Below are positions 1 to 64,000 of a DNA stretch of 64,000 nt, one piece after another (the first letter of the stretch is position 1; each line of letters opens with the position of its first letter). The notes below the pieces were generated by a model that did no database searches, was not told the DNA's origin, and saw nothing but the letters and a program-made list of their open reading frames with translations. This stretch comes from Lingula anatina (taxonomy: Eukaryota; Animalia; Brachiopoda): NCBI GenBank assembly GCA_051362555.1, contig JBPQGU010000016.1, forward strand, positions 2,914,001 through 2,978,000, in the 5' to 3' direction. A program made the translations under genes and the position numbers.

Positions 1-288
1 GATAAAAAACAACATTTTTTTAAAAATATATTTTTTTTATTTTTTTCAATTTTAACGACAATGTTAATAAGAATAATATATTATCATTTTATGATATTTT
101 TATTTATAGAATCAAATAGTAATAATATTTTTAAATTAATACTTGATTTTAATAACAAAGAATATATTAAAATAATTATGTGATTACAAATAGTTTTTAT
201 TGTTGCTTTAATAAAATATTTTATTATCTTTTTAACAACAATATTAATAAAAAATAAACTTAAAAATATAAAATTTTATGACAATTAA
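1..288 (+). CDS. Partial (5'-truncated) integral membrane protein, possibly an ECF transporter S component
   Basis: Frame 1 is open from base 1 to TAA at 286-288 when TGA (181-183) is read as Trp; two hydrophobic helices (FFLFFSILTTMLIRIIYY; IMWLQIVFIVALIKYFIIFL). Family assignment is a guess. Confidence 0.5.
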
Positions 289-859
289 AACAAATACAAG
301 AATCAAAAAATACCAAAAATTAAGAAATCAAATTGAAAAAGATATTGTTTTTTTAAAACATAAAGAAGAAAATAAAGAACAAATTGAAAAATTAAAATCA
401 TTAATTGAAAAAATTGATAAAAAAATATTTCAAGAAAAATTATTAATTTCTGAAAATGCTTTTTTAAATCCAAAATCAATTTCAAGAATTGAAGAAGAAC
501 AAAAATTAGAAAAATTAAAATTAATTTTATCAAAAATAGAAAAACAAAATGAAAAAATTAAAGAAATAAAAATAACTAAAAATTCAAAAATTGATGATTA
601 TATTCCTAAATTAGAAAATGAAATTTTTGTATTAAATAATTTAAATTTAATAAAAATAAAAGAAAAAGAATTATTAAATAAATTTAAAAATATTCAAATT
701 GAAAAAGAAAAAATTAAAGATAAAGCAGAAAAAATTGATGATTTTTTAATAAAAGATTTTCAATTAGAAACAGCAGTACAAGAAAATAATTTTAGAATTG
801 AAGAACAAAAAAAAATTATTAAAAAATTAACTTTTACAAAAGAAAAAAAAACAAAATGA
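278..859 (+). CDS. Hypothetical Lys/Glu-rich coiled-coil protein
   Basis: 193-aa open frame overlapping the upstream stop; no recognisable motif. Confidence 0.6.
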   Translation: MTIKTNTRIKKYQKLRNQIEKDIVFLKHKEENKEQIEKLKSLIEKIDKKIFQEKLLISENAFLNPKSISRIEEEQKLEKLKLILSKIEKQNEKIKEIKITKNSKIDDYIPKLENEIFVLNNLNLIKIKEKELLNKFKNIQIEKEKIKDKAEKIDDFLIKDFQLETAVQENNFRIEEQKKIIKKLTFTKEKKTK

Positions 860-900
860 TTATTTTTTATAAATATTTTGTTTTTAATTTTACAAATAAC

Positions 901-2622
901 ATGCCTAATAATAATGTTTATAATAAAAAAATAATAATAACAATTGATGGACCATCTGGTGCTGGAAAAACAAGTTGTGGAATTTTATTATCTAAAAAAT
1001 TAAACTTTAAAATTTTAGATTCAGGAAAAATTTATAGATTATTTACTATATTTTTAAAAAATTTAAAAATTGATTGAAATAAATTAAATTTAGAAATTAA
1101 AAAAAATATAAAGAATTTTAATGTATTATTGAAAGATAATGTTTTTTATTTAAATAATAAAAAAATTGATGACAATAAATTAAATAATTTAAATATTGAA
1201 AAACTTACTACAAAAATAATAAATATAAAAAATGTAAGATACAAAATTAATCAAATTTGTAGAAACATTATTAAAGATAAAAATTTTATTTTAATTGGAA
1301 GAGATGCAGGAAGTGTAATTTTTCCAGAAGCAGATTTTAAATTTTTTTTAGATGCTTCACATAAAATAAGAGCAGAAAGAAAAAATAAATTATTAAATAA
1401 TCAAAATAAAACAATAAACTTTGATCAAGAATTAAAAGAAAGATTAAAAAAAGAAACAAAAGAAAATATTTTATTAAAAAGTTGAGATTCTTTTTATATA
1501 AAAAATGAAAATTTAACAATAGATGAAACAGTAAATAAAATATTAAAAATAATAAATCAATATTTAAAAAATATTTCATATAAAGTTGGAATAATTGGTG
1601 AAATAAATGTTGGTAAATCATCTTTATTTAATTTATTAGTAGGAAAAAAAGAAGTTATAGAAAGTAGTTTTGAAAATACAACTAGAGATTTTTTTGAAAA
1701 ACAAATAAAAATAAATGAAAAAGAAATTACACTAATTGATACTGGTGGAATGGAAAAAGAAAAAAATGATTTTTTACTTAATAAAATTTGAGAAAGAAAC
1801 TTAAATATTTTAAACAAATTCAATTTAATACTTTGAGTAACAAATTTTAAAACAGGTATTACAAAAAATACAAATTTAATAAATAAAAATTTAAAAAAAT
1901 ATAAAGACAAAATCATTTTAGTAATAAACAAAACTGAAAAAGAAGTTAAAGAAGAAAATATTAAAAATTGAAAAAAATTAGGAATTAAAAAAATGATATT
2001 TATTTCTGTAAAAAGAAAAATAAATTTTTTAAAATTAAAAAATGAAATTTCAAAAAATATTATTTCTATTGAAAAAAAAATAGATACAAAAAAATATATT
2101 GAAAAAAATGTTCTTATTTTAGGACAAACAAATAATGGAAAATCAACACTATTTAATCAATTATTAAAAACTGAAAAAGCAATTACAAGTTCAAAAGAAC
2201 ATACAACAACAAATATAATTAAAGGTTTTTTAGTTTATAACAATATAAAATTAAATTTCTTTGATACTGCAGGAATAAGAAAAAAAAGAACAAAAAAATC
2301 TACATTAGAAAAAAAATCATTTGAACAAATATTAAAAAAAACAGAAGATTTTGATGTTGCAATAATTGTTTTAGATACTACAAAACCATTTTTTTCACAA
2401 GATATAAGAATTGTTGGAATTATAAAAAAACTAAAAAAACCAATTATACTAGTTGGTAACAAAATAGATAAAAACACAAATGGAAAAAGAAAAATAGAAA
2501 GAGATATAAAAATATTTTTTAAATTATTAAAAGAAAAAACAATTGTATTAATCTCATCAAAAACTGGTGAAGGATGTCAAAAATTATTAAAAATATTAAC
2601 ACAAAAAGAATTTTATAAATAA
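901..2622 (+). CDS. cmk-der: Bifunctional cytidylate kinase / ribosome biogenesis GTPase Der (EngA) fusion, lacking the C-terminal KH-like domain
   Basis: One frame with TGA=Trp: Cmk motifs ITIDGPSGAGKTS, LDSGKIYR, GRDAGSVIFPEA; GD1 GEINVGKSS/DTGG/NKTE; GD2 GQTNNGKST/DTAG/NKID. Alternative start at 856. Confidence 0.88.
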
Positions 2623-2663
2623 AATTAATATAAATTAAACATTTTAATAGAAAGGTATAAAAA

Positions 2664-2942
2664 ATGAATAAAAAAGAATTTATTGAAATAATAGCAAGGG
2701 ATCTAAACATAGATAAAAAACAAGCAGAAAAAACTTATAATTCTGTATTTCAACATTTAATAAAAGTAATTAAAGATGAAAAAGAGTTTAAAATAATTGG
2801 TTTAGGTACTTTTTCAATTGTTAGAAGAGCTGAAAGAAAAGGTATAAATCTTCAAACAAATGAAACTATTACAATTCCTGCAAAAAATGTATTAAAATTT
2901 AAAGTTTCAAAAAAACTAAAAGAAGATATAGCAAATAACTAA
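2664..2942 (+). CDS. hup: DNA-binding protein HU
   Basis: MNKKEFI...IIGLGTFSIVRRAERKGINLQTNETITIPAK..KFKVSKKLKE; AGAAAGG RBS upstream. Confidence 0.95.
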   Translation: MNKKEFIEIIARDLNIDKKQAEKTYNSVFQHLIKVIKDEKEFKIIGLGTFSIVRRAERKGINLQTNETITIPAKNVLKFKVSKKLKEDIANN

Positions 2943-2962
2943 AAAATAAATTTTTAAACTAT

Positions 2963-2994
2963 AAAAAAGACACTTTATAAAGTGTCTTTTTTTT
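2963..2994 (+). terminator. Rho-independent (probably bidirectional) terminator after hup
   Basis: Inverted repeat AAAAAAGACACT-TTATAA-AGTGTCTTTTTT followed by a T run. Confidence 0.85.
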
Positions 2995-3009
2995 ATATAT
3001 AATTTATTT

Positions 3010-3330
3010 ATGAAAATAATTTTAAATTTAAACAAAAAAGAAATATTAGAAAAAAAATTTAATATAAATTTAAAAGGTTATGATGCAAATGAAGTTGATT
3101 ATTTTTTAGATTTAATAATTAAAGATTATGAATCATGAGAACTTATGTCAAAAAATTATAAAGAAAAAATTTTAAATTTAAAAAATGAACTTGAAAAAAT
3201 AAAACAAGAAAAAATAAAACAAGAAAATCATATCATTAAATACAAAAAAGAAATAAAAGAATTAGAAGAAAAAAGTTCAAGTAATGTTGAACTTTTAAAA
3301 AGAATAAATAAATTAGAAGAAAAAAAATAA
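3010..3330 (+). CDS. gpsB: DivIVA-domain cell-cycle protein (GpsB-like)
   Basis: With TGA=Trp: LNKKEILEKKFNINLKGYDANEVDYFLDLIIKDYE (DivIVA signature) plus coiled coil; directly upstream of rnpB as in Firmicutes. Confidence 0.85.
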
Positions 3331-3351
3331 ATTCAAGTTTAAAATATCTTT

Positions 3352-3650
3352 GACTTGATTTTATTCAATTGCTGGTATTATTTTTTAATATTAGAGGAAA
3401 GTCCTTCCTAACACAATCTGCGATGATTGTAGTGTTTGAGTCTTTAGAAACAAAGAACAATTATTATAAATAATTGATGACTAGTGCCACAGAGACGAGT
3501 AATGTGAAACGCGGTAAACTCCTCAAGTTAGCAACCCAAATTTTGGTAGGGGCATTAAGAGATGATAAATGAATCAAATCTTAAATCTTTTTTAAAAAAA
3601 GATAGATAAATAATTGAACTAGACAGAAGAAGGCTTACAAAAATCAAGTC
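3352..3650 (+). ncRNA. rnpB: RNase P RNA (bacterial type B)
   Basis: P1 ends GACTTGATTT / AAATCAAGTC; conserved GAGGAAAGTCC, AGTGCCACAGAGACG, GTGAAACGCGGTAAACTCC, GCAACCCAAA, GATAAATAATTG and ACAGAA..GGCTTAC elements. Confidence 0.93.
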
Positions 3651-3703
3651 TATTTTTTTTAAAAAAAGAAAAAAAATATTTTTTTTACTAATATCTTTTT
3701 GAT

Positions 3704-4681
3704 ATGGTTAAAAAAGAAAAAAAAGATTTAAAAAGTATTTTAAAAAACATTGAAAAGAAAAATGGAAAAAATACAATTTTAAAATTTGAAGAAAATAATA
3801 TTAAAAATTTTTCAACTGGAAGTTTAATTTTAGATTCACTAACAAATGGAAATGGATATCCATTAAACAGAATAATTGAAATTTTTGGTCAACCATCAAC
3901 TGGAAAAACAACACTTACAATATTAGCTATTAAAGAAATTCAAAAGGTAATAAAAAATAAAAAAATTATTTATTTTGATGTTGAAAGAACACTAAATTTA
4001 AAATATGCAATTAAACTTGGAATTGACTTAAAAAATGTTGTCGTACTAAGACCAAGAAATGCTGAAGAAACATTTGACTTGATGATTTCTTTTTTAGAAA
4101 CAAAAGAAACATCTTTAATAGTTCTTGATTCAGTTGCAGCATTATTACCACAAGATGAAGAACAAAATAATATGGAATCTTTTACAATTGGATTACAAGC
4201 AAGAATAATGTCTAAAGCATTAAGAAAAATAAATTTTCTTTTAACTGAAGTTAATGCAACCATTATTTTTATAAATCAAATTCGTGAAAAAATAAAAGTT
4301 TTTTTTGGAAACCCTGAAACAACAACAGGAGGTAATGCATTAAAATTTTATTCATCATTAAGGATTGAATTAAGACAAAAAGAAAAAATTTTACAAAATA
4401 AAATAGAAATTGGAAATGTTATTAAAGTAAAAATTGTAAAAAATAAATTAGGTATTCCGTTTAGAATTGGTTATATTTCTATTTTTTATGATAAAGGTAT
4501 TGATAAAACAAATGAAATAATAGAAATAAGTTTAGAAAAAAACATCATACAAAAAAAGGGTAATTATTTTTGATATAATGATAAAAAATTAGGTCAAGGA
4601 TTACTAAAAACTAAAGAATTTTTAAATAATAACTTAAAATTTTTAAATAAAATCATAAATGAAATCAACTTTAAAATTTAA
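3704..4681 (+). CDS. recA: Recombinase RecA
   Basis: Walker A GQPSTGKTT, LDSVAAL, IGLQARIMSKALRK, FINQIREK, GGNALKFYSSLR; extended through TGA at 4571 to TAA at 4679-4681. Confidence 0.97.
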
Positions 4682-4749
4682 AATTAATTCAAAAATAAAA
4701 ATTTTTTTATTTTAAAATAATTCCTATCCTTAAAAAGGAGTAAAAAATA

Positions 4750-6273
4750 ATGTGAGAACTAAGTGAAGAATTAGGAATAACAATAATTGTATTGTTCCCT
4801 ATTTTAACTTTATTTTTTTCTTTTATAATTTATTTTATAATAAATTATAAATTTAAACAAAAAATTAAAAAAGATGAAATTAAGTCAGAAAAATTACTTA
4901 ATAAAAATAATGCGGAAAATAAGTTACAATGACAAATTAAAAAAAATGAAATTGAAGAAAAAAATAAATTAAATAATCAAATAATAAAAAAACAAAAAAA
5001 ATGATTAGATGAAAAAGAAAAAGAATTAGATCAATATGATAAAAGAATTAAAAATAAATTAGAAATAATTAATTCAAAAGAAGAAAAATTAGATATTGAA
5101 TATAAAAATCTTAATTTAGAAAGAAAAAAATTAATTAATAAACTAGAAACAACAGCTAATTTAAGTACAAAAGAAGCTGAAAATGAATTAATAAAAAATG
5201 TTGAAATAAAATTAGCACAAAAACTAAATAAGATTACTAAAGAAAAGAAAAATGAAATTGATAAAAACATCAAAGAAATAATAAGCAAAACAATTGCAAA
5301 TTCAATTGAAAGATATGCAAGTGAATTTATTACAACAAATACAATAACAAAACTAGAATTAAAAGATGAAAATTTTAAAGGCAAAATAATTGGAAAAGAA
5401 GGAAGAAATATTAAAAAATTTGAAGAAATCTCTGGTGTAGATATTATTTTAGAAGATGATTCAAATTTTGTTAAACTTTCATGTTTTAATCCAATAAGAA
5501 GAGAAGTTGCTTTTAAAGCTTTAAAAAGATTAATAAATGATGGAAGAATTCAACCACAAAGAATTAAAGACTTTTTAATTGAAGAATCAAAAAAAATTGA
5601 TGAATTTATAAAAGAAGCAGGAATAAAAGCAGTAAATGAATTAAAAATTATTGATTTAGCACCTGAATTAGTTTTTGCAATTGGAAAATTAAAATACAGA
5701 ACAAGTTATGGACAAAATGTTTTACAACATTCTATAGAAGTTGCCAAAATTGCTGGTTCTTTAGCATCTGAATTAAAATTAAATGATAAATTAGCAATTA
5801 GAGCAGGTTTATTACATGATATAGGAAAAGCATTTGATTATGAAGTAAATCAATCACATGTTGAAATAGGTGTTAGTGTTGCACAAAAATATCAAGAAAA
5901 TGATATTGTAATAAATGCAATACATTCACATCATGGTGATGTTCCTACAAATAATATTTATTCATTATTAGTTTCAGCAGCAGATACAATTTCTGCAGCA
6001 AGACCTGGTGCAAGAGATAATGTTCATGAAGATTATTTAAGAAGAATGAAAATTATAGAAGATGTTTGCAATGGAATAAAAGGTGTAAAAAAATGTTATG
6101 CTGTTAAATCTGGTAGAGTTATTATGGTTTTTGTAGATCCTTTATTAATTAATGACTATGAATTAGATAAAGTTATTGAAAAAATAGAAATTAATCTTAA
6201 AGCTAAGTTAAAAATACCTGGTGATGTATTAATAAAAGTAATGCGTGAAATGATAATTGAAAAAACTATTTAA
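4750..6273 (+). CDS. rny: Ribonuclease Y
   Basis: AAGGAG RBS, ATG-TGA(W) start, N-terminal TM helix, coiled coil, KH motif KGKIIGKEGRNI, HD motifs RTSYGQNVLQHS, LLHDIGK, SAARPGAR; follows recA. Confidence 0.96.
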
Positions 6274-7576
6274 AAATTACACTTTTAATTATATTTTTAT
6301 TTGTTTTAAATTTTTTAGGTACAATTTCAAATAATTTATTTGCATCTTCAATATATTGTTTAATATTTTCTTTATTTGTAAAAAAGGTGAAAATAATTTC
6401 ACCTTTTTTTGTATATATATTATTTTTTTTATATCAAATAATTCCTGCATCATAATCTAATCCTTCATGACCTCCATCTGATGCATTATTTATATTATTT
6501 AAAAATTTTCCAATATATGAATTATTTATAATTTTTACATATCCATCTTTTTTAGATTTGATTTCTATTTTATATTTAGTATTAACTTCTCTATGTTTAT
6601 TAATAGATTCAAAATCACCACCAAAAGATTCAATTCAATTTTTAAATTCTTTTAAAACTTCTTTAGATTTTAATTTTTCTTTTACTAATTCTCTTGCTTT
6701 TTCTAATGATTTCATTTTATTTGAAATAATTAATGTTTTTGCTGCAAACTCAACAACTATTTCATTTAAATCTTTTATATATTTTTTACCTTCTAAAATA
6801 TCTAATACTTCTAATATTTCAATTTTATTACCTATTGCAAAACCTAATGGTTGTTCCATATTAGTTACTAAAACTAAAATATTTCTTTTATATTTTTTTG
6901 ATAATTTTATTAATAATTTTTGAAATCTTTCAACTTCTTGTTTTGTTTTAAACAATGAACCACTTCCAAATTTTAAATCAATTAAAATTGCATCTGTTTT
7001 TAAAAACATTTTTTTAATCATAATACTATTAAAAATCAATGGAACAGATTGAGTAGCATTTATTTTTGTTCTCAACAAATATAGTTTTTTTTCAAAATTT
7101 GAAATATCAGACATAACTTCACTTAAAACTAAATTTTTATGTTTTACTATTTCTTTAAATTGATTTTTAGACAAATTTAAATTAATTCCTTTAAATGAAT
7201 TTAATTTAGTAATTGTTCCGCCTGTATATCCTAAAAATCTACCAGATAACTTATAACACTTAATACCCAATACTTTCAACAATGGCAAAAGTATTAAAGT
7301 AACTTTATCACCAATACCGCCTGTTGAATGTTTATCTACTTTAAAACCATCTATATTTAATAAATCAATCTCTTCTGTTTGTTTTAAAGTAGCATCAAAT
7401 CATTCTAATGTTTCTTCATCAGATAAATCATTATTAAAAATATCTTTTATAAAAATAGACATTTCTTTTTCAGAAATTTTATTAGATGAATAATTTTTAA
7501 CTAAAAAAGAAAAATCATCAAAACTAAGTTTTATATTATTTTTTCTTTTTTGTAACAAATTATTAATACTATTCAT
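6266..7576 (-). CDS. pdp: Pyrimidine-nucleoside/thymidine phosphorylase
   Basis: VDKHSTGGIGDKVTL, KLSGRFLGYTGGT, DLKFGSG, MEQPLGFAIGN; ATG at 7576, TAG at 6266. Confidence 0.92.
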
Positions 7577-8219
7577 CTATAAAAATACTAATTCTTTTAG
7601 AAAGAATGTTCGTTTCTAATAAAATAATTTCTTCAGGTTTAATTGTATTTTTAACAATAAGTTTATTATTAAAATAATTTAATGAAATTATTTTAGAAAA
7701 CGAATCTTTTGATATTTTAACCAATCTTTTAATATGTTCAATTTTAACTTTTTTTGAAAAATAAAATAATGCTCTTGGAATTTTTATTTTTTCAACAAAT
7801 TTTTCTATCAATGATTCAAAAAAATTATTTTCTTTCAAAAAATTACATTCTATTAATAAAAATAACTTTTTTAAATATGGTTTCATATCCAAAAAATCAC
7901 TTTCATTAATAACCATAAAAATTGGTAATTGATAATTAAAATCATTTTTTGAAATAATATTCAATACTTTATATATTGAATCTATTTTTACAATAGAAAC
8001 AATTTTTTTATCATTTCAAAAAAATATATTTATTTTTTTATTAACAGAAAATAATCAAGATAAAAATTTTGAGTATTTTCTAACTCATAAATATCTTTCT
8101 TCTTCTGTTAAATTTAATTTATTTTTTTTAAACTTTTTAAAATAAAAATAAAGTTTTATTCTAAAAAAAAATCATATAAAAATAGGAATAATTAAAAAAA
8201 ACTTTATCGAAAATTTCAT
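7569..8219 (-). CDS. PlsC-like (lysophospholipid acyltransferase fold) protein with degenerate catalytic motifs
   Basis: N-terminal TM helix, LTEEERYLWVRK and NDFNYQLPIFMV segments resemble Mollicute PlsC (from recall); no HX4D or FPEG motif. Confidence 0.45.
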
Positions 8220-8244
8220 TAATGAAATTATATACTAATTTTTA

Positions 8245-8550
8245 CTAACTTTTTTTACCTAATAAACTAATTTTGTCAGCAAAAATAATAATTTTAGAAT
8301 TTTCTAACATAATTCTTCCTTTCAAAGCTAAAAATCTATTCTTATATTCTATTTCTTTAAACATTTTAAAAAAGAAATCATATGTTTTAATACATACCCA
8401 TTCTTTTTTAGAATTTGCTTTTGAAAAAATAAAATTTTTTTCTAAATTTAAATTAAAAGTTATAAATTTTAAATTACTATTTTTATTTTCTTTTTTATCA
8501 AAAAAAATATCACTAACAATAACACCAACAAGAACAACACTATTAATCAT
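8245..8550 (-). CDS. Short SSB-family OB-fold protein
   Basis: MINSVVLVGVIVSD start and ALKGRI strand typical of SSB; 101 aa, no acidic tail. Confidence 0.65.
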   Translation of the reverse strand: MINSVVLVGVIVSDIFFDKKENKNSNLKFITFNLNLEKNFIFSKANSKKEWVCIKTYDFFFKMFKEIEYKNRFLALKGRIMLENSKIIIFADKISLLGKKS

Positions 8551-8566
8551 ATAAATAATTTTATGA

Positions 8567-9391
8567 TTATATTTTTAATAATTTATTTTTATTTTTTAAA
8601 AATTTATTTATTTTTAAAAAATTAAATAAATCTAAAAAATCATTTAAACTTAATCATTCAGATCTTATATCAGTTTTAAGATTTTTAGATTTTAAAAACA
8701 TGATAATTGTATTTAAATCAAAATTATAATGTTTTTTTAAATTATTTAACAATGTTTTTCTTTTTTGTTTAAAGCAAATCAAAACAAAATTATAAAAATC
8801 TAAATTTAAAAATGGTGATTCATTTTTATTAAGATCAAATTTTAAAAATGTTGTTATAACTTTTGGTATTGGATCAAAAAATTTTGGATCTATTGAATAA
8901 ATTTTTTCAATTTTTGCAAAAGATTGAGCAAAAACTGATAAAAAAGAATAAGTTTTTGTTTTTGGTTTTGCAATTATTTTTTGTGCAACACCATCTGAAA
9001 AAGAAAGATATAAATCAGTTCATTTGTTGCTTTTAAATAAAAGTTCTTTTAATATTTTTGTTGCAACATTAAATGGTAAATTACCTATAATTCTATATTT
9101 TTTATTTTTTAAAATCTTAAAATCAAAATCTAAAAAATCAAAATTAAATATTTCTATATTTAAATTTGATTTATATTTATTTTTAAGAAATTCAAATATT
9201 TTTTTATCTTTTTCTATTAAAATTAAATTTTTTGTTTTATTGTAAATAAAATCTGTTAAAGTTCCAAATCCAGGGCCTATTTCTATTATTGAATCATCTT
9301 TTTTAAATTTATATTTTTCAAAGATTTTTTCAACAATATATTTATTATTTAAAAAATTTTGACCTAATGATTTTTTTGGTTTAAATTTCAT
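8567..9391 (-). CDS. rsmA: 16S rRNA m6,2A1518/1519 dimethyltransferase
   Basis: KKSLGQNFL, IEIGPGFGTLT, IGNLPFN, FDPIPKV, FKQKRKTLLNNL; read through TGA to TAA at 8567. Confidence 0.95.
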
Positions 9392-9397
9392 TTAATA

Positions 9398-10303
9398 TTA
9401 TTCTATATTTTCTTGAAGTGATAAAGACATTAAAAAATATTCTTTATACTCTTTATTATTAAAAAATTTATTAAAATTATTTGCATAAGTGTGTTCTGTT
9501 TCTGGAGTAATTACAATACTTTTTTCAAATTTTTTAAATATATTTTTTGGTAAATACTTTTTTAATAATGGTTTTAATTCATTTTCAACAAATTTTTCTT
9601 TTTCAGTGTAAAAAGAAAGTTTATTTTACTTTTTTGAAATTTCAGAAAAAATTAGTAAAGATTCTGTATTTTTCTCTTTATTAAATAATTTATTAGGAAA
9701 TTTTTTATATATTGAAACACTTTCTTTTTCAAAAACATATAAAATTTTTAATTTTTTAAATAAATTAAAAGTATATGGTTTAAATTTCTCTAATTTATCT
9801 TTTTGTTCTAAATTAATTTTATTTATCATTGAATTTAATGGTACATAAAAACTAGATAATCCTAAAAATAAAAATGGTATCATAAATAATTTTAATAAAA
9901 AATTTCTTATTTTACCAAATCCTAAATTTAAAAAAAATATTCTTTTTAAAAATACAAAATAAACAATTGAAGAAATAATTAATAATAATAAACAAGCAAA
10001 AATTATAAATGTAATTTGTAATAATAAATAATTTTCAGTTAAAAATGCAAAATTAAAATGATTTTCTTTAGATACAATATCAAAAAAAATACTTCTAATA
10101 ATTTCAAACCATTTAAATGCAAAATATTTAAATGTAAGAATAATTGAACCAACTAAAATTAATGATAATGAAAAATAAAAATATAAAAATATCGATCTAA
10201 TAAAAAATAATAATATCAAACCAAAAACAAAAATTAAAATAAAACTAATATCTATTCAAGATAAAAAGTTTGTTTGTTCATTATTTAATAAAAAATTAAA
10301 CAT
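9398..10303 (-). pseudogene. CvpA-like multi-pass membrane protein with an in-frame TAA at 9626-9628
   Basis: ATG at 10303 (MFNFLLNNEQTNFLSWIDISFILIFVFGL...), several TM helices; the same frame stays open for ~75 codons past the TAA; divergent from rnhC as cvpA is in Firmicutes. Confidence 0.5.
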
Positions 10304-10354
10304 TTTTTTACTACTCTATAATATATTTTAATATATGGTTAATTTTTATTTTAA

Positions 10355-11251
10355 ATGATAACTTTCAAAATAGAAAAAGAAAAAATTGAAAAATTAATAA
10401 AAAAATATTCTTTTAAAGAAAAAATAAATCAAAATTATTCTTTTTGATTTAAAAAATTTAATGATTTTACTGTTTCTATTTATAAAAGTAATAAAATTTT
10501 ATTTCAGGGAAATGAAGAAAAAATAAATAATTTTTTAAATGAGGAAAAAATAAATAATTTTTTAAATAAAGAAAAAATAAATAATTTTTTAAATAAAGAA
10601 AAAATAAATAATAAAGAAAAATATCAATTGTTTGAACATATTGGTTGTGATGAATCTGGTGTAGGAGATTATTTTGGTCCAATAATTTTAACTGTTTTTA
10701 AATATGATAATAATATTAAAAATTTAAAAATATTTGAAAAAGTAAAAGATTCAAAAAAAATAAATGTAAAAAAAATATTAGAAATAGGTAAAGAATTAAT
10801 AAAATTAAAAAATAATTTTAAAATATACAAAATTTCAAATGAAGAATTAAATGAAAGTGTATTAAATAAAAATATAAATTCAAAAGAAATTTTATTAATT
10901 AAATATATTAACTTATTAAAAAATAAAATATTTAAAAATAATATAGAAATTATAATTGATGGTTTTATAAATAAAAATACTTTTAATAAATATTGTTTAA
11001 AAAATAAAATATTTAAAATACCTAAAATTAAATTAATTCAAAAAGCAGAAGAAAAATATATTGCTGTAGCATCTGCTTCAATAATAAGCCGTTATTTCTT
11101 TTTAAAAGAAATTGAAAGTATTGAAAAAAAATTAAATATTAAAATTCTTTTAGGTGCAAACAAAAAAGTTAAAAAACAAATAAAAGAATTGTTAAAAAAT
11201 AAAGAAAAAAATGAAATTAAAAAATATATTAAATTATTCTTTAATATTTAA
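10355..11251 (+). CDS. rnhC: Ribonuclease HIII
   Basis: TBP-like N-terminus (TVSIYKSNKILFQG), catalytic IGCDESGVGDYFGP, KDSKK, IIDGF, KAEEKYIAVASASIISR. Confidence 0.92.
10511..10612 (+). repeat. In-frame 27-bp tandem repeat (~3.8 copies; N-E/K-EKINNFL) in the RNase HIII linker
   Basis: AAT(G/A)A(A/G)GAAAAAATAAATAATTTTTTA repeated at 10511, 10538, 10565 and partially at 10592. Confidence 0.9.
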
Positions 11252-12169
11252 AATTTTTTTTAAATTTTTAACAACATTTTTTGATACATTTGATAAAGAA
11301 TTTGCTTCAATTCATCTTGCACCATTAAAAATATCAAAATAATAATTCAATAAAAATAATACAATTAAAATTAATATACATAATATAAAAAATATTGAAA
11401 ATTTAATAAAAAAATTATTAAAATTATCAAAATGTAAAATATGCATTACTGAAAAACCAATTCCAACTAAAATAATAGGAAACAAAATAAAAAAATCAGG
11501 CTTAGGATTAATATTGTTATTAAAAGCTGGTGCACCTATAACATTTGAAGTAGAAGTATATCTATAAATTAATATTAAAATTAATATTATTGAAATTTTA
11601 AAAATTGTTCTTTTTATAATTGAATTTGCTTGTTGAGATTCTTTTTTTGAAAAAATTAAAAATAATAATCCACCAATCATTAATCAACAAATTCATTCAC
11701 TTCCAAATAAAAATATATCATCACTTGGTGAAAATAATACAAAAAGAAATCCAACTATTGGAATTGAAATTAAAAGAAATAATATTGTTTTTTTTGATTT
11801 AAAAAATATTTCAAAATAAAAAGCAATTGTTCTAAAAGTTAAAAATACAAAAAAGAAAGAAATAATACCATCTTGTCAACTAAAAATATTTTGAAAAAAT
11901 GGATAAGTAAAAATCCGTCAATATTGATAATTATTTAAAATTAAAAATGTTTGATTAGCACCAAATAAAAAATTCATTGTCATGCCTTCATTAACAATTT
12001 CTCTAAATGGTAACATGTAAGAAATAAAATAACATATAAGATTAACAACTAATATTAAATTAAATAAAAATAAAAAAACAGGTGTTTTTTCATAATTTCT
12101 AATTCTTAAATCATCAAAAATACTATCTTTTTGTGGTTTTTTTGTAAAAATATCCAAAATTTTATTCAT
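11234..12169 (-). CDS. Rhomboid-like multi-pass membrane protein (probably inactive)
   Basis: Joined through TGA; FGANQTFLILNNYQYWRIFTYPFF resembles the rhomboid loop-1 WR motif; many TM helices. Confidence 0.55.
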
Positions 12170-12197
12170 TTTTTATTTATATTAATATAATTTTATA

Positions 12198-13070
12198 TTA
12201 TTTAAATAGTTTTTTAAAATAAATTGGTTCTAATGTTTTAAAATTATATTCTTTTTTTCAAAATTTTAATTTAAAAACTAATCTAAAAGCATGTAAATAA
12301 ATAAATTTTTTATTTTTATTCAAATTATAAAGCGAATCATTTAGAATGGGTAAACCAATAAATTTTAAATGTGCTCTGATTTGATGAGTTCTACCTGTTT
12401 CTAAATCAACTTTTAATAAACTTTTATTTTCATTTTGTGCTTTAAATTCAAAATGTGTAACAGCATTTGAACCAAAAAAAGAAACTTTAGATCTTTTGTT
12501 TTTTCCTGGTTTAACTAATGGTGCATCAACAGAAAAATATTTTTTTTCAGGAATACCATCTACAATAGCTAAATAAGTTCTTTTAATTTGTCTTTCAAAC
12601 ATCATTTTTTTAAATATATTAAAACTATTTTCATTTCTTGCAATAATAATTAAACCAGTTGTTGGTTTATCTAATCTATGAACAACACCTAAATTTTTTT
12701 TTAAAATTTCATCTCTATTTTTAAAATTTAATTTTTCTGAAATTAAATTTAATAAAGTATTTGTTTTATGTTTTGAATCTGGATGTACAGTTATTCCAAA
12801 ACCTTTATAAAGAATTAAAAAATTTTTGTTTTCATATAAAATTTTTGATATATTTGGTTTTAAAAATTCTTTTAATAATATTTCTTTATTTAAAATATAT
12901 ATTTGATCATATAATTTTAATTTATATTTAAAATCAATATTTACCTCTAAATTATTTAAAATAATTTTTTCTTTTAAAGAATTAAATTTTAAATATTTAT
13001 TTTCAATTAATTCTTTAATTGTTTTATTTTTAAATTCATATTGTACTTGTCAACCTCAATTATTAATCAT
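12198..13070 (-). CDS. rluD: RluA/RluD-family pseudouridine synthase
   Basis: GVVHRLDKPTTGL, LETGRTHQIRAH, LHAFRL; follows lspA. Confidence 0.9.
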
Positions 13071-13509
13071 TAGTTTTAATTTTTTTTAAAAAATAAAAAA
13101 ATAAATTTAAAAATATAAAACACGAAGTAGAAATTATAATAACATCTTCTAAATTAAAAACAAAATCTAAGTCTTTTAAATATCAATAATCTCTTACATA
13201 TTTATATTCTAAAAAATCATAAAAATTACTTAATATAGATGAATAAAATAAAAAAAAATATAAAAAAAATAATTTTATTTTATATAAAAAATAAAAAATA
13301 AAAAATAAAAAAGGAATAATAACTAATAAAAAAACTCTTAATTCAAAAGGAAAATTAGTAGAAAATTGTTTATTTTTTTTTATATCATTTTTCAATAAAT
13401 CTTTAATAATTTGTAAAAATAAAAAAGAGAAAAAAACAGAAAATAATATTAATATTATTTTTAAAGTTATCTTTCAATTTATGAAATATCTTTTTGACAA
13501 TCTGAACAT
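13063..13509 (-). CDS. lspA: Lipoprotein signal peptidase II (highly diverged)
   Basis: SNFYDF..YVRDYW...FVFNLEDVII matches the GNxxDR/VxD/FNxAD motifs; ileS-lspA-rluD order. Confidence 0.75.
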
Positions 13510-16271
13510 AATTTATTTTTTAAATTTTCAGAAAGTGAACGGCATCTTTCACATTTTTCTCCTATTATTTTTGTAATTTTTATTAAAAAATTATTTTTTT
13601 CATACATATGATCTTCTAATTTATTTATAAATTTAATATCATTTACTTTTAATCATTTTTTAATATCTTTATTATTTAAAAAATTATAATCAATATTATA
13701 TTTTTCATCTCTTTCAAATTTAATACCATAATATTCTTTATAAAGTTTTATGTCTTTTTCTTTTTTAAATGGTTTATATGTTTTTTTAATTAATATTGAT
13801 ACTTTTAATTCTTCAATATTTTTAATTTCATGATTTTTAATCATTTTTTCAGCAATTTGATTTAAATTCATTTTTATGTCATTTAAAATTTTAAAATTTA
13901 AAATATTATTTTTGATTTCTTCAAAATTAATATTACTTAAAATATTAGAAACAGGTCATTTTTCTAAATGAATTGATTTCTTTTTTAAAAATAAATTCAT
14001 TTTTAAATATGCTTCATCAGTAGTATGAGGTAAAATTGGTGCTAAAAGTATTAAAATATTTTTTAAAATTATATAAAAAACTGTTTGTATTTTTCTTCTT
14101 CTATTAAAATTTGGTTTTCTAAAATATAATATTTTTTTAGTAAAATCTAAATAATTATTTGATAAATCAAAAACTAAAAAGAAAAATATTTTTTTTCATG
14201 AAATATAAAATTTTTGTTTAAAAAATTCTTTTGTAGTATCAAAAATTATATTTTCTAATCTAAATAAAATTAACTTATCTATTGTTTCTAATTCATCTAA
14301 AGAAACAATATCTTTTTCTGGTTCAAAATCTACTAAATTATTTAATAAAAATCTTATTGTATTTCTAAATTTAATATAATCTTTACTAATTTTTTCTAAT
14401 AATTTATTTCCTATATTAATATCATTAAAAAAATTTGAAGAAGCAATTCATAATCTTAAAACATCTGCTCCATATGTTTTGCAAATATTATTTGGATCAA
14501 TTACATTTCCTAAACTTTTTGACATTTTATTTCCATTTTCATCATTTACAAAACCATGTACCATAATATTTTTATGAGTATTTGTATTATTTAATGCAGA
14601 ATTAATTAAAATTGTTGAATTAAATCAACCTCTAAATTGATCATTTCCTTCACAAATAAAATCTATTTTTCTATTTGGATAAATTATATTTGAAGAACAT
14701 CCAGAATCAAATCAAACATCTAATGTATCGGTACCTTTAGAAATAATTTTATATTTATTTATTTGTTCTTTTGTAAGTATTTGATCTAAATCTTTAGTTC
14801 ATCAAAATTGATCACCATCTCTTTCAATTAATTTAACAACTTGTAAAATTAATTCTGGTTTTAAAATAGCTTCATTTTTTTCATTAATAAAATATGGAAT
14901 TGGTGTTCCTCAACTTCTTTGACGAGAAATGCATCATTCTTCTCTATTTTCAATTGATTCTTTCATTCTTTTTTTACCCCAAGATGGTATTCAATTGATA
15001 GATGAAATAATGTTTTTTGCATTATCTATGTTTTTTTTAATATCTAAATATCATTGTTTAGTAATTCTAAATATAACTGGTTTTTTTGTTCTCCAATCAT
15101 ATGGATAACTATGTTTTATATTAGAAAATTCAAATAATTTATTATTTAATTTAATTTTTTCAATAACAATTTCTTCACTATCTTCATAAAATTTTCCAAT
15201 TAGTTCTTTATCAGTTGATTTTTCATTAAAAAAACCCTTTGAATTAATTGGACATTCAATTTTAATATTGATTTTTTTAGCAATTTCAAAATCTTCTATT
15301 CCAAAAGCTGGTGCATTATGTACTATTCCTGTACCTTCATTTATTACAATGAATTCTGAATCATAAACTTTTGATTTTAAATTTAAAAATGGATGTTTAT
15401 ATTCTGTTCCAATAATTTGTGAACCACTTAATTTTTTTAAAATTTTTAAATTTTTAAATTTTTTATTATTATTTTTATAATTTAAAGAACAAATATACTT
15501 TTCTTTTTCAAATTCAACTAATACATATTCTTTACTACTTGAAACAGTTAAAAATTTATTTTCTGGAATTGTTCATGGAGTTGTTGTTCAAACCAAAAAA
15601 TTAGCATCTTTTAATTCATTAATTATAGAATTTAAAACCTTAAATTTAATAAAAATAGATTTTGATATCTTATCTTTATAAATTATTTCATTTTCTGCTA
15701 ATGCTGTTTGACTTGATCATGATCAATAAATAGGTCTAAATTTTCTATAAATTAAATCTTTTAAAACTAATTTATATAAAATATATAATTGTTTTGAAAC
15801 ATATTCTTTATCTGAAGTAGTATATTTTTTTTTAAAATCTATTAATAAATTTAATCTTTCAAATTGTAAGAGTTGTTTTTGAATTTGTGAATTTGCATAT
15901 TTTAAACAAATTTCTCTAAATATATGTGTTTTTTCTTTTCCTTTTAAATTTGGATTATTCTTTATAACTGCAGCAGCAATTGGTAAACCATGTGTATCTC
16001 AACCAGGAATATATTCAACAGAATATCCATTTAATGAATGAAATCTAAAACAAAAATCTTTAATAATTTTATTAAGTGCATGACCTATATGAATGTTACC
16101 ATTTGCATATGGTGGTCCACTATGGAAAATAAATTCTTTTTCTTTATTTTCATTTACTAATTTTAATAAATTAATATCTTTTCATCTTTTTTTTGAAATT
16201 AATTCATTTTCTTTTAAATTTGCTCTCAATTTAAATTTAGATTCAAAAATATTTAAAGTTTTTTTATACAT
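13479..16271 (-). CDS. ileS: Isoleucine--tRNA ligase
   Basis: [56 protein letters not shown]-terminal CERC..CSDC zinc finger. Confidence 0.97.
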
Positions 16272-16279
16272 ATATTTTT

Positions 16280-16555
16280 TTAAGATATTGAAAAACAATA
16301 ACCATGTTTTTTAATTTTTTTAATTTTACCATTATAAACAAATAAAATCCCACTTAAAAAATCAATAATTCTTCTTCTTTCTTTTTGTTCTAAATTATCA
16401 AGAAAAACACAAATTTTTTTTTCTTTTAATAAAATTTCTGCAATTTGTTTTGTATCCATATAAGATTCAGGAAAAACTTCTCTAATTGAAGTTATACCTG
16501 TTCTATTTTTTTGAAAATCTTTTTTTTCTTCTTTCTTTTTAAAAAAATTAAACAT
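16280..16555 (-). CDS. sepF: Cell division protein SepF
   Basis: PESYMDTKQIA...RRRIIDFLSG..F...G; downstream of ftsZ. Confidence 0.88.
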   Translation of the reverse strand: MFNFFKKKEEKKDFQKNRTGITSIREVFPESYMDTKQIAEILLKEKKICVFLDNLEQKERRRIIDFLSGILFVYNGKIKKIKKHGYCFSIS

Positions 16556-16560
16556 AATCT

Positions 16561-17688
16561 TTACATAAATGGCGGAATGTCATCTTCATTATCATCATTT
16601 CCATCATCTTTATCTAATTTAGAAATATTTTCATTTTCTTTTTTATATAAATCATCTTCATTATTAAAAATATTATTTTTTTCTTTTTCTAATTCTTTTA
16701 TTTTAGTTTTTTTTGAAATATTTTCTAAATTAGCATATTTTATTTCATTTTCATCAAAATCAATTGCAATTAAAGAAATGATCATTTTTTCTTTTAATTC
16801 TTTATTCATTTTTTGACCAAACATTAAATCAACATCACCACCAGATTTTTCTTTTATAAAATCCATAGCTCTATTTATATCAATTAAATTTGTTTTATCT
16901 CCTGTTAAAACAAATATAATTGCTTTTTTTGATCCTTTAATAGATGCCTCTAAAAATTTGCAACTTGTTGCAAGTCTTGCAGCAGCAATTGCTTTACCAT
17001 TACCTTCAGCTATTCCATAACCAAAAAATGTATTTTTTGCATCTTTTAATAATCTTTTAACATCTGCAAAATCTAAATTAATATTTGCTGGTGAAATAAT
17101 AATATCAGTAAAAGTATCTACAACATTTTTAATATTTTCATTTGCAACATTAAATGCTTTATTTAATGGTATTTCTCCAAGTTCTTCTAATAATTTATCA
17201 TTTGAATAAATTATTAATGAATCTGTTTCTTTTTTTATTTCTTCAATACCTTTATTTGCATTTGCAGTTCTTAAACTACCTTCAAAAGTAAATGGTTTTG
17301 TAACTATACAAACAACTAAAATACCAATTTCTTTTGCAATTCTTGCAATTACTGGAGTTGCTCCTGTACCTGTACCACCACCTAAACCACAAATTAAAAA
17401 TAAAAGATCTGTACCTTCAAGATGTTTTTTAATATCTGAAATTGATTCTTCTGCTGCTTTTTTACCAGCAATCATATCTGAACCGGCACCTAAACCTTTT
17501 AATGTCTTTGGACCTAAAAATATTTTTTCTTCTGCACTACTATTTAAAAGAGCTTGTGAATCTGTATTTGCTGCAATAAAGTTAACACTTTCTAACTCAA
17601 AATCCATAATATGATTTACTGCATTACAACCAGCACCACCTACACCTAAAACAGTTATTTTTGGAATATAATATCTACTTGTATCCAT
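16561..17688 (-). CDS. ftsZ: Cell division protein FtsZ
   Basis: GVGGAGCNAV, GLGGGTGTG, NLDFAD, C-terminal DIPPF. Confidence 0.98.
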   Translation of the reverse strand: MDTSRYYIPKITVLGVGGAGCNAVNHIMDFELESVNFIAANTDSQALLNSSAEEKIFLGPKTLKGLGAGSDMIAGKKAAEESISDIKKHLEGTDLLFLICGLGGGTGTGATPVIARIAKEIGILVVCIVTKPFTFEGSLRTANANKGIEEIKKETDSLIIYSNDKLLEELGEIPLNKAFNVANENIKNVVDTFTDIIISPANINLDFADVKRLLKDAKNTFFGYGIAEGNGKAIAAARLATSCKFLEASIKGSKKAIIFVLTGDKTNLIDINRAMDFIKEKSGGDVDLMFGQKMNKELKEKMIISLIAIDFDENEIKYANLENISKKTKIKELEKEKNNIFNNEDDLYKKENENISKLDKDDGNDDNEDDIPPFM

Positions 17689-17703
17689 AATTAAATTATT
17701 AAA

Positions 17704-18849
17704 TTAATTATATATAATTTTGTTCTTTAAATGATGGTAATAAGCATTACCAATTAAAAAAGAATCATTATAATTTTTTATACCAACAAATAATGGGTTA
17801 TGTTTTTTAAATTTAATGTTTTCAAAAGTTGCTTCAAGCATTTCAAAAATACCACTAATATTTGTAATATCATTAATTAAAAATCAAACACTATTATTCT
17901 TCTTTTCATCATATAACTTTGAATTAATTTTACTAAATACTGATTGAAAATAATTAATAAAAGCTTCTTTTAAAAAATCACTCATTTTTTTTGCTTTTTC
18001 ATCATGTGCTTCATAATAAATATCAAAAACTTTTTCCCTTTTTGGATCCAAATTTATTACATTATATAAATATTTTTTTATTATCTTAAATTCATATCCT
18101 GTTTTTTTACAAAAAATTTTTAAAAACTCATCTATGCCTTCTTTAATAGTAAAAAATTTTGTAAATACTTTATTTTCAAAATTAAAAACTTGTATTTCTT
18201 TTTCTTTTCAATTTAAAATAACAACATCTTTTTCTTTTTGTGAAAACAATAAACTAATATAAATTGCATATGGTAATAATAATGGTGGTAAAACTTGTAA
18301 TTTAAAATTTTTAAAAATATTTTCATAAAAAAATAAATTTTCTCAATTTTCATAATAAATAAAAGCATCAAATTTTAAAGAACTAACTGTTTTACCGATT
18401 GGAAAATAATCATAAGATTCATTTGAATCTATTAAATAATATTTATTTATTTTAGAAAAAACAATTTCTTTTTTTTCTATATTTAATATACTTTTTTTAA
18501 AATTATCATTTAAAATTTCAAATTCTTTTAAAGTTATTTTTTTTGGTTCTCTAAAATTATAATAAAATTCTTTCTTTTTTATAACTAAATCATAAATATC
18601 AATATTGTAATAAATTTTTTGAATTTTAAAACTTAATTCATTTTCAACTTCATAAATTAATTCTTTTAAAAACTTAATTGCTTTTTTTTGATTTAAAAAA
18701 ATATTATCCTCTTCATTTTCAAGGTGTTTTTTTTTATTAAATAAAATATAAAATTGTGAAAATTCATAAACACAAACTATTAAACTTACATAGTTTTTTC
18801 TAAAATCAACTACTGAATAAATTTCTTTATTAGAAAAATTGTTTTTCAT
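17704..18849 (-). CDS. ftsA: FtsA-like cell division protein (diverged)
   Basis: ~381-aa frame via TGA between rsmH and ftsZ; N-terminal YSVVDFRKNYVSLIV resembles the FtsA first strand. Confidence 0.65.
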
Positions 18850-18852
18850 AAT

Positions 18853-19737
18853 TTATATTTTTTCTACAATTCTTAATTTTGCACTTCTAGCTTGTCTATT
18901 ATTTAAAATTTCTATTTTTGTTGGAATAATTGGTTTCTTTGTTATTATTTTAATATTTTTAGAAGAATTAAACACATTTTTAACAATTCTATCTTCTATT
19001 GAATGATATGAAATTACTAATATTTTCCCACCAATATTTAATAAATCAATTGATTTTTTTAAAGATTCTTCTAAAACAACAAATTCATTATTTACTGCAA
19101 TTCTTAGTGCTTGAAAAATTTTTCTTCCTGGATGTTTTTTTAATAAAACTTTTTTTGGTAAAGATAATTTTAAAATATTTATTAATTCTTCAGTTGTTTT
19201 TATTGGTTTTTCATTTCTTTTTTTAATAATATTTGTTACAATTTTATTAGAAAATTCTTGTTCACCATATTCTTTAAAAATTTTATTTAATTCTTCTTTA
19301 GAATATTCATTAATTATTTTTTCAGCAGTTAAAAATTGGTTTTGATCCATTCTCATATCTAATTTATTACTATTTTTATAACTAAAACCTCTATTTTTAG
19401 AATACATTTGATGAGCAACAAATCCTAAATCATAAAAAATTCTATCTACTTTATAAATGTTTTTTGAATTTAATACTTCTTTTATATTTAAAAAATTAGT
19501 TTTTATAAACTCATAATTTTTATTTTTAAATTGATTTTTAAAATTCTTATTTGATATTTCTATACTTTCTTCATCTTGATCAAATCCATATAAAAAAGAA
19601 CCATCTTTTGAATTTTTTAAAATAGAAAAAGCATGTCCTCCTTGTCCTAATGTACAATCAACATAAATTGCTTTTTTACAAGAAATTATATTTTCAATAA
19701 CTTCTTTTAAAAGTACAGAAATGTGTTTTTTAAACAT
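18853..19737 (-). CDS. rsmH: 16S rRNA m4C1402 methyltransferase
   Basis: HISVLLKE, DCTLGQGGH, RGFSY..LDMRMD, FQALRIAVNNE, ISYHSIEDRIVK, RSAKLR. Confidence 0.97.
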   Translation of the reverse strand: MFKKHISVLLKEVIENIISCKKAIYVDCTLGQGGHAFSILKNSKDGSFLYGFDQDEESIEISNKNFKNQFKNKNYEFIKTNFLNIKEVLNSKNIYKVDRIFYDLGFVAHQMYSKNRGFSYKNSNKLDMRMDQNQFLTAEKIINEYSKEELNKIFKEYGEQEFSNKIVTNIIKKRNEKPIKTTEELINILKLSLPKKVLLKKHPGRKIFQALRIAVNNEFVVLEESLKKSIDLLNIGGKILVISYHSIEDRIVKNVFNSSKNIKIITKKPIIPTKIEILNNRQARSAKLRIVEKI

Positions 19738-19926
19738 CTATTTATTTTTTGTTTTTACTTTAATTATTGATTCACCTTTAAAGAAACCGCATTTTTTACA
19801 TACAATATGCATTTTCTTTTTAATTGCACAATTAGTACAATTTACTAAACTTGTTTCTCTTAAAAAATCATGTGATCTTCTAGAACGTTTTTTTTGTTTC
19901 GATGTTCGATGTTTTGGAACTGCCAT
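19738..19926 (-). CDS. rpmF: 50S ribosomal protein L32
   Basis: MAVPKHRTSKQKKRSRRSH...CTNC..HIVCKKCG. Confidence 0.97.
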   Translation of the reverse strand: MAVPKHRTSKQKKRSRRSHDFLRETSLVNCTNCAIKKKMHIVCKKCGFFKGESIIKVKTKNK

Positions 19927-20170
19927 AATATTTTATTTTAATATATATTATACAACAAAAATATTTAACAATATATAAAGTAAAATTATTTTTTGTATAT
20001 ATAAAAATTAATATTTTATAATAAATTTTTTAAAATTATTTTAAAATTTTAAATTATCAATATCATTTCATAATATTTTTTAAAAAAATTATATTTTATT
20101 TTTATTTTTTTTACAATTAAAATACTTATTCTAAAAAATTTTTTTATGTTTTTTATTCTTATACTTTAAT

Positions 20171-23146
20171 CTATCTTTTCAATAAACTTATTGTATTTAC
20201 TTTTTCTTTTTTTATTTTTATTTTGTTTTCTTCTTCTATTATTGGACCCATATGTTGTTTATTTTTTTTTCATAAATAAAATAATGTTCCCCTATGATTA
20301 TAAGCAATGTTTTTAACCCTTACACCATAAAAAACAAAAAGTTCTCAAAACAAATCTTGAACTTGTTTATAATTTTTTGCATTTTTAAAGCTTGTTAAAT
20401 AATGTGTTATTTTATTTTCAAACAAAGTATCTACATATTTTAATGTTTGTTTTAATGACAAAAACTTATTGAATCTTGCTTCATCAAATAATACATATTC
20501 TCTTAAAAATCAACCAAATCATTCAATTTCATTATGAGTTACAGAATTAATACATGAAATTGAAGAATACTCATTAAAATTTCCATATTTATCTATAAAA
20601 ACTTTATTATAATTAAATATTTCATTTTCTGGTTTTGATTTAATTTTTTCTCAAAAAATTTGTGTTGGTTTATTTCAAGATTTAATAACTTGTCTTTTAT
20701 ATCTAGATAATATTTGAGTTCATTTTTCTTTTTTTAATAATTTTGTTTTCAATTGTTTTATTTTTTCATTTAATTTAGATATTTGATTTTTTGTTTGTAA
20801 AATTTTAGAATCTAAGTTTGAAATTTCACTTGCTTTTTGAGAAATTTGAGCATTTAAATCTGAAATTTCAAAATCTAATATTTCTTTTTTTATTCTTAAA
20901 ATTTCTAATTCTTCATTTTTAATTTCTAATAAAGAATTAACTTCTTTTAATTTATTTTCTTTTTCTTGTATTTGAGTTTTTAAATTAGAAATTAATTTTT
21001 CATTTTTATCAATTTCATTTTGTTTTTTTATTAATTGATCTGATAATTTTTGTTTTTTAACTTTATTTGTTTCTAAATATTGTTTTATATTATTAAAATC
21101 TATGTTTTTTTTAGATAAAACTTCTTCTAATTCTTTAATATTATTATTTAAATTTAAAATTTGTTCTTGTTTTTGTAAATTTTGTTCTTTTAATTCTTTA
21201 ATATTATATGAAATTTCTTTAATTTGTTCAGTTTTTAATGTAATTTCATTTTGTAAGTTTGAAATTTGAAAATCTTTTTTTAAAATTAATGTATTTTTTC
21301 TCTTAATGTCAGATTCTAAATTTGAAATTTCTGTTTTTATTTGTGATTTTTTATTAATTAAATTAGAAATTTTTATTAAATTTTCTTTAATAATATTTTT
21401 ATTTTCTTTAATTTGATTATTTTTAGAAATTATATTTCTTGCTAATTTACAATCAAAAATTTCTTTTTTTGAAATTTCATTCAATAAATTTTCTTTTTGA
21501 ATTTGTTTTTCAATGATTTTTTTATCTAAAACATCTTTTCTTTCTTTTAAATTATTAAATTCATAATTTAAAATAAAGATTTTTTGTGTTTTTTCTTCTA
21601 ATTGAGATTTTAAATCATCAATTGAATTTTTTAAATCTTGTTTTTCTAAATTTAATTTGTCTAAATCAGAAATTTGTTTTTCAATTTTTTCTAGTTTTTT
21701 TTGTTTTGTTAATAATTCTTTATTTAGCTTTTGTAATTTTTCTTTTTGTTTTGAGTATTGTTTTTTATATTTTTCTGATTCTTTATTTAATTCTATTTCT
21801 TTTTTTAATAATTTTAATATTTCTTTATTTAATATAAAAGCATTTATTTCTTTTTCAATTTGTGTTTTAAAACTATTTTCAAATTTTAATTGATTTTTCA
21901 AAAATTCAATTGCTTCACCACAAATTTTTATTTTTTCATCAATATCAATATTTGAATTTGTTGATGTTAAAAACATATAGTTAACTATATTTAAATCATG
22001 ATCTTTTAAAAATATTTTTGTAAACTTTAAAATTTCTGAATGTGTAACTGTTTTTGTTAATAAAAATATTTTGTTTAATTTAAAAATCTCTTCTTTTTTT
22101 AAATTTAAAGATTTTATAATTTCTTTAATTTTTATCATTGAATTATCAAAAAACATATTTTTAAATTTTTGATTTATTATTCTTTGTTTTATTTTTTTTT
22201 TATTTAAAAAAATAATATTTTTAGAAATTTTATATAGTCCTTGTAAAATATTTTGTTTAAAATATTCTTTATTTGTTGTAAGTTTTTTGTTATCTTCTAT
22301 AATTTTTGTTAATAATTCTGTTTTATATTTTTTTTCTCAAACCTTTTTTACATAGTCAACAAAATTAGAAATTTCTTTTTTTGTTTTTAATACATCAAAT
22401 GTGTTGTGTTTAATTATTTTGGCAATTGTAAGAATAAATTGTGTTACTGCAAATACTGAAGCAACTTTAGGAATCGGGTTCAAAGATAAAACACTTAAAC
22501 TTGTATCAATATGATGATCAATTTGTTTATTTCCAAACAAGCTTGTTATATCCAAAACTTTTTTATTAAATTGTTCAATAATTAACTCTAATGATGAAGT
22601 TTTTTCTCTAAGTGAATCTTTTAATTTTGAAATTTCAGATTTATTATCAGATATTGTTTTACAATTTTCTATTGATTGTTTTCATAAATTAAAATTTTTT
22701 TCAATTTCCAAAAAATAAAATTTAAATTCATTTTGATTTTGTAAAATCTTTAAATTGTCTTTTTGATTTTTTAAATCTTTTTCTTTTTTATTTCATTTAT
22801 TTTCTATTATTAATAACTTTTTTTTATATAAATCTAATTGTTTTTGATATTTTATTTCTATTTCATTAATTTTTTTATTACATTTTTTATTAATTTCTTT
22901 TATTAAATTGAATAAAATATCATTAATTTTTTGTATTTTTTCAGATTCAGATAAATTTTCATTATAAGTAATATTTTTAATATCCTCAAAACTTGTATTA
23001 TTCATAATATTAAAATTAGAAAAAAATGAACTTTTATTTTTTTATTTTTTTTTATTGAAAAAATATATTTCTTTTAATATATTATTTTTAAATAATAAAG
23101 AAAAAGAAAAAATACAAAATAATTTTTTTATTTTTAACTTTTTCAT
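20171..23146 (-). CDS. Large secreted coiled-coil protein with variable C-terminal domain, copy B2 (~990 codons; in-frame TAA at 23042-23044)
   Basis: MKKLKIKKLFCIFSFSLLF signal-like start; supplied ORFs at 22793, 22337 and 20720 are one frame via TGA; C-terminus VIKSWNKPTQIFW...LFWELFVFYGVRVKNIAY; TAG at 20171. Confidence 0.8.
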
Positions 23147-23190
23147 TAAAATTATTTTTTTATATTTTACAATAAAATATATATCATCAA

Positions 23191-23220
23191 AAAAATTATA
23201 TAACTAAAATCTTATAAAAA
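23191..23220 (-). promoter_or_regulatory. Putative promoter of B2 (TATAAT -10 box), identical to 30861-30890
   Basis: 30-bp perfect duplicate (TTTTTATAAGATTTTAGTTATATAATTTTT on - strand) ~45 bp upstream of the ATG. Confidence 0.6.
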
Positions 23221-23412
23221 AATAAGGTTTAGAATTCTATTTTAAAAAACAAAAATTTATTATTTATAAATTAATTTAAAAATTTTTCTATTCTTCTATA
23301 AATTATTATAGTTTTTTTCTTTTTTTTATACATTTAATATAATGTGTTGTATTAATTATTAACAACAAAAATATTGAATAATTTAAAATATTTTATAAAA
23401 AAATATAATTTT

Positions 23413-24038
23413 TTATAATCATTCTTTAATATAATTGTTTGGAATTTCTTTATGTCCATTTTTTGCAAATCATTCTTTATATAATTCATCGTAAATCACT
23501 CTTCTAAAATTTCTCTTTTCATTTTTTTCTTCAACACAAGCAACAATACTTAAAACATTAATATCAGGTCATTTTTTTTGTAATATTTTTTCATATTTTT
23601 TTGAAATTCTTAAATCTGCTTCGCTTGGGAATAAATCAAAAATAGAATCATCATCAAGGTGGTTGTGAATTAATAAAACTTTTTCTTTGTTTTCATTTTC
23701 AAGTTTTTCTATTATTTCATTAATATTAGAGGCATATACTCGTGTTGGGTGTTTGTCTGTTCTACAAATTATTTTTTTTAAAGAAAAATCTTTATTAACA
23801 ACAAAAACCATATAATATTCATATTTTTTATGTTCTAATTTTTTAAATTCATTTAATATAAATTCTTTTTCTTTTTGTGTTAAAATTTTTTCTGTTGATA
23901 AAATTCTAGGTTTAATTGGTGGTTTTGGTGGTTTTGGTGGTTCATATATTGAAAAAAAAGACCAAAACCAATTATTAGAATTGAAATTAAAATAAAAAGT
24001 TTGTATTTATGTTTTTTTATTTTATTAAAAATTTTCAT
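23413..24038 (-). CDS. Membrane-anchored JAB/MPN+ (JAMM) domain protein, copy J2 (1-nt frameshift in A8 at 23952-23959)
   Basis: MKIFNKIKKHKYKLFILISILIIGFG TM helix, PPKPPKPP linker, KYEYYMVF, LLIHNHLDDDSIFDLFPSEADLR (HxH..PSxxD). Confidence 0.78.
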
Positions 24039-24094
24039 ATAAATCCATTTTATATTTTTTTATTTTATAAAAATTTTCATATATATTTAACATT

Positions 24095-25145
24095 TTAACA
24101 AGTTCTGTAACAATTAGGTTCTCAATAATTTCTATCTCATCTATTTTTTCTTAAACCATAAAACAAATAACCTTTTTCTTTTCAAGCAATGTTTTTAACT
24201 CTTACACCATAACCAGCAAAAAGTTTTCAAAATAATTCTTTTACTTTTTTAAAATTTGATGCATTTCTAAAATCATTTATAAATTCATTTATTTTAATTT
24301 CATAATCTGAATTTACATATTTTAATACTTGTTTTAATGATAAAAATTTATTTCAATTTCCTTCATCAACTAATATATATTCATATAAAAAGTTTTCAAA
24401 TGGTTCAGATTCTTCAAAAGCAGAAGAATGAGAGTTATAAAATAATCCACTCCGAGATATTCAAAAATTTGAATATCTAAAACTTTCTGAATCTGAATAT
24501 CCATCTATTATTTTTCAAAACTCTTTTGTTGGTATATTTCAAGATTTAATAACTGCGTTTTTGTGTCTTAATAATATTTCGTTTAATTCTTCTACTTTTT
24601 TAAATTCATCTTGTAATTTTCCAATTTCAGAATTTAAGTTTGAAATTTGAGTTTCTTTTTGAGAGATTTAAGTGTTTAATGTATCAATTTCTGTTTGTTT
24701 TTGAGAAATTTGAGTGTTTAAGTCTGAAATTTCTTTTAATTTTTTATTATACAAATAATTTAAATAAGCTAACATCATATTTTTTTCTCTCAATTCTGTA
24801 TTAACTTCATTTAATCTATTTGTTTTTTCCTTTATTTGATTTATTAAATAAGAAATAACTATTTCTTTTAAATTAATTTCTTGTTGTTTTTGTTCTAATT
24901 GAACTGACAATTCTTGTTTTTGAACTTTCATTTGATCTAATTCTTGTTTTATATTGTTAAAATCTATGTTTTTTGAGATAAAGATTGTTCTAATTCTTCA
25001 ATATTATTATTTAAACTTAAAATTTGTTCTTGTTTTTCTTTATTTTCTGTTTCTAATTCTTTAATATTATCTAAAATTTGTTTAATTGTTTCAGTTTTAG
25101 AATTAATATCAGAATTTGGATTTATAATTTCAGTTTCTTTTTTTA
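24095..25145 (-). pseudogene. Start-less orphan cassette B3: last coiled-coil repeats plus a third variant of the C-terminal domain
   Basis: Near-identical DNA to B1 repeats (MKVQKQELSVQLEQKQQEINLKEIVISYLINQI); frameshift at T6 24969-24974; CAA>TAA at 24668; C-terminus VIKSWNIPTKEFW...LFWKLFAGYGVRVKNIAW; no ATG or signal peptide at its 5' end. Confidence 0.8.
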
Positions 25146-25180
25146 ATTAATATTTTTTTTATTTAAAAAATTATAAATTT

Positions 25181-25803
25181 CTATAATCATTGTTTAATAT
25201 TATGTTTTGGATTTATTCTAGATTTTTTTACTCATTCTTCTCATAATTCATCATACAATACTCTTCTAAAATTTCTCTTTTCATTTTTTTCTTCAACACA
25301 AACAACAATACTTAAAACATTAATATCAGGTCATTTTTTTTGTAATATTTTTTCATGTTTTTCTGCAATTCTCATATCTGCAATGCTAGGAACTAAATCA
25401 AAATTAGAAGGAGGATGATTATGAATTAATAAAACTTTTTCTCTGTTTTCGTTTTCAAGTTTTTCTATTTTTTCATAAATATTAGATAAAACTTGTGTTG
25501 GGTGTTTGTCTGTTTTTTCATATATTTTTTTTAAAGAAAAGTCTTTGTTAACAACAAAAACCATATCATATTCATATTTTTTATGTTCTACTTTTTTAAA
25601 TTCATTTAAAATAAATTCTTTTTCTTTTTTTGTTAAATATTTTTCTGTTGATAAAATTCTAGGTTTAATTATTATTGGATTTGATGTTTTTGATTCTTTT
25701 GGAAATTCATATATTGTAAAAAAAATACCAAAACCAATTATTAAAGTTGAAATTAAAATAAAAAGTTTGTATTTATGTTTTTTATTTTATTAAAAATTTT
25801 CAT
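25181..25803 (-). CDS. Membrane-anchored JAB/MPN+ (JAMM) domain protein, copy J1 (1-nt frameshift in T6 at 25778-25783)
   Basis: Paralog of J2; TM KLFILISTLIIGFGIFFTIY; KYEYDMVF; LLIHNHPPSNFDLVPSIADMR. Confidence 0.78.
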
Positions 25804-25929
25804 ATAAATCCATTTTATATTTTTCATTATTTTTTAAAAAAAATTTTCATATATATTTAAAGTTTCAACATCACATATAACAACAGAATAATGATTGATA
25901 AAAATGACAAACAATTAATTTAATTAAAA

Positions 25930-28900
25930 TTATCTGTAATAAAATCTGAAAAGAATTGAATTATTATTTAAATTTTTATGTATTTTAACTCTTACACCAT
26001 AACTTGAAAAAAGTTCTCAAAATAATTCTTTTACTTTCTTAAAATTTGATGCATTTCAAAAATTATTTTCAAAATCTTCAATTTTAGACTCATAATTTGA
26101 AACAGTATGACGTATTCGATTTCTTAATGAGAAAAAATTATCATTGTTGTCAATTGAATATCTTTCTTTATAAAAAGAAGAATCAGTTTCTAAAACAAAC
26201 TTAAACAAAAAACGTGAAAATGATTGATATTTTTCATAACGTCATCCACCAACGTCTGATTCATTTTTTCCATTTGGTTTAGAACTATAAAAATTTCCAT
26301 ATTCATCAACAACACAAGTTCGAATATTAAAACTCCCTGAATTTGGAATTTTTTTTCAAAATTCTTGTGTTGGTGTGTTTCAAGACGCAATAACTGCATC
26401 TTTGTATCTTTTTAATATTACATTTAATTCTTCTACTTTTTGAAATTCATCTTGTAATTTTCTTGTTTTATTGTTTAATCTATCAATTTCTGATTGTTTT
26501 TGTGAAATTTGAGTATTTAGGTCTGAAATTTCAGTTTCTTTTTGAGAGATTAATGTGTTTAAGTTTGAAATTTCTTTTATTTTGTTGTTTTTTAAAACAA
26601 TTAAATAACGTAACATTATATTTTTTTCTCTTAATTCTTTATTAACTTCATTTAATCTAATTGTTTTTTGTCTTATTTGATTTATTAAATAAGAAATAAC
26701 TATTTCTTTTAAATTAATTTCTTGTTGTTTTTGTTCTAATTGAACTGATAATTCTTGTTTTTGAACTTTCATTTCATCTAATTCTTCTTTTATATTATTA
26801 AAATCTGTGTTTTTTTGAGATAAAGATTGTTCTAAATCTTCAATATTATCATTTAAACTTGAAATTTCAGTTTGTTTTATTGTATTTTGTGTTTCTAATT
26901 CTTTAATATCATCTGAAATTTGTTTAATTGTTTCAATTTTTGAGTTAATATCAGAATTTAGATTTGTAATTTCAGTTTCTTTTTGAGATATTAATGTGTT
27001 TTTTGTGTTAATTTTTGTTTGTAAGTTTGAAATTTCAGTTTCTTTTTGAGAGATTAATGTGTTTTTTGTGTTAATTTTTGTTTGTAATGTTTGTTTTTGT
27101 GTATTTAAAGTTTGTAACTCTTCATTTTTAGTTTGTAATAAACCATTAACTTCATTTAATCTGTTTTCTTTTTCTTGTATTTGAGTTCTTAAATCAGAAA
27201 TTAATGCTTCTTTTGTGTTAATTTCTGTTTGTTTTTGTTCTAATTGAACTGACAATTCTTGTTTTTGAACTTTCATTTGATCTAATTCTTGTTTTATATT
27301 GTTAAAATCTATGTTTTTTTGAGATAAAGATTGTTCTAAATCTTTAATATTATTATTTAAATTTAAAATTTGTGTTTGTTTTTTTGTATTTTGTTCTACT
27401 ATTTCTTTAATGTTATCTGAAATTTGTTTAATTGTTTCAATTTTTGAATTGATTTCAGAGTTTAATCTTTGAATTATAGTTTCTTTTTGTAAGATTAATG
27501 TGTTTTTTGTGTTAATTTCTGTTTGTAAGTTTGAAATTTCAGATTCTTTTTGTGTAATTAATTTTTCTTTATTATTAATAGTTTCAGTTTTTAAGTTAAT
27601 TTCAGTATTTAAATCTGAGATTTGAGTGTTTAATGTATTAATTTCTGTTTCTTTTTGAGAGATTTGAGTGTTTTTTGTGTTAATTTCATTTTCTAAGTTT
27701 GTAATTTCAGTTTCTTTTTGAGAGATTTGAGTGTTTAAGTCATTTAATAAAGTTGTTTTTTCTACAATTAAATTATTAATTCTATTTAATTCTGCTGTTT
27801 TTAACTCAATTTGTAAATCAATCTTTTCAATTTCAATTTCAACATCTCTTATTTCATTTTCTTTATTTCTAATATTTACTTCATCTAAATTAATTTGAGA
27901 TTTTAAGTTCTCTAAATTTTGTCTTTGTGTTTCTAACAAAGAAAGATCATTATTAGATTTTGTTTGTTTTTGTTCTAATTCTAAAATTTGAGATTCTAAG
28001 TTTTCTTGTGTTGTTAAATCAGAATTTAATTCTTCTTTAAATTCATTTAATGAATTTAAAAAGTTTGTTTTTAAAGTATTTAAATCTGTTTTTAGTTTTT
28101 GTAAACTTGAAATTTGAAAATTTAAATTATTCTTTTGAGTGTTTAAGTCTGAAAGTTCAGAGTTTAAATTAGTTTTTTGAGTATTTAAGTCTGAAAGTTC
28201 AGAGTTTAAATTAGTTTTTTGAGTATTTAAGTCTGAAAGTTCAGAGTTTAAATCTGTAATTTGAGAGTTTAGATTTAAAAGTTCTAATTCTTTTTGTTTT
28301 TTTTGATTGTCTAAATCTGTAATTTGAGAGTTTAGATTTAAAATTTGAGTGTTTAATGTATTAATTTCAGATTCTTTTTGAGATATTAATGTATTTTTTG
28401 TGTTAATTTCATTTTGTAATGTTTGTTTTTGTGAAATTAATTCTTGTTTTTGTGTTTCTAAATTTGAAATTTCAGATTCTTTTTGTTTTTTTTGATTATT
28501 TAAATTAGAAATTTCTAATTCCTTTTCTTTAATAACATTTTCATTTTCTTTAATTTCATTATTTTGAAAAATTATATTTCTTGCTAATTCACCATCAAGA
28601 GTTTGTTTTTGTGAAATTTCATTTAATAAAGTTTCTTTTTCAAGTTTTTTTTCAATAATTTCTTCATCTAAATTATATTTTTGTTCTACTAAATCATTAA
28701 ATTCATCATTTACAATTTTAAGGTTTTGTTCTTCTAATTGAATTTGAGATTTTAAATAATTAATTTCTGATTCTAATTCTAAAATTTGAGATTCTAAATT
28801 TGTAATTTGAGTTTCTAATTGTTGTTTTCTTACATTTAAATATGAGATTTGAGTGTTTAAATCTGAAATTTGATTGTTTAATGTATAAATTTCTGTTTGT

Positions 28901-30817
28901 TTTTGAGAGATTTGAGTGTTTTTTGTGTTAATTTCTGTTTGTAATTTTTGTTTTTGTGTAATTAATTCTTGTTTTTGTGTTTCTAAATTTGAAATTTCAG
29001 ATTCTGTTTGTTCTTTTTGGTTATTTAAACAAGAAATTTCTGTTTGTTTTTCTTTAATAATATTTTCATTTTCTTTAATGTGATCTTGTTGAGAAATTAT
29101 ATTTCTTGCTAAAACACCATCAAGAGTTTGTTTTTGAGAGATTTCATTTAATAAATCTTCTTTTTCAATTTTTTTTCATTAATTTCTTCATCTAAATTAT
29201 CTTTTTGTTCTGTTAAAGTATCAAATTCATCATTTAAAATTTTAAGATTTTCTTTTTCTTTTTTTAATTCATCTTTTAATTCTTGAATAGAATTTTCTAA
29301 TTCTTGTTTTTCTAAATTTAATTTTTCAATTTCTTTTGTTAAATCATCAATTTGTTTTTCAAGTATTTCTTTTACTTTTGTTTTTTTATTTATTTCTTCA
29401 TTTAATATTTTTAACTCTAACTCTTTTTTTTGTTTTTCTTTTTTATAATCTTCTAATTTCTTATTTAACTCTATTTCCTGTTTTAATAATCTTAAAATTT
29501 GTTTTGTTAATTTAAAAGCATTTATTTCTTTTTCAATTTCTGCTTTTCTAATATTATTTTCATATTTTAGTTGTTTTGTTAAAAATTCAATTGCTTTATT
29601 ACAAATTTTTACTTTTTCATCAATATCAATATTTGAATTTGTTGATGTTAAAAATAAATAATTTACTACATTTAATTTATGATCTTTTAAAAATATTTTT
29701 GTAAATTCTAAAATATCAGAATATTTAACTGTTTTTGTTAATAAAAATATTTTGTTAAATTTAAAGATTTCATCTTTTGTTAAATTTAAAAATTTTATAA
29801 TTTTTTTAATTTTGATAATTGAATTATTAAAAAACATATTTTTTAATTTTAGATTTATTACTCTTTTTTTTATTTTTTTATTATTTAAAAAAATAATGTT
29901 TTGAGAAATTTTATATAATTCTTTTAAAATATTTTGTTTAAAATGTTTGGTATCTGTTTTAAGTTTTTTATTTTCTTCTTCTAATTTTTTTATTAATTCT
30001 TCTTTTTGATGTTTTTCTCAAATTTTTTTTAAATCATCTACAAAATTAGAAATTAATTTTTGTATTGCTGGAACATCTTCTTGATTATGTTTACCCACTT
30101 TATAAAATGAAATAGTCATTTGTGATATTCCGGCTGCAACATTAACACCTGGAATTAAAGATGCAATATTTAAAGTTATATCAATGGCATAATCAGTATT
30201 TAGATCTACAGACATACTTAATGTTTTAAAAATTTTGTTCTTTAAATCATCTTTAAGTTTTGTTCATGATGGAGTTGTTTCAAGTTCGGATTTTAACTTT
30301 AAAATTTCAGCATTATTATTTAATATTATTTGTAAATTTTTTTTTGATTTTTTTCATAAATTAAAATTTTTTTCAATTTCAAAAAAAGAAAATTCAAATT
30401 CTTTTTGATTTTTAAAAATATCTAAATTTTCTGTTTTATCCTTTAATTCTTTTTCTTTTTTATTTCATTTTTTTCTATTATTAATAATTTTTCTTTATAT
30501 AAATCTAATTCTTTTTGATGTTTTATTTTTAATTCATTATTTTTTTTATTTCATTTTTTACAAATTTCTTTTTCTAAATTTAATAAAATATTATTAATTT
30601 GTTGTTTTTGTTCAGATTCAGATAAAACTCTACTATAAACAACTTTTTTAATACTTTCAAACCCTTTATTATTTAAAGCATCAAAATTAGAAAAAACTGA
30701 ATTTGCTTTGTCTTTATTTTTATTATTTAATAAATATATTTCTTTTAATATTTTAGTATTTGCAAATATAGATAATGAAAAAAATACAAAAAGAGTTATG
30801 ATTTTTAACTTTTTCAT
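25930..30817 (-). CDS. Giant secreted coiled-coil repeat protein with variable C-terminal domain, copy B1 (~1630 codons; frameshifts at 30468-30474 and 29169-29176)
   Basis: MKKLKIITLFVFFSLSIFA signal peptide; hydrophobic segment IASLIPGVNVAAGISQMTISFY; continuous open frame ~29170 to 25930 of heptad repeats; C-terminus VIASWNTPTQEFW...LFWELFSSYGVRVK. Confidence 0.82.
26960..27085 (-). repeat. 63-bp tandem duplication (QTKINTKNTLISQKETEI(S/T)NL) in B1
   Basis: Two near-identical 21-codon units visible in the supplied 26380..27939 translation. Confidence 0.8.
28133..28252 (-). repeat. 42-bp tandem repeat x~3 (LNSELSDLNTQKTN) in B1
   Basis: TTTTGAGT(G/A)TTTAAGTCTGAAAGTTCAGAGTTTAAATTAGTT repeated on the + strand. 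Confidence 0.88.
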
Positions 30818-30860
30818 TAAATTTATTTTTTTATTTTTTGAAACTAAATATACCATCAAT

Positions 30861-30890
30861 AAAAATTATATAACTAAAATCTTATAAAAA
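30861..30890 (-). promoter_or_regulatory. Putative promoter of B1 (TATAAT -10 box), identical to 23191-23220
   Basis: Same 30-mer at the same distance from the paralogous ATG. Confidence 0.6.
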
Positions 30891-31499
30891 CATAGGAATT
30901 GGTATTCCATATAAAAAAGCAAAAATCGTTGCAGATAAAATTATTTCTAATGACATATTTGAAACATCTATTTCTAAATTATTTGTTAATTTATAATCTT
31001 TTTTAAAATTATTTCTAAATAAATTAATATCAAAGTTTTTATATATTTCTGTAAATTCTTGTATCTTATTTTTATATTTGTTTTTTCAATCAATAAATTT
31101 ATTTTTATATATTTTTTTATTTATATCTTCTGTTTTAAAAATAAAATTATAATCCAACTTATATTCTTTAAAAATTTCTAAATTTTCAGAAGTAAAAATA
31201 TTTGGAATATTTTCTTGTGTTAAAAAAGAATTAAAATTATTTTTTAATTTAAGTTTATATGTATCCTGTTTAGTTTTTGCTTGTATTTTTTCTAATTCTT
31301 TATCTATTTCAATTTTATTTTGATCTACATTTTTTTCATCTTTATTTTTTAATTTTTTATGATGTGATTTTGAAATATCAATTAAAAGTTTAATAAAAAA
31401 TGAACTAGTTACAATTAATATACAAATAATAATTATTAAAAATCAATGATTTAAAAAAAATTTATTAATTTTTTTAAAAAAATTAAAAAAATATTTCAT
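30882..31499 (-). CDS. Hypothetical membrane-anchored protein heading the accessory locus (gene A, 205 aa)
   Basis: Open with TGA=Trp; N-terminal TM (WFLIIICILIVTSSFFI) and hydrophobic C-terminus (IILSATIFAFLYGIPIPMFL); missed by the ORF track. Confidence 0.65.
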
Positions 31500-31616
31500 A
31501 ATATTTTAAAAAATTATAAAAAAAATATATTTAAAAATAAAATAAAAAAATATATTTTTAAAATATATTCTTTTTAATTATATTTTAATAACAATTAAAA
31601 AATAAAATGATTTTAA

Positions 31617-33833
31617 TTATTTTTTAATTTTTATATTTTTAAAAGAATTTATTTTATTATTTATATTTTCAAAAATTTCATCTTTAATAGATTCATTTTT
31701 TATTCAAATTCTAAAAGTAAGTGTTTTATTTTTATAAATATCAATTAAATCTACATTTTTAATTCTTGAATCTAAACTTTTTATTAAATTCATTCAATGA
31801 TTATAATGATTAATTTCTATAATTTCATCAGTTTTTAATTTTACTGAAATTTTAGATTCAAATTTTTCTTCAAATAAAATTGAATAATCTCTATAAATTA
31901 ATTTTTCATCTATTTTATTAATAAATTTAATTTCTTTTGATTTATTAATAAATTCTATTAATAAATCAAAATCTATTTCTAAATAAAATAAATGATTAAA
32001 AAATGATCCTTTTTTAATATTTGTTTCACCAATAATACCTAAAAATTGATTACCTCAATAAATTTTTTCATAACCTTTTTTAGAAAAAGTTGTATTTTCA
32101 ACTTTTTTATCTAAAAATAATTTTTTATCTTTTGAATAATCTTTTCATAAATTAGATTTTGAAATATTTAATAAATCAAAAATATTTTTTAATATTTGTA
32201 TTAAATAAAATTTATTATTTTTAACTTGGCTTTTTGAAATAACATCAAAATATAAATCTTTATTTAATAAAATTGCTATTTTAATTTTTTCTTTTATTTC
32301 ATTATTTTCTTTTAAAAATACTTTATCAATTGTAAAAATATTTTTATTTAAATCTAATTTAATAAGACTTGATATTAAATTTGTTCTTAATAATTTTGTT
32401 TTTCTATCTTCTTCTAAAATTAATGGTAAAGATAAAATAAAATCATCTTTTTCAACTAAAGAAAATGTTTTTACTTGATTAATACCTATGTTTAATAAAT
32501 AGTTTTCTATTTTATTTTTATATTTAAAAATTTTATTTTTAAAATTTAATTCAGGAATTAAATTAATTTTTTTAATTTCTACATTTTTGCATTCATAAAA
32601 ACGAAATATTTCTTCAATAACATATGCTTTATTTTTATATTCATTTCAAGTAGGACAAGTAATTTTTACAGTTTCTTTGTTTATTTTTTCAACAATAAAT
32701 TCAAATGGAGTTAATATTGTTTTTATTTCACTTATTTTAAAATTTTTACCTATTAATGATTCAATTTCTGATATTTTAATTTCAAAAACTTCTGGTTTTT
32801 TAAAATTAATTTTTTCTAAATCAGCAAAAATTTTTAATTCTTTATATTCATTTGAAATAATATTTATTAAATGTTTAATTGCAATATTTAAAATGTTTGA
32901 AGTTGGATAATTATTTTTATTAAAAACATTTTCTAAAACTATTAAAATAAATTTTTTATCTTTTTCTAATAATTTTTCATCTTTTTTCAAATTTTTAATA
33001 TCATTTAAACTAATTTTTTCAGGTTTATTTTTTAAATATATTTTTTTTAAATTAACATCATAAAAAATATTTATAAAATTTATCATTTTATCTATAATAT
33101 TTTCATTTTGAAAACCAATAATTTGTGAAAAATTATCTAATCAGTTTATTTTTTTATTTTTAAAATTGTTTTTAAAATAAAAAGCTTGAATTGCTGTATT
33201 TTCTTTATTTATAAAATCAATAATAAAATTTGCTTTTATATAATTATTTTCATTTGTGTTTTTAATATTTAAATTAAATTTTCCACTTAAAAACTTAATT
33301 AAACCAAAAATTGTTTTACTAATTGGATATGATGGTAATGGTTCTGTTTCTAATAAAACATCATCAAATTCAAAATATTTTACTGGATTTAAATCACCTA
33401 GTTTAGCATTTTTATTTAAAATAACAATTCCATCTTCATCATCTTTTAATGGTATTCCTAACTCTTTATATGAACATAACATCCCTTCAGAAATATAATT
33501 TCCAAATTTTCTTTTACCAATTTTAAAATCATTATTTAAAATTGCACCAACTTTTGAAAGAACAACTAAATCATTTACATTAAAATTTTTTGCACCACAA
33601 ATAATTGTATATTCTTTTGTTCCATCTGTTACTTTACAAACATTAATATTTTCATAATTTAAATCTTTTACTTTAGATAAAACTTTTGCTACAACTATAC
33701 CTTTGTTTAAATTTCTATAATCTTTTAAAATTTCAGTAGAAAAACCAAAACTTGTTAAAGTTTCAATTATTTGTTCTAATTTAATATCTTTTATATCTAT
33801 AAATTTTTCTATAGTTTTTTTATTAAAAATCAT
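31617..33833 (-). CDS. pheT: Phenylalanine--tRNA ligase beta subunit
   Basis: tRNA-binding OB fold IICGAKN..SEGMLCSYKELG, TCPTWN..EEIFRFY, LLRTNLISSL, YRDYSI, TLTFRI. Confidence 0.92.
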
Positions 33834-33837
33834 TTTT

Positions 33838-34899
33838 TTATTTTCTTTCTAGTTTGTTTTTATAAAAATCTCTAATATCTGAAATTCCATATTTTAACAT
33901 TGTAATTCTTTCTATACCAACACCAAAAGCAATAACTTTTAAGTTTTTACTTTTATTACAATTTTTTAAAACTTCAGGTGCAATTATTCCGCCACCTAAT
34001 ATTTCAATTCATCCTGTATTTTTACAAATTGAACATTCATTTGTGTTTTTACAAAATCAACATTCAACATCTAATTCTAATGATGGAACAGTAAATGGAA
34101 ATGCATTTGTTCTAAATCTAATTTCTTTATCTTTACCAAATAAAAATTCTGTAAACTTTTTTAAAATTCATTTTAAAGTTGCAATTGATGCTTCTTTACT
34201 TATAAAACAAACATCTAATTGTAAAAATTGATGTGTATGTGTTTGATCATCTTCATCATTTCTATATACATTTCCAATAGTATAAAAAAAAGATGTTTTA
34301 TTTATACTTTCATCAAAATTCATTAATGTTCTAGCTGTAAAGTTTGTACAGTGAGTACGTAAAAGTAAATTTTTATTTAAATAAAATGTATCACTTTTAG
34401 CTCTTGATGGGTGGTCTTTTTTAATATTTAAAAAATCAAAATTATACTTAACTTCTTCAATATCATTACTTTCAATAAAAATTGAATTAAATTTATCAAA
34501 AAATATATGTATTTTATTAATAATTAAATTTAATGGATGTGCTATTCCTAAATTATTATTAATTATTGGTTTTTCATCTAAAACACGTGTACATAATAAT
34601 CCATTTATTTTTTTAAATTTTTCAAAAAGTTTAATTTCTTTAACATCTAAATTCTCTGAAAAATTTAATTTTTTAGCAAATTCGTCAAATTTAATTTGAA
34701 TTAATTCTTTTATCTCTTTAAGTTTTGATCCATATTCTTTCTTTTCATTTGAACTTAAATTAGAAAAAATTTTATTTAAATTTGATTTTTTACCAATTAA
34801 AGAATTTTTAATTACTAATAATTCATGGTAATTTTTAGCTTCTTTAAATTTAATATCTAAGTTTTTTTTTATATGTAAAATTTCATTAATTAATTTCAT
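33838..34899 (-). CDS. pheS: Phenylalanine--tRNA ligase alpha subunit
   Basis: [59 protein letters not shown]. Confidence 0.96.
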
Positions 34900-35977
34900 T
34901 ATTAATGATTTTATCTTTTTTATTATTTTCTTTTATTTTTAAAATTTCTGGTTCAATTTTTGAATTAACTGTTTTTTCAATTTTATTAGTAAGTTTTTGA
35001 ACTGATATATTAAAATCTTTTTTATTATTAACTATTGTTTCAAGTTTATTATCAATTTTTATTCAACGTTCTTTTAATCTGTTTGATTCAACTAAAATTT
35101 GTTTAAATGATTCAACTATTTTACTTAAATTCTTTTTAAGTTTTCTATCTCTTTCAAATAATGCAATTAATCTTAAAACAGCAGGTATAGTTGAAGAAGA
35201 AGTAAAAATAACATGTTTTGATAAAGCATATTTTCTTATATCTTCTAAATCTCTTTTACTATGAATAAAACTAAATAATGTTTCAGATGGTAAATAAAGA
35301 AAAACTTGTTCTACATCATCAATTTTTGAAATATATTTACTACTTACATTATTAATATGATTTTTTAAATGTTTTTTTAATAATGAAATCTCTTTATTAT
35401 ATTCATTAGTATTTTCTTTTAACTTTATAATCTTTACAAAATTATCAAATGGAAATTTACTATCAATTGCAATTCCACCATTATTTGTTTTTAAAAAATA
35501 ATCTGGTCTATTACCATTTTTTAAAGTATATTGTGGAATAATTATGTCTTCGTTTTCATTAAAACATTCTTCTAAAACTCATTTTAATGAAATTTCACCA
35601 AACTCTCCTCTTTTATAATTACTTGTAAAAACTTGATTTATAATTTTAATTTCATCAGATAATTTTGATGTTTCTCTATTTAAATTTTCAGTTTGAAATT
35701 GAGAAACTTTTTCTAAATTATTTAATGTTTTAACAATTGTTTTTAAATCGTTATCTTGATTTAATTGTCTATCTTTTATTGTTAATTGAAAATCTTTAAT
35801 TTTATCAATATTTAAATTTTGACTTTTTAAAATTAAAAGATCATTTGAAATTTGTTTTAAACATTCTTTATCTAAATTATTTTTATTTTCTTTAGAAAAA
35901 TTTTTATATAAAAAGAAACAAATTACTAAAAATAAAAAAGCAATAAATACTAATAAAACAATTGGTAAAGTATCCAT
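34886..35977 (-). CDS. rmuC: DNA recombination protein RmuC
   Basis: N-terminal TM and coiled coil, KRGEFGEISL, QYTLKNGNRPD, IAIDSKFP, LYLPSE. Confidence 0.9.
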
Positions 35978-35998
35978 GTTATTAATTTAATTAAAAAA

Positions 35999-36346
35999 TT
36001 ATTTTTTTAATGTTTTTATAATTAATGAAAATGTTTCAGGATTTTCATATGCAATTGATGCTAACATTTTTCTATTTAATTCAACTTTATTTTTTAATAA
36101 TAAATCTATAAATTTTGAATAAGTTATTGAATTTAATCTTGCAGCAGCATTAATTCTTTTAATTCACAGTTTTTTTAAATCTCTTTTTTTGTTTCTTCTA
36201 TCTCTAAATGAATAATTTCAAGAATGAAGAACTTGTTCATTTGCTACTCTATAAAGTTTTGACTTAGAACCAACATAACCTTTTGCAACTTCTAAAATCT
36301 TTTTTCTTCTTTTTCTTGTGCTTACGCTTCCTTTAACTCTAGCCAT
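35999..36346 (-). CDS. rplT: 50S ribosomal protein L20
   Basis: [24 protein letters not shown]...[20 protein letters not shown]...LNRKMLA. Confidence 0.97.
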
Positions 36347-36350
36347 TTTT

Positions 36351-36533
36351 TTATCCTAATAATTTTAATAATCTTTTTTGATCAACTTTTTTTGTAACAT
36401 TAGTTTTATCTAATCTTTGTTTTTGTTTTCTTGATTTTGATGAAGCTAAATGTGATGTGTTTGCTGATTTAACAATTCATTTATTTTTCTTTGTTATCTT
36501 CAATCTCTTTATTAATGATTTTTTTGTTTTCAT
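36351..36533 (-). CDS. rpmI: 50S ribosomal protein L35
   Basis: [41 protein letters not shown]; between infC and rplT. Confidence 0.92.
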
Positions 36534-37083
36534 TTTTTTTGACATTACTTTTTAAAGGTATTATTAATGTATTATATGTTCTATTTACTAATTTTGTTAC
36601 ACTTAATATTTCTGATACATCACATAGACCATTAATAAATTCATTTAACTTATCTAAACCATAACCTTTTATATATCTTTCACGACCTTTTAATCTCATA
36701 GAAATTTTTACTTTTTTGTTTTCTAATAAAAATTTTCTTGCTCTTTCTGATTTGATTTTTAGATCATTTACATCAATACTTGCACTTATTCTTATTTCTT
36801 TAATTTCATTAACTGTAGAATTTTTTTTATTTTTACGTTCTGATTTTGATTTATTATATTTAAATTTTCCAAAGTCAAGAATTTTACATAAAGGATTATT
36901 TGGATTAGTATTTACACAATATAAATCTAAATTTTTTGATTCTGCTAATTTTAAAGCATCATCTTTATTCATTTTTCCTAAAAAATTACCATTTTCATCA
37001 ATTACTTCAAAAGATGTAAAAGGAATACTATAATTTAAAATTTCTCTAGGTTTTTTTATTTTTCTTTTCATATTATTTTTCAT
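36481..37083 (-). CDS. infC: Translation initiation factor IF-3
   Basis: LDLYCV..PLCKILDFGKFKY, KEIRIS, KVKISMRLKGRE. Confidence 0.95.
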   Translation of the reverse strand: MKNNMKRKIKKPREILNYSIPFTSFEVIDENGNFLGKMNKDDALKLAESKNLDLYCVNTNPNNPLCKILDFGKFKYNKSKSERKNKKNSTVNEIKEIRISASIDVNDLKIKSERARKFLLENKKVKISMRLKGRERYIKGYGLDKLNEFINGLCDVSEILSVTKLVNRTYNTLIIPLKSNVKKNENKKIINKEIEDNKEK

Positions 37084-38788
37084 TTATTAATTTTACTTTA
37101 CAATGTTCTATAAAATCAAAAATTTTCATTTTATTATTTTTAATTACATCTTTATAATGTGAAACTATAAATTCTTTTTCTTTTAATTCTTTTTCACCAA
37201 TAACAATTTTATATGGAATTTTTTGATTTCAAACTTCTTTTATATTTAAACTTAAATTATTATTAAATTCAAATAATTTACAACGTATTTGATACTTTTC
37301 TAATAATTGTTTTATTCTTTTACAATATAAATTAACTTCAAAATTACTTGTTACTGGTAATATTGCAACTTGATTTACAGATAATCAAAATGGTAATCAA
37401 CCATTATTTTGTTCTAATAAAATTGAAATTAATCTTTCATATGTTCCAAAAATACCATGATGTAAAATTATTGGTGTTTGATATCTTAAATCTTTTTCTT
37501 GTAATTTAGTTCTATATTTTAATTTAAAATTTCTAGGTAATAAAAAATCCAATTGAATTGTTGAAATAGTAATATCATGTCCTAAAGCACTTTTAATTTG
37601 AAAATCAATTTTTGGACCATAAAAGGCCGCTTCACCTTTCATAATTTGAAATTCAACATTCATATCATTTAAAATTTTTTGTAAAATTGTTTCTGTTTCT
37701 TTTCAAAGCTTTTGATCATCAAAATACTTATTTTTATCATTTTTATCATGAAGTGAAAGATATATTTTATTTATTTTTATACCTAAAACTTTAAGCATTT
37801 TAATTGTCATTTTATAAAGTTTTTGAATTTCATTTTTAATAATTTGTTCATCTTTTTGAATAAAAACATGCAAATCTTTTAATTCCATTTGTCTTACACG
37901 TTCTAAACCAGTTAAACTACCACTAGTTTCATATCTAAATAATAATGAATTTTCTGAAATTCTTAATGGTAATTCTTTATATGATCTTTTATTATGATTA
38001 AAAATAAGACAATGTTGTGGACATGTCATAGGTCTTAAAACAAAAGAATTAATTCCATCATAAATTAATGGAAACATTGAATCTTTATAATGTTTAAAAT
38101 GACCACTTATTTCATATAATTTTTTATTTACAATAACAGGTGTTGTTACAAATAAAAAATTATTTTCTTCTTCTAATTTTCTAACATAATTTTTAATTAA
38201 ATTTTTTACTAATTCTCCATTACCCAATCAAACTGGTAATGCAGAACCTATTAATTGATCAAAACAAAAAAAATTAACTTTTTTATTAATTTTTCTATGA
38301 TCAGAATCCAATAAATTATCTGAACTTGAAATTTTAAATTGTAATCTATTAATAATTTTATTATCTAATTTATAAGTTGATAAGTTTTGTAAAAATAACT
38401 CATCAAAAAATTTGAAATTAAAATTATCATTTTTAATTTCTATATTAAAATCTTTTAATAATTTTGAAGAATCAAAAAAATTGATTGTAAATCTTTTTTT
38501 AAAAATATTATGTAATTTTATTTTTTGTAATTGATCTTTTCAAAGTATTTTTTTTAAAGTTTTTAATTTAATTTTTTCATCTGAAAGAAAATCAATTTCA
38601 ATAAAATCATTTTTAATTTGAATAAGAAAAATTTCTTTATCTTTTAAAAATATATCAATTAAATATAAACTTGAAATTATTTTATTTTCTAAAAATATAT
38701 CGTCTATATAAATATTTTTATCATTTTTATCTTTAAAAGTATTAAATAAACTTATTAGTTTTATTTTTTCGTTTATAATTATTGACAT
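37073..38788 (-). CDS. thrS: Threonine--tRNA ligase
   Basis: DHRKI, SGHFKHY, LRPMTCPQH, FRYETSGSLTGLERVR, GEAAFYGPKIDF, TIQLDF; joined via TGA. Confidence 0.96.
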
Positions 38789-39348
38789 TTTGACTTATCT
38801 TTTTTAAAAGTTGCAATATATCCTAAATTTCTTAATTTCTCATTATAATCTAAACCAAAACCAATCAAAAATTCATTTGGTGCATCAAAAACATAAAAAT
38901 CAGGTTTTAAAATTGATTTTTGAACTTTTTTATAAAGTAAACTTATTATTTTTATATCTTTTATATTTTTATTATTTAAATGTTTTTTAATGCTTTCAAC
39001 TGTATGACCTGTTTCAACAATATCTTCAATAATTAAAATATGATGATTTTCTACTGAATAATCAACATCTAAAACTATTTTTGGATTATTGATTTTTTTT
39101 TCTAATCCACCAAAGTAAGAACTTACAATCATAAAATCAATTTTAAAATCAAAATTTAAATATTTAATTAAATCAAACATAAATGGACCACAACCTTTTA
39201 AAATACCAAGTAATAAAATTGGTTCTTTTATATTTTTATATTTTTTATTTAATTTTTCAGCAAGTTCAATAATACCTTTTTGTATTTCAGCATTTGAAAA
39301 AATTATTCTATCAACTAGTTTATGTTTTTTATTAAATTCTTTTATCAT
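38779..39348 (-). CDS. hpt: Hypoxanthine phosphoribosyltransferase
   Basis: GILKG..F, ILIIEDIVETGHT, FLIGFGLDY. Confidence 0.96.
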   Translation of the reverse strand: MIKEFNKKHKLVDRIIFSNAEIQKGIIELAEKLNKKYKNIKEPILLLGILKGCGPFMFDLIKYLNFDFKIDFMIVSSYFGGLEKKINNPKIVLDVDYSVENHHILIIEDIVETGHTVESIKKHLNNKNIKDIKIISLLYKKVQKSILKPDFYVFDAPNEFLIGFGLDYNEKLRNLGYIATFKKDKSKCQ

Positions 39349-40864
39349 ATAAATGTTTAATTAATTTTACTTGAAAATTATCAAAAAATTCTAATTCTAT
39401 TTCATAAATATTATTTATATTCTTTATAAAATTTAAATCATATTTAATTTTATTGGAAATATTAGGTGCAAATGAAACTAAAAAATCACTAACAACTTTT
39501 AAAATAACTAACAAAATATAAATAACAATGTTTAATTTTTCTATTTTATTTTGTTGATACAAAACTCATGGTTCTTCTAATGCAATTTTTTTATTTCCAT
39601 AATCTAATAAATAAAAAAGTTCATTAAATGATTTTGCAATTTTAAAATTTTTAAAATTCTTTTTAAAATTATCAATAAATTTTTTAATATTTTCTTCTTC
39701 TTTTAATAATTTTTTTTGATATACTTTTTTTATATTTTTAATATTAAAAAAATTTATTTGATATTTTTTTATCATACTTAATAAACGAAAATGAAAATTA
39801 CTTAAATTTTTTACAATATGTGAATTATAAAATTCATCAAATAAATTCATTTCAAATTCAACATCTAATTGTGGATTCATTAACTTTGCTAAATATAAAC
39901 GTGCAACATCTACATCATATTTTTCTAAAAAAACACTTGCAGATAATACATTACCAATACTTTTTGACATTTTTGTGTTTTTATTTAAAATTCAACCATG
40001 AACTAAAAAATTATCAGGATATTTAAAACCTTGTTTTTTTAATAAAATAGGTCAAAAAATTAAATGAAATTTAATAATTTCTTTACCTAAAATTTGAATA
40101 ATTTTTGAATCTTTAGATTTTCAAGTTTCATTTATTTCTTTCAAATTAAATGGTGATAAATAACTTAATAATGCATCAAATCAAACATAAGCAGTTTGAT
40201 TTTCTTTTTCATTTAATTTAATTCCTCAATTAACTTTACTTCTACTTATTGAAAAATTAATTTCACCTTTTTTTAAATATTCATCTAATTGATTTAAAAA
40301 TTTAATATTTTTATTTTTATTTTTATATTCTTGAATAATTTTTTTAATTTCATTTAATTCTTCTTTTTTAATTGAAAGAAAATAATTTTTTTCTGATAAA
40401 TCACTTAATTCATTTTTACATATTAAACATTTATTATCTAAATTTTTTTCAAAAACAAAATTTTCACATGAAATACAATATTTTCCAGAATAATTTTTTA
40501 AAACAACTTCATTTTTAAAAAATAATTTTTTAAATAAATTAATAACAAATTCTTTATGTTTTAAATCAGTTGTTTTAACAAAATGAGTATAATTTACATT
40601 TGCTTTTTTTCACAAATCTATTATTTTATTTGTTTGAAAGTCAACAAATTCTTTAGTATCTAAATTATTTTCTTTTGATTTTTTAAAAATTTTTTGACCA
40701 TGTTGATCAACACCAGTTAAAAAATAAACATTATAATTTTCATTTTTATAAAATCTAGATAAAAAATCTGCATAAAATGTAGAGTATAAATGACCTAAAT
40801 GTAATTCAGAATTACAATAATAAATTGGTGTTGTGATTAAAATAACTGGTTTTTTTATTGACAT
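39332..40864 (-). CDS. metG: Methionine--tRNA ligase
   Basis: ITTPIYY..HLGH, TGVDQHGQK, YVWFDAL, GKEIIKFH, HGW, KMSKS. Confidence 0.96.
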
Positions 40865-40865
40865 A

Positions 40866-41549
40866 TTAAGATAAACTTATCTTAAATCCAGGACTCATAG
40901 TTGTTGAAATATGAATACCTTTAATATATTTACCTTTTATACTTTTTGGACGAATTTTATTTATTTTTTCAAAAATATATAAATAGTTTTCTTGTAATTT
41001 TTCAATTGATTCATTTAATGAACCTAATACAAAATGAACTGATTTTGAACCATCAGTTGCAAAAGTTCTTTTACCTTTTTTATATTCATCAATAATTTGT
41101 TTTAAATTTCTAGTTACAGTTCCATGTTTTACAGATGGCATAAGTTTTCTAGGACCTAAAATAGAAGCAATTTGTCCTAAATTATTCATTATTTCTGGCG
41201 TTGCAATTACAACATCAAAATCTATTTTTTTTGTTTTTTTAATTTCATCAATTAATTCAATACCACCAATTTTAAAAACTTCATTTGGTAAAATATCGCT
41301 TTTATGATCTTTTGTAAAAACAACAATTTTTAAATCTTTAGCTTTAGCATTAGGTAAAGTATAAAAACCTTTTATATTATGTTCATTTTTTTTAGTATTT
41401 AAATTTAAATGATAAGTAATATTTAAAGTAGTATCAAATTTTTCTAATTTATTATTCTTTAAAATATTTAAACAATCTAAAAAACTTAATTCTTTTTTGT
41501 TTCAATATTTTTCTTTTCATTGTAAATAATTTTTACTTCTTTTTTTCAT
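40866..41549 (-). CDS. rplA: 50S ribosomal protein L1
   Basis: IATPEIM..LG..LGPRKLMPS.K.GTVT, ISTTMSPG. Confidence 0.96.
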
Positions 41550-41551
41550 AT

Positions 41552-41971
41552 TTATTTACTTTCCTCTTGTTTAATACCCATTCTTTTCATTGTTCCAATT
41601 ACTATTTTTTTTGCTTGATTTAAATCATCAGTATTTAAATCTGGCATTTTAATTTTTGCAATTTCTGAAATTTGTTCATCATTTAAAATTCCAATAAAAT
41701 CTGTTTTTGAATTAGATGAACCTTTTTCAATTTTTGCATATTGTTTAATTAATGCAGAAGTAGGAGGTGTTTTAATTTCAAATGTAAATGATTTATCATT
41801 ATAAACTGTAATTAAAGCAGGAATAATTTGTCCTTTTTTATCAGATGTAGCAGCATTAAATGCTTTACAAAACTCCATAATATTTACCCCAACAGATGCT
41901 AATGTTGGACCTGGTTTTAATTCACCACCAGGAAACTGTAATTTAACTTGTTTAACAACCTTTTTACTCAT
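41552..41971 (-). CDS. rplK: 50S ribosomal protein L11
   Basis: [29 protein letters not shown]. Confidence 0.98.
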
Positions 41972-42504
41972 TATTTTCTTTTACACTCCAAAAATCCTAC
42001 TTTAGTAGGTGTCATACGACCAAAAAATTCAACATTAACTGTTATTTGACCTGTATCATAATCAATTTCAATAACTTCACCTTCATATCCTCTAAAGACA
42101 CCATGTGTAATTACAACTAAATCATTTATTTCAAAATCAATATCACTAGGTTTAAATTTACCATCTGATAAAACTTCAATTGTTTCAGAATTTTTTAAAA
42201 TTTTATTAAATTCTCTTTTACTTATAAATATAGGATTTTTATTATATCCTCTTTCATAACTATTAAATCTCATAAAATGAGGTACTTTTAAAATTTGGTT
42301 TCTAATATCAATTGGAACTTCGCCTTTTATAGTATTTACTTTAATAAAAATTGTTCCTGGTCATTGATTTTTAATTGATTTTTTAGAATCTTTTTTTGGA
42401 ACTTCAATAATTTTAGCCTCAATTCCATCAATATTAGAATTTAAAAACTCTAATACTTCTCAATCTTTATTTCTTCTACATTTAATAGAAATTCAAACTT
42501 CCAT
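41971..42504 (-). CDS. nusG: Transcription elongation factor NusG
   Basis: WPGTIFIK, C-terminal [13 protein letters not shown]...VEFFGRMTP; AAAGGA RBS. Confidence 0.93.
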
Positions 42505-42514
42505 ATTTTTTCCT

Positions 42515-42724
42515 TTATAACAATTTTAATGATTTAAATATTTCAATAAATAAAAAATTACTTCCTACCAATATCAAACCTAAAAAGAAAAATAACAATA
42601 TTAATAAAACAAACATATTAATAAGTTGTTTTTTACCAATAAATTTTAGTTTAAATAATTGATAAAAATAAGAAAAAAACAAGTTCTTAATCCAAAAAAT
42701 AAATCTAAAAAAATATTTTTTCAT
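42515..42724 (-). CDS. secE: Preprotein translocase subunit SecE
   Basis: 69-aa single-TM protein immediately upstream of nusG (synteny). Confidence 0.7.
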   Translation of the reverse strand: MKKYFFRFIFWIKNLFFSYFYQLFKLKFIGKKQLINMFVLLILLFFFLGLILVGSNFLFIEIFKSLKLL

Positions 42725-42738
42725 TATTAAATTTAAAT

Positions 42739-43338
42739 TTAAAAAATATTTAAATTATTCTTTATTATATATCTTTTTAATTTACTTTTTGCTCTATGTA
42801 ATGCATTGCTTATAATTTTATAATCTAAATTTAAAGATTTTACAATTTCAGCTAATTTATATCCTTTAAATTTAAGTAAAAAAACTTTTTTTTCTAAATT
42901 AGAAAGTAAATTTAATAAATATAAAATATCTTCATAATTATTTTTAGAATATAAACTAAAAGAATTAAAATTTATATGTTTATTATCGTCATATTCTTTA
43001 GAATAATTTACTTTTTGTTTATTTAAAGTAATATAACTTCTTAATTTAGTTAAAAAATTCCATTTTAAATTTTTTATAAGAAAAGTTTTAAATGGTATGT
43101 TTAAACTTGAATCAAACTTCAATAAATTTTTTAACAAATAAATATCTTTAAAATAAATTAACTCTTCATATTTAATTAAAATTTTAGGAAATTTTTTTAA
43201 AATTATTTTAATTGTAGCTACCATTCAAGAATCAAGTTCGTTTTTAATTAAAAAAAATATTTTTTTATTATAAGTAACTTGAAATGAATAAATTAAAAAA
43301 TCTAAATTATCAATATTTTTGTTTATTTCTAATTTCAT
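42739..43338 (-). CDS. Alternative sigma-70 factor (SigH/ECF-like)
   Basis: Region 2 FDSSLNIPFKTF; region 4 LSNLEKKVFLLKFKGYKLAEI..L....ISNALHRAKSKL; cysS-rlmB-sigma-secE order. Confidence 0.8.
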
Positions 43339-44029
43339 ATAATATTATTGCAGTTGCAACAGAAACATTTAAAGATTCAACATGTTTCATTGGAATTTTA
43401 ATTATAAAATCTGATTTTTTTATTAAAAGTTGACTAACACCTTTGCTTTCATTACCAATAATTAAAACTATATTTATATCTTTAAAATCAACTTTTCTAT
43501 AATCTTTTGAATTTTCCATTTCAGTACTAAAAACTCAAAAATTATTATTCTTTAATTTATCAACTACCCTTGATAAATTATTTACTTGAATAATTTTTAA
43601 TTTAAAAATATTTCCAGTAGTTGCTTTTATTACTGAATTAGTAACTAATGTTTGTTTTATTTTCGGAATAATTATAGTATTTACACCACAAGAAACTGCT
43701 GTTCTAATTATTCCACCAAAATTAAAGGGATCTTGAATATGATCTAATATTAAAACTAATTGTTTATTTAAATCATTTTTAATATTATTTAAAAATTTAT
43801 CAAAATCATAATATTTAAAATCTAAAATTTCTGCTGCTATTTTTTGATGGTTTAAATTAGGAAAATTTTTTTCAAACTTTTCATTATTTCAAAAAAAAAC
43901 TTCAATTCCCATTTTTTTAAATTTAAAATATGATTTATCATTTTTAGATAAAAAAACTTTTTTAATATAATTTGGTCTTTCTTTTAAAATTGTATAAATA
44001 ACTTTTTTCCCACAAATTAAATTTTTCAT
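43307..44029 (-). CDS. rlmB: 23S rRNA 2'-O-methyltransferase (TrmH/SPOUT family)
   Basis: LDHIQDPFNFGGIIRTA, IGNESKG, IPMKHVESLNVSVA. Confidence 0.93.
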
Positions 44030-44074
44030 AATTAAATAATAATTCTATTTTTTTTAAAATTTAAAAAATATTTT

Positions 44075-45391
44075 TTATAAAATATTTTTTTCTTTTAAAA
44101 TTTCTCTTAATTTATCTGCTTTCTTAAAATCTTTGTTTTCAATATAACTATTTCATTTAATAATTTGTTTTTTTGTTACATCATTAAATTTAATTTTTTT
44201 AATTTTAATACCTAATAATTCAATACATTTTTTAAGTGTATTTTCAAATATTAAAATATCATCAAATTTAAAATTATTTAACAAATGATTTATATTTTTT
44301 AATTGATATGAAATTAAATCTAAACATTTAATAGTATTTAAATTATTTGCAAATGAATTTAAAAATTCATTAAATAAATTTTGATCAATTTCATGTGTTT
44401 CTTGAATATTTTTCAAAAATTTGTATAAATTTATTTTTTTAAATGTATTTTTAATTTTATTTTCAAAATTTTTACATGTATTTAAGTGTTTGAAATTAAA
44501 ACTAATATCATTTTTATAGTTAGTAAAAGCAAAAAATATTTTTATTGTATTTGCAGAATAATCATTTAATAAATTTTTTACTAAAAATTTTTTAAAATTA
44601 TCTTTTGATTTACTAATTTTTTCATATTCAAATTCAACAAATCCATTATGTAATCAAATAGTATTTTCCATTTTTTTATTAATTACATTTAAAATTGCAT
44701 ATTCATTTTCATGATGAGGAAAAATTAAGTCTTTACCACCACCATGAATAGAAAGTTTTTTTTTAAAATATTTATTAACTATTAAAGAACATTCAATATG
44801 TCAACCTGGTCTACCAAAACCTCATTTAGAAAATCATGTCTTACCTTTTGTTTTAAATTTTCAAATTGCAAAATCTTGAATATCTTCTTTATTATTTAAA
44901 ATTTTATTTTCATTTTTTAAAAATTCTGTTTGCTTTTTAATTCTTCCATAACCTTTATCTTTACTAACATCAAAATAAATACCATCATGTGTTTTATAAA
45001 CCATTTTTTTTTGAAATAATTCATCTATTAAATCAATAATAGGTTGAATATTTTTAGTAACATTTATTAATTTAGGAGTTTGTATGTTAAATTTTTTTAA
45101 TAAATCTAAAAAGTTTTTTGTGTATTTTTTTGTTATTTCTTCTTCTGTTTTATTTTCTTTAATTGCTTTTTCAATGATTTTGTCATCAATATCAGTTATA
45201 TTTTGTATAAATTCAAAATCATATTTAAATTCCTTTAACAAATTTGTAATTCAATTAAATATTACAACATTTCTAAAATTTCCAATATGTAAATCATCAT
45301 AAACTGTTGGACCACAAAGATATATGTTTATTTTTTCATTTTTTTTTATTTCTTTAATTTTTTTTGTTTTTGTATCAAAAATTTTAATCAT
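44075..45391 (-). CDS. cysS: Cysteine--tRNA ligase
   Basis: [62 protein letters not shown]. Confidence 0.97.
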
Positions 45392-46370
45392 AATATTTTC
45401 TTTTTTTTAAAATTGGATTAATTGTTTTTCAAATAGAATAAATTATTAATGTGTTTATACTTAATTTAATTGGAGCAATAATTAATGATGTTTTTAAAAG
45501 AAAATCGGCTGATTTATTGGATTTACCTAATAAATCTTGATTCATATTTGTTGAAATACCAACACTTACAAAATATTCACTAATTACTGTTAAAAATAAA
45601 ATAGGAATTATGTTATAAATAAAAATTTTTAATTTATTTTCTCTGTTTTGATTAAAAATTAAATAAACAATAATAAATAATGAAAATAAAATCAAACATA
45701 TAAAAGTTAAAATACTAACATAAAAAACAGTAGTAGAAACTCATGATATATTTTGACCACCTGAAAATATAATTTTAATATTTTGTGGAAATTTTTGTAT
45801 AAAATTTTTAAATAATTCATCATTTAAATTAATACTTTCAGAAAATAAATTTATTGTTGAAAAAGATAAAGTTAATAAAAATCAAAAACTTAAAAATAAT
45901 AACAAAAATAAAATTTGTATAAAACGATATGCTTTTTTATCTTTGATATTTTTTACAAAACCACAAATTATACCTTGAGAAACAATAATTAAAGTTATTT
46001 TTCAATGAAAATAAACCGGAACAAAAGAAACAACACCAATTTCTGTAAGTAAAGCAGTCATTAATCCATATCATGGACCAAAAAAAAATCCTGAAATCTT
46101 TACAATTAATGATTGAAATCCTATCCTTAGTGTAGGTATTACAGCAAATGAACCTACATAATTTAAAGTTATTACAAAACTTGTACCAATTGCACCAAAC
46201 AATGCAATTGTTACCATAGATCTTATTTTTTCTCGTATTGAAATTTTAATTAATGATGTTTGTCTTTTATATTTGTATAACAAAGAATATATAAAAAAAA
46301 TAGAAACAATTAATATAAAAGAAATTATAAACATCCAAAAAATTACATTTGAATAAATACCTGTTTTCAT
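45384..46370 (-). CDS. ECF transporter S component (Mollicute folate-family-like)
   Basis: [22 protein letters not shown]...YFHW motif; many TM helices; joined via TGA. Confidence 0.7.
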
Positions 46371-46382
46371 TTTTTTATCTTT

Positions 46383-46952
46383 TTATTCTTTTAATCTTAC
46401 ATTTAAAATTTCTGGTTTATATTTTTCTGAAATTTTTTCTATATTATTATTAGAAACTTCAATATCAATTTGTTTGTTACTTATTGAAACAAGAAATGTT
46501 TTTTGTTCTTTTGATTTAGGATTAATTTTTTTAGTTAATTCTAATTCAATATTTTTAAATGTAATTGAATTTTCTTTTTTATCCATTCAATTATTTTTTA
46601 AATTTGGACTATCTAAAATGACTTTCATTTCTATTAATTGATTAAATTTATTTCATTGATTTTGTAAATCTTTATTTAATTTTTTTATTATTTTTTCTTC
46701 AAGTTCATCACTTGCTTTATTTTGGTTTAAAAATGAAAATTTTTCTATAAATAATCTTTCTGCTTTTTGAAATTTCTTTTCATTATCTTTATTGTTAAAA
46801 TTTATACATACAATTTTTTGTGTAACTTCTTTCCCATCACTTACACCACAACCAATAAATACTTTAGCTGTAAATAAAATAATAAAAATCATTAATATTG
46901 GTAATATTAAAAATTTTTTAAAATTTTTTGATTTATTCAAATTAATTATCAT
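46383..46952 (-). CDS. Hypothetical lipoprotein / membrane-anchored protein
   Basis: Basic N-terminus, hydrophobic helix, lipobox-like FIGC; two supplied ORFs join via TGA. Confidence 0.55.
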
Positions 46953-48294
46953 CTTCTGAAAACTCCATAAAAGTTTGTTTTTCGGGAAAAAACATTATAT
47001 CTATTTTACCTGTTGGACCATTTCTATGTTTTGCAATATTTATTTCTGCATTATGTGGTATTAAATTATAGTCTTTTATATTATCTACTGTTTTTTTTAT
47101 ATAATAATGTTCTCTATATAAAAACATAACCACATCTGCATCTTGTTCAATTGAACCAGAGTCTCTTAAATCAGATAATAAAGGATGCTTATTTTCTCTT
47201 TTTTCAACACCTCTTGATAATTGTGAAAGACACAAAATAGGAACATTTATTTCACGTGCTATTTCTTTTAATTGACGTGTTCAATTTGAAACTTCTAAAT
47301 TTCTATTATTATAATTTTGTTGTCCTTTTATTGAACTTAAAAGTTGTAAATAATCAATAACAATCAAAGCAATTTTACGTCTTCTTTTTCAATCTCTTAA
47401 TTTAAAACCAATTTCTGCAACATTAATACTACTTGAACTATCAATAAAAATTTTTTTACTTTTTAAATTTTCTATAAAATTTAACTTTAAATTTTGATTA
47501 AATTCTTCTTTATACATTGAAAAAAAATCAGTTCTTGATCTAATAATTTTTTTTGCTAATTGTTCTGATGACATTTCTAATGAAAAAAAAATTACATCTC
47601 CATCTTCATTTTTTTGATCTACAATTGGAGAAATAAAATTTAATGCTAAAGTTGTTTTACCCATTGATGGTCTTGCAGCCAAAATAATTAAATCGCCCTT
47701 TTGAAAACCTTTTAACTTTGTATCTAACTTTGAAAAACCAGTTTTAAACCCATTAACATCTTGTTCAGAATAATGTTTGGCTTCTTTAAAAAATGTTTTT
47801 ACAATTTTTGATAATGGAATAAATTTTTTAAAATTTCTATTAAAAAAATCTTCAATATCATTTAATTTTTCTCTTAATTTTGAAATTAGTGCATCAAAAT
47901 CAGAGCTTGTTTTTGTTTCACTTATAAGTGATTTTAATTCTAATTCTATTTTTCTTTTAGTTGAATTTTTAATTAATGCTTCAACATATATTTGCATCAT
48001 TGAAGTTGGAACATATATATCAACAATTTCTGTTAAATAAATCCAACCACCAATTTTTTTAATATCACCATCTAATTCTAATTTTTGAGCAAGAAGATTT
48101 AAATCTAATGTATTTTTATTTATCAAAAATAATTCTTTAATTTTCTTAAAAATAAATTGATTTTTAGAATCTACAAAGTCTTCCTCTCTTATTTTAGATA
48201 AAATCTCTTCACGTTTTTCATTTGATTCTAAAATAAAATGAAGTATTGCTTTTTCAATATTTTCAGATGAAATTGAATTATAATCTTGTTTCAT
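46942..48294 (-). CDS. dnaB: Replicative DNA helicase
   Basis: ILAARPSMGKTT, FFSLEM, IDYLQL, LSQLSR, LSDLRDSGSIEQDAD, IAKHRNGPTG. Confidence 0.97.
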
Positions 48295-48333
48295 TATTTA
48301 TTCTTTTATTATAAATTTTTTTATATTTTCAAA

Positions 48334-50394
48334 TTATTTTTTTAAAATATTTAATATTTTTTTAACAACTTCAACAACACTCTTTTTTTCAACAATAGCA
48401 GCAGCTCTATCTTTTGCACCACCACCACCTAACTCTCTACAAACTATTTGTACATTAAATTCTTTCAAACTTCTTGCAGAAACAAAAACTTGATTTTCAT
48501 TTCCTGCAATTACAAAAACAGTTTCAATTTGATAATTTTTTAAAAAATCATCTGCAATTGATGCAACAATTTGTGTTTTACTATTATCATCTTCTTTATA
48601 TAAAAGAGCAATTTTTTCATCAAAAAGTTTAATTGAAAAATCATTAAACTTTTTAGATTCATCAACCTTTTTTTTATTTAAAGTTTTTAAAATATCAATT
48701 TGTGTTTGAATATCTATATCATGTCTTGTAATAAGTTCAATAACTAAAACAGTATTTTTGCTAACATTTACTTGTAAATTATTTGTATCTAATAAAATAC
48801 CCATTAATAAAGACTTATAAATAAAAGATGGAATAATATATGTGTTTTTTTGAAACTTTGAAAGAATTAAAAACATAATAATTTCTGATGTAGAAGAAAA
48901 ATTAGGTTTAATTAAATTTAATAAAATATTTTGCATTTTATTTGAATCTACATGATGATCTATACAAATCTTATTAAATTTTTCTTGAACTTTAATTGGT
49001 AAATCAATATAATCTGGATTGTTATTATCTATAATAATAATTAATTTATTTTTTGTTTTTCTTTTACTTCATTTTTCTAAGTCAAAATTAAAAGATATAT
49101 ATTGATTTAAATTTTTTTCACTAATAATTTTTGACATTATATTAATAACATTTTTTTGATACTCATTAATAATAAAATTTACTTTTATATTTAAATTAAC
49201 TTTTTCCAATAAATATTTTAAAGCAATACCTGAACCAATTGAATCAAAATCTGCATTTTTATGACCAACAATTAAAATATCTTTATATTCTGAAATAGTT
49301 TTTCAAAAAGCATTTTGTATATTTTTAACTTCAGGAATAATTTTTGTTTTTCTTCTTTCTTTTCCATATGTTTTAAATGTTTGATCTGAATATAATGTAA
49401 CAACTTGATCACCACCACGTTTTTTAGCAATATTTAAAGCATTTAATGATTTTTTATACTTTTCTAAAACTGTTTCAAATTCTCAATTTTCAATAGGTTC
49501 TTCTAAATTATATTGTTCATCAAAAGTTAAATAAAAACCAACAGAAAATGTAATTTCTATTTCAAATTTCTTTTTAACTTGTTCAGAAATATGTTTAATA
49601 AAAGAAAATTTGTGTTCAATAATTTCATTCAATGATTTTCTACTTGAAAAAAATACAAATTCACCAAGTTCTCTTGTTTGTAAAATAATATTTTTTTGAC
49701 TTAATATTTGATCCATTTCAAACTCAACAAATACAGAAATTTGTTTTTTTTGTGAATTAAAAAGTTCATAATCTTCACCTAACAAAACTTCATCATCTAT
49801 TGAAATAAAAAATATAAAAATTTCTCTTTCTTTTAATAATTTTGAAGTTTTTTTAAAATTTGAAAATGATTTTAAAACAATAACATGAGGCTTTACTTGT
49901 GTTATGTTAAAAAAATTGTCTTCTAAAATATCAAATTCTTTAAAAAAAGATTTCATATTATTGTTTTTAATATCTTCAATCTTATTTTCAAAAATTTTTT
50001 CTAATTTAGTTCCATATAATTTATCAATATTTTTTAATTTTAAAATTTTCTTTAATAATTTTTCATTATTAGTTCATGAAATAGAATAATTATTATCAAA
50101 TACAATTAAAGTGTTTTTATTAGTATTTAATAATTTTTCTAAAAATTTAAAATTAATTTCATTAATTGGAATTTGTTTTCTTATATTTCTTTCTTTATAA
50201 ATTAAAAAATATAAAAATAATAAAAATATTATAAAAGAAATTAAAACAATTAATATAAAATGTTTAATATCAAATTTGTCTTTTGGTATTATTTCAAAAA
50301 TCATTAACAAAAACAAACTTAAAAATAATATAAATAAAAGAAATAATAAACAAATTATTATCTTATAAAATCTTTTTATATTACTATAAAACAT
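48334..50394 (-). CDS. gdpP: GdpP-type c-di-AMP phosphodiesterase (TM, degenerate PAS/GGDEF, DHH/DHHA1)
   Basis: Two N-terminal TMs, AKKRGGDQV, VGHKNADFDSIG, IDHH, SSTSE, GILLDT, VSARS..NVQ..LGGGG. Confidence 0.88.
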
Positions 50395-50396
50395 AA

Positions 50397-52397
50397 TTAT
50401 TGATTCACTAAATTTAAATCTAAATATTTTATATCAGGATTTTTATCTTTTATATCTTGTGCTCTTTTTGGTATTTTTTTATTTTCATAAATAAATTTAA
50501 TATCATTTGCAGTTATTGTTTCTAAAATTAATAAAGATTCTGCAATGATTAATAATATATCTTTTTCTTTTTGAATTGTAATTTTTGCTAATTCAAATGA
50601 ATCATTTAAAATTTTATCAACAGCATCATCTAATACTTTAAATTTTTGATTAGATAATTTTGTAGAAATACCAAAATATTTTGATTCATTTTCATCATTA
50701 AATCTTAAACCAAAATCTGACATACCAAATTTTTTAACCATTTGAGTTGCAATTTTAGTTGCTTTTTTGAAATCATCATGAGCACCTGTTGTTATACCTC
50801 AACTACCAAAAATCAATTCTTCTGCTGCACGACCTCCTAAAAAGCCAGCAATTTGATCATAAAGTGATTTTTTTGAATTAATTAAAGTTTCATCTTTTGG
50901 TGTTGTAATTGTATAACCACCAGCAGAACCACGTGGAATGATTGTTACTTTTTGAACTTTTTGTGCTTCACTTAACATCATACCTAACAAAGCATGACCA
51001 GCTTCATGTATTGAAACTAATAATTTTGTCTTTTTTGAAATAACTCTTGAAACTTTTGCTGGTCCACCTACAACACGATCAATACCTTCTTCAATTTCTT
51101 TAAATGAAATTTGGTTTTTCTTTTTTCTTACTGCAAATAATGTAGCTTCATTTAAAACGTTCTCTAATTCTGCACCACTAAAACCAGGTGTTTTTTCTGC
51201 AACTTCTTTTAAAACAACTGTATTATCCAATTTTTTATTTCTTGCATGAATTGCTAAAATATCTTCACGAGCTTTTAAATCTGGTAATGGTATTTGAATT
51301 TTTCTATCAAAACGTCCAGATCTTAATATTGCAGGATCAAGTGTTTCTACTCTATTTGTTGAACCAATAATAATTATTCCTTCATTTGTTTCAAAACCAT
51401 CCATTTCTGTTAAAAATTGATTTAATGTTTGATCATTTGAAACACTTCCAAAACTATTTCTTTTACTAGCAAGTGAATCAATTTCATCAACAAAAATAAT
51501 ACATGGAGCATATTTTTTAGCATTATTAAATAATTTTCTAATTCTTGATGCCCCTAAACCTACAAATGTTTCCTCAAATTCTGAACCAGCAACTGAAAAA
51601 AATGGAACATTTGCTTCACCAGAAACAGCTTTTGCTAATAATGTTTTACCAGTACCAGGTTCACCATACAAAAGTACACCTTTAGGAATCCTTGCACCCA
51701 TATCTATATATTTTTTTGGTTGTTTTAAAAAATCAACAACTTCTAATAATTCTATTTTTTCTTCTTCAATACCAGCTACATCTGTAAACTTTATATTTGA
51801 TTTTTTTAAATCTGTACCTTTAAAACCAGCACCAATTGAACCAATAGATGAACTTAATCCAGGTACCATAAATCTTCTTAATACATAAAAAATAAAAATA
51901 ATGAACAAAAATGGAGCTAAAAATGATAATATGTTAGTTGTTATTGTAAATCAAGTTTTTGGAAGAGAATCAGAATCAAAAGTATTTCCTGAAAAAATAT
52001 CTTCTTTGTTAATTCTAAATTTATCTTTTAATTTTAACCATTCTTCTTTTTCCATTAACAAAACAATAGATTGATCTTTTTTAAACATCAATTCTGCTTT
52101 TTTACCATTAACAGCATCTTTTTTAAAATCTTTTAAAAATTTAAAACTAATCCTTGATGGAAAAGTTGCTCGATTGTATACAGAAGTTACTTCTAATTGT
52201 GAATTTAAATCTGTCTTATTTAAACTATTAATTTTTTTAAATAATATTTTTCTTTCTTTATTACCAACATTAAATTGAGAACTTTTAAAACTTCCTTGAA
52301 TTAAAAGAATTAAAGAAAACAATGAAATAATTAATAAAAATATTGTTAAAAAATTAATATTTTTTTTTGGTTTTTTAGGTGTTTGATTATTATTCAT
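50397..52397 (-). CDS. ftsH: ATP-dependent zinc metalloprotease FtsH
   Basis: Two TMs, GEPGTGKT, FVDEID, LDPAILRSGRFDR, HEAGH, GGRAAEE. Confidence 0.98.
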
Positions 52398-52421
52398 AAC
52401 TTTTATGATATTTTATACTTT

Positions 52422-53288
52422 TTAACTTATTTTTTTTATATTTTCTATTAATTTTATTAAATTAACTTTAGAACTTAAATTATTTTTAGAAATTTTATTT
52501 AAATTTTTATTAACAGAAAGCATTTTCATTAAAATTTTAAGTATTTTTTTAAATTTTAAATTTATTGTTTTTAATTTTTCAATTTTTATAATTAAAATTT
52601 CAATAAAAATTCAAAAATTTTTTAATAAAAAATCTTCTTTTTCATAAATTAAAAATTTTTCCATGTTATTATTTTCTACATTATAAAAAAAATCATTTAT
52701 TAAAATATCTAAATTTAAAAATCAATTATTTATTTCATCATCTGAATAATTTTGAAAATTAAAATCAATTTCTTTTAATATTTGTTTGTGATCATTTTCA
52801 AAAATATCTATTTTTTTACTATTTATAAAATTTAAATAAACTAAACGAGAAAAAATTGTTGGAACTATTTTTTCTTTTGATTTTGTTGTAAAAAAACCAA
52901 TAACATTTTCTTTTGTTTCTTCTAAAAATTTTAATAATTTATTACTTGAAGATATTGTTAAAAATTCACAATTTGGAATTCAAAAATAACTTTTATTTAA
53001 ATCATTGTTTAAAGATACTCAATTAATTAATTTTTTAACTTCTTCAATTTGTTCTTTTTTTTGAATATCAAAAATAAAAAAATAATTAATATCTTGTTTT
53101 TCAATTAAATTACAATAATTGCAATTTAAATCACAAAAACCATTTTTTTTACAAATTAAAATTTTTAAAATATCAAAAACCATCTTTTTTGCACTTAAAA
53201 AATCACTTTCAATTAAATAATGATTTTTTAAATTATTAGTAACTTTTAATAAATTAAAATATTTTTTATAATTAATATTAATTCTCAT
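52422..53288 (-). CDS. holB: DNA polymerase III subunit delta' (diverged)
   Basis: CKKNGFCDLNCNYC zinc motif, SSNKLLKFLEE, VPTIFSR; follows tmk. Confidence 0.85.
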
Positions 53289-53943
53289 TTAATTTAAATA
53301 TTATTTCTTTTAAAATAAAATTTACCATTTTATCTGTTTCTTCAACTCATTTAATAGTTTTTATATTTAAATCTGGTTTTTTTGTTTGAAAATATTTTTT
53401 AATTTCAGTATAAAATTTTGAAATTTCTTTATATTTATTTTCTGTTTTAGATTCAATTCTATCCTTTTTATGTAACCTTCTTTCATTAATTTTTTCATAA
53501 TCTTTTTCATTTACAACATCAACAAAAAAAGTTAAATCAGGTCAAAAAAAAGAATTTGATATCTTATGTAATTCATATATATCATCTAATGGAATTTTAC
53601 CAATTTTTCCTTGATAAACAAAAGTAGAATAAAATGATCTATCACATAAAATTACTGTATTTTTTTGATTTTTATTTTCTTTTAAAATTTTAATTTTATT
53701 TTCAATATGAATATTTCTATCAAGTAAAAATAAAAGTAATTCATTCATAGGTGTTAAATGATATTTTGTATTTAATAAAACATTTCTTATTTCAAATCCA
53801 TTCAAAGAATTACTTGGTTCTTTTGTTAAAATTGCACAAATTCCTAATTTAATTAATTTTTTTTGTAATTTATTTAAAATGGTAGTTTTACCAATACCAT
53901 CAACTCCTTCTAAAACAATTAATATACTTTTACTTTTATTCAT
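53278..53943 (-). CDS. tmk: Thymidylate kinase
   Basis: LEGVDGIGKTT, TKEP, LCDRSFYSTFVYQG, WPDLTF. Confidence 0.95.
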
Positions 53944-55426
53944 GTTTTAATTTATTAAATTCCTGTTTTAAAATGACAACTTCATCAAAATCAATTGTAA
54001 AAATTTTAAATTTTTTTCCAAAAATTTTTTCAATAAATTTTAAATATTCTTCATTTTGACTTAAAATATTTAATTTTTCTCTTTCTTTTTTTGTTTTAAC
54101 TTTAATTAATATTTCATTTTTATTTGAAACAGAAAGAACTCTTGCATTCATCAATAATTTTGCAAAATGTTTATAAATATCATGTTCTAAATAATTTGTT
54201 ATTATATTTCAATTAATTTTTACAAATTCTAATAAATCTTTATTTCTTTCTTTTAAAATTTCAATACATTTACTAAGTTTACTTTTTATAAATAAATCTT
54301 CTTTTTTTATTTTATTTGTTAAATTAATTTTATTTTCAATAATTTCTTGTTTTTTAATAATTGTTTTTTCTTTTTTATCAATATTTCAATTTTCTAAAAT
54401 AATTAAACGTAAAACTTGTAATATATTTAAATTAATAAATTCAGAATATCTTTTAACCAAAAGATCTAATATTACTTTCAAACTTTCAATTGAATGTTTT
54501 TTAAAAATATCTTCTTCTATTTTTTTTTCTAAAAACTTATCAAAAATAATAGATGTTAATTTTTCAATTAAACTTAAATAAAAATTTTTTAAATCAACAC
54601 CAACTTTAAATAAATTTTCAACAATTTCTAATGATTTTTGTTTTTCATTTTGTAATAAACTTAAAATAAAATTATTAATTGTTTCATTATTAACAATTCC
54701 TAAATAATTTCTTAGATCTTTTTCTGTTATTTTTAAATCTTTATTTAAAAAACTTATTTGTTCCAATATATTTAATGCTTCTCTTACTGAACCTTTTGTT
54801 TTTTTTGCTATCAATTTTAAAGCTTTTTCTTCAATAATAATTCCTTCTTTTTCAGAAACAAAATTCAATAAATTTATTAATGTATTATCATTTAATGGAT
54901 GAAATTCAAAAATTTGACAACGAGACAAAATAGTTTCTGAAATTTTAAAAATTTGTGTTGTAGCTAATATAAAAACAACATGAAAAGGTGGTTCTTCCAA
55001 TAACTTTAAAAAAGCATTATAAGCACTTTTTGAAAGCATATGAACTTCATCAATGATATATATTTTTTTATTTGATAATAATGGAGAAATTAATGCTTTT
55101 TCTTTCAAACTTCTAATTTGTTCAACACCATTATTAGATGCTGCATCAATTTCATAAATATCAATTGGTTGTTCTTTATTTAAAATACAAATTTTGCATT
55201 TTTCACAAATTTCACCCATTTTATTATCTAAACAATTTATTGCTTTAGATAAAATTCTTGCAGTAGATGTTTTACCTATACCATGTATTCCAGTAAACAA
55301 ATATGCAAAATGTGTTTTTTTTCTATTAACTTGTTCTTTTAAAATAGTAACAATTGTTTCTTGTCCATAAATTTCACTAAATTTTTTAGGACGATATTTA
55401 CGATAAAAATTTCTTTCTTTTTCCAT
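53936..55426 (-). CDS. dnaX: DNA polymerase III subunit gamma/tau
   Basis: YRKYRP..F.EIYGQ, GIHGIGKTS, EIDAASNNGV, IIDEVHML, LEEPP, TILSRCQ. Confidence 0.96.
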
Positions 55427-55431
55427 TTTTT

Positions 55432-56670
55432 TTAAATATATTTTTTTAAGACATCTGGTCAAATAAAAACATTATTTTTTTTATCATAATAATTTTCTAA
55501 AAGAACTGCTATTAATCTATCAATTGCAAGACCAGAACCATTTAATGTGTGTGCTAACTTTTTTTTACCATTTATATCAATATATTTAATATTTAATGCA
55601 TTTGATTGAAATGTTTCTGTATTAGAAATAGAAGAAATTTCAACATATGTATTTTTAGATGGCATTCAAGCTTCAACATCATATGTTTTTGAAGATGAAA
55701 AACCTAAATCACCTGTACATAAATTTAAAACACGATATGGAATTTTTAATTCTTTTAAAATTCCAGTTACTTGTTTTAACATTTCTTCTAATGCATTATA
55801 AGATTCTTCTTGTTTTGTAATTTGAACTATTTCAACTTTGTTAAATTGATGTAATCTAATCAATCCTTTTGTTTTTAAGCCTGATGCTCCTGCTTCTTTT
55901 CTAAAACATAAAGAATATGAACAAAATTTTAATGGTAATTCTTGTTCATTAAATAATTTTTTTGCAGAATAATTTATCAATGAAACCTCAGAAGTTGGTA
56001 ATAAATAAAGATCTTCATTTTCTAATTTATAACAATCATCTTTCATTTTTGGAAACTGTCCAGTACCTCACAAACCACTTTCTTTAATAACATTTGGTGC
56101 AAATATTTCAGTATAAGAATTCTTAATATGATAATCTAACATATAATTTTTTAAAACCCTTAACATTTTAGCACCTTCATTTATATATAAAATAAATCTA
56201 GATTGTGTTAAATTAACTGCTTCTTCAAATTGAACTCAATTTAATTTTTTTGCAATTTCATCATGTGAAATATCTGTTTTTTTTAATTTATCTTTACTTA
56301 TAAAAACAATTTCATTATCATTAGGTGTAAATCCAACTTTAACACTTTTATGTGGTATATTTGGAATTTTATAAATTAGTTCTTTTAATTTTAATTCAAA
56401 TTTAATAATTTTTTTTTCTAAATTTAAAATTTGAATACCAATTTCTTTAGATTCTTTTATTATTTCTTTTTTATTTTTAGATATTTTTGAAATTTGTTTA
56501 CTAATTTGATTTCTTTTAAATTTTAAATCTTCAATATTTTTAAGAATTAAATTTCTTTGTTTATAAATATCAATTAAATTTTGTAAATCTTTTAAATATT
56601 TATTGTTTCTTTTTTTAATTTGGTTAAAACTATAATCTAAATTATTTAATATATCTTTTAAATTAATCAT
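55432..56670 (-). CDS. serS: Serine--tRNA ligase
   Basis: GTGQFPK, LLPTSEV, FRKEAG..GLIRLHQFNKVE, KTYDVEAW, HTLNGSGLAIDR. Confidence 0.97.
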
Positions 56671-56930
56671 TTTTTTTAAAATTAAATATCTGTTTTTATA
56701 AAATAAATTTTTTTAATTATTTTAATTTTTGCTTTTAATTATTTTTTATTAAAAATAAAAACTTTTATAATTAATTTTTTTATTTATTAAAAACTTATTA
56801 TTTAATAAATATTATAATTTTTATTTTTTGAAAAATAATCTAATTTAATATTTAAGAAAAAAAAGTATTATTGTTTTCAATTTTATTTTTAATTTTAAAA
56901 TCTTTAATAATTTAAATTTTAATAAATTTA

Positions 56931-58496
56931 TTAATTAAAAAGACTAATAATTTTTTCTTCATTAATATCTTTTTTTTCAATATTTTGAAATTTTTTGTTT
57001 TTTAATAAAACAATTTTATTACAAAAATTGTTTAAAACATTAATATCATGTGTAATTAATATACATGCTGTTCTAGTTTGTTTAAAATATTGTTTTAATT
57101 TTTTTAAAGTTTCAAATTTAGTCTTAATATCTAAATTACTTGTAAATTCATCTAAAAATAATATATCTGGTTTATCAATAATTGATATTAATAAAGATAA
57201 TCTTTGTTTTTCACCGCCAGATAAAACATATGTTCTTTTATTTAAAATTGATTCAATATTAAATATCTTCTTAATACTATTAAAATAATTTACATCTATA
57301 TTTTTATCAATACAACAATCTAAAACATCTTTAACTTTTAATAATTCAGGATATTTTGAGGTTTGAAACAAAAAATTCATTTTTTCAGCTTGTGAATATT
57401 TATAATCAAAATTATAATGTATTGTTCCAGAATCAGCATTTCCTAATCCAGACAATATTTTAAAAAATGTTGTTTTACCTGTTCCATTTTCACCAATAAT
57501 TCCCAAAACATCTTTTTTATATATTGAAATGTTTGCGTTTTTAAAAATTATTTGTTTTTTAAATTTTTTATTTAAATTTTTTACCTCTATCAATTTGTTT
57601 GAATTATGATCTATTTTTTTTATTCTTTTAAAATTATTAAAAAACATACTTTTTGAATTAAATTCTAACTCTATTTTTTTAAATAATGTAATAAAAAAAA
57701 TTAATATTATTGATAAAAATGGGAATAAAAAATTATATAATTTTTGATCTTTATCAAAAATTATTTTTGTTTCTGTTCTGTTTCCTTGTGCACTAAAACC
57801 AATAAAATCTTTATCAAAATCAAAAATACCACCTTTTTCTAAATTTATAAATTCATTACCCTTTGAAGTTAATGCATTAGATAATAAATTATTTAAATAT
57901 GTAAATGGATTCATTAAAGATAGTGTTTTCATAATTTCATTTTTATTTATCATTTCAATTGGTATTAATGCTCCAGATAAAAATGAACCAAATAAATATA
58001 TAAAATTACTCAAAAGAACTAAAGCTAAAAAATTATTAATATATAAAAACAAAAATTGTCCAAAAAATAAACAAAATAAATTAACCAAAATTAAAGAAAA
58101 TAAAAACTCAAAAATATCAATAGAAGAAAAAAATGAATCAATAAACTTTTGTTCTTTTATATTTATTAAAAATATAATAGCTATTGCAAAAAAATATAAA
58201 AAAATATTAACTACAAAAAAATAAAATAATGGTAAAAAATTTTTAATTTTACTTTTTTTAATTAAAAAAAATTTTTTAATAAAAGTCATTTTTTTTATTC
58301 TTAAAATCAACATTGGCATTAAAAGAATTGAATTTGAAATAATCATTAAAAATGGTAAATTTATTGATTGTGTTAAAAAACCTTTATATGAAAATCCAAA
58401 CATAATTATATACAACAAATTTAATATAATACTTAAAATACCAAATCCGTTTTTAAAAAATAATTTATTCAATGTTTTAAATAATAAAAATTTCAT
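56931..58496 (-). CDS. Fused ABC-2-type permease + ATP-binding domain exporter
   Basis: ~6 TM helices (FLSGALIPI..LMNPFTY) followed by GENGTGKTT, LSGGE, ILFLDE, LITHD in one ORF. Confidence 0.88.
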   Translation of the reverse strand: MKFLLFKTLNKLFFKNGFGILSIILNLLYIIMFGFSYKGFLTQSINLPFLMIISNSILLMPMLILRIKKMTFIKKFFLIKKSKIKNFLPLFYFFVVNIFLYFFAIAIIFLINIKEQKFIDSFFSSIDIFEFLFSLILVNLFCLFFGQFLFLYINNFLALVLLSNFIYLFGSFLSGALIPIEMINKNEIMKTLSLMNPFTYLNNLLSNALTSKGNEFINLEKGGIFDFDKDFIGFSAQGNRTETKIIFDKDQKLYNFLFPFLSIILIFFITLFKKIELEFNSKSMFFNNFKRIKKIDHNSNKLIEVKNLNKKFKKQIIFKNANISIYKKDVLGIIGENGTGKTTFFKILSGLGNADSGTIHYNFDYKYSQAEKMNFLFQTSKYPELLKVKDVLDCCIDKNIDVNYFNSIKKIFNIESILNKRTYVLSGGEKQRLSLLISIIDKPDILFLDEFTSNLDIKTKFETLKKLKQYFKQTRTACILITHDINVLNNFCNKIVLLKNKKFQNIEKKDINEEKIISLFN

Positions 58497-58597
58497 TCAA
58501 TTAATTTTGTTTAATATTTTTATATATTGTATTTTTATTTTATTATTTTTTTAATATATTTTTAAATTCAAATTATTAATAAATATTTAATACTTTT

Positions 58598-61090
58598 TTA
58601 TTTATTATTTTGTTTAAATACATTTACTGCTGTAATTGTTTCGTTTTCATCTAATGAAACAAATTTTGAACCATTTGCAGAACGAGATTTTGTAACTCTA
58701 ACTTTTTCTAATGAAGAAATAATAAATTTACCAGTTGAACGAGCAATAATTACTTGTTCATCTTTATAAATTGCCATTGAAGCAACAATTTCATTATCTT
58801 CTTTTTTTGTTTTTCTTTTTAAACCAAGTACACCTTTTGCACCACGTTTAGTTTGTCTATAAATACTAGCTTTTGTAATTTTACCTTTTCCATTACTTGA
58901 AATTGTAATAATTTTTTGATCATCTTCTGCAAAAAAAGCACCAGTAACAATTGTGTTTTCATCACAACGTGTTCCAATAACACCTTGAGTTGCACGTCCT
59001 TGTTTTTTAACACCTTTAGATGAAAATTTAACTATTTTATTATCAGATTTTGAAATAATAATTTCTTTTTCACTATCTAATGCAAAAACAAATGAAAGAT
59101 TATCTCCTTTTTTTAATTTGATTGCAATCTTACCGCTTTTATTGATTTTTTGAAATAACTCTAATCCTGTTTTTTTAACAATACCTTTTTTTGTAACAAA
59201 AAATAAATTTTTATTAATTAATGATTCTTTTTCTAAATTATATTTAATTATTGAACGTACTTTTTCAGATTTAGAATCTATATCAATTAAATTTTGAACT
59301 GGTGTTCCACGAGCACTTCTGCCTAAATCAGGAATTTTTCATGTTTTTAATTTATATACTTTTCCTAAATTAGTAAAAAACAATAAATTATCACGTGTAT
59401 CAGCAAGTAATACTTGTTTTACTTTATCATTTTCATTTAAGGTTATACCTTTAACACCAACACCCCCTTTTTTTTGACTCTTAAATATGTTTAAGTCCAT
59501 ACGTTTTAAATAATTATTTTCTGTAACACAAACTAAAACATCTTTACTTAAAATTAAATCTTCTTTTTCTATATTTTGAAATTTATCAAAATGAACAATT
59601 TTTGTTTTTCTAGGTTCACCATACTTATCTTTTAAATTAATTAATTTATCTTTTAAAATTTGTTTTTGTTTTTCATCACTTGAAAGAATTAATTTATATT
59701 CTTCAATTCTTTTTTTTAATTCTAAAATATCATTTTTAATTTTATCTTGTTCTAAAGCAGTTAATTTTTGAAGTTTCATCTCCAAAATTGCTTTTGCTTG
59801 ACGTTGATTTATATTTAAAAATTGAATAAGTTTAATTAATGCATCTTGTGTATTTGATGATTTTTTAATTAATTCTACAACTTGATCAATTTTTTCTAAT
59901 GCTAAAGCAATACCATTTAATAATTCAATTTTTAATTCATCTTGATTTAATAAAAATTTAGTTCTTCTTACAATAACATCAATTTGATGATCTACATAAT
60001 ATTTAAATATTTGTAAAATACCCATTAATTCAGGTTGATTGTCATGTAATGCCAAAGAATTTACAGAAAAACCAGATTGTAATTTTGTTAATTTAAATAA
60101 TTGAAATAAAATAACATTTTCATCTGATTCTGATTTTAATGTAATAGATATTCTAATTCCTAATCTATTTGATTCATCTTTAATATCTGTTATTCCAATA
60201 ATCTTTTTATCTCTAACTAATTCAGCAATATGTCTAACTAAATCTGCTTTATTTATTTGAAATGGAATTTCATTAAATATTATTTTTTTTCTTTTATCAT
60301 ATTTTTCTATTTTAAAACTTGCACGAACTTGATAATTACCTCTACCTTTTTTTAAAGTATCAATAATTGAATTTTTATCTGAAACTAAAATTGAACCTGT
60401 TGGAAAATCAGGGCCATTAAAAATTTTTCTTTCCACTAATTCTTCAACAGTGATTGCATTGTTATTTATAAATTCAATAATTGAATTTATAATTTCAATT
60501 AAATTATGTGGTGGAATAGATGTTGCCATACCAACTGCAATACCAGTTGAACCATTTAACAATAAATTTGGAACAATACCAGGTAAAACTTCTGGTTCTT
60601 CTTCTGTTTCATCATAATTTTTTAAAAAATTTACAGTATCATTTTCTAAACCAAAAAGACTTTCTTCTGCTATTTTTGATAATCTAACTTCTGTATAACG
60701 CATTGCAGCAGGTGAATCGCCATCAATAGAACCAAAATTACCATGCCCATCAATTAATGGAGAATTTGAAACAAATTTTTGAATCATTCTAGTCATTGCT
60801 TCATAAACTGCATTATCACCATGAGGATGATATTTACCAATTACTTCACCAACAACTCTAGCAGATTTTTTATATGGTTTTGTTGATAATAATCTTAAAC
60901 CATACATTGCATAAAGTATTCTACGGTGAACAGGTTTTAATCCATCATCTACATTTGGAAGTGCCCGTGAAATAATTACAGACATTGCATAACTTAAAAA
61001 TTTATCTTGAATTTCTGTTTCAAAAAGTGAATTTATTAAAACTGTTTTATCATTTAATAATAAATTGTGATTGTTGTTGTTTTTACTCAT
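58598..61090 (-). CDS. gyrA: DNA gyrase subunit A
   Basis: [27 protein letters not shown], GyrA-box QKKGGVG, beta-pinwheel C-terminal domain through TGA to TAA at 58598. Confidence 0.96.
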
Positions 61091-61104
61091 TTTTTTTTTT
61101 TTTT

Positions 61105-63063
61105 TTAAATATCTATATCTTTTGCAAAAAGTGCATTTTTAATTATAAATTCTTTTCTTTCTAAAACATCTTTTCCCATTAATAATTTAATAGCTAAATC
61201 TGCATTTTCAGCTTCTTCAATAGTAACTAATTTTAAAGTTCTATTTTCAGGATTCATTGTTGTTTCTCAAAGTTGTCCAGGATTCATTTCACCTAAACCT
61301 TTATATCTTTGAATTTCATATTTAGATTCTATTTTACTAACTTCTTCTTTTAATTCATCATCTGAATATAAATATTTAGTTTTTTTTCCTACTTTAAATT
61401 TATAAAGTGGTGGTTGTGCAAGAAAAACATGTTTATTTTCAATTAATCCCGGAAAAAATCTATATAAAAATGTTAATAATAAAACTGCAATATGAGAACC
61501 ATCTACATCTGCATCTGTCATAATTATGATTTTGTTATATCTTAATTTATTTAAATCAATATTATAATTTTCTTTATCTTCATCAATTTGTTGTTTTTCT
61601 AAAACAATTTTTCTTAAACTAAAACCTAATGAAATTGCTAAATCTGTTACTTCTTGATTATCAAATAATTTATGAAATGTTGATTTTTCAGAATTAATAA
61701 TTTTTCCTTTTAATGGAAGTATAGCTTGAAACCTTCTGTCTCTTCCTAATTTTGCTGAACCACCTGCTGAATCACCCTCTACAATAAATAATTCAGTTTG
61801 TTGATTATCATCAATTGAACATTCAGCTAATTTACCAGGAAGTGTTGTTGTTGAAAATACTTTTGTTTTTTCTTTTAATTCTTTAACACTTTTTTCAATT
61901 TGTTTTCTGATTTGAAATGATTGTAAAACTTTATTAAAAATAATATTTCTTTCTTTAGGATTTTCTAATAAAAACTTTTCAAATATATTTGAAACAACAT
62001 CACTTACAACTGAAGTCATTTCTGAATTAACTAATTGTGTTTTAGTTTGACCAGCAAATTTTGGATCAGGATGTAAAACAGTAACAATACCAACAATTCC
62101 AGTTACAATGTCTTTGCTTTCTATATTTTTTTTATTATCTTTAAATTTTGGATCATTTTTTAATAATTTTTTGACAACACGACTTATTCCACTTTTAAAA
62201 CCTTTTACATGCATTCCACCTTCTATAGTTTTAATGTTATTACAAAAAGAATAAATTCTAACATCTGATGAATCAGTATACCTAAAAATAAATTTTATTT
62301 TTTTATCATCAACTTGTTTTGAACCAAAAATTACTTGTTTATGTTGATGTTCATAATTAGAACTAGAACCTACTAATTTTTGTAAATATTCTAAAATTCC
62401 ATTTTCATTATAAAAAGTTGTATTTTCTTGAGTGTTTTCATCATAAAAAATAATTTTAATTTTATCATTTATATATGCAGTTTCTTCTAATCTACTCTTA
62501 ATTTTTTTTACATTAAATTCATAGTTATCATCAAATCGTTCTAAGTTAGGTTGAAATTGTACAAAAGTACCTTTTTTATTTGGTTCACCATTATCTTCTA
62601 CCAATAATAAATCATGTGTTTTTACACCATTTTTAAATTTCATTGAAAAAGTTTTTCCATGATTAAAAACTTTAACAACCAATCATTCTGACATAGCATT
62701 TACAACAGTTGAACCAACACCATGTAAACCACCAGAAATTTGATATGTTTGTGTTGAAAACTTACCTCCTGCATGTAAAAAAGTAAAAACTGTTTCAATT
62801 GTAGATAAACCTGTTTTTGGATGTTTATCTGTTGGAATACCTCTTCCATTATCTTCTATTGAAATAGAACCATCTTTTTTTAAAGTGACTTGTATTTTAT
62901 TACAAAAACCAGCTAAATATTCATCAAGTGCATTATCAATAATCTCTCAAACCAAATGGTGAAAAGCATCTTGATCAGTACTTCCAATATACATTGCAGG
63001 TCTTTGTTGAATTGCTTTAACACCTTCAAAAATTTTAATTGATTTACCTGTATAATTTTCCAT
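61105..63063 (-). CDS. gyrB: DNA gyrase subunit B
   Basis: [65 protein letters not shown]. Confidence 0.97.
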
Positions 63064-63096
63064 ATTTATATTTAATATTTTAACTTTTTATTTAAT

Positions 63097-63921
63097 TTAT
63101 TCTTTTAATATTTTTTTATTTAAATATTTACCTACACCTGAATTAACTTGACTTTCACACACATCAAATGCAACCTCTTTTAATTTATTTTGAGCATTTT
63201 CAACAGCAATCCCATATTTAACTTTTTTAAATAAACAAAAATCATTCAAACTATCTCCAAAGGCCATAACTTCAGAAAATGAAATTTTTAATTTATTTTT
63301 TACCAAAAATTCAACAGCTTTTGATTTTCTTGCATCTTTATTTGTTATTTCAAGTAAAGTATTTTTATTGTTTATAACTGTTAAGTCAAATGTTTTTAAA
63401 TATGATTCATATTTTTTTAATTCTTCTTTTGGACCAAACAAATTAAACCTTAACAAAACATAAGATTCTTTTTTATCATTAAAATTACCAATTTCTTTTA
63501 ATGAAATTTTATGTTCTTCAAATTCTTTATTTGATTCATTTTTTCTTAAAGTTATTGTTTTGTTTGTTTTTTCATCTAATCAATATGAAAGACCAATAAT
63601 TTTTTGATTAGATTCTAAAATTTCATTTATTTTATTAAATATTTCATTTGAAATGGTTTTTTTTCAAATAACTTTTTTTTCTGGAAATTCAAAAATTAAA
63701 GCACCACTATAAACAATTAAAAATTTACCATTTATAGATCAAACATATGGAAATGACCTTTCATATGATCTACCAGTTGTAATTACACACAATATTCCAA
63801 GCTTTTGAACCTTTAAAATACTTGTTTGATTAATATCTGAAATAGGATTTAAACCAACTGAAACAAGAGTTTCATCTAAATCCAAACATATCAATTTAAT
63901 TTTATTTTTTATAATTTTCAT
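63097..63921 (-). CDS. Cof-type HAD-IIB hydrolase
   Basis: DLDETL motif I, TTGR, K..AV, AFGDSLND; joined via TGA. Confidence 0.92.
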
Positions 63922-64000
63922 TTTTAATGTTATATTCTTATAATTTTAACAAATTAAAATGTAATTTATTGTTAATATAAAAAGTTTTTAAAAAATCACT

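What the first reader, a model, noticed from the sequence alone, without database searches (positions are those of the whole stretch)
20171..31499. Candidate new system: polymorphic giant coiled-coil surface proteins paired with membrane-anchored JAMM proteases, plus an orphan C-terminal cassette
Seen: in transcription order, gene A, B1 (signal peptide, hydrophobic segment, ~1000-aa heptad stalk, variable tip), JAB gene J1, start-less tip cassette B3, JAB gene J2, a duplicated promoter, then B2. The locus sits between core genes pheT and rpmF with no integrase or transposase. Established: 'full-length gene + partner, then orphan C-terminus + partner' is the layout of Rhs/CdiA polymorphic toxin loci, and silent cassettes drive vlhA/vlsE antigenic variation. 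Inference: this is a modular host- or competitor-directed system in which swappable tips on a long stalk travel with a cognate exported JAB protease. I do not recognise it as a described Mollicute system.
Basis: partly seen in the sequence, partly recalled or inferred. Interest (0 to 1): 0.9.

Follow-up and report, generated by a model that had tools for sequence, protein, structure and literature searches.

The report
Broken rod-protein array with JAB partners
A wall-less bacterium found in a eukaryote's DNA carries a duplicated, now mostly broken set of genes for long rod-shaped proteins, likely displayed on its surface, beside two genes for a membrane-anchored zinc-enzyme domain predicted to face outward; the parts have no known relatives, but the set likely works like ordinary variable mycoplasma surface proteins and not like a toxin-swapping system.

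Summary
The layout is real: gene A, rod gene B1, JAB gene J1, start-less 3' fragment B3, J2, a duplicated promoter-like block and B2 lie between pheT and rpmF in a 17%-GC, TGA=Trp Mollicute. Public contigs reproduce the B3 tip in two studies. J1/J2 are RadC-type JAB domains with all five catalytic-motif residues behind an N-terminal membrane anchor; protease activity is unshown and RadC is the clade predicted to act on nucleic acids. The three tips are homologous (41-48%), have no detectable family or fold, and the B1/B3 tips differ at silent sites no more than their flanks, so they most likely diverged in place. B2 has no J. All five B and J genes carry breaks (seven in all), whereas flanking core genes show none, yet frames were kept open through most of the divergence. 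Best reading: a tandemly duplicated, Vmp/Vaa-like variable coiled-coil surface locus with a novel anchored JAB partner, recently inactivated or switched off in this strain. The anchored JAB is the new part.

The parts
30882..31499 (-). Gene A, 205 aa, intact; single N-terminal membrane helix after a Lys-rich start; no family
30818..30926 (-). Upstream block of B1 (end of A, TATAAT-containing spacer), repeated upstream of B2
   Evidence: promoter function inferred, scan at chance level
25930..30817 (-). B1: rod-protein gene of about 1630 codons in three frame pieces (breaks near 30470 and 29170): signal-like N-terminus, helical N-terminal domain, heptad stalk, tip
   Evidence: break near 29170 seen in contigs of X1 and X2
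30010..30310 (-). Variable, moderately hydrophobic segment of the B1 N-terminal domain (38% identity to B2; hydropathy 1.46 in B1, 1.68 in B2)
26420..29460 (-). B1 coiled-coil stalk, about 1010 residues, internal repeats of 21/42/63 nt and of about 500 nt
25933..26400 (-). B1 tip, about 155 aa, SWNxPTxxFW ... YGVRVK; no homologue or fold match found
25181..25803 (-). J1: Lys-rich start, membrane helix, linker, RadC-type JAB domain (E, HxH, x9, S, D); frame break near 25780
24095..25160 (-). B3: start-less 3' fragment (about 190 codons of stalk plus tip), frame break near 24970 and stop at 24668-24670
   Evidence: exact contigs in X1 and X3 over 24037-24861
23413..24038 (-). J2: paralogue of J1 (78% over 161 codons; E, HxH, x11, S, D; Pro-rich linker); frame break near 23955
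23147..23412 (-). Spacer: possible decayed remnant of gene A (weak, p about 0.03) followed by the duplicated upstream block (23147-23256)
20171..23146 (-). B2: rod-protein gene of about 990 codons; degenerate signal-like start, stop at codon 35 (23042-23044), then a 944-aa ORF (23005-20171) with a stalk of about 360 residues and a tip; no J gene follows

Best explanation
This is a tandem array of three paralogous genes or gene fragments for long coiled-coil rod proteins and two paralogous genes for a membrane-anchored RadC-type JAB domain, likely built by local duplication and deletion of one promoter-rod-JAB unit and likely serving as a variable host-facing surface coat, with every rod and JAB copy broken in this strain. 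Shown: paralogy, heptad stalk, N-terminal hydrophobic segments, JAB motif and fold class, breaks, frames kept open during divergence. Inferred: the rods are exported and hold a binding (adhesin-like) tip up to about 150 nm from the membrane, as proposed for Mycoplasma hominis Vmp; tips and the hydrophobic segment changed in place by amino-acid substitution and small indels; stalk length varies between strains in whole heptads; B3 is a 5'-truncated third paralogue; J has an N-in anchor with the zinc site outside and most likely hydrolyses host nucleic acid or nucleotides; the breaks are recent slippage and nonsense mutations from relaxed selection, some perhaps reversible.
For: Paralogy and unit boundaries. 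Period 3.5 stalk. J: Pfam RadC E 0.0013-0.0015, below cut-off; Foldseek ranks 1-5 are RadC 2QLC; VIA best 2QLC Z 7.2, rmsd 3.4, 107 aligned, and ranks 2-18 are all JAB/MPN-fold chains by their titles; profile of 18 Mollicute RadC aligns E, HxH, S, D and scores J1/J2 above 1000 shuffles (17.1 and 15.2 bits against at most 9.9). Anchor: hydropathy 2.38 against at most 1.42 in 27 Mollicute RadC ORFs. Selection: J pN/pS 0.78 against neutral mean 2.1 (2 of 300 simulations as low); tips 33-34% apart in DNA where neutral drift gives 16-17 stops (0 of 300 stop-free); B3 branch expected 7.3 stops, has 1 (p 0.006; p 0.04-0.12 if the branch is 3-4% long). Silent divergence equal in stalk, tip and J (7/70, 7/63, 11/125). 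Run X4 (third study) holds stalk contigs at about 89-95% identity, one joint removing a net 273 nt = 13 heptads, and a copy not broken at the 29170 site. RadC clade predicted to act on nucleic acids, PMC3239186 and PMC5512222 (passages). Vmp architecture and Vaa poly-A switching, PMC524362 (passages).
Against: No homologue, so no function by transfer; adhesion and nuclease activity are both inferred. Both models are weak (J pLDDT 46, tip 68) and Z 7.2 is in the range the tool calls middling. RadC itself has no shown activity, and PMC11981726 (passages) found only metalloproteases as its structural neighbours. Topology of B is open: a cleaved signal plus a membrane-spanning hydrophobic segment followed by Lys would put stalk and tip inside. 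Informative sites along B3 are clustered (permutation p 0.003, runs p 0.0001), which recombination would also give. Seven breaks at once are odd for simple decay; 4 of 7 were not covered by the contig pieces shown (32 of 1066 pieces listed). X4 contigs may be repeats or paralogues, not the B1 orthologue. No expression data.
Confidence: 0.55

Rival explanations
1. Silent-cassette antigenic variation with phase switches: B3-J2 is a donor copied into the expressed B1-J1 by recombination, and the short A/T runs are reversible ON/OFF switches as in M. hominis vaa.
For: B3 is start-less yet was kept open; conserved flanks enclose a variable tip (83%, 46%, 78%); clustered informative sites; recA present; six of seven breaks at A/T runs; X4 copy unbroken at one site; an 8-A tract switches vaa (PMC524362, passages).
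Against: Only one fragment; silent divergence uniform; B1 has two breaks and B3 a substitution-type stop that is fixed in two studies; runs of 6-9 are common in intact flanking DNA; a truncated former full gene explains the open frame equally well.
Confidence: 0.2
2. B proteins are membrane-anchored cytoplasmic coiled-coil scaffolds (HMW2-like or cell-shape role) and J is a neighbour carried along by duplication.
For: Signal-like N-terminus plus a second hydrophobic segment with acidic residues before and Lys after it; stalk matches SMC and the mycoplasma helix-rich family TIGR04523 below cut-off (112.8 against 270 bits); B2 lacks a J.
Against: The second segment is weakly hydrophobic and poorly conserved (38%); fast change of the distal tip and strain-variable stalk length fit an exposed protein; a needed scaffold would not be broken in all copies.
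Confidence: 0.12
3. One reading: a polymorphic toxin or effector system in which swappable tips travel with a cognate exported JAB protease or immunity partner.
For: Gene + partner, orphan C-terminus + partner order matches polymorphic toxin loci (PMC3482391, passages); J1/J2 differ in patches that include the active-site loop; JAB domains occur in such systems as toxin domains.
Against: Tips are homologous, not unrelated domains; no catalytic or toxin family in them; B2 has no J; J keeps a full catalytic motif, and in the passages read JAB is a toxin domain, not an immunity protein; uniform silent divergence.
Confidence: 0.09
4. B3-J2 and the breaks are assembly artefacts.
For: Homopolymer indels are a typical long-read error; X1 may be the source sample; no listed contig spans the whole stretch.
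Against: Exact contigs cover B3 tip to J2 start in X1 and in X3 (another study) and the J1-B3 junction in X1 and X2; J1- and J2-specific sequence at equal contig depth in X1; B3 and J2 differ from B1 and J1 by 10-35%; 35 of 48 flanking ORFs match NCBIfam models as single ORFs.
Confidence: 0.04

Closest known systems
Mycoplasma hominis Vmp, Lmp and Vaa (PMC524362, passages read)
   Same: Mollicute; signal sequence, coiled coil over most of a 1400-2200 aa protein, non-coiled C-terminal region, repeat-number variation, lineage-specific islet; Vaa has homologous 3' cassettes and a short poly-A frameshift switch.
   Different: No sequence link found (no LMP family hit; no direct comparison made); no Cys lipobox in B; here several paralogues in tandem, a detached start-less 3' fragment and a JAB partner gene.
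RadC-type JAB domain (PF04002; PDB 2QLC)
   Same: Fold class and E, HxH, S, D residues; best match by sequence and structure.
   Different: Membrane anchor in place of the N-terminal HhH region; H-to-S spacer 9 and 11, against 7 in all 27 Mollicute RadC ORFs examined; below the Pfam cut-off; predicted to face outward.
JAMM/MPN+ isopeptidases (PfJAMM1, CBASS Cap3, BubC, Rpn11)
   Same: Same fold and zinc ligands (Z 4.6-5.6).
   Different: Score below RadC; no ubiquitin-like or E1/E2 gene seen in the window; these are soluble intracellular enzymes.
Rhs/CdiA polymorphic toxin loci, Tox-JAB-1/-2 (PMC3482391, passages)
   Same: Full gene + partner followed by orphan 3' end + partner.
   Different: Tips are homologous and non-catalytic as far as tested; JAB is the partner, not the tip; one tip has no partner; no delivery system seen in the window.
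vlsE / vlhA silent-cassette systems (recalled, not read here)
   Same: Start-less fragment with conserved flanks and a variable core next to a full gene.
   Different: One fragment only, each with its own downstream gene; no conversion shown.

Membership tests
Polymorphic toxin system (Rhs/CDI type) | Full gene plus partner followed by an orphan C-terminal cassette plus partner | tested here: met
   B1-J1-B3-J2
Polymorphic toxin system (Rhs/CDI type) | C-terminal domains replaced by distinct, unrelated domains | tested here: not met
   Three tips align end to end at 41-48%; silent divergence not raised
Polymorphic toxin system (Rhs/CDI type) | C-terminal domain is a toxin (enzyme or pore former) | tested here: inconclusive
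   No Pfam, NCBIfam, PHROG, PADLOC or fold assignment
Polymorphic toxin system (Rhs/CDI type) | A cognate immunity gene follows each toxin or cassette | tested here: not met
   2 of 3 tips have a J; J is a catalytically complete JAB paralogue pair, 78% identical
Polymorphic toxin system (Rhs/CDI type) | Recognised delivery module (Rhs repeats, TPS, T6SS, T7SS) | tested here: inconclusive
   None in B or in 48 flanking ORFs; rest of genome not held
JAMM/MPN+ isopeptidase | Glu, HxH, Ser, Asp zinc motif in a JAB fold | tested here: met
   spacer 9 and 11 instead of 7
JAMM/MPN+ isopeptidase | Closer to peptidase JAB clades than to RadC | tested here: not met
   RadC ranks first in Pfam, NCBIfam, Foldseek and VIA; the model is low-confidence
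JAMM/MPN+ isopeptidase | Cleaves after ubiquitin-like C-termini | not testable with these tools
   needs an assay
RadC protein | Score above the PF04002 or NF000642 cut-off | tested here: not met
   18.9 and 19.1 against 22.1 bits; 16-17 against 180
RadC protein | Soluble, N-terminal HhH region, HNHP-x-S spacer of 7 | tested here: not met
   J has a membrane helix and longer spacers; 27 Mollicute RadC ORFs as control
M. hominis Vmp/Vaa-type variable surface protein | Signal sequence, long coiled coil, non-coiled variable C-terminus | tested here: met
   signal judged by eye and hydropathy only
M. hominis Vmp/Vaa-type variable surface protein | Sequence homology to Vmp, Lmp or Vaa | tested here: inconclusive
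   No such family listed; N-terminal domain search empty; no direct pairwise comparison made
M. hominis Vmp/Vaa-type variable surface protein | Reversible poly-A frameshift switching | tested here: inconclusive
   Breaks in short runs; one site differs between strains; contigs drop rare variants
M. hominis Vmp/Vaa-type variable surface protein | Surface location and adhesion | not testable with these tools
   needs experiment
vlsE/vlhA silent-cassette system | Segments copied from silent cassettes into an expression site | tested here: inconclusive
   Site clustering p 0.003 but uniform silent divergence; no strain assemblies

The most novel reading that the evidence does not exclude
J1/J2 are surface-displayed zinc deubiquitinases that strip host ubiquitin from a symbiont living inside host cells, co-duplicated and co-diversified with a host-binding rod protein: the first metalloprotease among bacterial deubiquitinase effectors, all of which are cysteine proteases according to a 2026 review (PMC13720258, passages).
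Probability: 0.12. Interest if true: 0.85.

Novelty: new variant of a known kind. Interest (0 to 1): 0.5.

Why it matters
Variable coiled-coil surface proteins are known in mycoplasmas, but a membrane-anchored, outward-facing RadC-type JAB domain was not found in any collection or paper searched here, and a 2012 survey states that all prokaryotic JAB domains known until then were intracellular (PMC3482391, passages). A small, stand-alone, exported RadC-type domain kept under purifying selection is a clean object for the open question of what RadC-type JAB domains do (nuclease or peptidase). The tip is a domain with no relative among 1.84 billion cluster representatives. The locus also records early decay or switching of a host-interface locus in a deep-branching symbiont.

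Tried and rejected
Homologue searches that found nothing: J1 in genome contigs (201 candidate stretches), protein collection (225 candidates; with the J alignment, 1631), metagenomes, viruses, plasmids and phages; 398 scored genomes of the order of G002 gave 1 hit at E 6.5e-4, covering profile positions 21-102 and with no HxH motif ORF in that locus, rejected. Tips: metagenomes, viruses, plasmids and phages, 0 of 398 genomes, and 1 hit among 1.84 billion representatives that is a 17-fold Ig-like repeat protein, rejected. N-terminal domain: 0 of 7993 candidates, no Pfam or PDB match. These blanks are limited by exact-word seeding and by TGA=Trp gene calls; the organism itself is absent from these collections (best RsmH match 49%). 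Tip fold: no Foldseek match at E 0.001, best VIA Z 3.8 to the colicin Ib channel domain, background level; neither shows a new fold. An anti-CRISPR PDB hit for J (E 0.13) was dismissed. pN/pS above 1 in tips and N-terminus was first read as positive selection, then rejected: AT-biased neutral simulation gives 1.4-2.5. Third-position differences are higher in the tip (40/138 against 31/248, p 0.0001) but vanish when only identical residues are counted. The excess of AT-to-GC changes on the B1 and B3 branches was not used, since parsimony inflates it. X4 has no cover in the three bins over the B1 and B3 tips; no contig joins across, so it is not evidence of different tips. No ESM Atlas look-up and no tip-J complex prediction were obtained, which leaves language-model look-alikes and binding open. 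No tRNA in the window. Look-ups of earlier findings gave nothing on this locus. Paper searches listed no description of an anchored JAB in a Mollicute; supplements were not read, and the alignments in the supplements of PMC3239186 and PMC3482391 may bear on the clade of J.
Full report
Setting. The window is 17% GC with TGA read as Trp, and its flanks are ordinary Mollicute core genes: 35 of 48 ORFs match NCBIfam models at E <= 1e-15, each as one ORF. No whole genome is held. No close relative is in the genome collection: the best of 80 kept RsmH matches is 49% identical. The order pheS-pheT-(one gene)-rpmF-...-rsmH-ftsZ-ileS is seen in 1 of those 80 loci (L080) and pheS-pheT shortly before rsmH in 3 more, so the 11.7 kb between pheT and rpmF is a lineage-specific filling of an old interval. 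Seven DNA runs of one coded eukaryote label, from four studies, hold part of the stretch; two hold more than half of its words. The bacterium is therefore host-associated; the host was not identified.

Observation. B1 and B2 align over 1.9 kb at 79%, tip end plus J over 0.96 kb at 80%. The B1 stalk is about 1010 residues with a single strong 3.5-residue period, about 150 nm if extended (standard coiled-coil rise, own knowledge). B3 starts mid-stalk about 20 nt after the J1 stop.

Real or artefact. Contigs of four runs were laid on 23420-30900 (32 of 1066 pieces listed). Exact pieces span the B3 stop and the B3-to-J2 junction in X1 and in X3, a different study; the J1-to-B3 junction in X1 and X2 (one study, X1 possibly the source); the B1 break near 29170 in X1 and X2. 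The B3 frame break lies 24-29 letters from the start of exact pieces in three runs, short of the 31 needed. The J1, J2 and 5' B1 breaks are not inside any listed piece and the B2 stop is outside the stretch laid. B3-J2 is real; 2 of 7 breaks are confirmed, 1 is suggested, 4 are unchecked. X4 (third study) holds stalk pieces at about 89-95% identity, is not broken at the 29170 site, and has a joint that removes a net 273 nt, exactly 13 heptads. Of 163 difference rows 40 were shown; these fall in 36 stalk codons, 29 change the residue, none makes a stop.

J1 and J2. Both have a Lys-rich start, a strongly hydrophobic helix (2.38) and a short, in J2 Pro-rich, linker, which by the positive-inside rule (established knowledge) puts the domain outside. 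The domain is JAB: Pfam RadC is the best family, below cut-off; a low-confidence model (pLDDT 46) hits RadC 2QLC first in Foldseek (E 0.009) and VIA (Z 7.2, rmsd 3.4, 107 residues); a profile of 18 Mollicute RadC domains aligns Glu, HxH, Ser and Asp and beats 1000 shuffles. RadC occurs in 30 of 400 genomes of the order of G002; the 27 ORFs recovered from those 30 loci all have a 7-residue spacer and none a comparable hydrophobic start (9 of 27 are under 200 aa and may lack their true start). J has spacers of 9 and 11, and the paralogues differ in patches that include this loop. J evolved under purifying selection. Passages of PMC3239186 and PMC5512222 argue that RadC-type JAB domains act on nucleic acids and lack the ubiquitin-tail groove; passages of PMC11981726 note that no activity is shown and that structural neighbours are metalloproteases. 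'JAMM protease' is thus possible but not the first choice.

Tips. The three tips are one homologous domain, 41-48% identical, without family, fold match or relative. In the B1-J1 / B3-J2 pair the tip is far more divergent in protein (46%) than stalk (83%) or J (78%), p about 1e-8. If a foreign tip had been swapped in, silent sites should be older there; among identical residues they are not (7/63 against 18/195, p 0.63). This test sees mainly the conserved parts of the tip, so exchange of short variable segments is not excluded, and informative sites are clustered. Apparent pN/pS above 1 lies inside the AT-biased neutral range of my simulation, but the tips stayed free of stops where drift predicts 16-17, and B3's own branch has 1 stop where about 7 are expected. 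So tips, B3 included, were functional while diverging. The simplest history is duplication of a promoter-B-J unit, later loss of the 5' part of B3 and of the J after B2; a weak trace of gene A before the B2 promoter block fits this (p about 0.03). A maintained donor cassette gives the same junction and remains the main rival. A second variable patch, the hydrophobic segment in the N-terminal domain (38% against 73%), has no family either and leaves the topology of B open.

Mechanism. Most likely (0.55): exported rods present a variable binding tip far from the wall-less membrane, stalk length changes by heptad repeats, and a co-located anchored zinc enzyme works on host material, probably nucleic acid; in this strain the locus has recently been inactivated or switched off. 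Architecture, paralogy, motif, selection and breaks are shown; export, adhesion, substrate and any B-J interaction are inferred.

Comparison. It works most like the M. hominis Vmp/Vaa proteins (PMC524362, passages) but membership is not shown. It shares only gene order with Rhs/CDI loci and fails two defining tests (PMC3482391, passages). J is RadC-like but not a RadC. PMC12633904 (passages) on Mollicute effectors has no occurrence of JAB or RadC in its main text. PMC2831843 (abstract and outline only) reports that short coding homopolymers can act as high-frequency off switches. Seven paper searches listed no anchored JAB in a Mollicute. vlsE, vlhA and HMW2 details beyond one search are recalled.

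Verdict. Observation confirmed, interpretation partly supported. New variant of a known kind; interest 0.5, carried by the anchored JAB and the orphan tip domain. If J proves to be a surface deubiquitinase (probability about 0.12) it would deserve 0.85.

Noticed in passing
window 856-2622 (+): Cytidylate kinase fused to the GTPase Der in one 588-aa ORF.
   Followed up: no
window 48294-48334 and 19737-19738: No room for rplI between the DHH-family gene and dnaB (40 nt), and no mraZ between rpmF and rsmH; both usual positions are recalled, mraZ-like ORFs precede rsmH in L006, L064 and L080.
   Followed up: no
window 3010-3330, 16280-18849: gpsB-like and ftsZ genes, with probable ftsA and sepF (by position, no family at E 1e-15), are kept in a 17%-GC wall-less genome.
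   Followed up: no
window 3357-3642 (+): RNase P RNA, class B.
   Followed up: yes
window 10510-10612: 27-nt in-frame tandem repeat, 3.8 copies at 96%, inside RNase HIII.
   Followed up: no
window 56931-58496 (-): 521-aa ORF with a hydrophobic N-terminal half fused to one ABC ATPase domain; no specific family.
   Followed up: no
window 34886-35977 (-): 363-aa membrane-anchored ORF before pheS that looks RmuC-like (recalled; no NCBIfam family at E 1e-15).
   Followed up: no
L105-L108: Four Mollicute RadC ORFs with an altered motif end (no Pro before the Ser, e.g. PSGISRF), a possible divergent RadC subgroup.
   Followed up: no
window 27195-27227 (+): Single terminator-like hairpin inside the B1 stalk on the opposite strand; near chance.
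   Followed up: no

Follow-up and report, generated by a model that had tools for sequence, protein, structure and literature searches.

Three divergent tip domains of long coiled-coil proteins in a broken gene array of a deep-branching Mollicute

Long coiled-coil proteins encoded within the window, i.e., the whole 64,000-nucleotide stretch of DNA analyzed, end in three homologous C-terminal domains of ~150 residues (tips B1, B2, and B3), raising the question of what these tips are and how they came to differ. The array host is a deep-branching Mollicute, a very AT-rich wall-less bacterium; its closest FtsZ match was 62%, and no GTDB relative was reached via FtsZ. All reading frames were read with genetic code 4 (NCBI table 4, TGA as W). 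The tips belong to a five-gene array on the minus strand between pheT and rpmF, in the order gene A (ending in tip B1), JAB gene X1, the 5'-less relic B3, JAB gene X2, and gene B2. Gene A (25930..30817; ~1,630 codons in three frames) comprises a predicted signal peptide, an N-domain (29472..30467) with a hydrophobic hairpin, a coiled-coil stalk bearing the repeats A_r1 (27095..27520) and A_r2 (26590..27015), and tip B1. Gene X1 (25181..25803) encodes an N-terminal membrane helix and a JAB/MPN-like domain, and gene X2 (23413..24038) is its paralogue. The relic B3 (24095..25146) lacks a 5' end and retains ~190 stalk codons and the tip. In gene B2 (20171..23146), a 944-codon open frame from 23005 covers the N-domain, stalk, and tip; a weak signal-peptide-like start at 23146 is severed by a stop codon at 23042-23044, and no JAB gene lies downstream. 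Adjoining gene A upstream, also on the minus strand, a 205-aa protein whose N-terminus holds a single membrane helix (30882..31499) gave no significant family match. Promoter-like sites occurred at chance level (127 vs. 116 ± 12), and recA is intact within the window.

On the minus strand (23391..27004), a direct tandem duplication, in which ~1.85 kb spanning the end of the stalk, the tip, a spacer, and the JAB gene form the unit, has its copies at 27004-25157 and 25160-23391, making B3 with X2 the tandem duplicate of B1 with X1. Nucleotide identity between the copies was 86% in the stalk, 83% in box 1, 89% in box 2, 56% in the tail, and 88-92% in the JAB gene, and 69% with 81 gap columns over the core and mid segments. 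The earlier note had included neither the JAB partner genes nor this duplication unit, nor the breaks found in all of the genes.

The three domain variants that the earlier note had reported were all found on the minus strand, with each of the motifs quoted for them, under code 4. Pairwise tip identity was 39-49% (blastp, E 1e-26 to 1e-42), and blastp detected no fourth copy within the window. Each tip has conserved flanks on either side of a variable center. The first-box motifs of the three tips are VIASWNTPTQEFW, VIKSWNIPTKEFW, and VIKSWNKPTQIFW, and the box NAxN(F/Y)KxVxxLFWxLFxxYGVRVK is common to all; NASNFKKVKELFW is common to B3 and B1, and NKFLSLKQxLKYV and GVRVKNIA are common to B3 and B2. 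The segments of tip B1 (25933..26397) are box 1 (26350-26397), core (26209-26349), mid (26107-26208), helix plus box 2 (25984-26106), and tail (25933-25983). In tip B3 (24146..24556), they lie at 24509-24556, 24389-24508, 24317-24388, 24194-24316, and 24146-24193, respectively, and in tip B2 (20264..20692) at 20645-20692, 20507-20644, 20435-20506, 20312-20434, and 20264-20311. With these borders, which were set after the data were seen, the identities for B1-B3, B1-B2, and B3-B2 were 12/16, 11/16, and 10/16 in box 1; 11/37, 15/41, and 13/37 in the core; 6/24, 8/24, and 17/24 in the mid segment; 29/41, 21/41, and 21/41 in helix plus box 2; and 2/16, 3/16, and 8/16 in the tail. The core, previously called poorly alignable, is ~30-37% identical with indels but still aligns via G-x-F and F-xx-F-L, indicating that it is divergent rather than unalignable. 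An AlphaFold model of tip B2 (three-sequence input; pLDDT 79.8, pTM 0.80) placed the two boxes on helices 2-22 and 112-125, so the boxes are predicted to be the first and last helices of a folded head, with the variable core as loops and a beta-hairpin. The variability of the core is what loops between core helices ordinarily show as they diverge. A frameshift as the origin of the differing tail of B1 was ruled out, because the length difference is in frame.

It had been proposed that the tips are mosaics made by segmental gene conversion, a view that uniform divergence along the domain was to refute. Divergence was not uniform, and recombination analysis found incongruent segments. Tip residues common to B3-B2 as against B1-B3 fell into 10 runs over 39 sites (runs test p=0.0015), and the block pattern departed from clonal simulations with shared rate patches (P<=0.0013 in 9/9). 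Fixed-window tree tests were significant in 5/8 settings (p 0.0002-0.009), the other 3/8 giving 0.09-0.31. A nucleotide scan for the same blocks within the tip gave p=0.11, and synonymous sites (20 informative) did not track the tip blocks and gave no independent confirmation. In the stalk, B3 carries an exact copy of A_r1 over 91 nt (24884-24974 = 27229-27319) followed by an exact copy of A_r2 over 76 nt (24832-24907 = 26673-26748; pairwise permutation p=0.0002 and 0.009 of 6 pairs), and these exact tracts show that stalk sequences have recombined within the array. One contig of sequencing run X4 had the opposite stalk combination at the 11 listed diagnostic sites. No recent conversion tract was found in any tip; the longest exact tract between tips was 21 nt, so any exchange in the tip must be old. 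Segmental conversion thus stands for the stalk, and mosaic ancestry is supported for the tips, whose incongruent blocks make it likely that the copies have exchanged DNA segments.

Ongoing high-frequency conversion of the variable tip region was not observed, given the 21-nt tracts and the invariant B1. Tip B1 was identical in contigs of sequencing runs X1, X2, and X3 (3 runs, 2 studies), which is weak evidence on switching, as contigs drop rare variants. Likewise, no chimeric tip joints appeared in the contigs of four runs, from which absence cannot be read, and the run X4 contigs gave no cover on the tips or gene X1 at 82% likeness, a gap that does not count as evidence. The N-domains of genes A and B2 were 60% identical, ranging from 11/38 to 33/40 by 40-column block, and were as patchy as the tip.

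Three sequences do not suffice to tell conversion in the tip from bursts of change confined to B1. In a plain-duplication account, drift and bursts specific to single copies (mostly B1) followed the tandem duplication, which would make the stalk conversion incidental and the relic a part of a dying array with no donor role. A long B1 branch in the mid segment and tail fits the data equally to conversion, the B3-B2 mid identity (76% nt, from the pS/pN scan) is far below that of a recent tract, and the patchy N-domain and the seven breaks over five genes are in line with such an account. However, B1 would need ~0.66 substitutions/site where B3 and B2 differ by 0.28, and would need this twice (mid and tail), and conversion between gene A and B3 was shown 300 nt away. 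We consider plain duplication and drift unlikely.

Diversifying selection, the other force that the earlier note had invoked, was not supported: in codon models, omega was <1 where estimable, dS was saturated in the core, and M2a did not fit better than M1a (p=1.0 and 0.13). That pN and pS, taken raw, were about equal in the core (0.44 vs. 0.39) was rejected as a sign of positive selection, being an artefact of saturated synonymous sites at 18% GC that the codon models reject.

Long variable fibers are common in Mollicutes. In the array proteins, coiled coil with internal repeats makes up most of the length and the C-terminal region is non-coiled and divergent; stalk periodicity peaked at 3.50 over 915 residues, and no membrane helix was found in the stalk or tip. 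Gene A starts with a basic and then hydrophobic stretch (KD19 1.91, from hydropathy only), as expected of an export signal, and the corresponding stretch of gene B2 is weak (KD19 1.18, from hydropathy only). On the hydrophobic hairpin of the gene A N-domain, PHROG 18242 'protease' (E 0.0003) and YtvI (E 0.002) scored, neither of them on B2, and both were treated as composition matches.

On balance, we regard it as somewhat probable that the tip is the compact head of a likely surface fiber, likely host-binding and likely reshuffled by recombination, in an array now off or decaying. The fiber would be displayed on the surface of a host-associated Mollicute, where ~1,000 stalk residues would span roughly 150 nm at the commonly quoted rise per residue, and the head would bind the host surface. 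RecA-type exchange may have started from pairing in the stalk and the boxes, which are conserved, with B3 and X2 serving as a putative silent donor cassette for the gene A 3' end, before the tandem array was, as we propose, switched off or began to decay. The overall architecture is that of the Mycoplasma hominis Vmp/Lmp/Vaa proteins, described as having a signal peptide, mostly coiled coil, internal repeats, and a non-coiled divergent C-terminal region, with chimeric alleles and with reading frames disrupted when poly-A tracts change in length, as in the array (PMC524362). This likeness is one of architecture, and tip searches were empty. In contrast to Vmp/Lmp/Vaa as far as the available account goes, the array has paralogues in tandem, a cassette that lacks its 5' end, and a JAB gene as partner (PMC524362). 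The missing JAB counterpart in that account of Vmp and Vaa, and the weak signal-like stretch of B2, count against our preferred reading. The partial copy beside a full gene, the conserved flanks around a variable center, and the segmental exchange also resemble M. synoviae vlhA and Anaplasma msp2 (PMC2825196, PMC4534519). In the described parts of those systems, however, the layout differs from the single relic and two full-length genes, none intact, found within the window (PMC2825196, PMC4534519), and, unlike vlhA and msp2, the tips showed no recent tract, B1 was the same in three runs, and there was no evidence of ongoing switching.

No relative of the tip was found. A profile search against 1.84 billion representative proteins returned no true relative, two hits (Big_13 and PPR-Smr proteins) being rejected as unrelated, with scores summed over repeats, and a word-based search with B2 residues 765-925 gave 49 candidates (lengths 519-1652 only), 0 of which were scored. 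Pattern searches gave 126 matches in genome contigs and 41 in viral contigs, 0 confirmed in either, with W-containing patterns, which can overlook genes that use TGA for W; in metagenome contigs, a DNA pattern that tolerates TGR gave 0 matches, and plasmids gave none. No family matched in Pfam, PHROGs, NCBIfam, or PADLOC, and the 11 rows from PDB sequences, all one 26-residue superoxide dismutase match (E>=0.077), were rejected. Foldseek against PDB and BFVD gave 0 hits at E<=0.001, and VIA gave a best Z of 3.3, with none >=5 among 48,161; an absent fold match is no proof of a new fold. Since the head has no detected relative or fold match yet has a fair-confidence model, it qualifies as a candidate for a new domain of host interaction, in a lineage of Mollicutes that is as yet unsampled; the ligand-binding or toxic role that the earlier note had suggested is a putative one. 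Literature searches found nothing on antigenic variation of Mollicute coiled-coil proteins by gene conversion with pseudogenes, and nothing relevant on JAB with coiled-coil proteins in Mollicute symbionts.

The unusual part of the locus is that one duplication took in both the tip and a JAB-like gene whose product is membrane-anchored, and that the resulting gene order resembles that of toxin-immunity loci. In both X1 and X2, the residues of the metal site (E, HxH, S, and D) are present, as E..HNH..S-x2-D in X1, and the loop between HxH and S is 9 and 11 residues long. In RadC, the matching spacer has 7 residues. PF04002 scored 18.9 and 19.5 bits, both below the cut-off of 22.1, and NF000642 gave E 0.002-0.004. 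The model of the JAB gene product had a pLDDT of 43; its strand and helix order fits the JAB fold, and Foldseek with this low-confidence model gave nothing significant. In a homologue search, 0 of 1,750 candidates were scored, no match was found in plasmids, phages, or metagenomes, and no immunity family matched. With these residues and the weak Pfam, NCBIfam, and PHROG matches, X1 and X2 resemble RadC-like JAB/MPN proteins (PF04002; PMC3239186), from which, as described there, they differ by an N-terminal membrane helix in place of HhH and by the longer loop (PMC3239186). Their metal-site residue set is also that of the Tox-JAB rows of PMC3482391. X1 and X2 are predicted to be membrane-anchored, outward-facing JAB partners, whereas earlier prokaryotic JAB domains are called intracellular (PMC3482391).

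A polymorphic-toxin-like system, in which the fiber would serve to deliver a toxic tip, with the JAB protein as its cognate antidote or processing enzyme, and the orphan B3 with X2 could replace the gene A 3' end, is suggested by several features, although we think it improbable. As in the polymorphic toxins described in PMC3482391, a long exported protein has a variable C-terminal tip and a small downstream partner, the tip and partner are duplicated, and the order A, X1, B3, X2 matches full gene, partner, 5'-less orphan tip, partner, i.e., a toxin-immunity cassette layout. Furthermore, the differences between X1 and X2 are clustered (40/165 columns, p=0.006) and, by eye, surround the predicted active-site loops, and the N-domain has a hydrophobic hairpin. 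In contrast, the tips are homologous variants (39-49%) rather than unrelated toxins, with no toxin family or fold match, and JAB in the available text of PMC3482391 is a toxin, not a membrane-anchored partner. B2 has no partner, X1 and X2 are 78% identical over the JAB part where their neighboring tips are 41% identical, and the partner retains catalytic-type residues and a membrane anchor. The Mollicute polymorphic-toxin literature found concerns, in the text available, Spiroplasma toxins. Still more doubtful is an exchangeable two-gene cassette, in which a ~150-nm fiber would carry a new-fold effector head, cleaved or neutralized by a head-matched extracellular JAB anchored in the membrane, with head and enzyme swapped as a pair into the full gene by recombination and homopolymer slippage turning the whole array on and off. 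A functional pairing would mean that Mollicutes, too, have tip exchange of the cassette type and JAB enzymes that act outside the cell; breaks in all five genes and the lack of any sign of ongoing tip variation weaken this case.

All five array genes were broken, with 7 breaks in 10 kb, 6/7 of them at A/T runs. The frame breaks lie in A-runs 30468-30474 and 29169-29176 in gene A, in run 25778-25783 just past the start of X1, in run 23952-23959 past the membrane helix of X2, and in run 24969-24974 of relic B3, which also has a stop at 24665-24667; the gene B2 stop at 23042-23044 sits between two A-runs. The three heads themselves are each encoded by an uninterrupted frame. No RNA runs carrying the locus are listed. 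In the contig check, which covered 24095-26700, contigs of sequencing runs X1 and X2 reproduced the X1-B3 junction with 0-1 differences, and sequencing run X2 was identical over tip B3 (24121-24537) and also bridged the B3 stop. Mis-joined repeats with homopolymer errors behind both mosaic and breaks are most improbable, and for B1, the X1-B3 junction, and B3 largely refuted: although the region is repetitive, the X1 break is ambiguous in the contigs, and of the seven breaks the check took in those of X1 and B3, the contigs reproduced B1 (3 runs), B3, and its stop, and 30 housekeeping genes with 461 A/T runs >=6 had 0 breaks. Breaks at runs lie near the 5' ends of X1, X2, B2, and A, and the two breaks in gene A together with the stop in B2 are more in line with decay than with one on/off switch. 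For the AT-rich endosymbiont Blochmannia, poly-A/T runs that disrupt the frame are described, possibly as early decay or as read-through by transcriptional slippage (PMC3017870), and the array breaks resemble them; unlike the breaks described there, those of the array lie in runs of 6-9 nt, are confined to one array, and are joined by two stop codons.

The array is a recombining yet broken set of probable surface-protein genes. It is bounded by pheT (31617) and rpmF (19926), and every gene within it lies on the - strand: a gene for a 205-aa membrane protein between pheT and gene A, gene A itself (30817-25930, about 1,630 codons), the JAB-like partner gene X1 (25803-25181), the 5'-less relic B3 (25146-24095), the second partner gene X2 (24038-23413), and gene B2 (23146-20171). 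Genes A and B2 are paralogous along their length, with a signal-like start, N-domain, stalk and tip, and B3 plus X2 is a direct duplicate of the final ~1.85 kb of gene A plus X1. The stalk of both paralogues has a sharp period of 3.50 residues, and their N-domains (~330 residues with a hydrophobic hairpin) are 60% identical. The hairpin (30000-30260 and 22330-22560, -) of the N-domain is where A and B2 are least conserved (11/38 identical), forming a second variable region distant from the tip.

The motifs and coordinates that the earlier note gave for the C-terminal tips B1 (25930-26420, on gene A), B3 (24095-24560) and B2 (20171-20700) were all correct on re-checking, and the tip domain is real and previously undescribed. 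In a structure model of tip B2 (pLDDT 79.8, pTM 0.80; input of three sequences), box1 formed the first helix and box2 the last, with the variable core made up of loops, a beta-hairpin and a short helix. Many protein domains are built in this ordinary way, with conserved helices and variable loops between them, and conservation is just as patchy in the N-domain (11/38 to 33/40 identical per block, A vs B2). Thus, the proposed "hypervariable core" is not special in itself.

The tips are likely mosaic. When each tip position was labelled by which two of the three copies agree, the 39 sites of the B3=B2 and B1=B3 classes were grouped into 10 runs (p=0.0015 by permutation), a pattern unchanged under four other alignment settings and matched in at most 0.13% of 1,500 clonal replicates with shared fast/slow patches in each of nine settings. 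The mid segment held 11 B3=B2 and 0 B1=B3 sites, the following helix plus box2 held 1 and 9, and the tail 6 and 0. Fixed-window branch-length tests were significant in 5/8 settings for the tip and 6/6 for stalk plus tip. In contrast, a nucleotide scan of the same contrast within the tip gave p=0.11, the 20 synonymous-only tip sites did not follow the blocks, and no tip pair shared an exact tract of more than 21 identical bases. Copy-specific bursts of change in B1 fit the three sequences as well as old conversion does, and three sequences cannot separate the two. The stalk provides direct evidence for recombination through exchange between its copies: B3 is identical to repeat A_r1 of gene A over 91 nt and then to repeat A_r2 over 76 nt, and the two repeats differ at sites within both tracts. 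One contig of sequencing run X4 carried the opposite combination at 11 diagnostic sites among the rows listed (3 A_r2 and 8 A_r1 alleles; the table holds a further 63 rows). Taken with the tip blocks, the stalk tracts make it likelier that B1 and B3 exchanged a segment over box2 long ago than that B1 changed in bursts.

Assembled contigs were compared over 24095-26700 for run X1, possibly the source (runs are distinct from the partner genes), run X2 of the same study, and run X3 of another study ten years earlier. Tip B1 was without any difference in all three, which argues against fast, ongoing tip switching, although contigs drop rare variants; tip B3 was reproduced in run X2. Over 24623-25142, run X4 represented a divergent strain or relative (depth 55-80x, stalk repeats about 90% alike) in which the repeats are arranged differently and an indel of 21 nt, equal to one heptad, lies at 24642.

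Diversifying selection on the tips, also suggested in the earlier note, is unproven. Raw pN and pS were alike in the core, and third codon positions are 95% A/T. With codon frequencies modelled, even the comparison of genes X1 and X2 gave a dS of about 0.9 and omega of 0.15, and the boxes an omega of 0.08-0.17, while dS in the core was unbounded; M2a was no better than M1a (p=1.0 with F61, p=0.13 with F3x4).

The five array genes contain 7 breaks in 10.2 kb (130 A/T runs of at least 6). Gene A has two of them and X1 and X2 have one apiece, while B2 is interrupted by a stop close to its start and B3 by both a frame break and a stop. Thirty housekeeping genes hand-picked from the window are each in one frame (37.7 kb, 461 such runs). 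Contigs were compared for the X1 and B3 breaks, and the remaining four are read from the assembly sequence alone. Contigs of run X2 bridged the B3 stop, and those of runs X1 and X2 the X1-B3 junction; the B3 frame-break run occurred in single-copy contigs of three runs, with 24 letters on one side (bar, 31), and support for the X1 frame-break run was ambiguous. Breaks of this kind can be phase switches, as described for Vaa (PMC524362), or slippage-rescued or early decay (PMC3017870). Decay is favoured over switching or slippage rescue, because gene A has two breaks and the array two stops.

X1 and X2 have a single N-terminal membrane helix preceded by a basic stretch, from which an outward-facing C-terminal part is predicted. 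They carry E, HNH, S and D residues and matched RadC-like JAB profiles weakly, under the curated cut-off; a search for homologues of these genes (23413-24038 and 25181-25803, -) found none. Prokaryotic JAB domains described earlier are intracellular, according to PMC3482391; the partners here may act in fibre processing or on the host. Differences between X1 and X2 are concentrated in few loops (p=0.006).

An intact gene would encode an exported, membrane-tethered coiled-coil fibre displaying far from the cell a head that may bind the host surface. Neighbouring copies could exchange by RecA-type recombination primed at the repetitive stalk and conserved boxes, altering stalk length and head segments, with B3 plus X2 as a possible silent donor. 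The array would work like M. hominis Vmp/Vaa (PMC524362), a likeness in architecture rather than demonstrated homology, and partly like vlhA (PMC2825196) and msp2 (PMC4534519) cassettes, although ongoing conversion was not seen here; for these reasons we do not class it with either. Its gene order is that of polymorphic-toxin loci (PMC3482391, whose first 300,000 characters do not contain "mycoplasma"), but the tips are homologous to each other and no toxin fold was detected, so we do not class it there. Our literature search found no paper describing such a Mollicute locus.

The window has 14-24% GC, reads openly only with genetic code 4 (TGA=W), and carries a housekeeping set typical of Mollicutes. 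The nearest relative of its FtsZ (16561-17688, -) among the best 8,000 candidates scored was 62% identical and the second, "Mollicutes bacterium", 53%, which places the organism in a deep Mollicute lineage that is otherwise unsampled. Seven DNA runs (4 studies, one organism label) contained all or some of the stretch, 3 of them with at least half its words; the host is probably a eukaryote, since poly-A RNA libraries are among the runs under that label. Besides ftsZ, the organism carries genes that we read as ftsA-like and sepF-like. Elsewhere, cmk and der (engA) form one continuous reading frame (823-2622, +), the Der portion covering 343/432 profile positions with its C-terminal portion apparently absent; a multi-pass membrane portion and an ABC ATPase share a single open frame (56931-58550, -); and the linker of an RNase HIII-like gene (10355-11251, +) contains ~3 copies of the short tandem repeat EKINNFLN.
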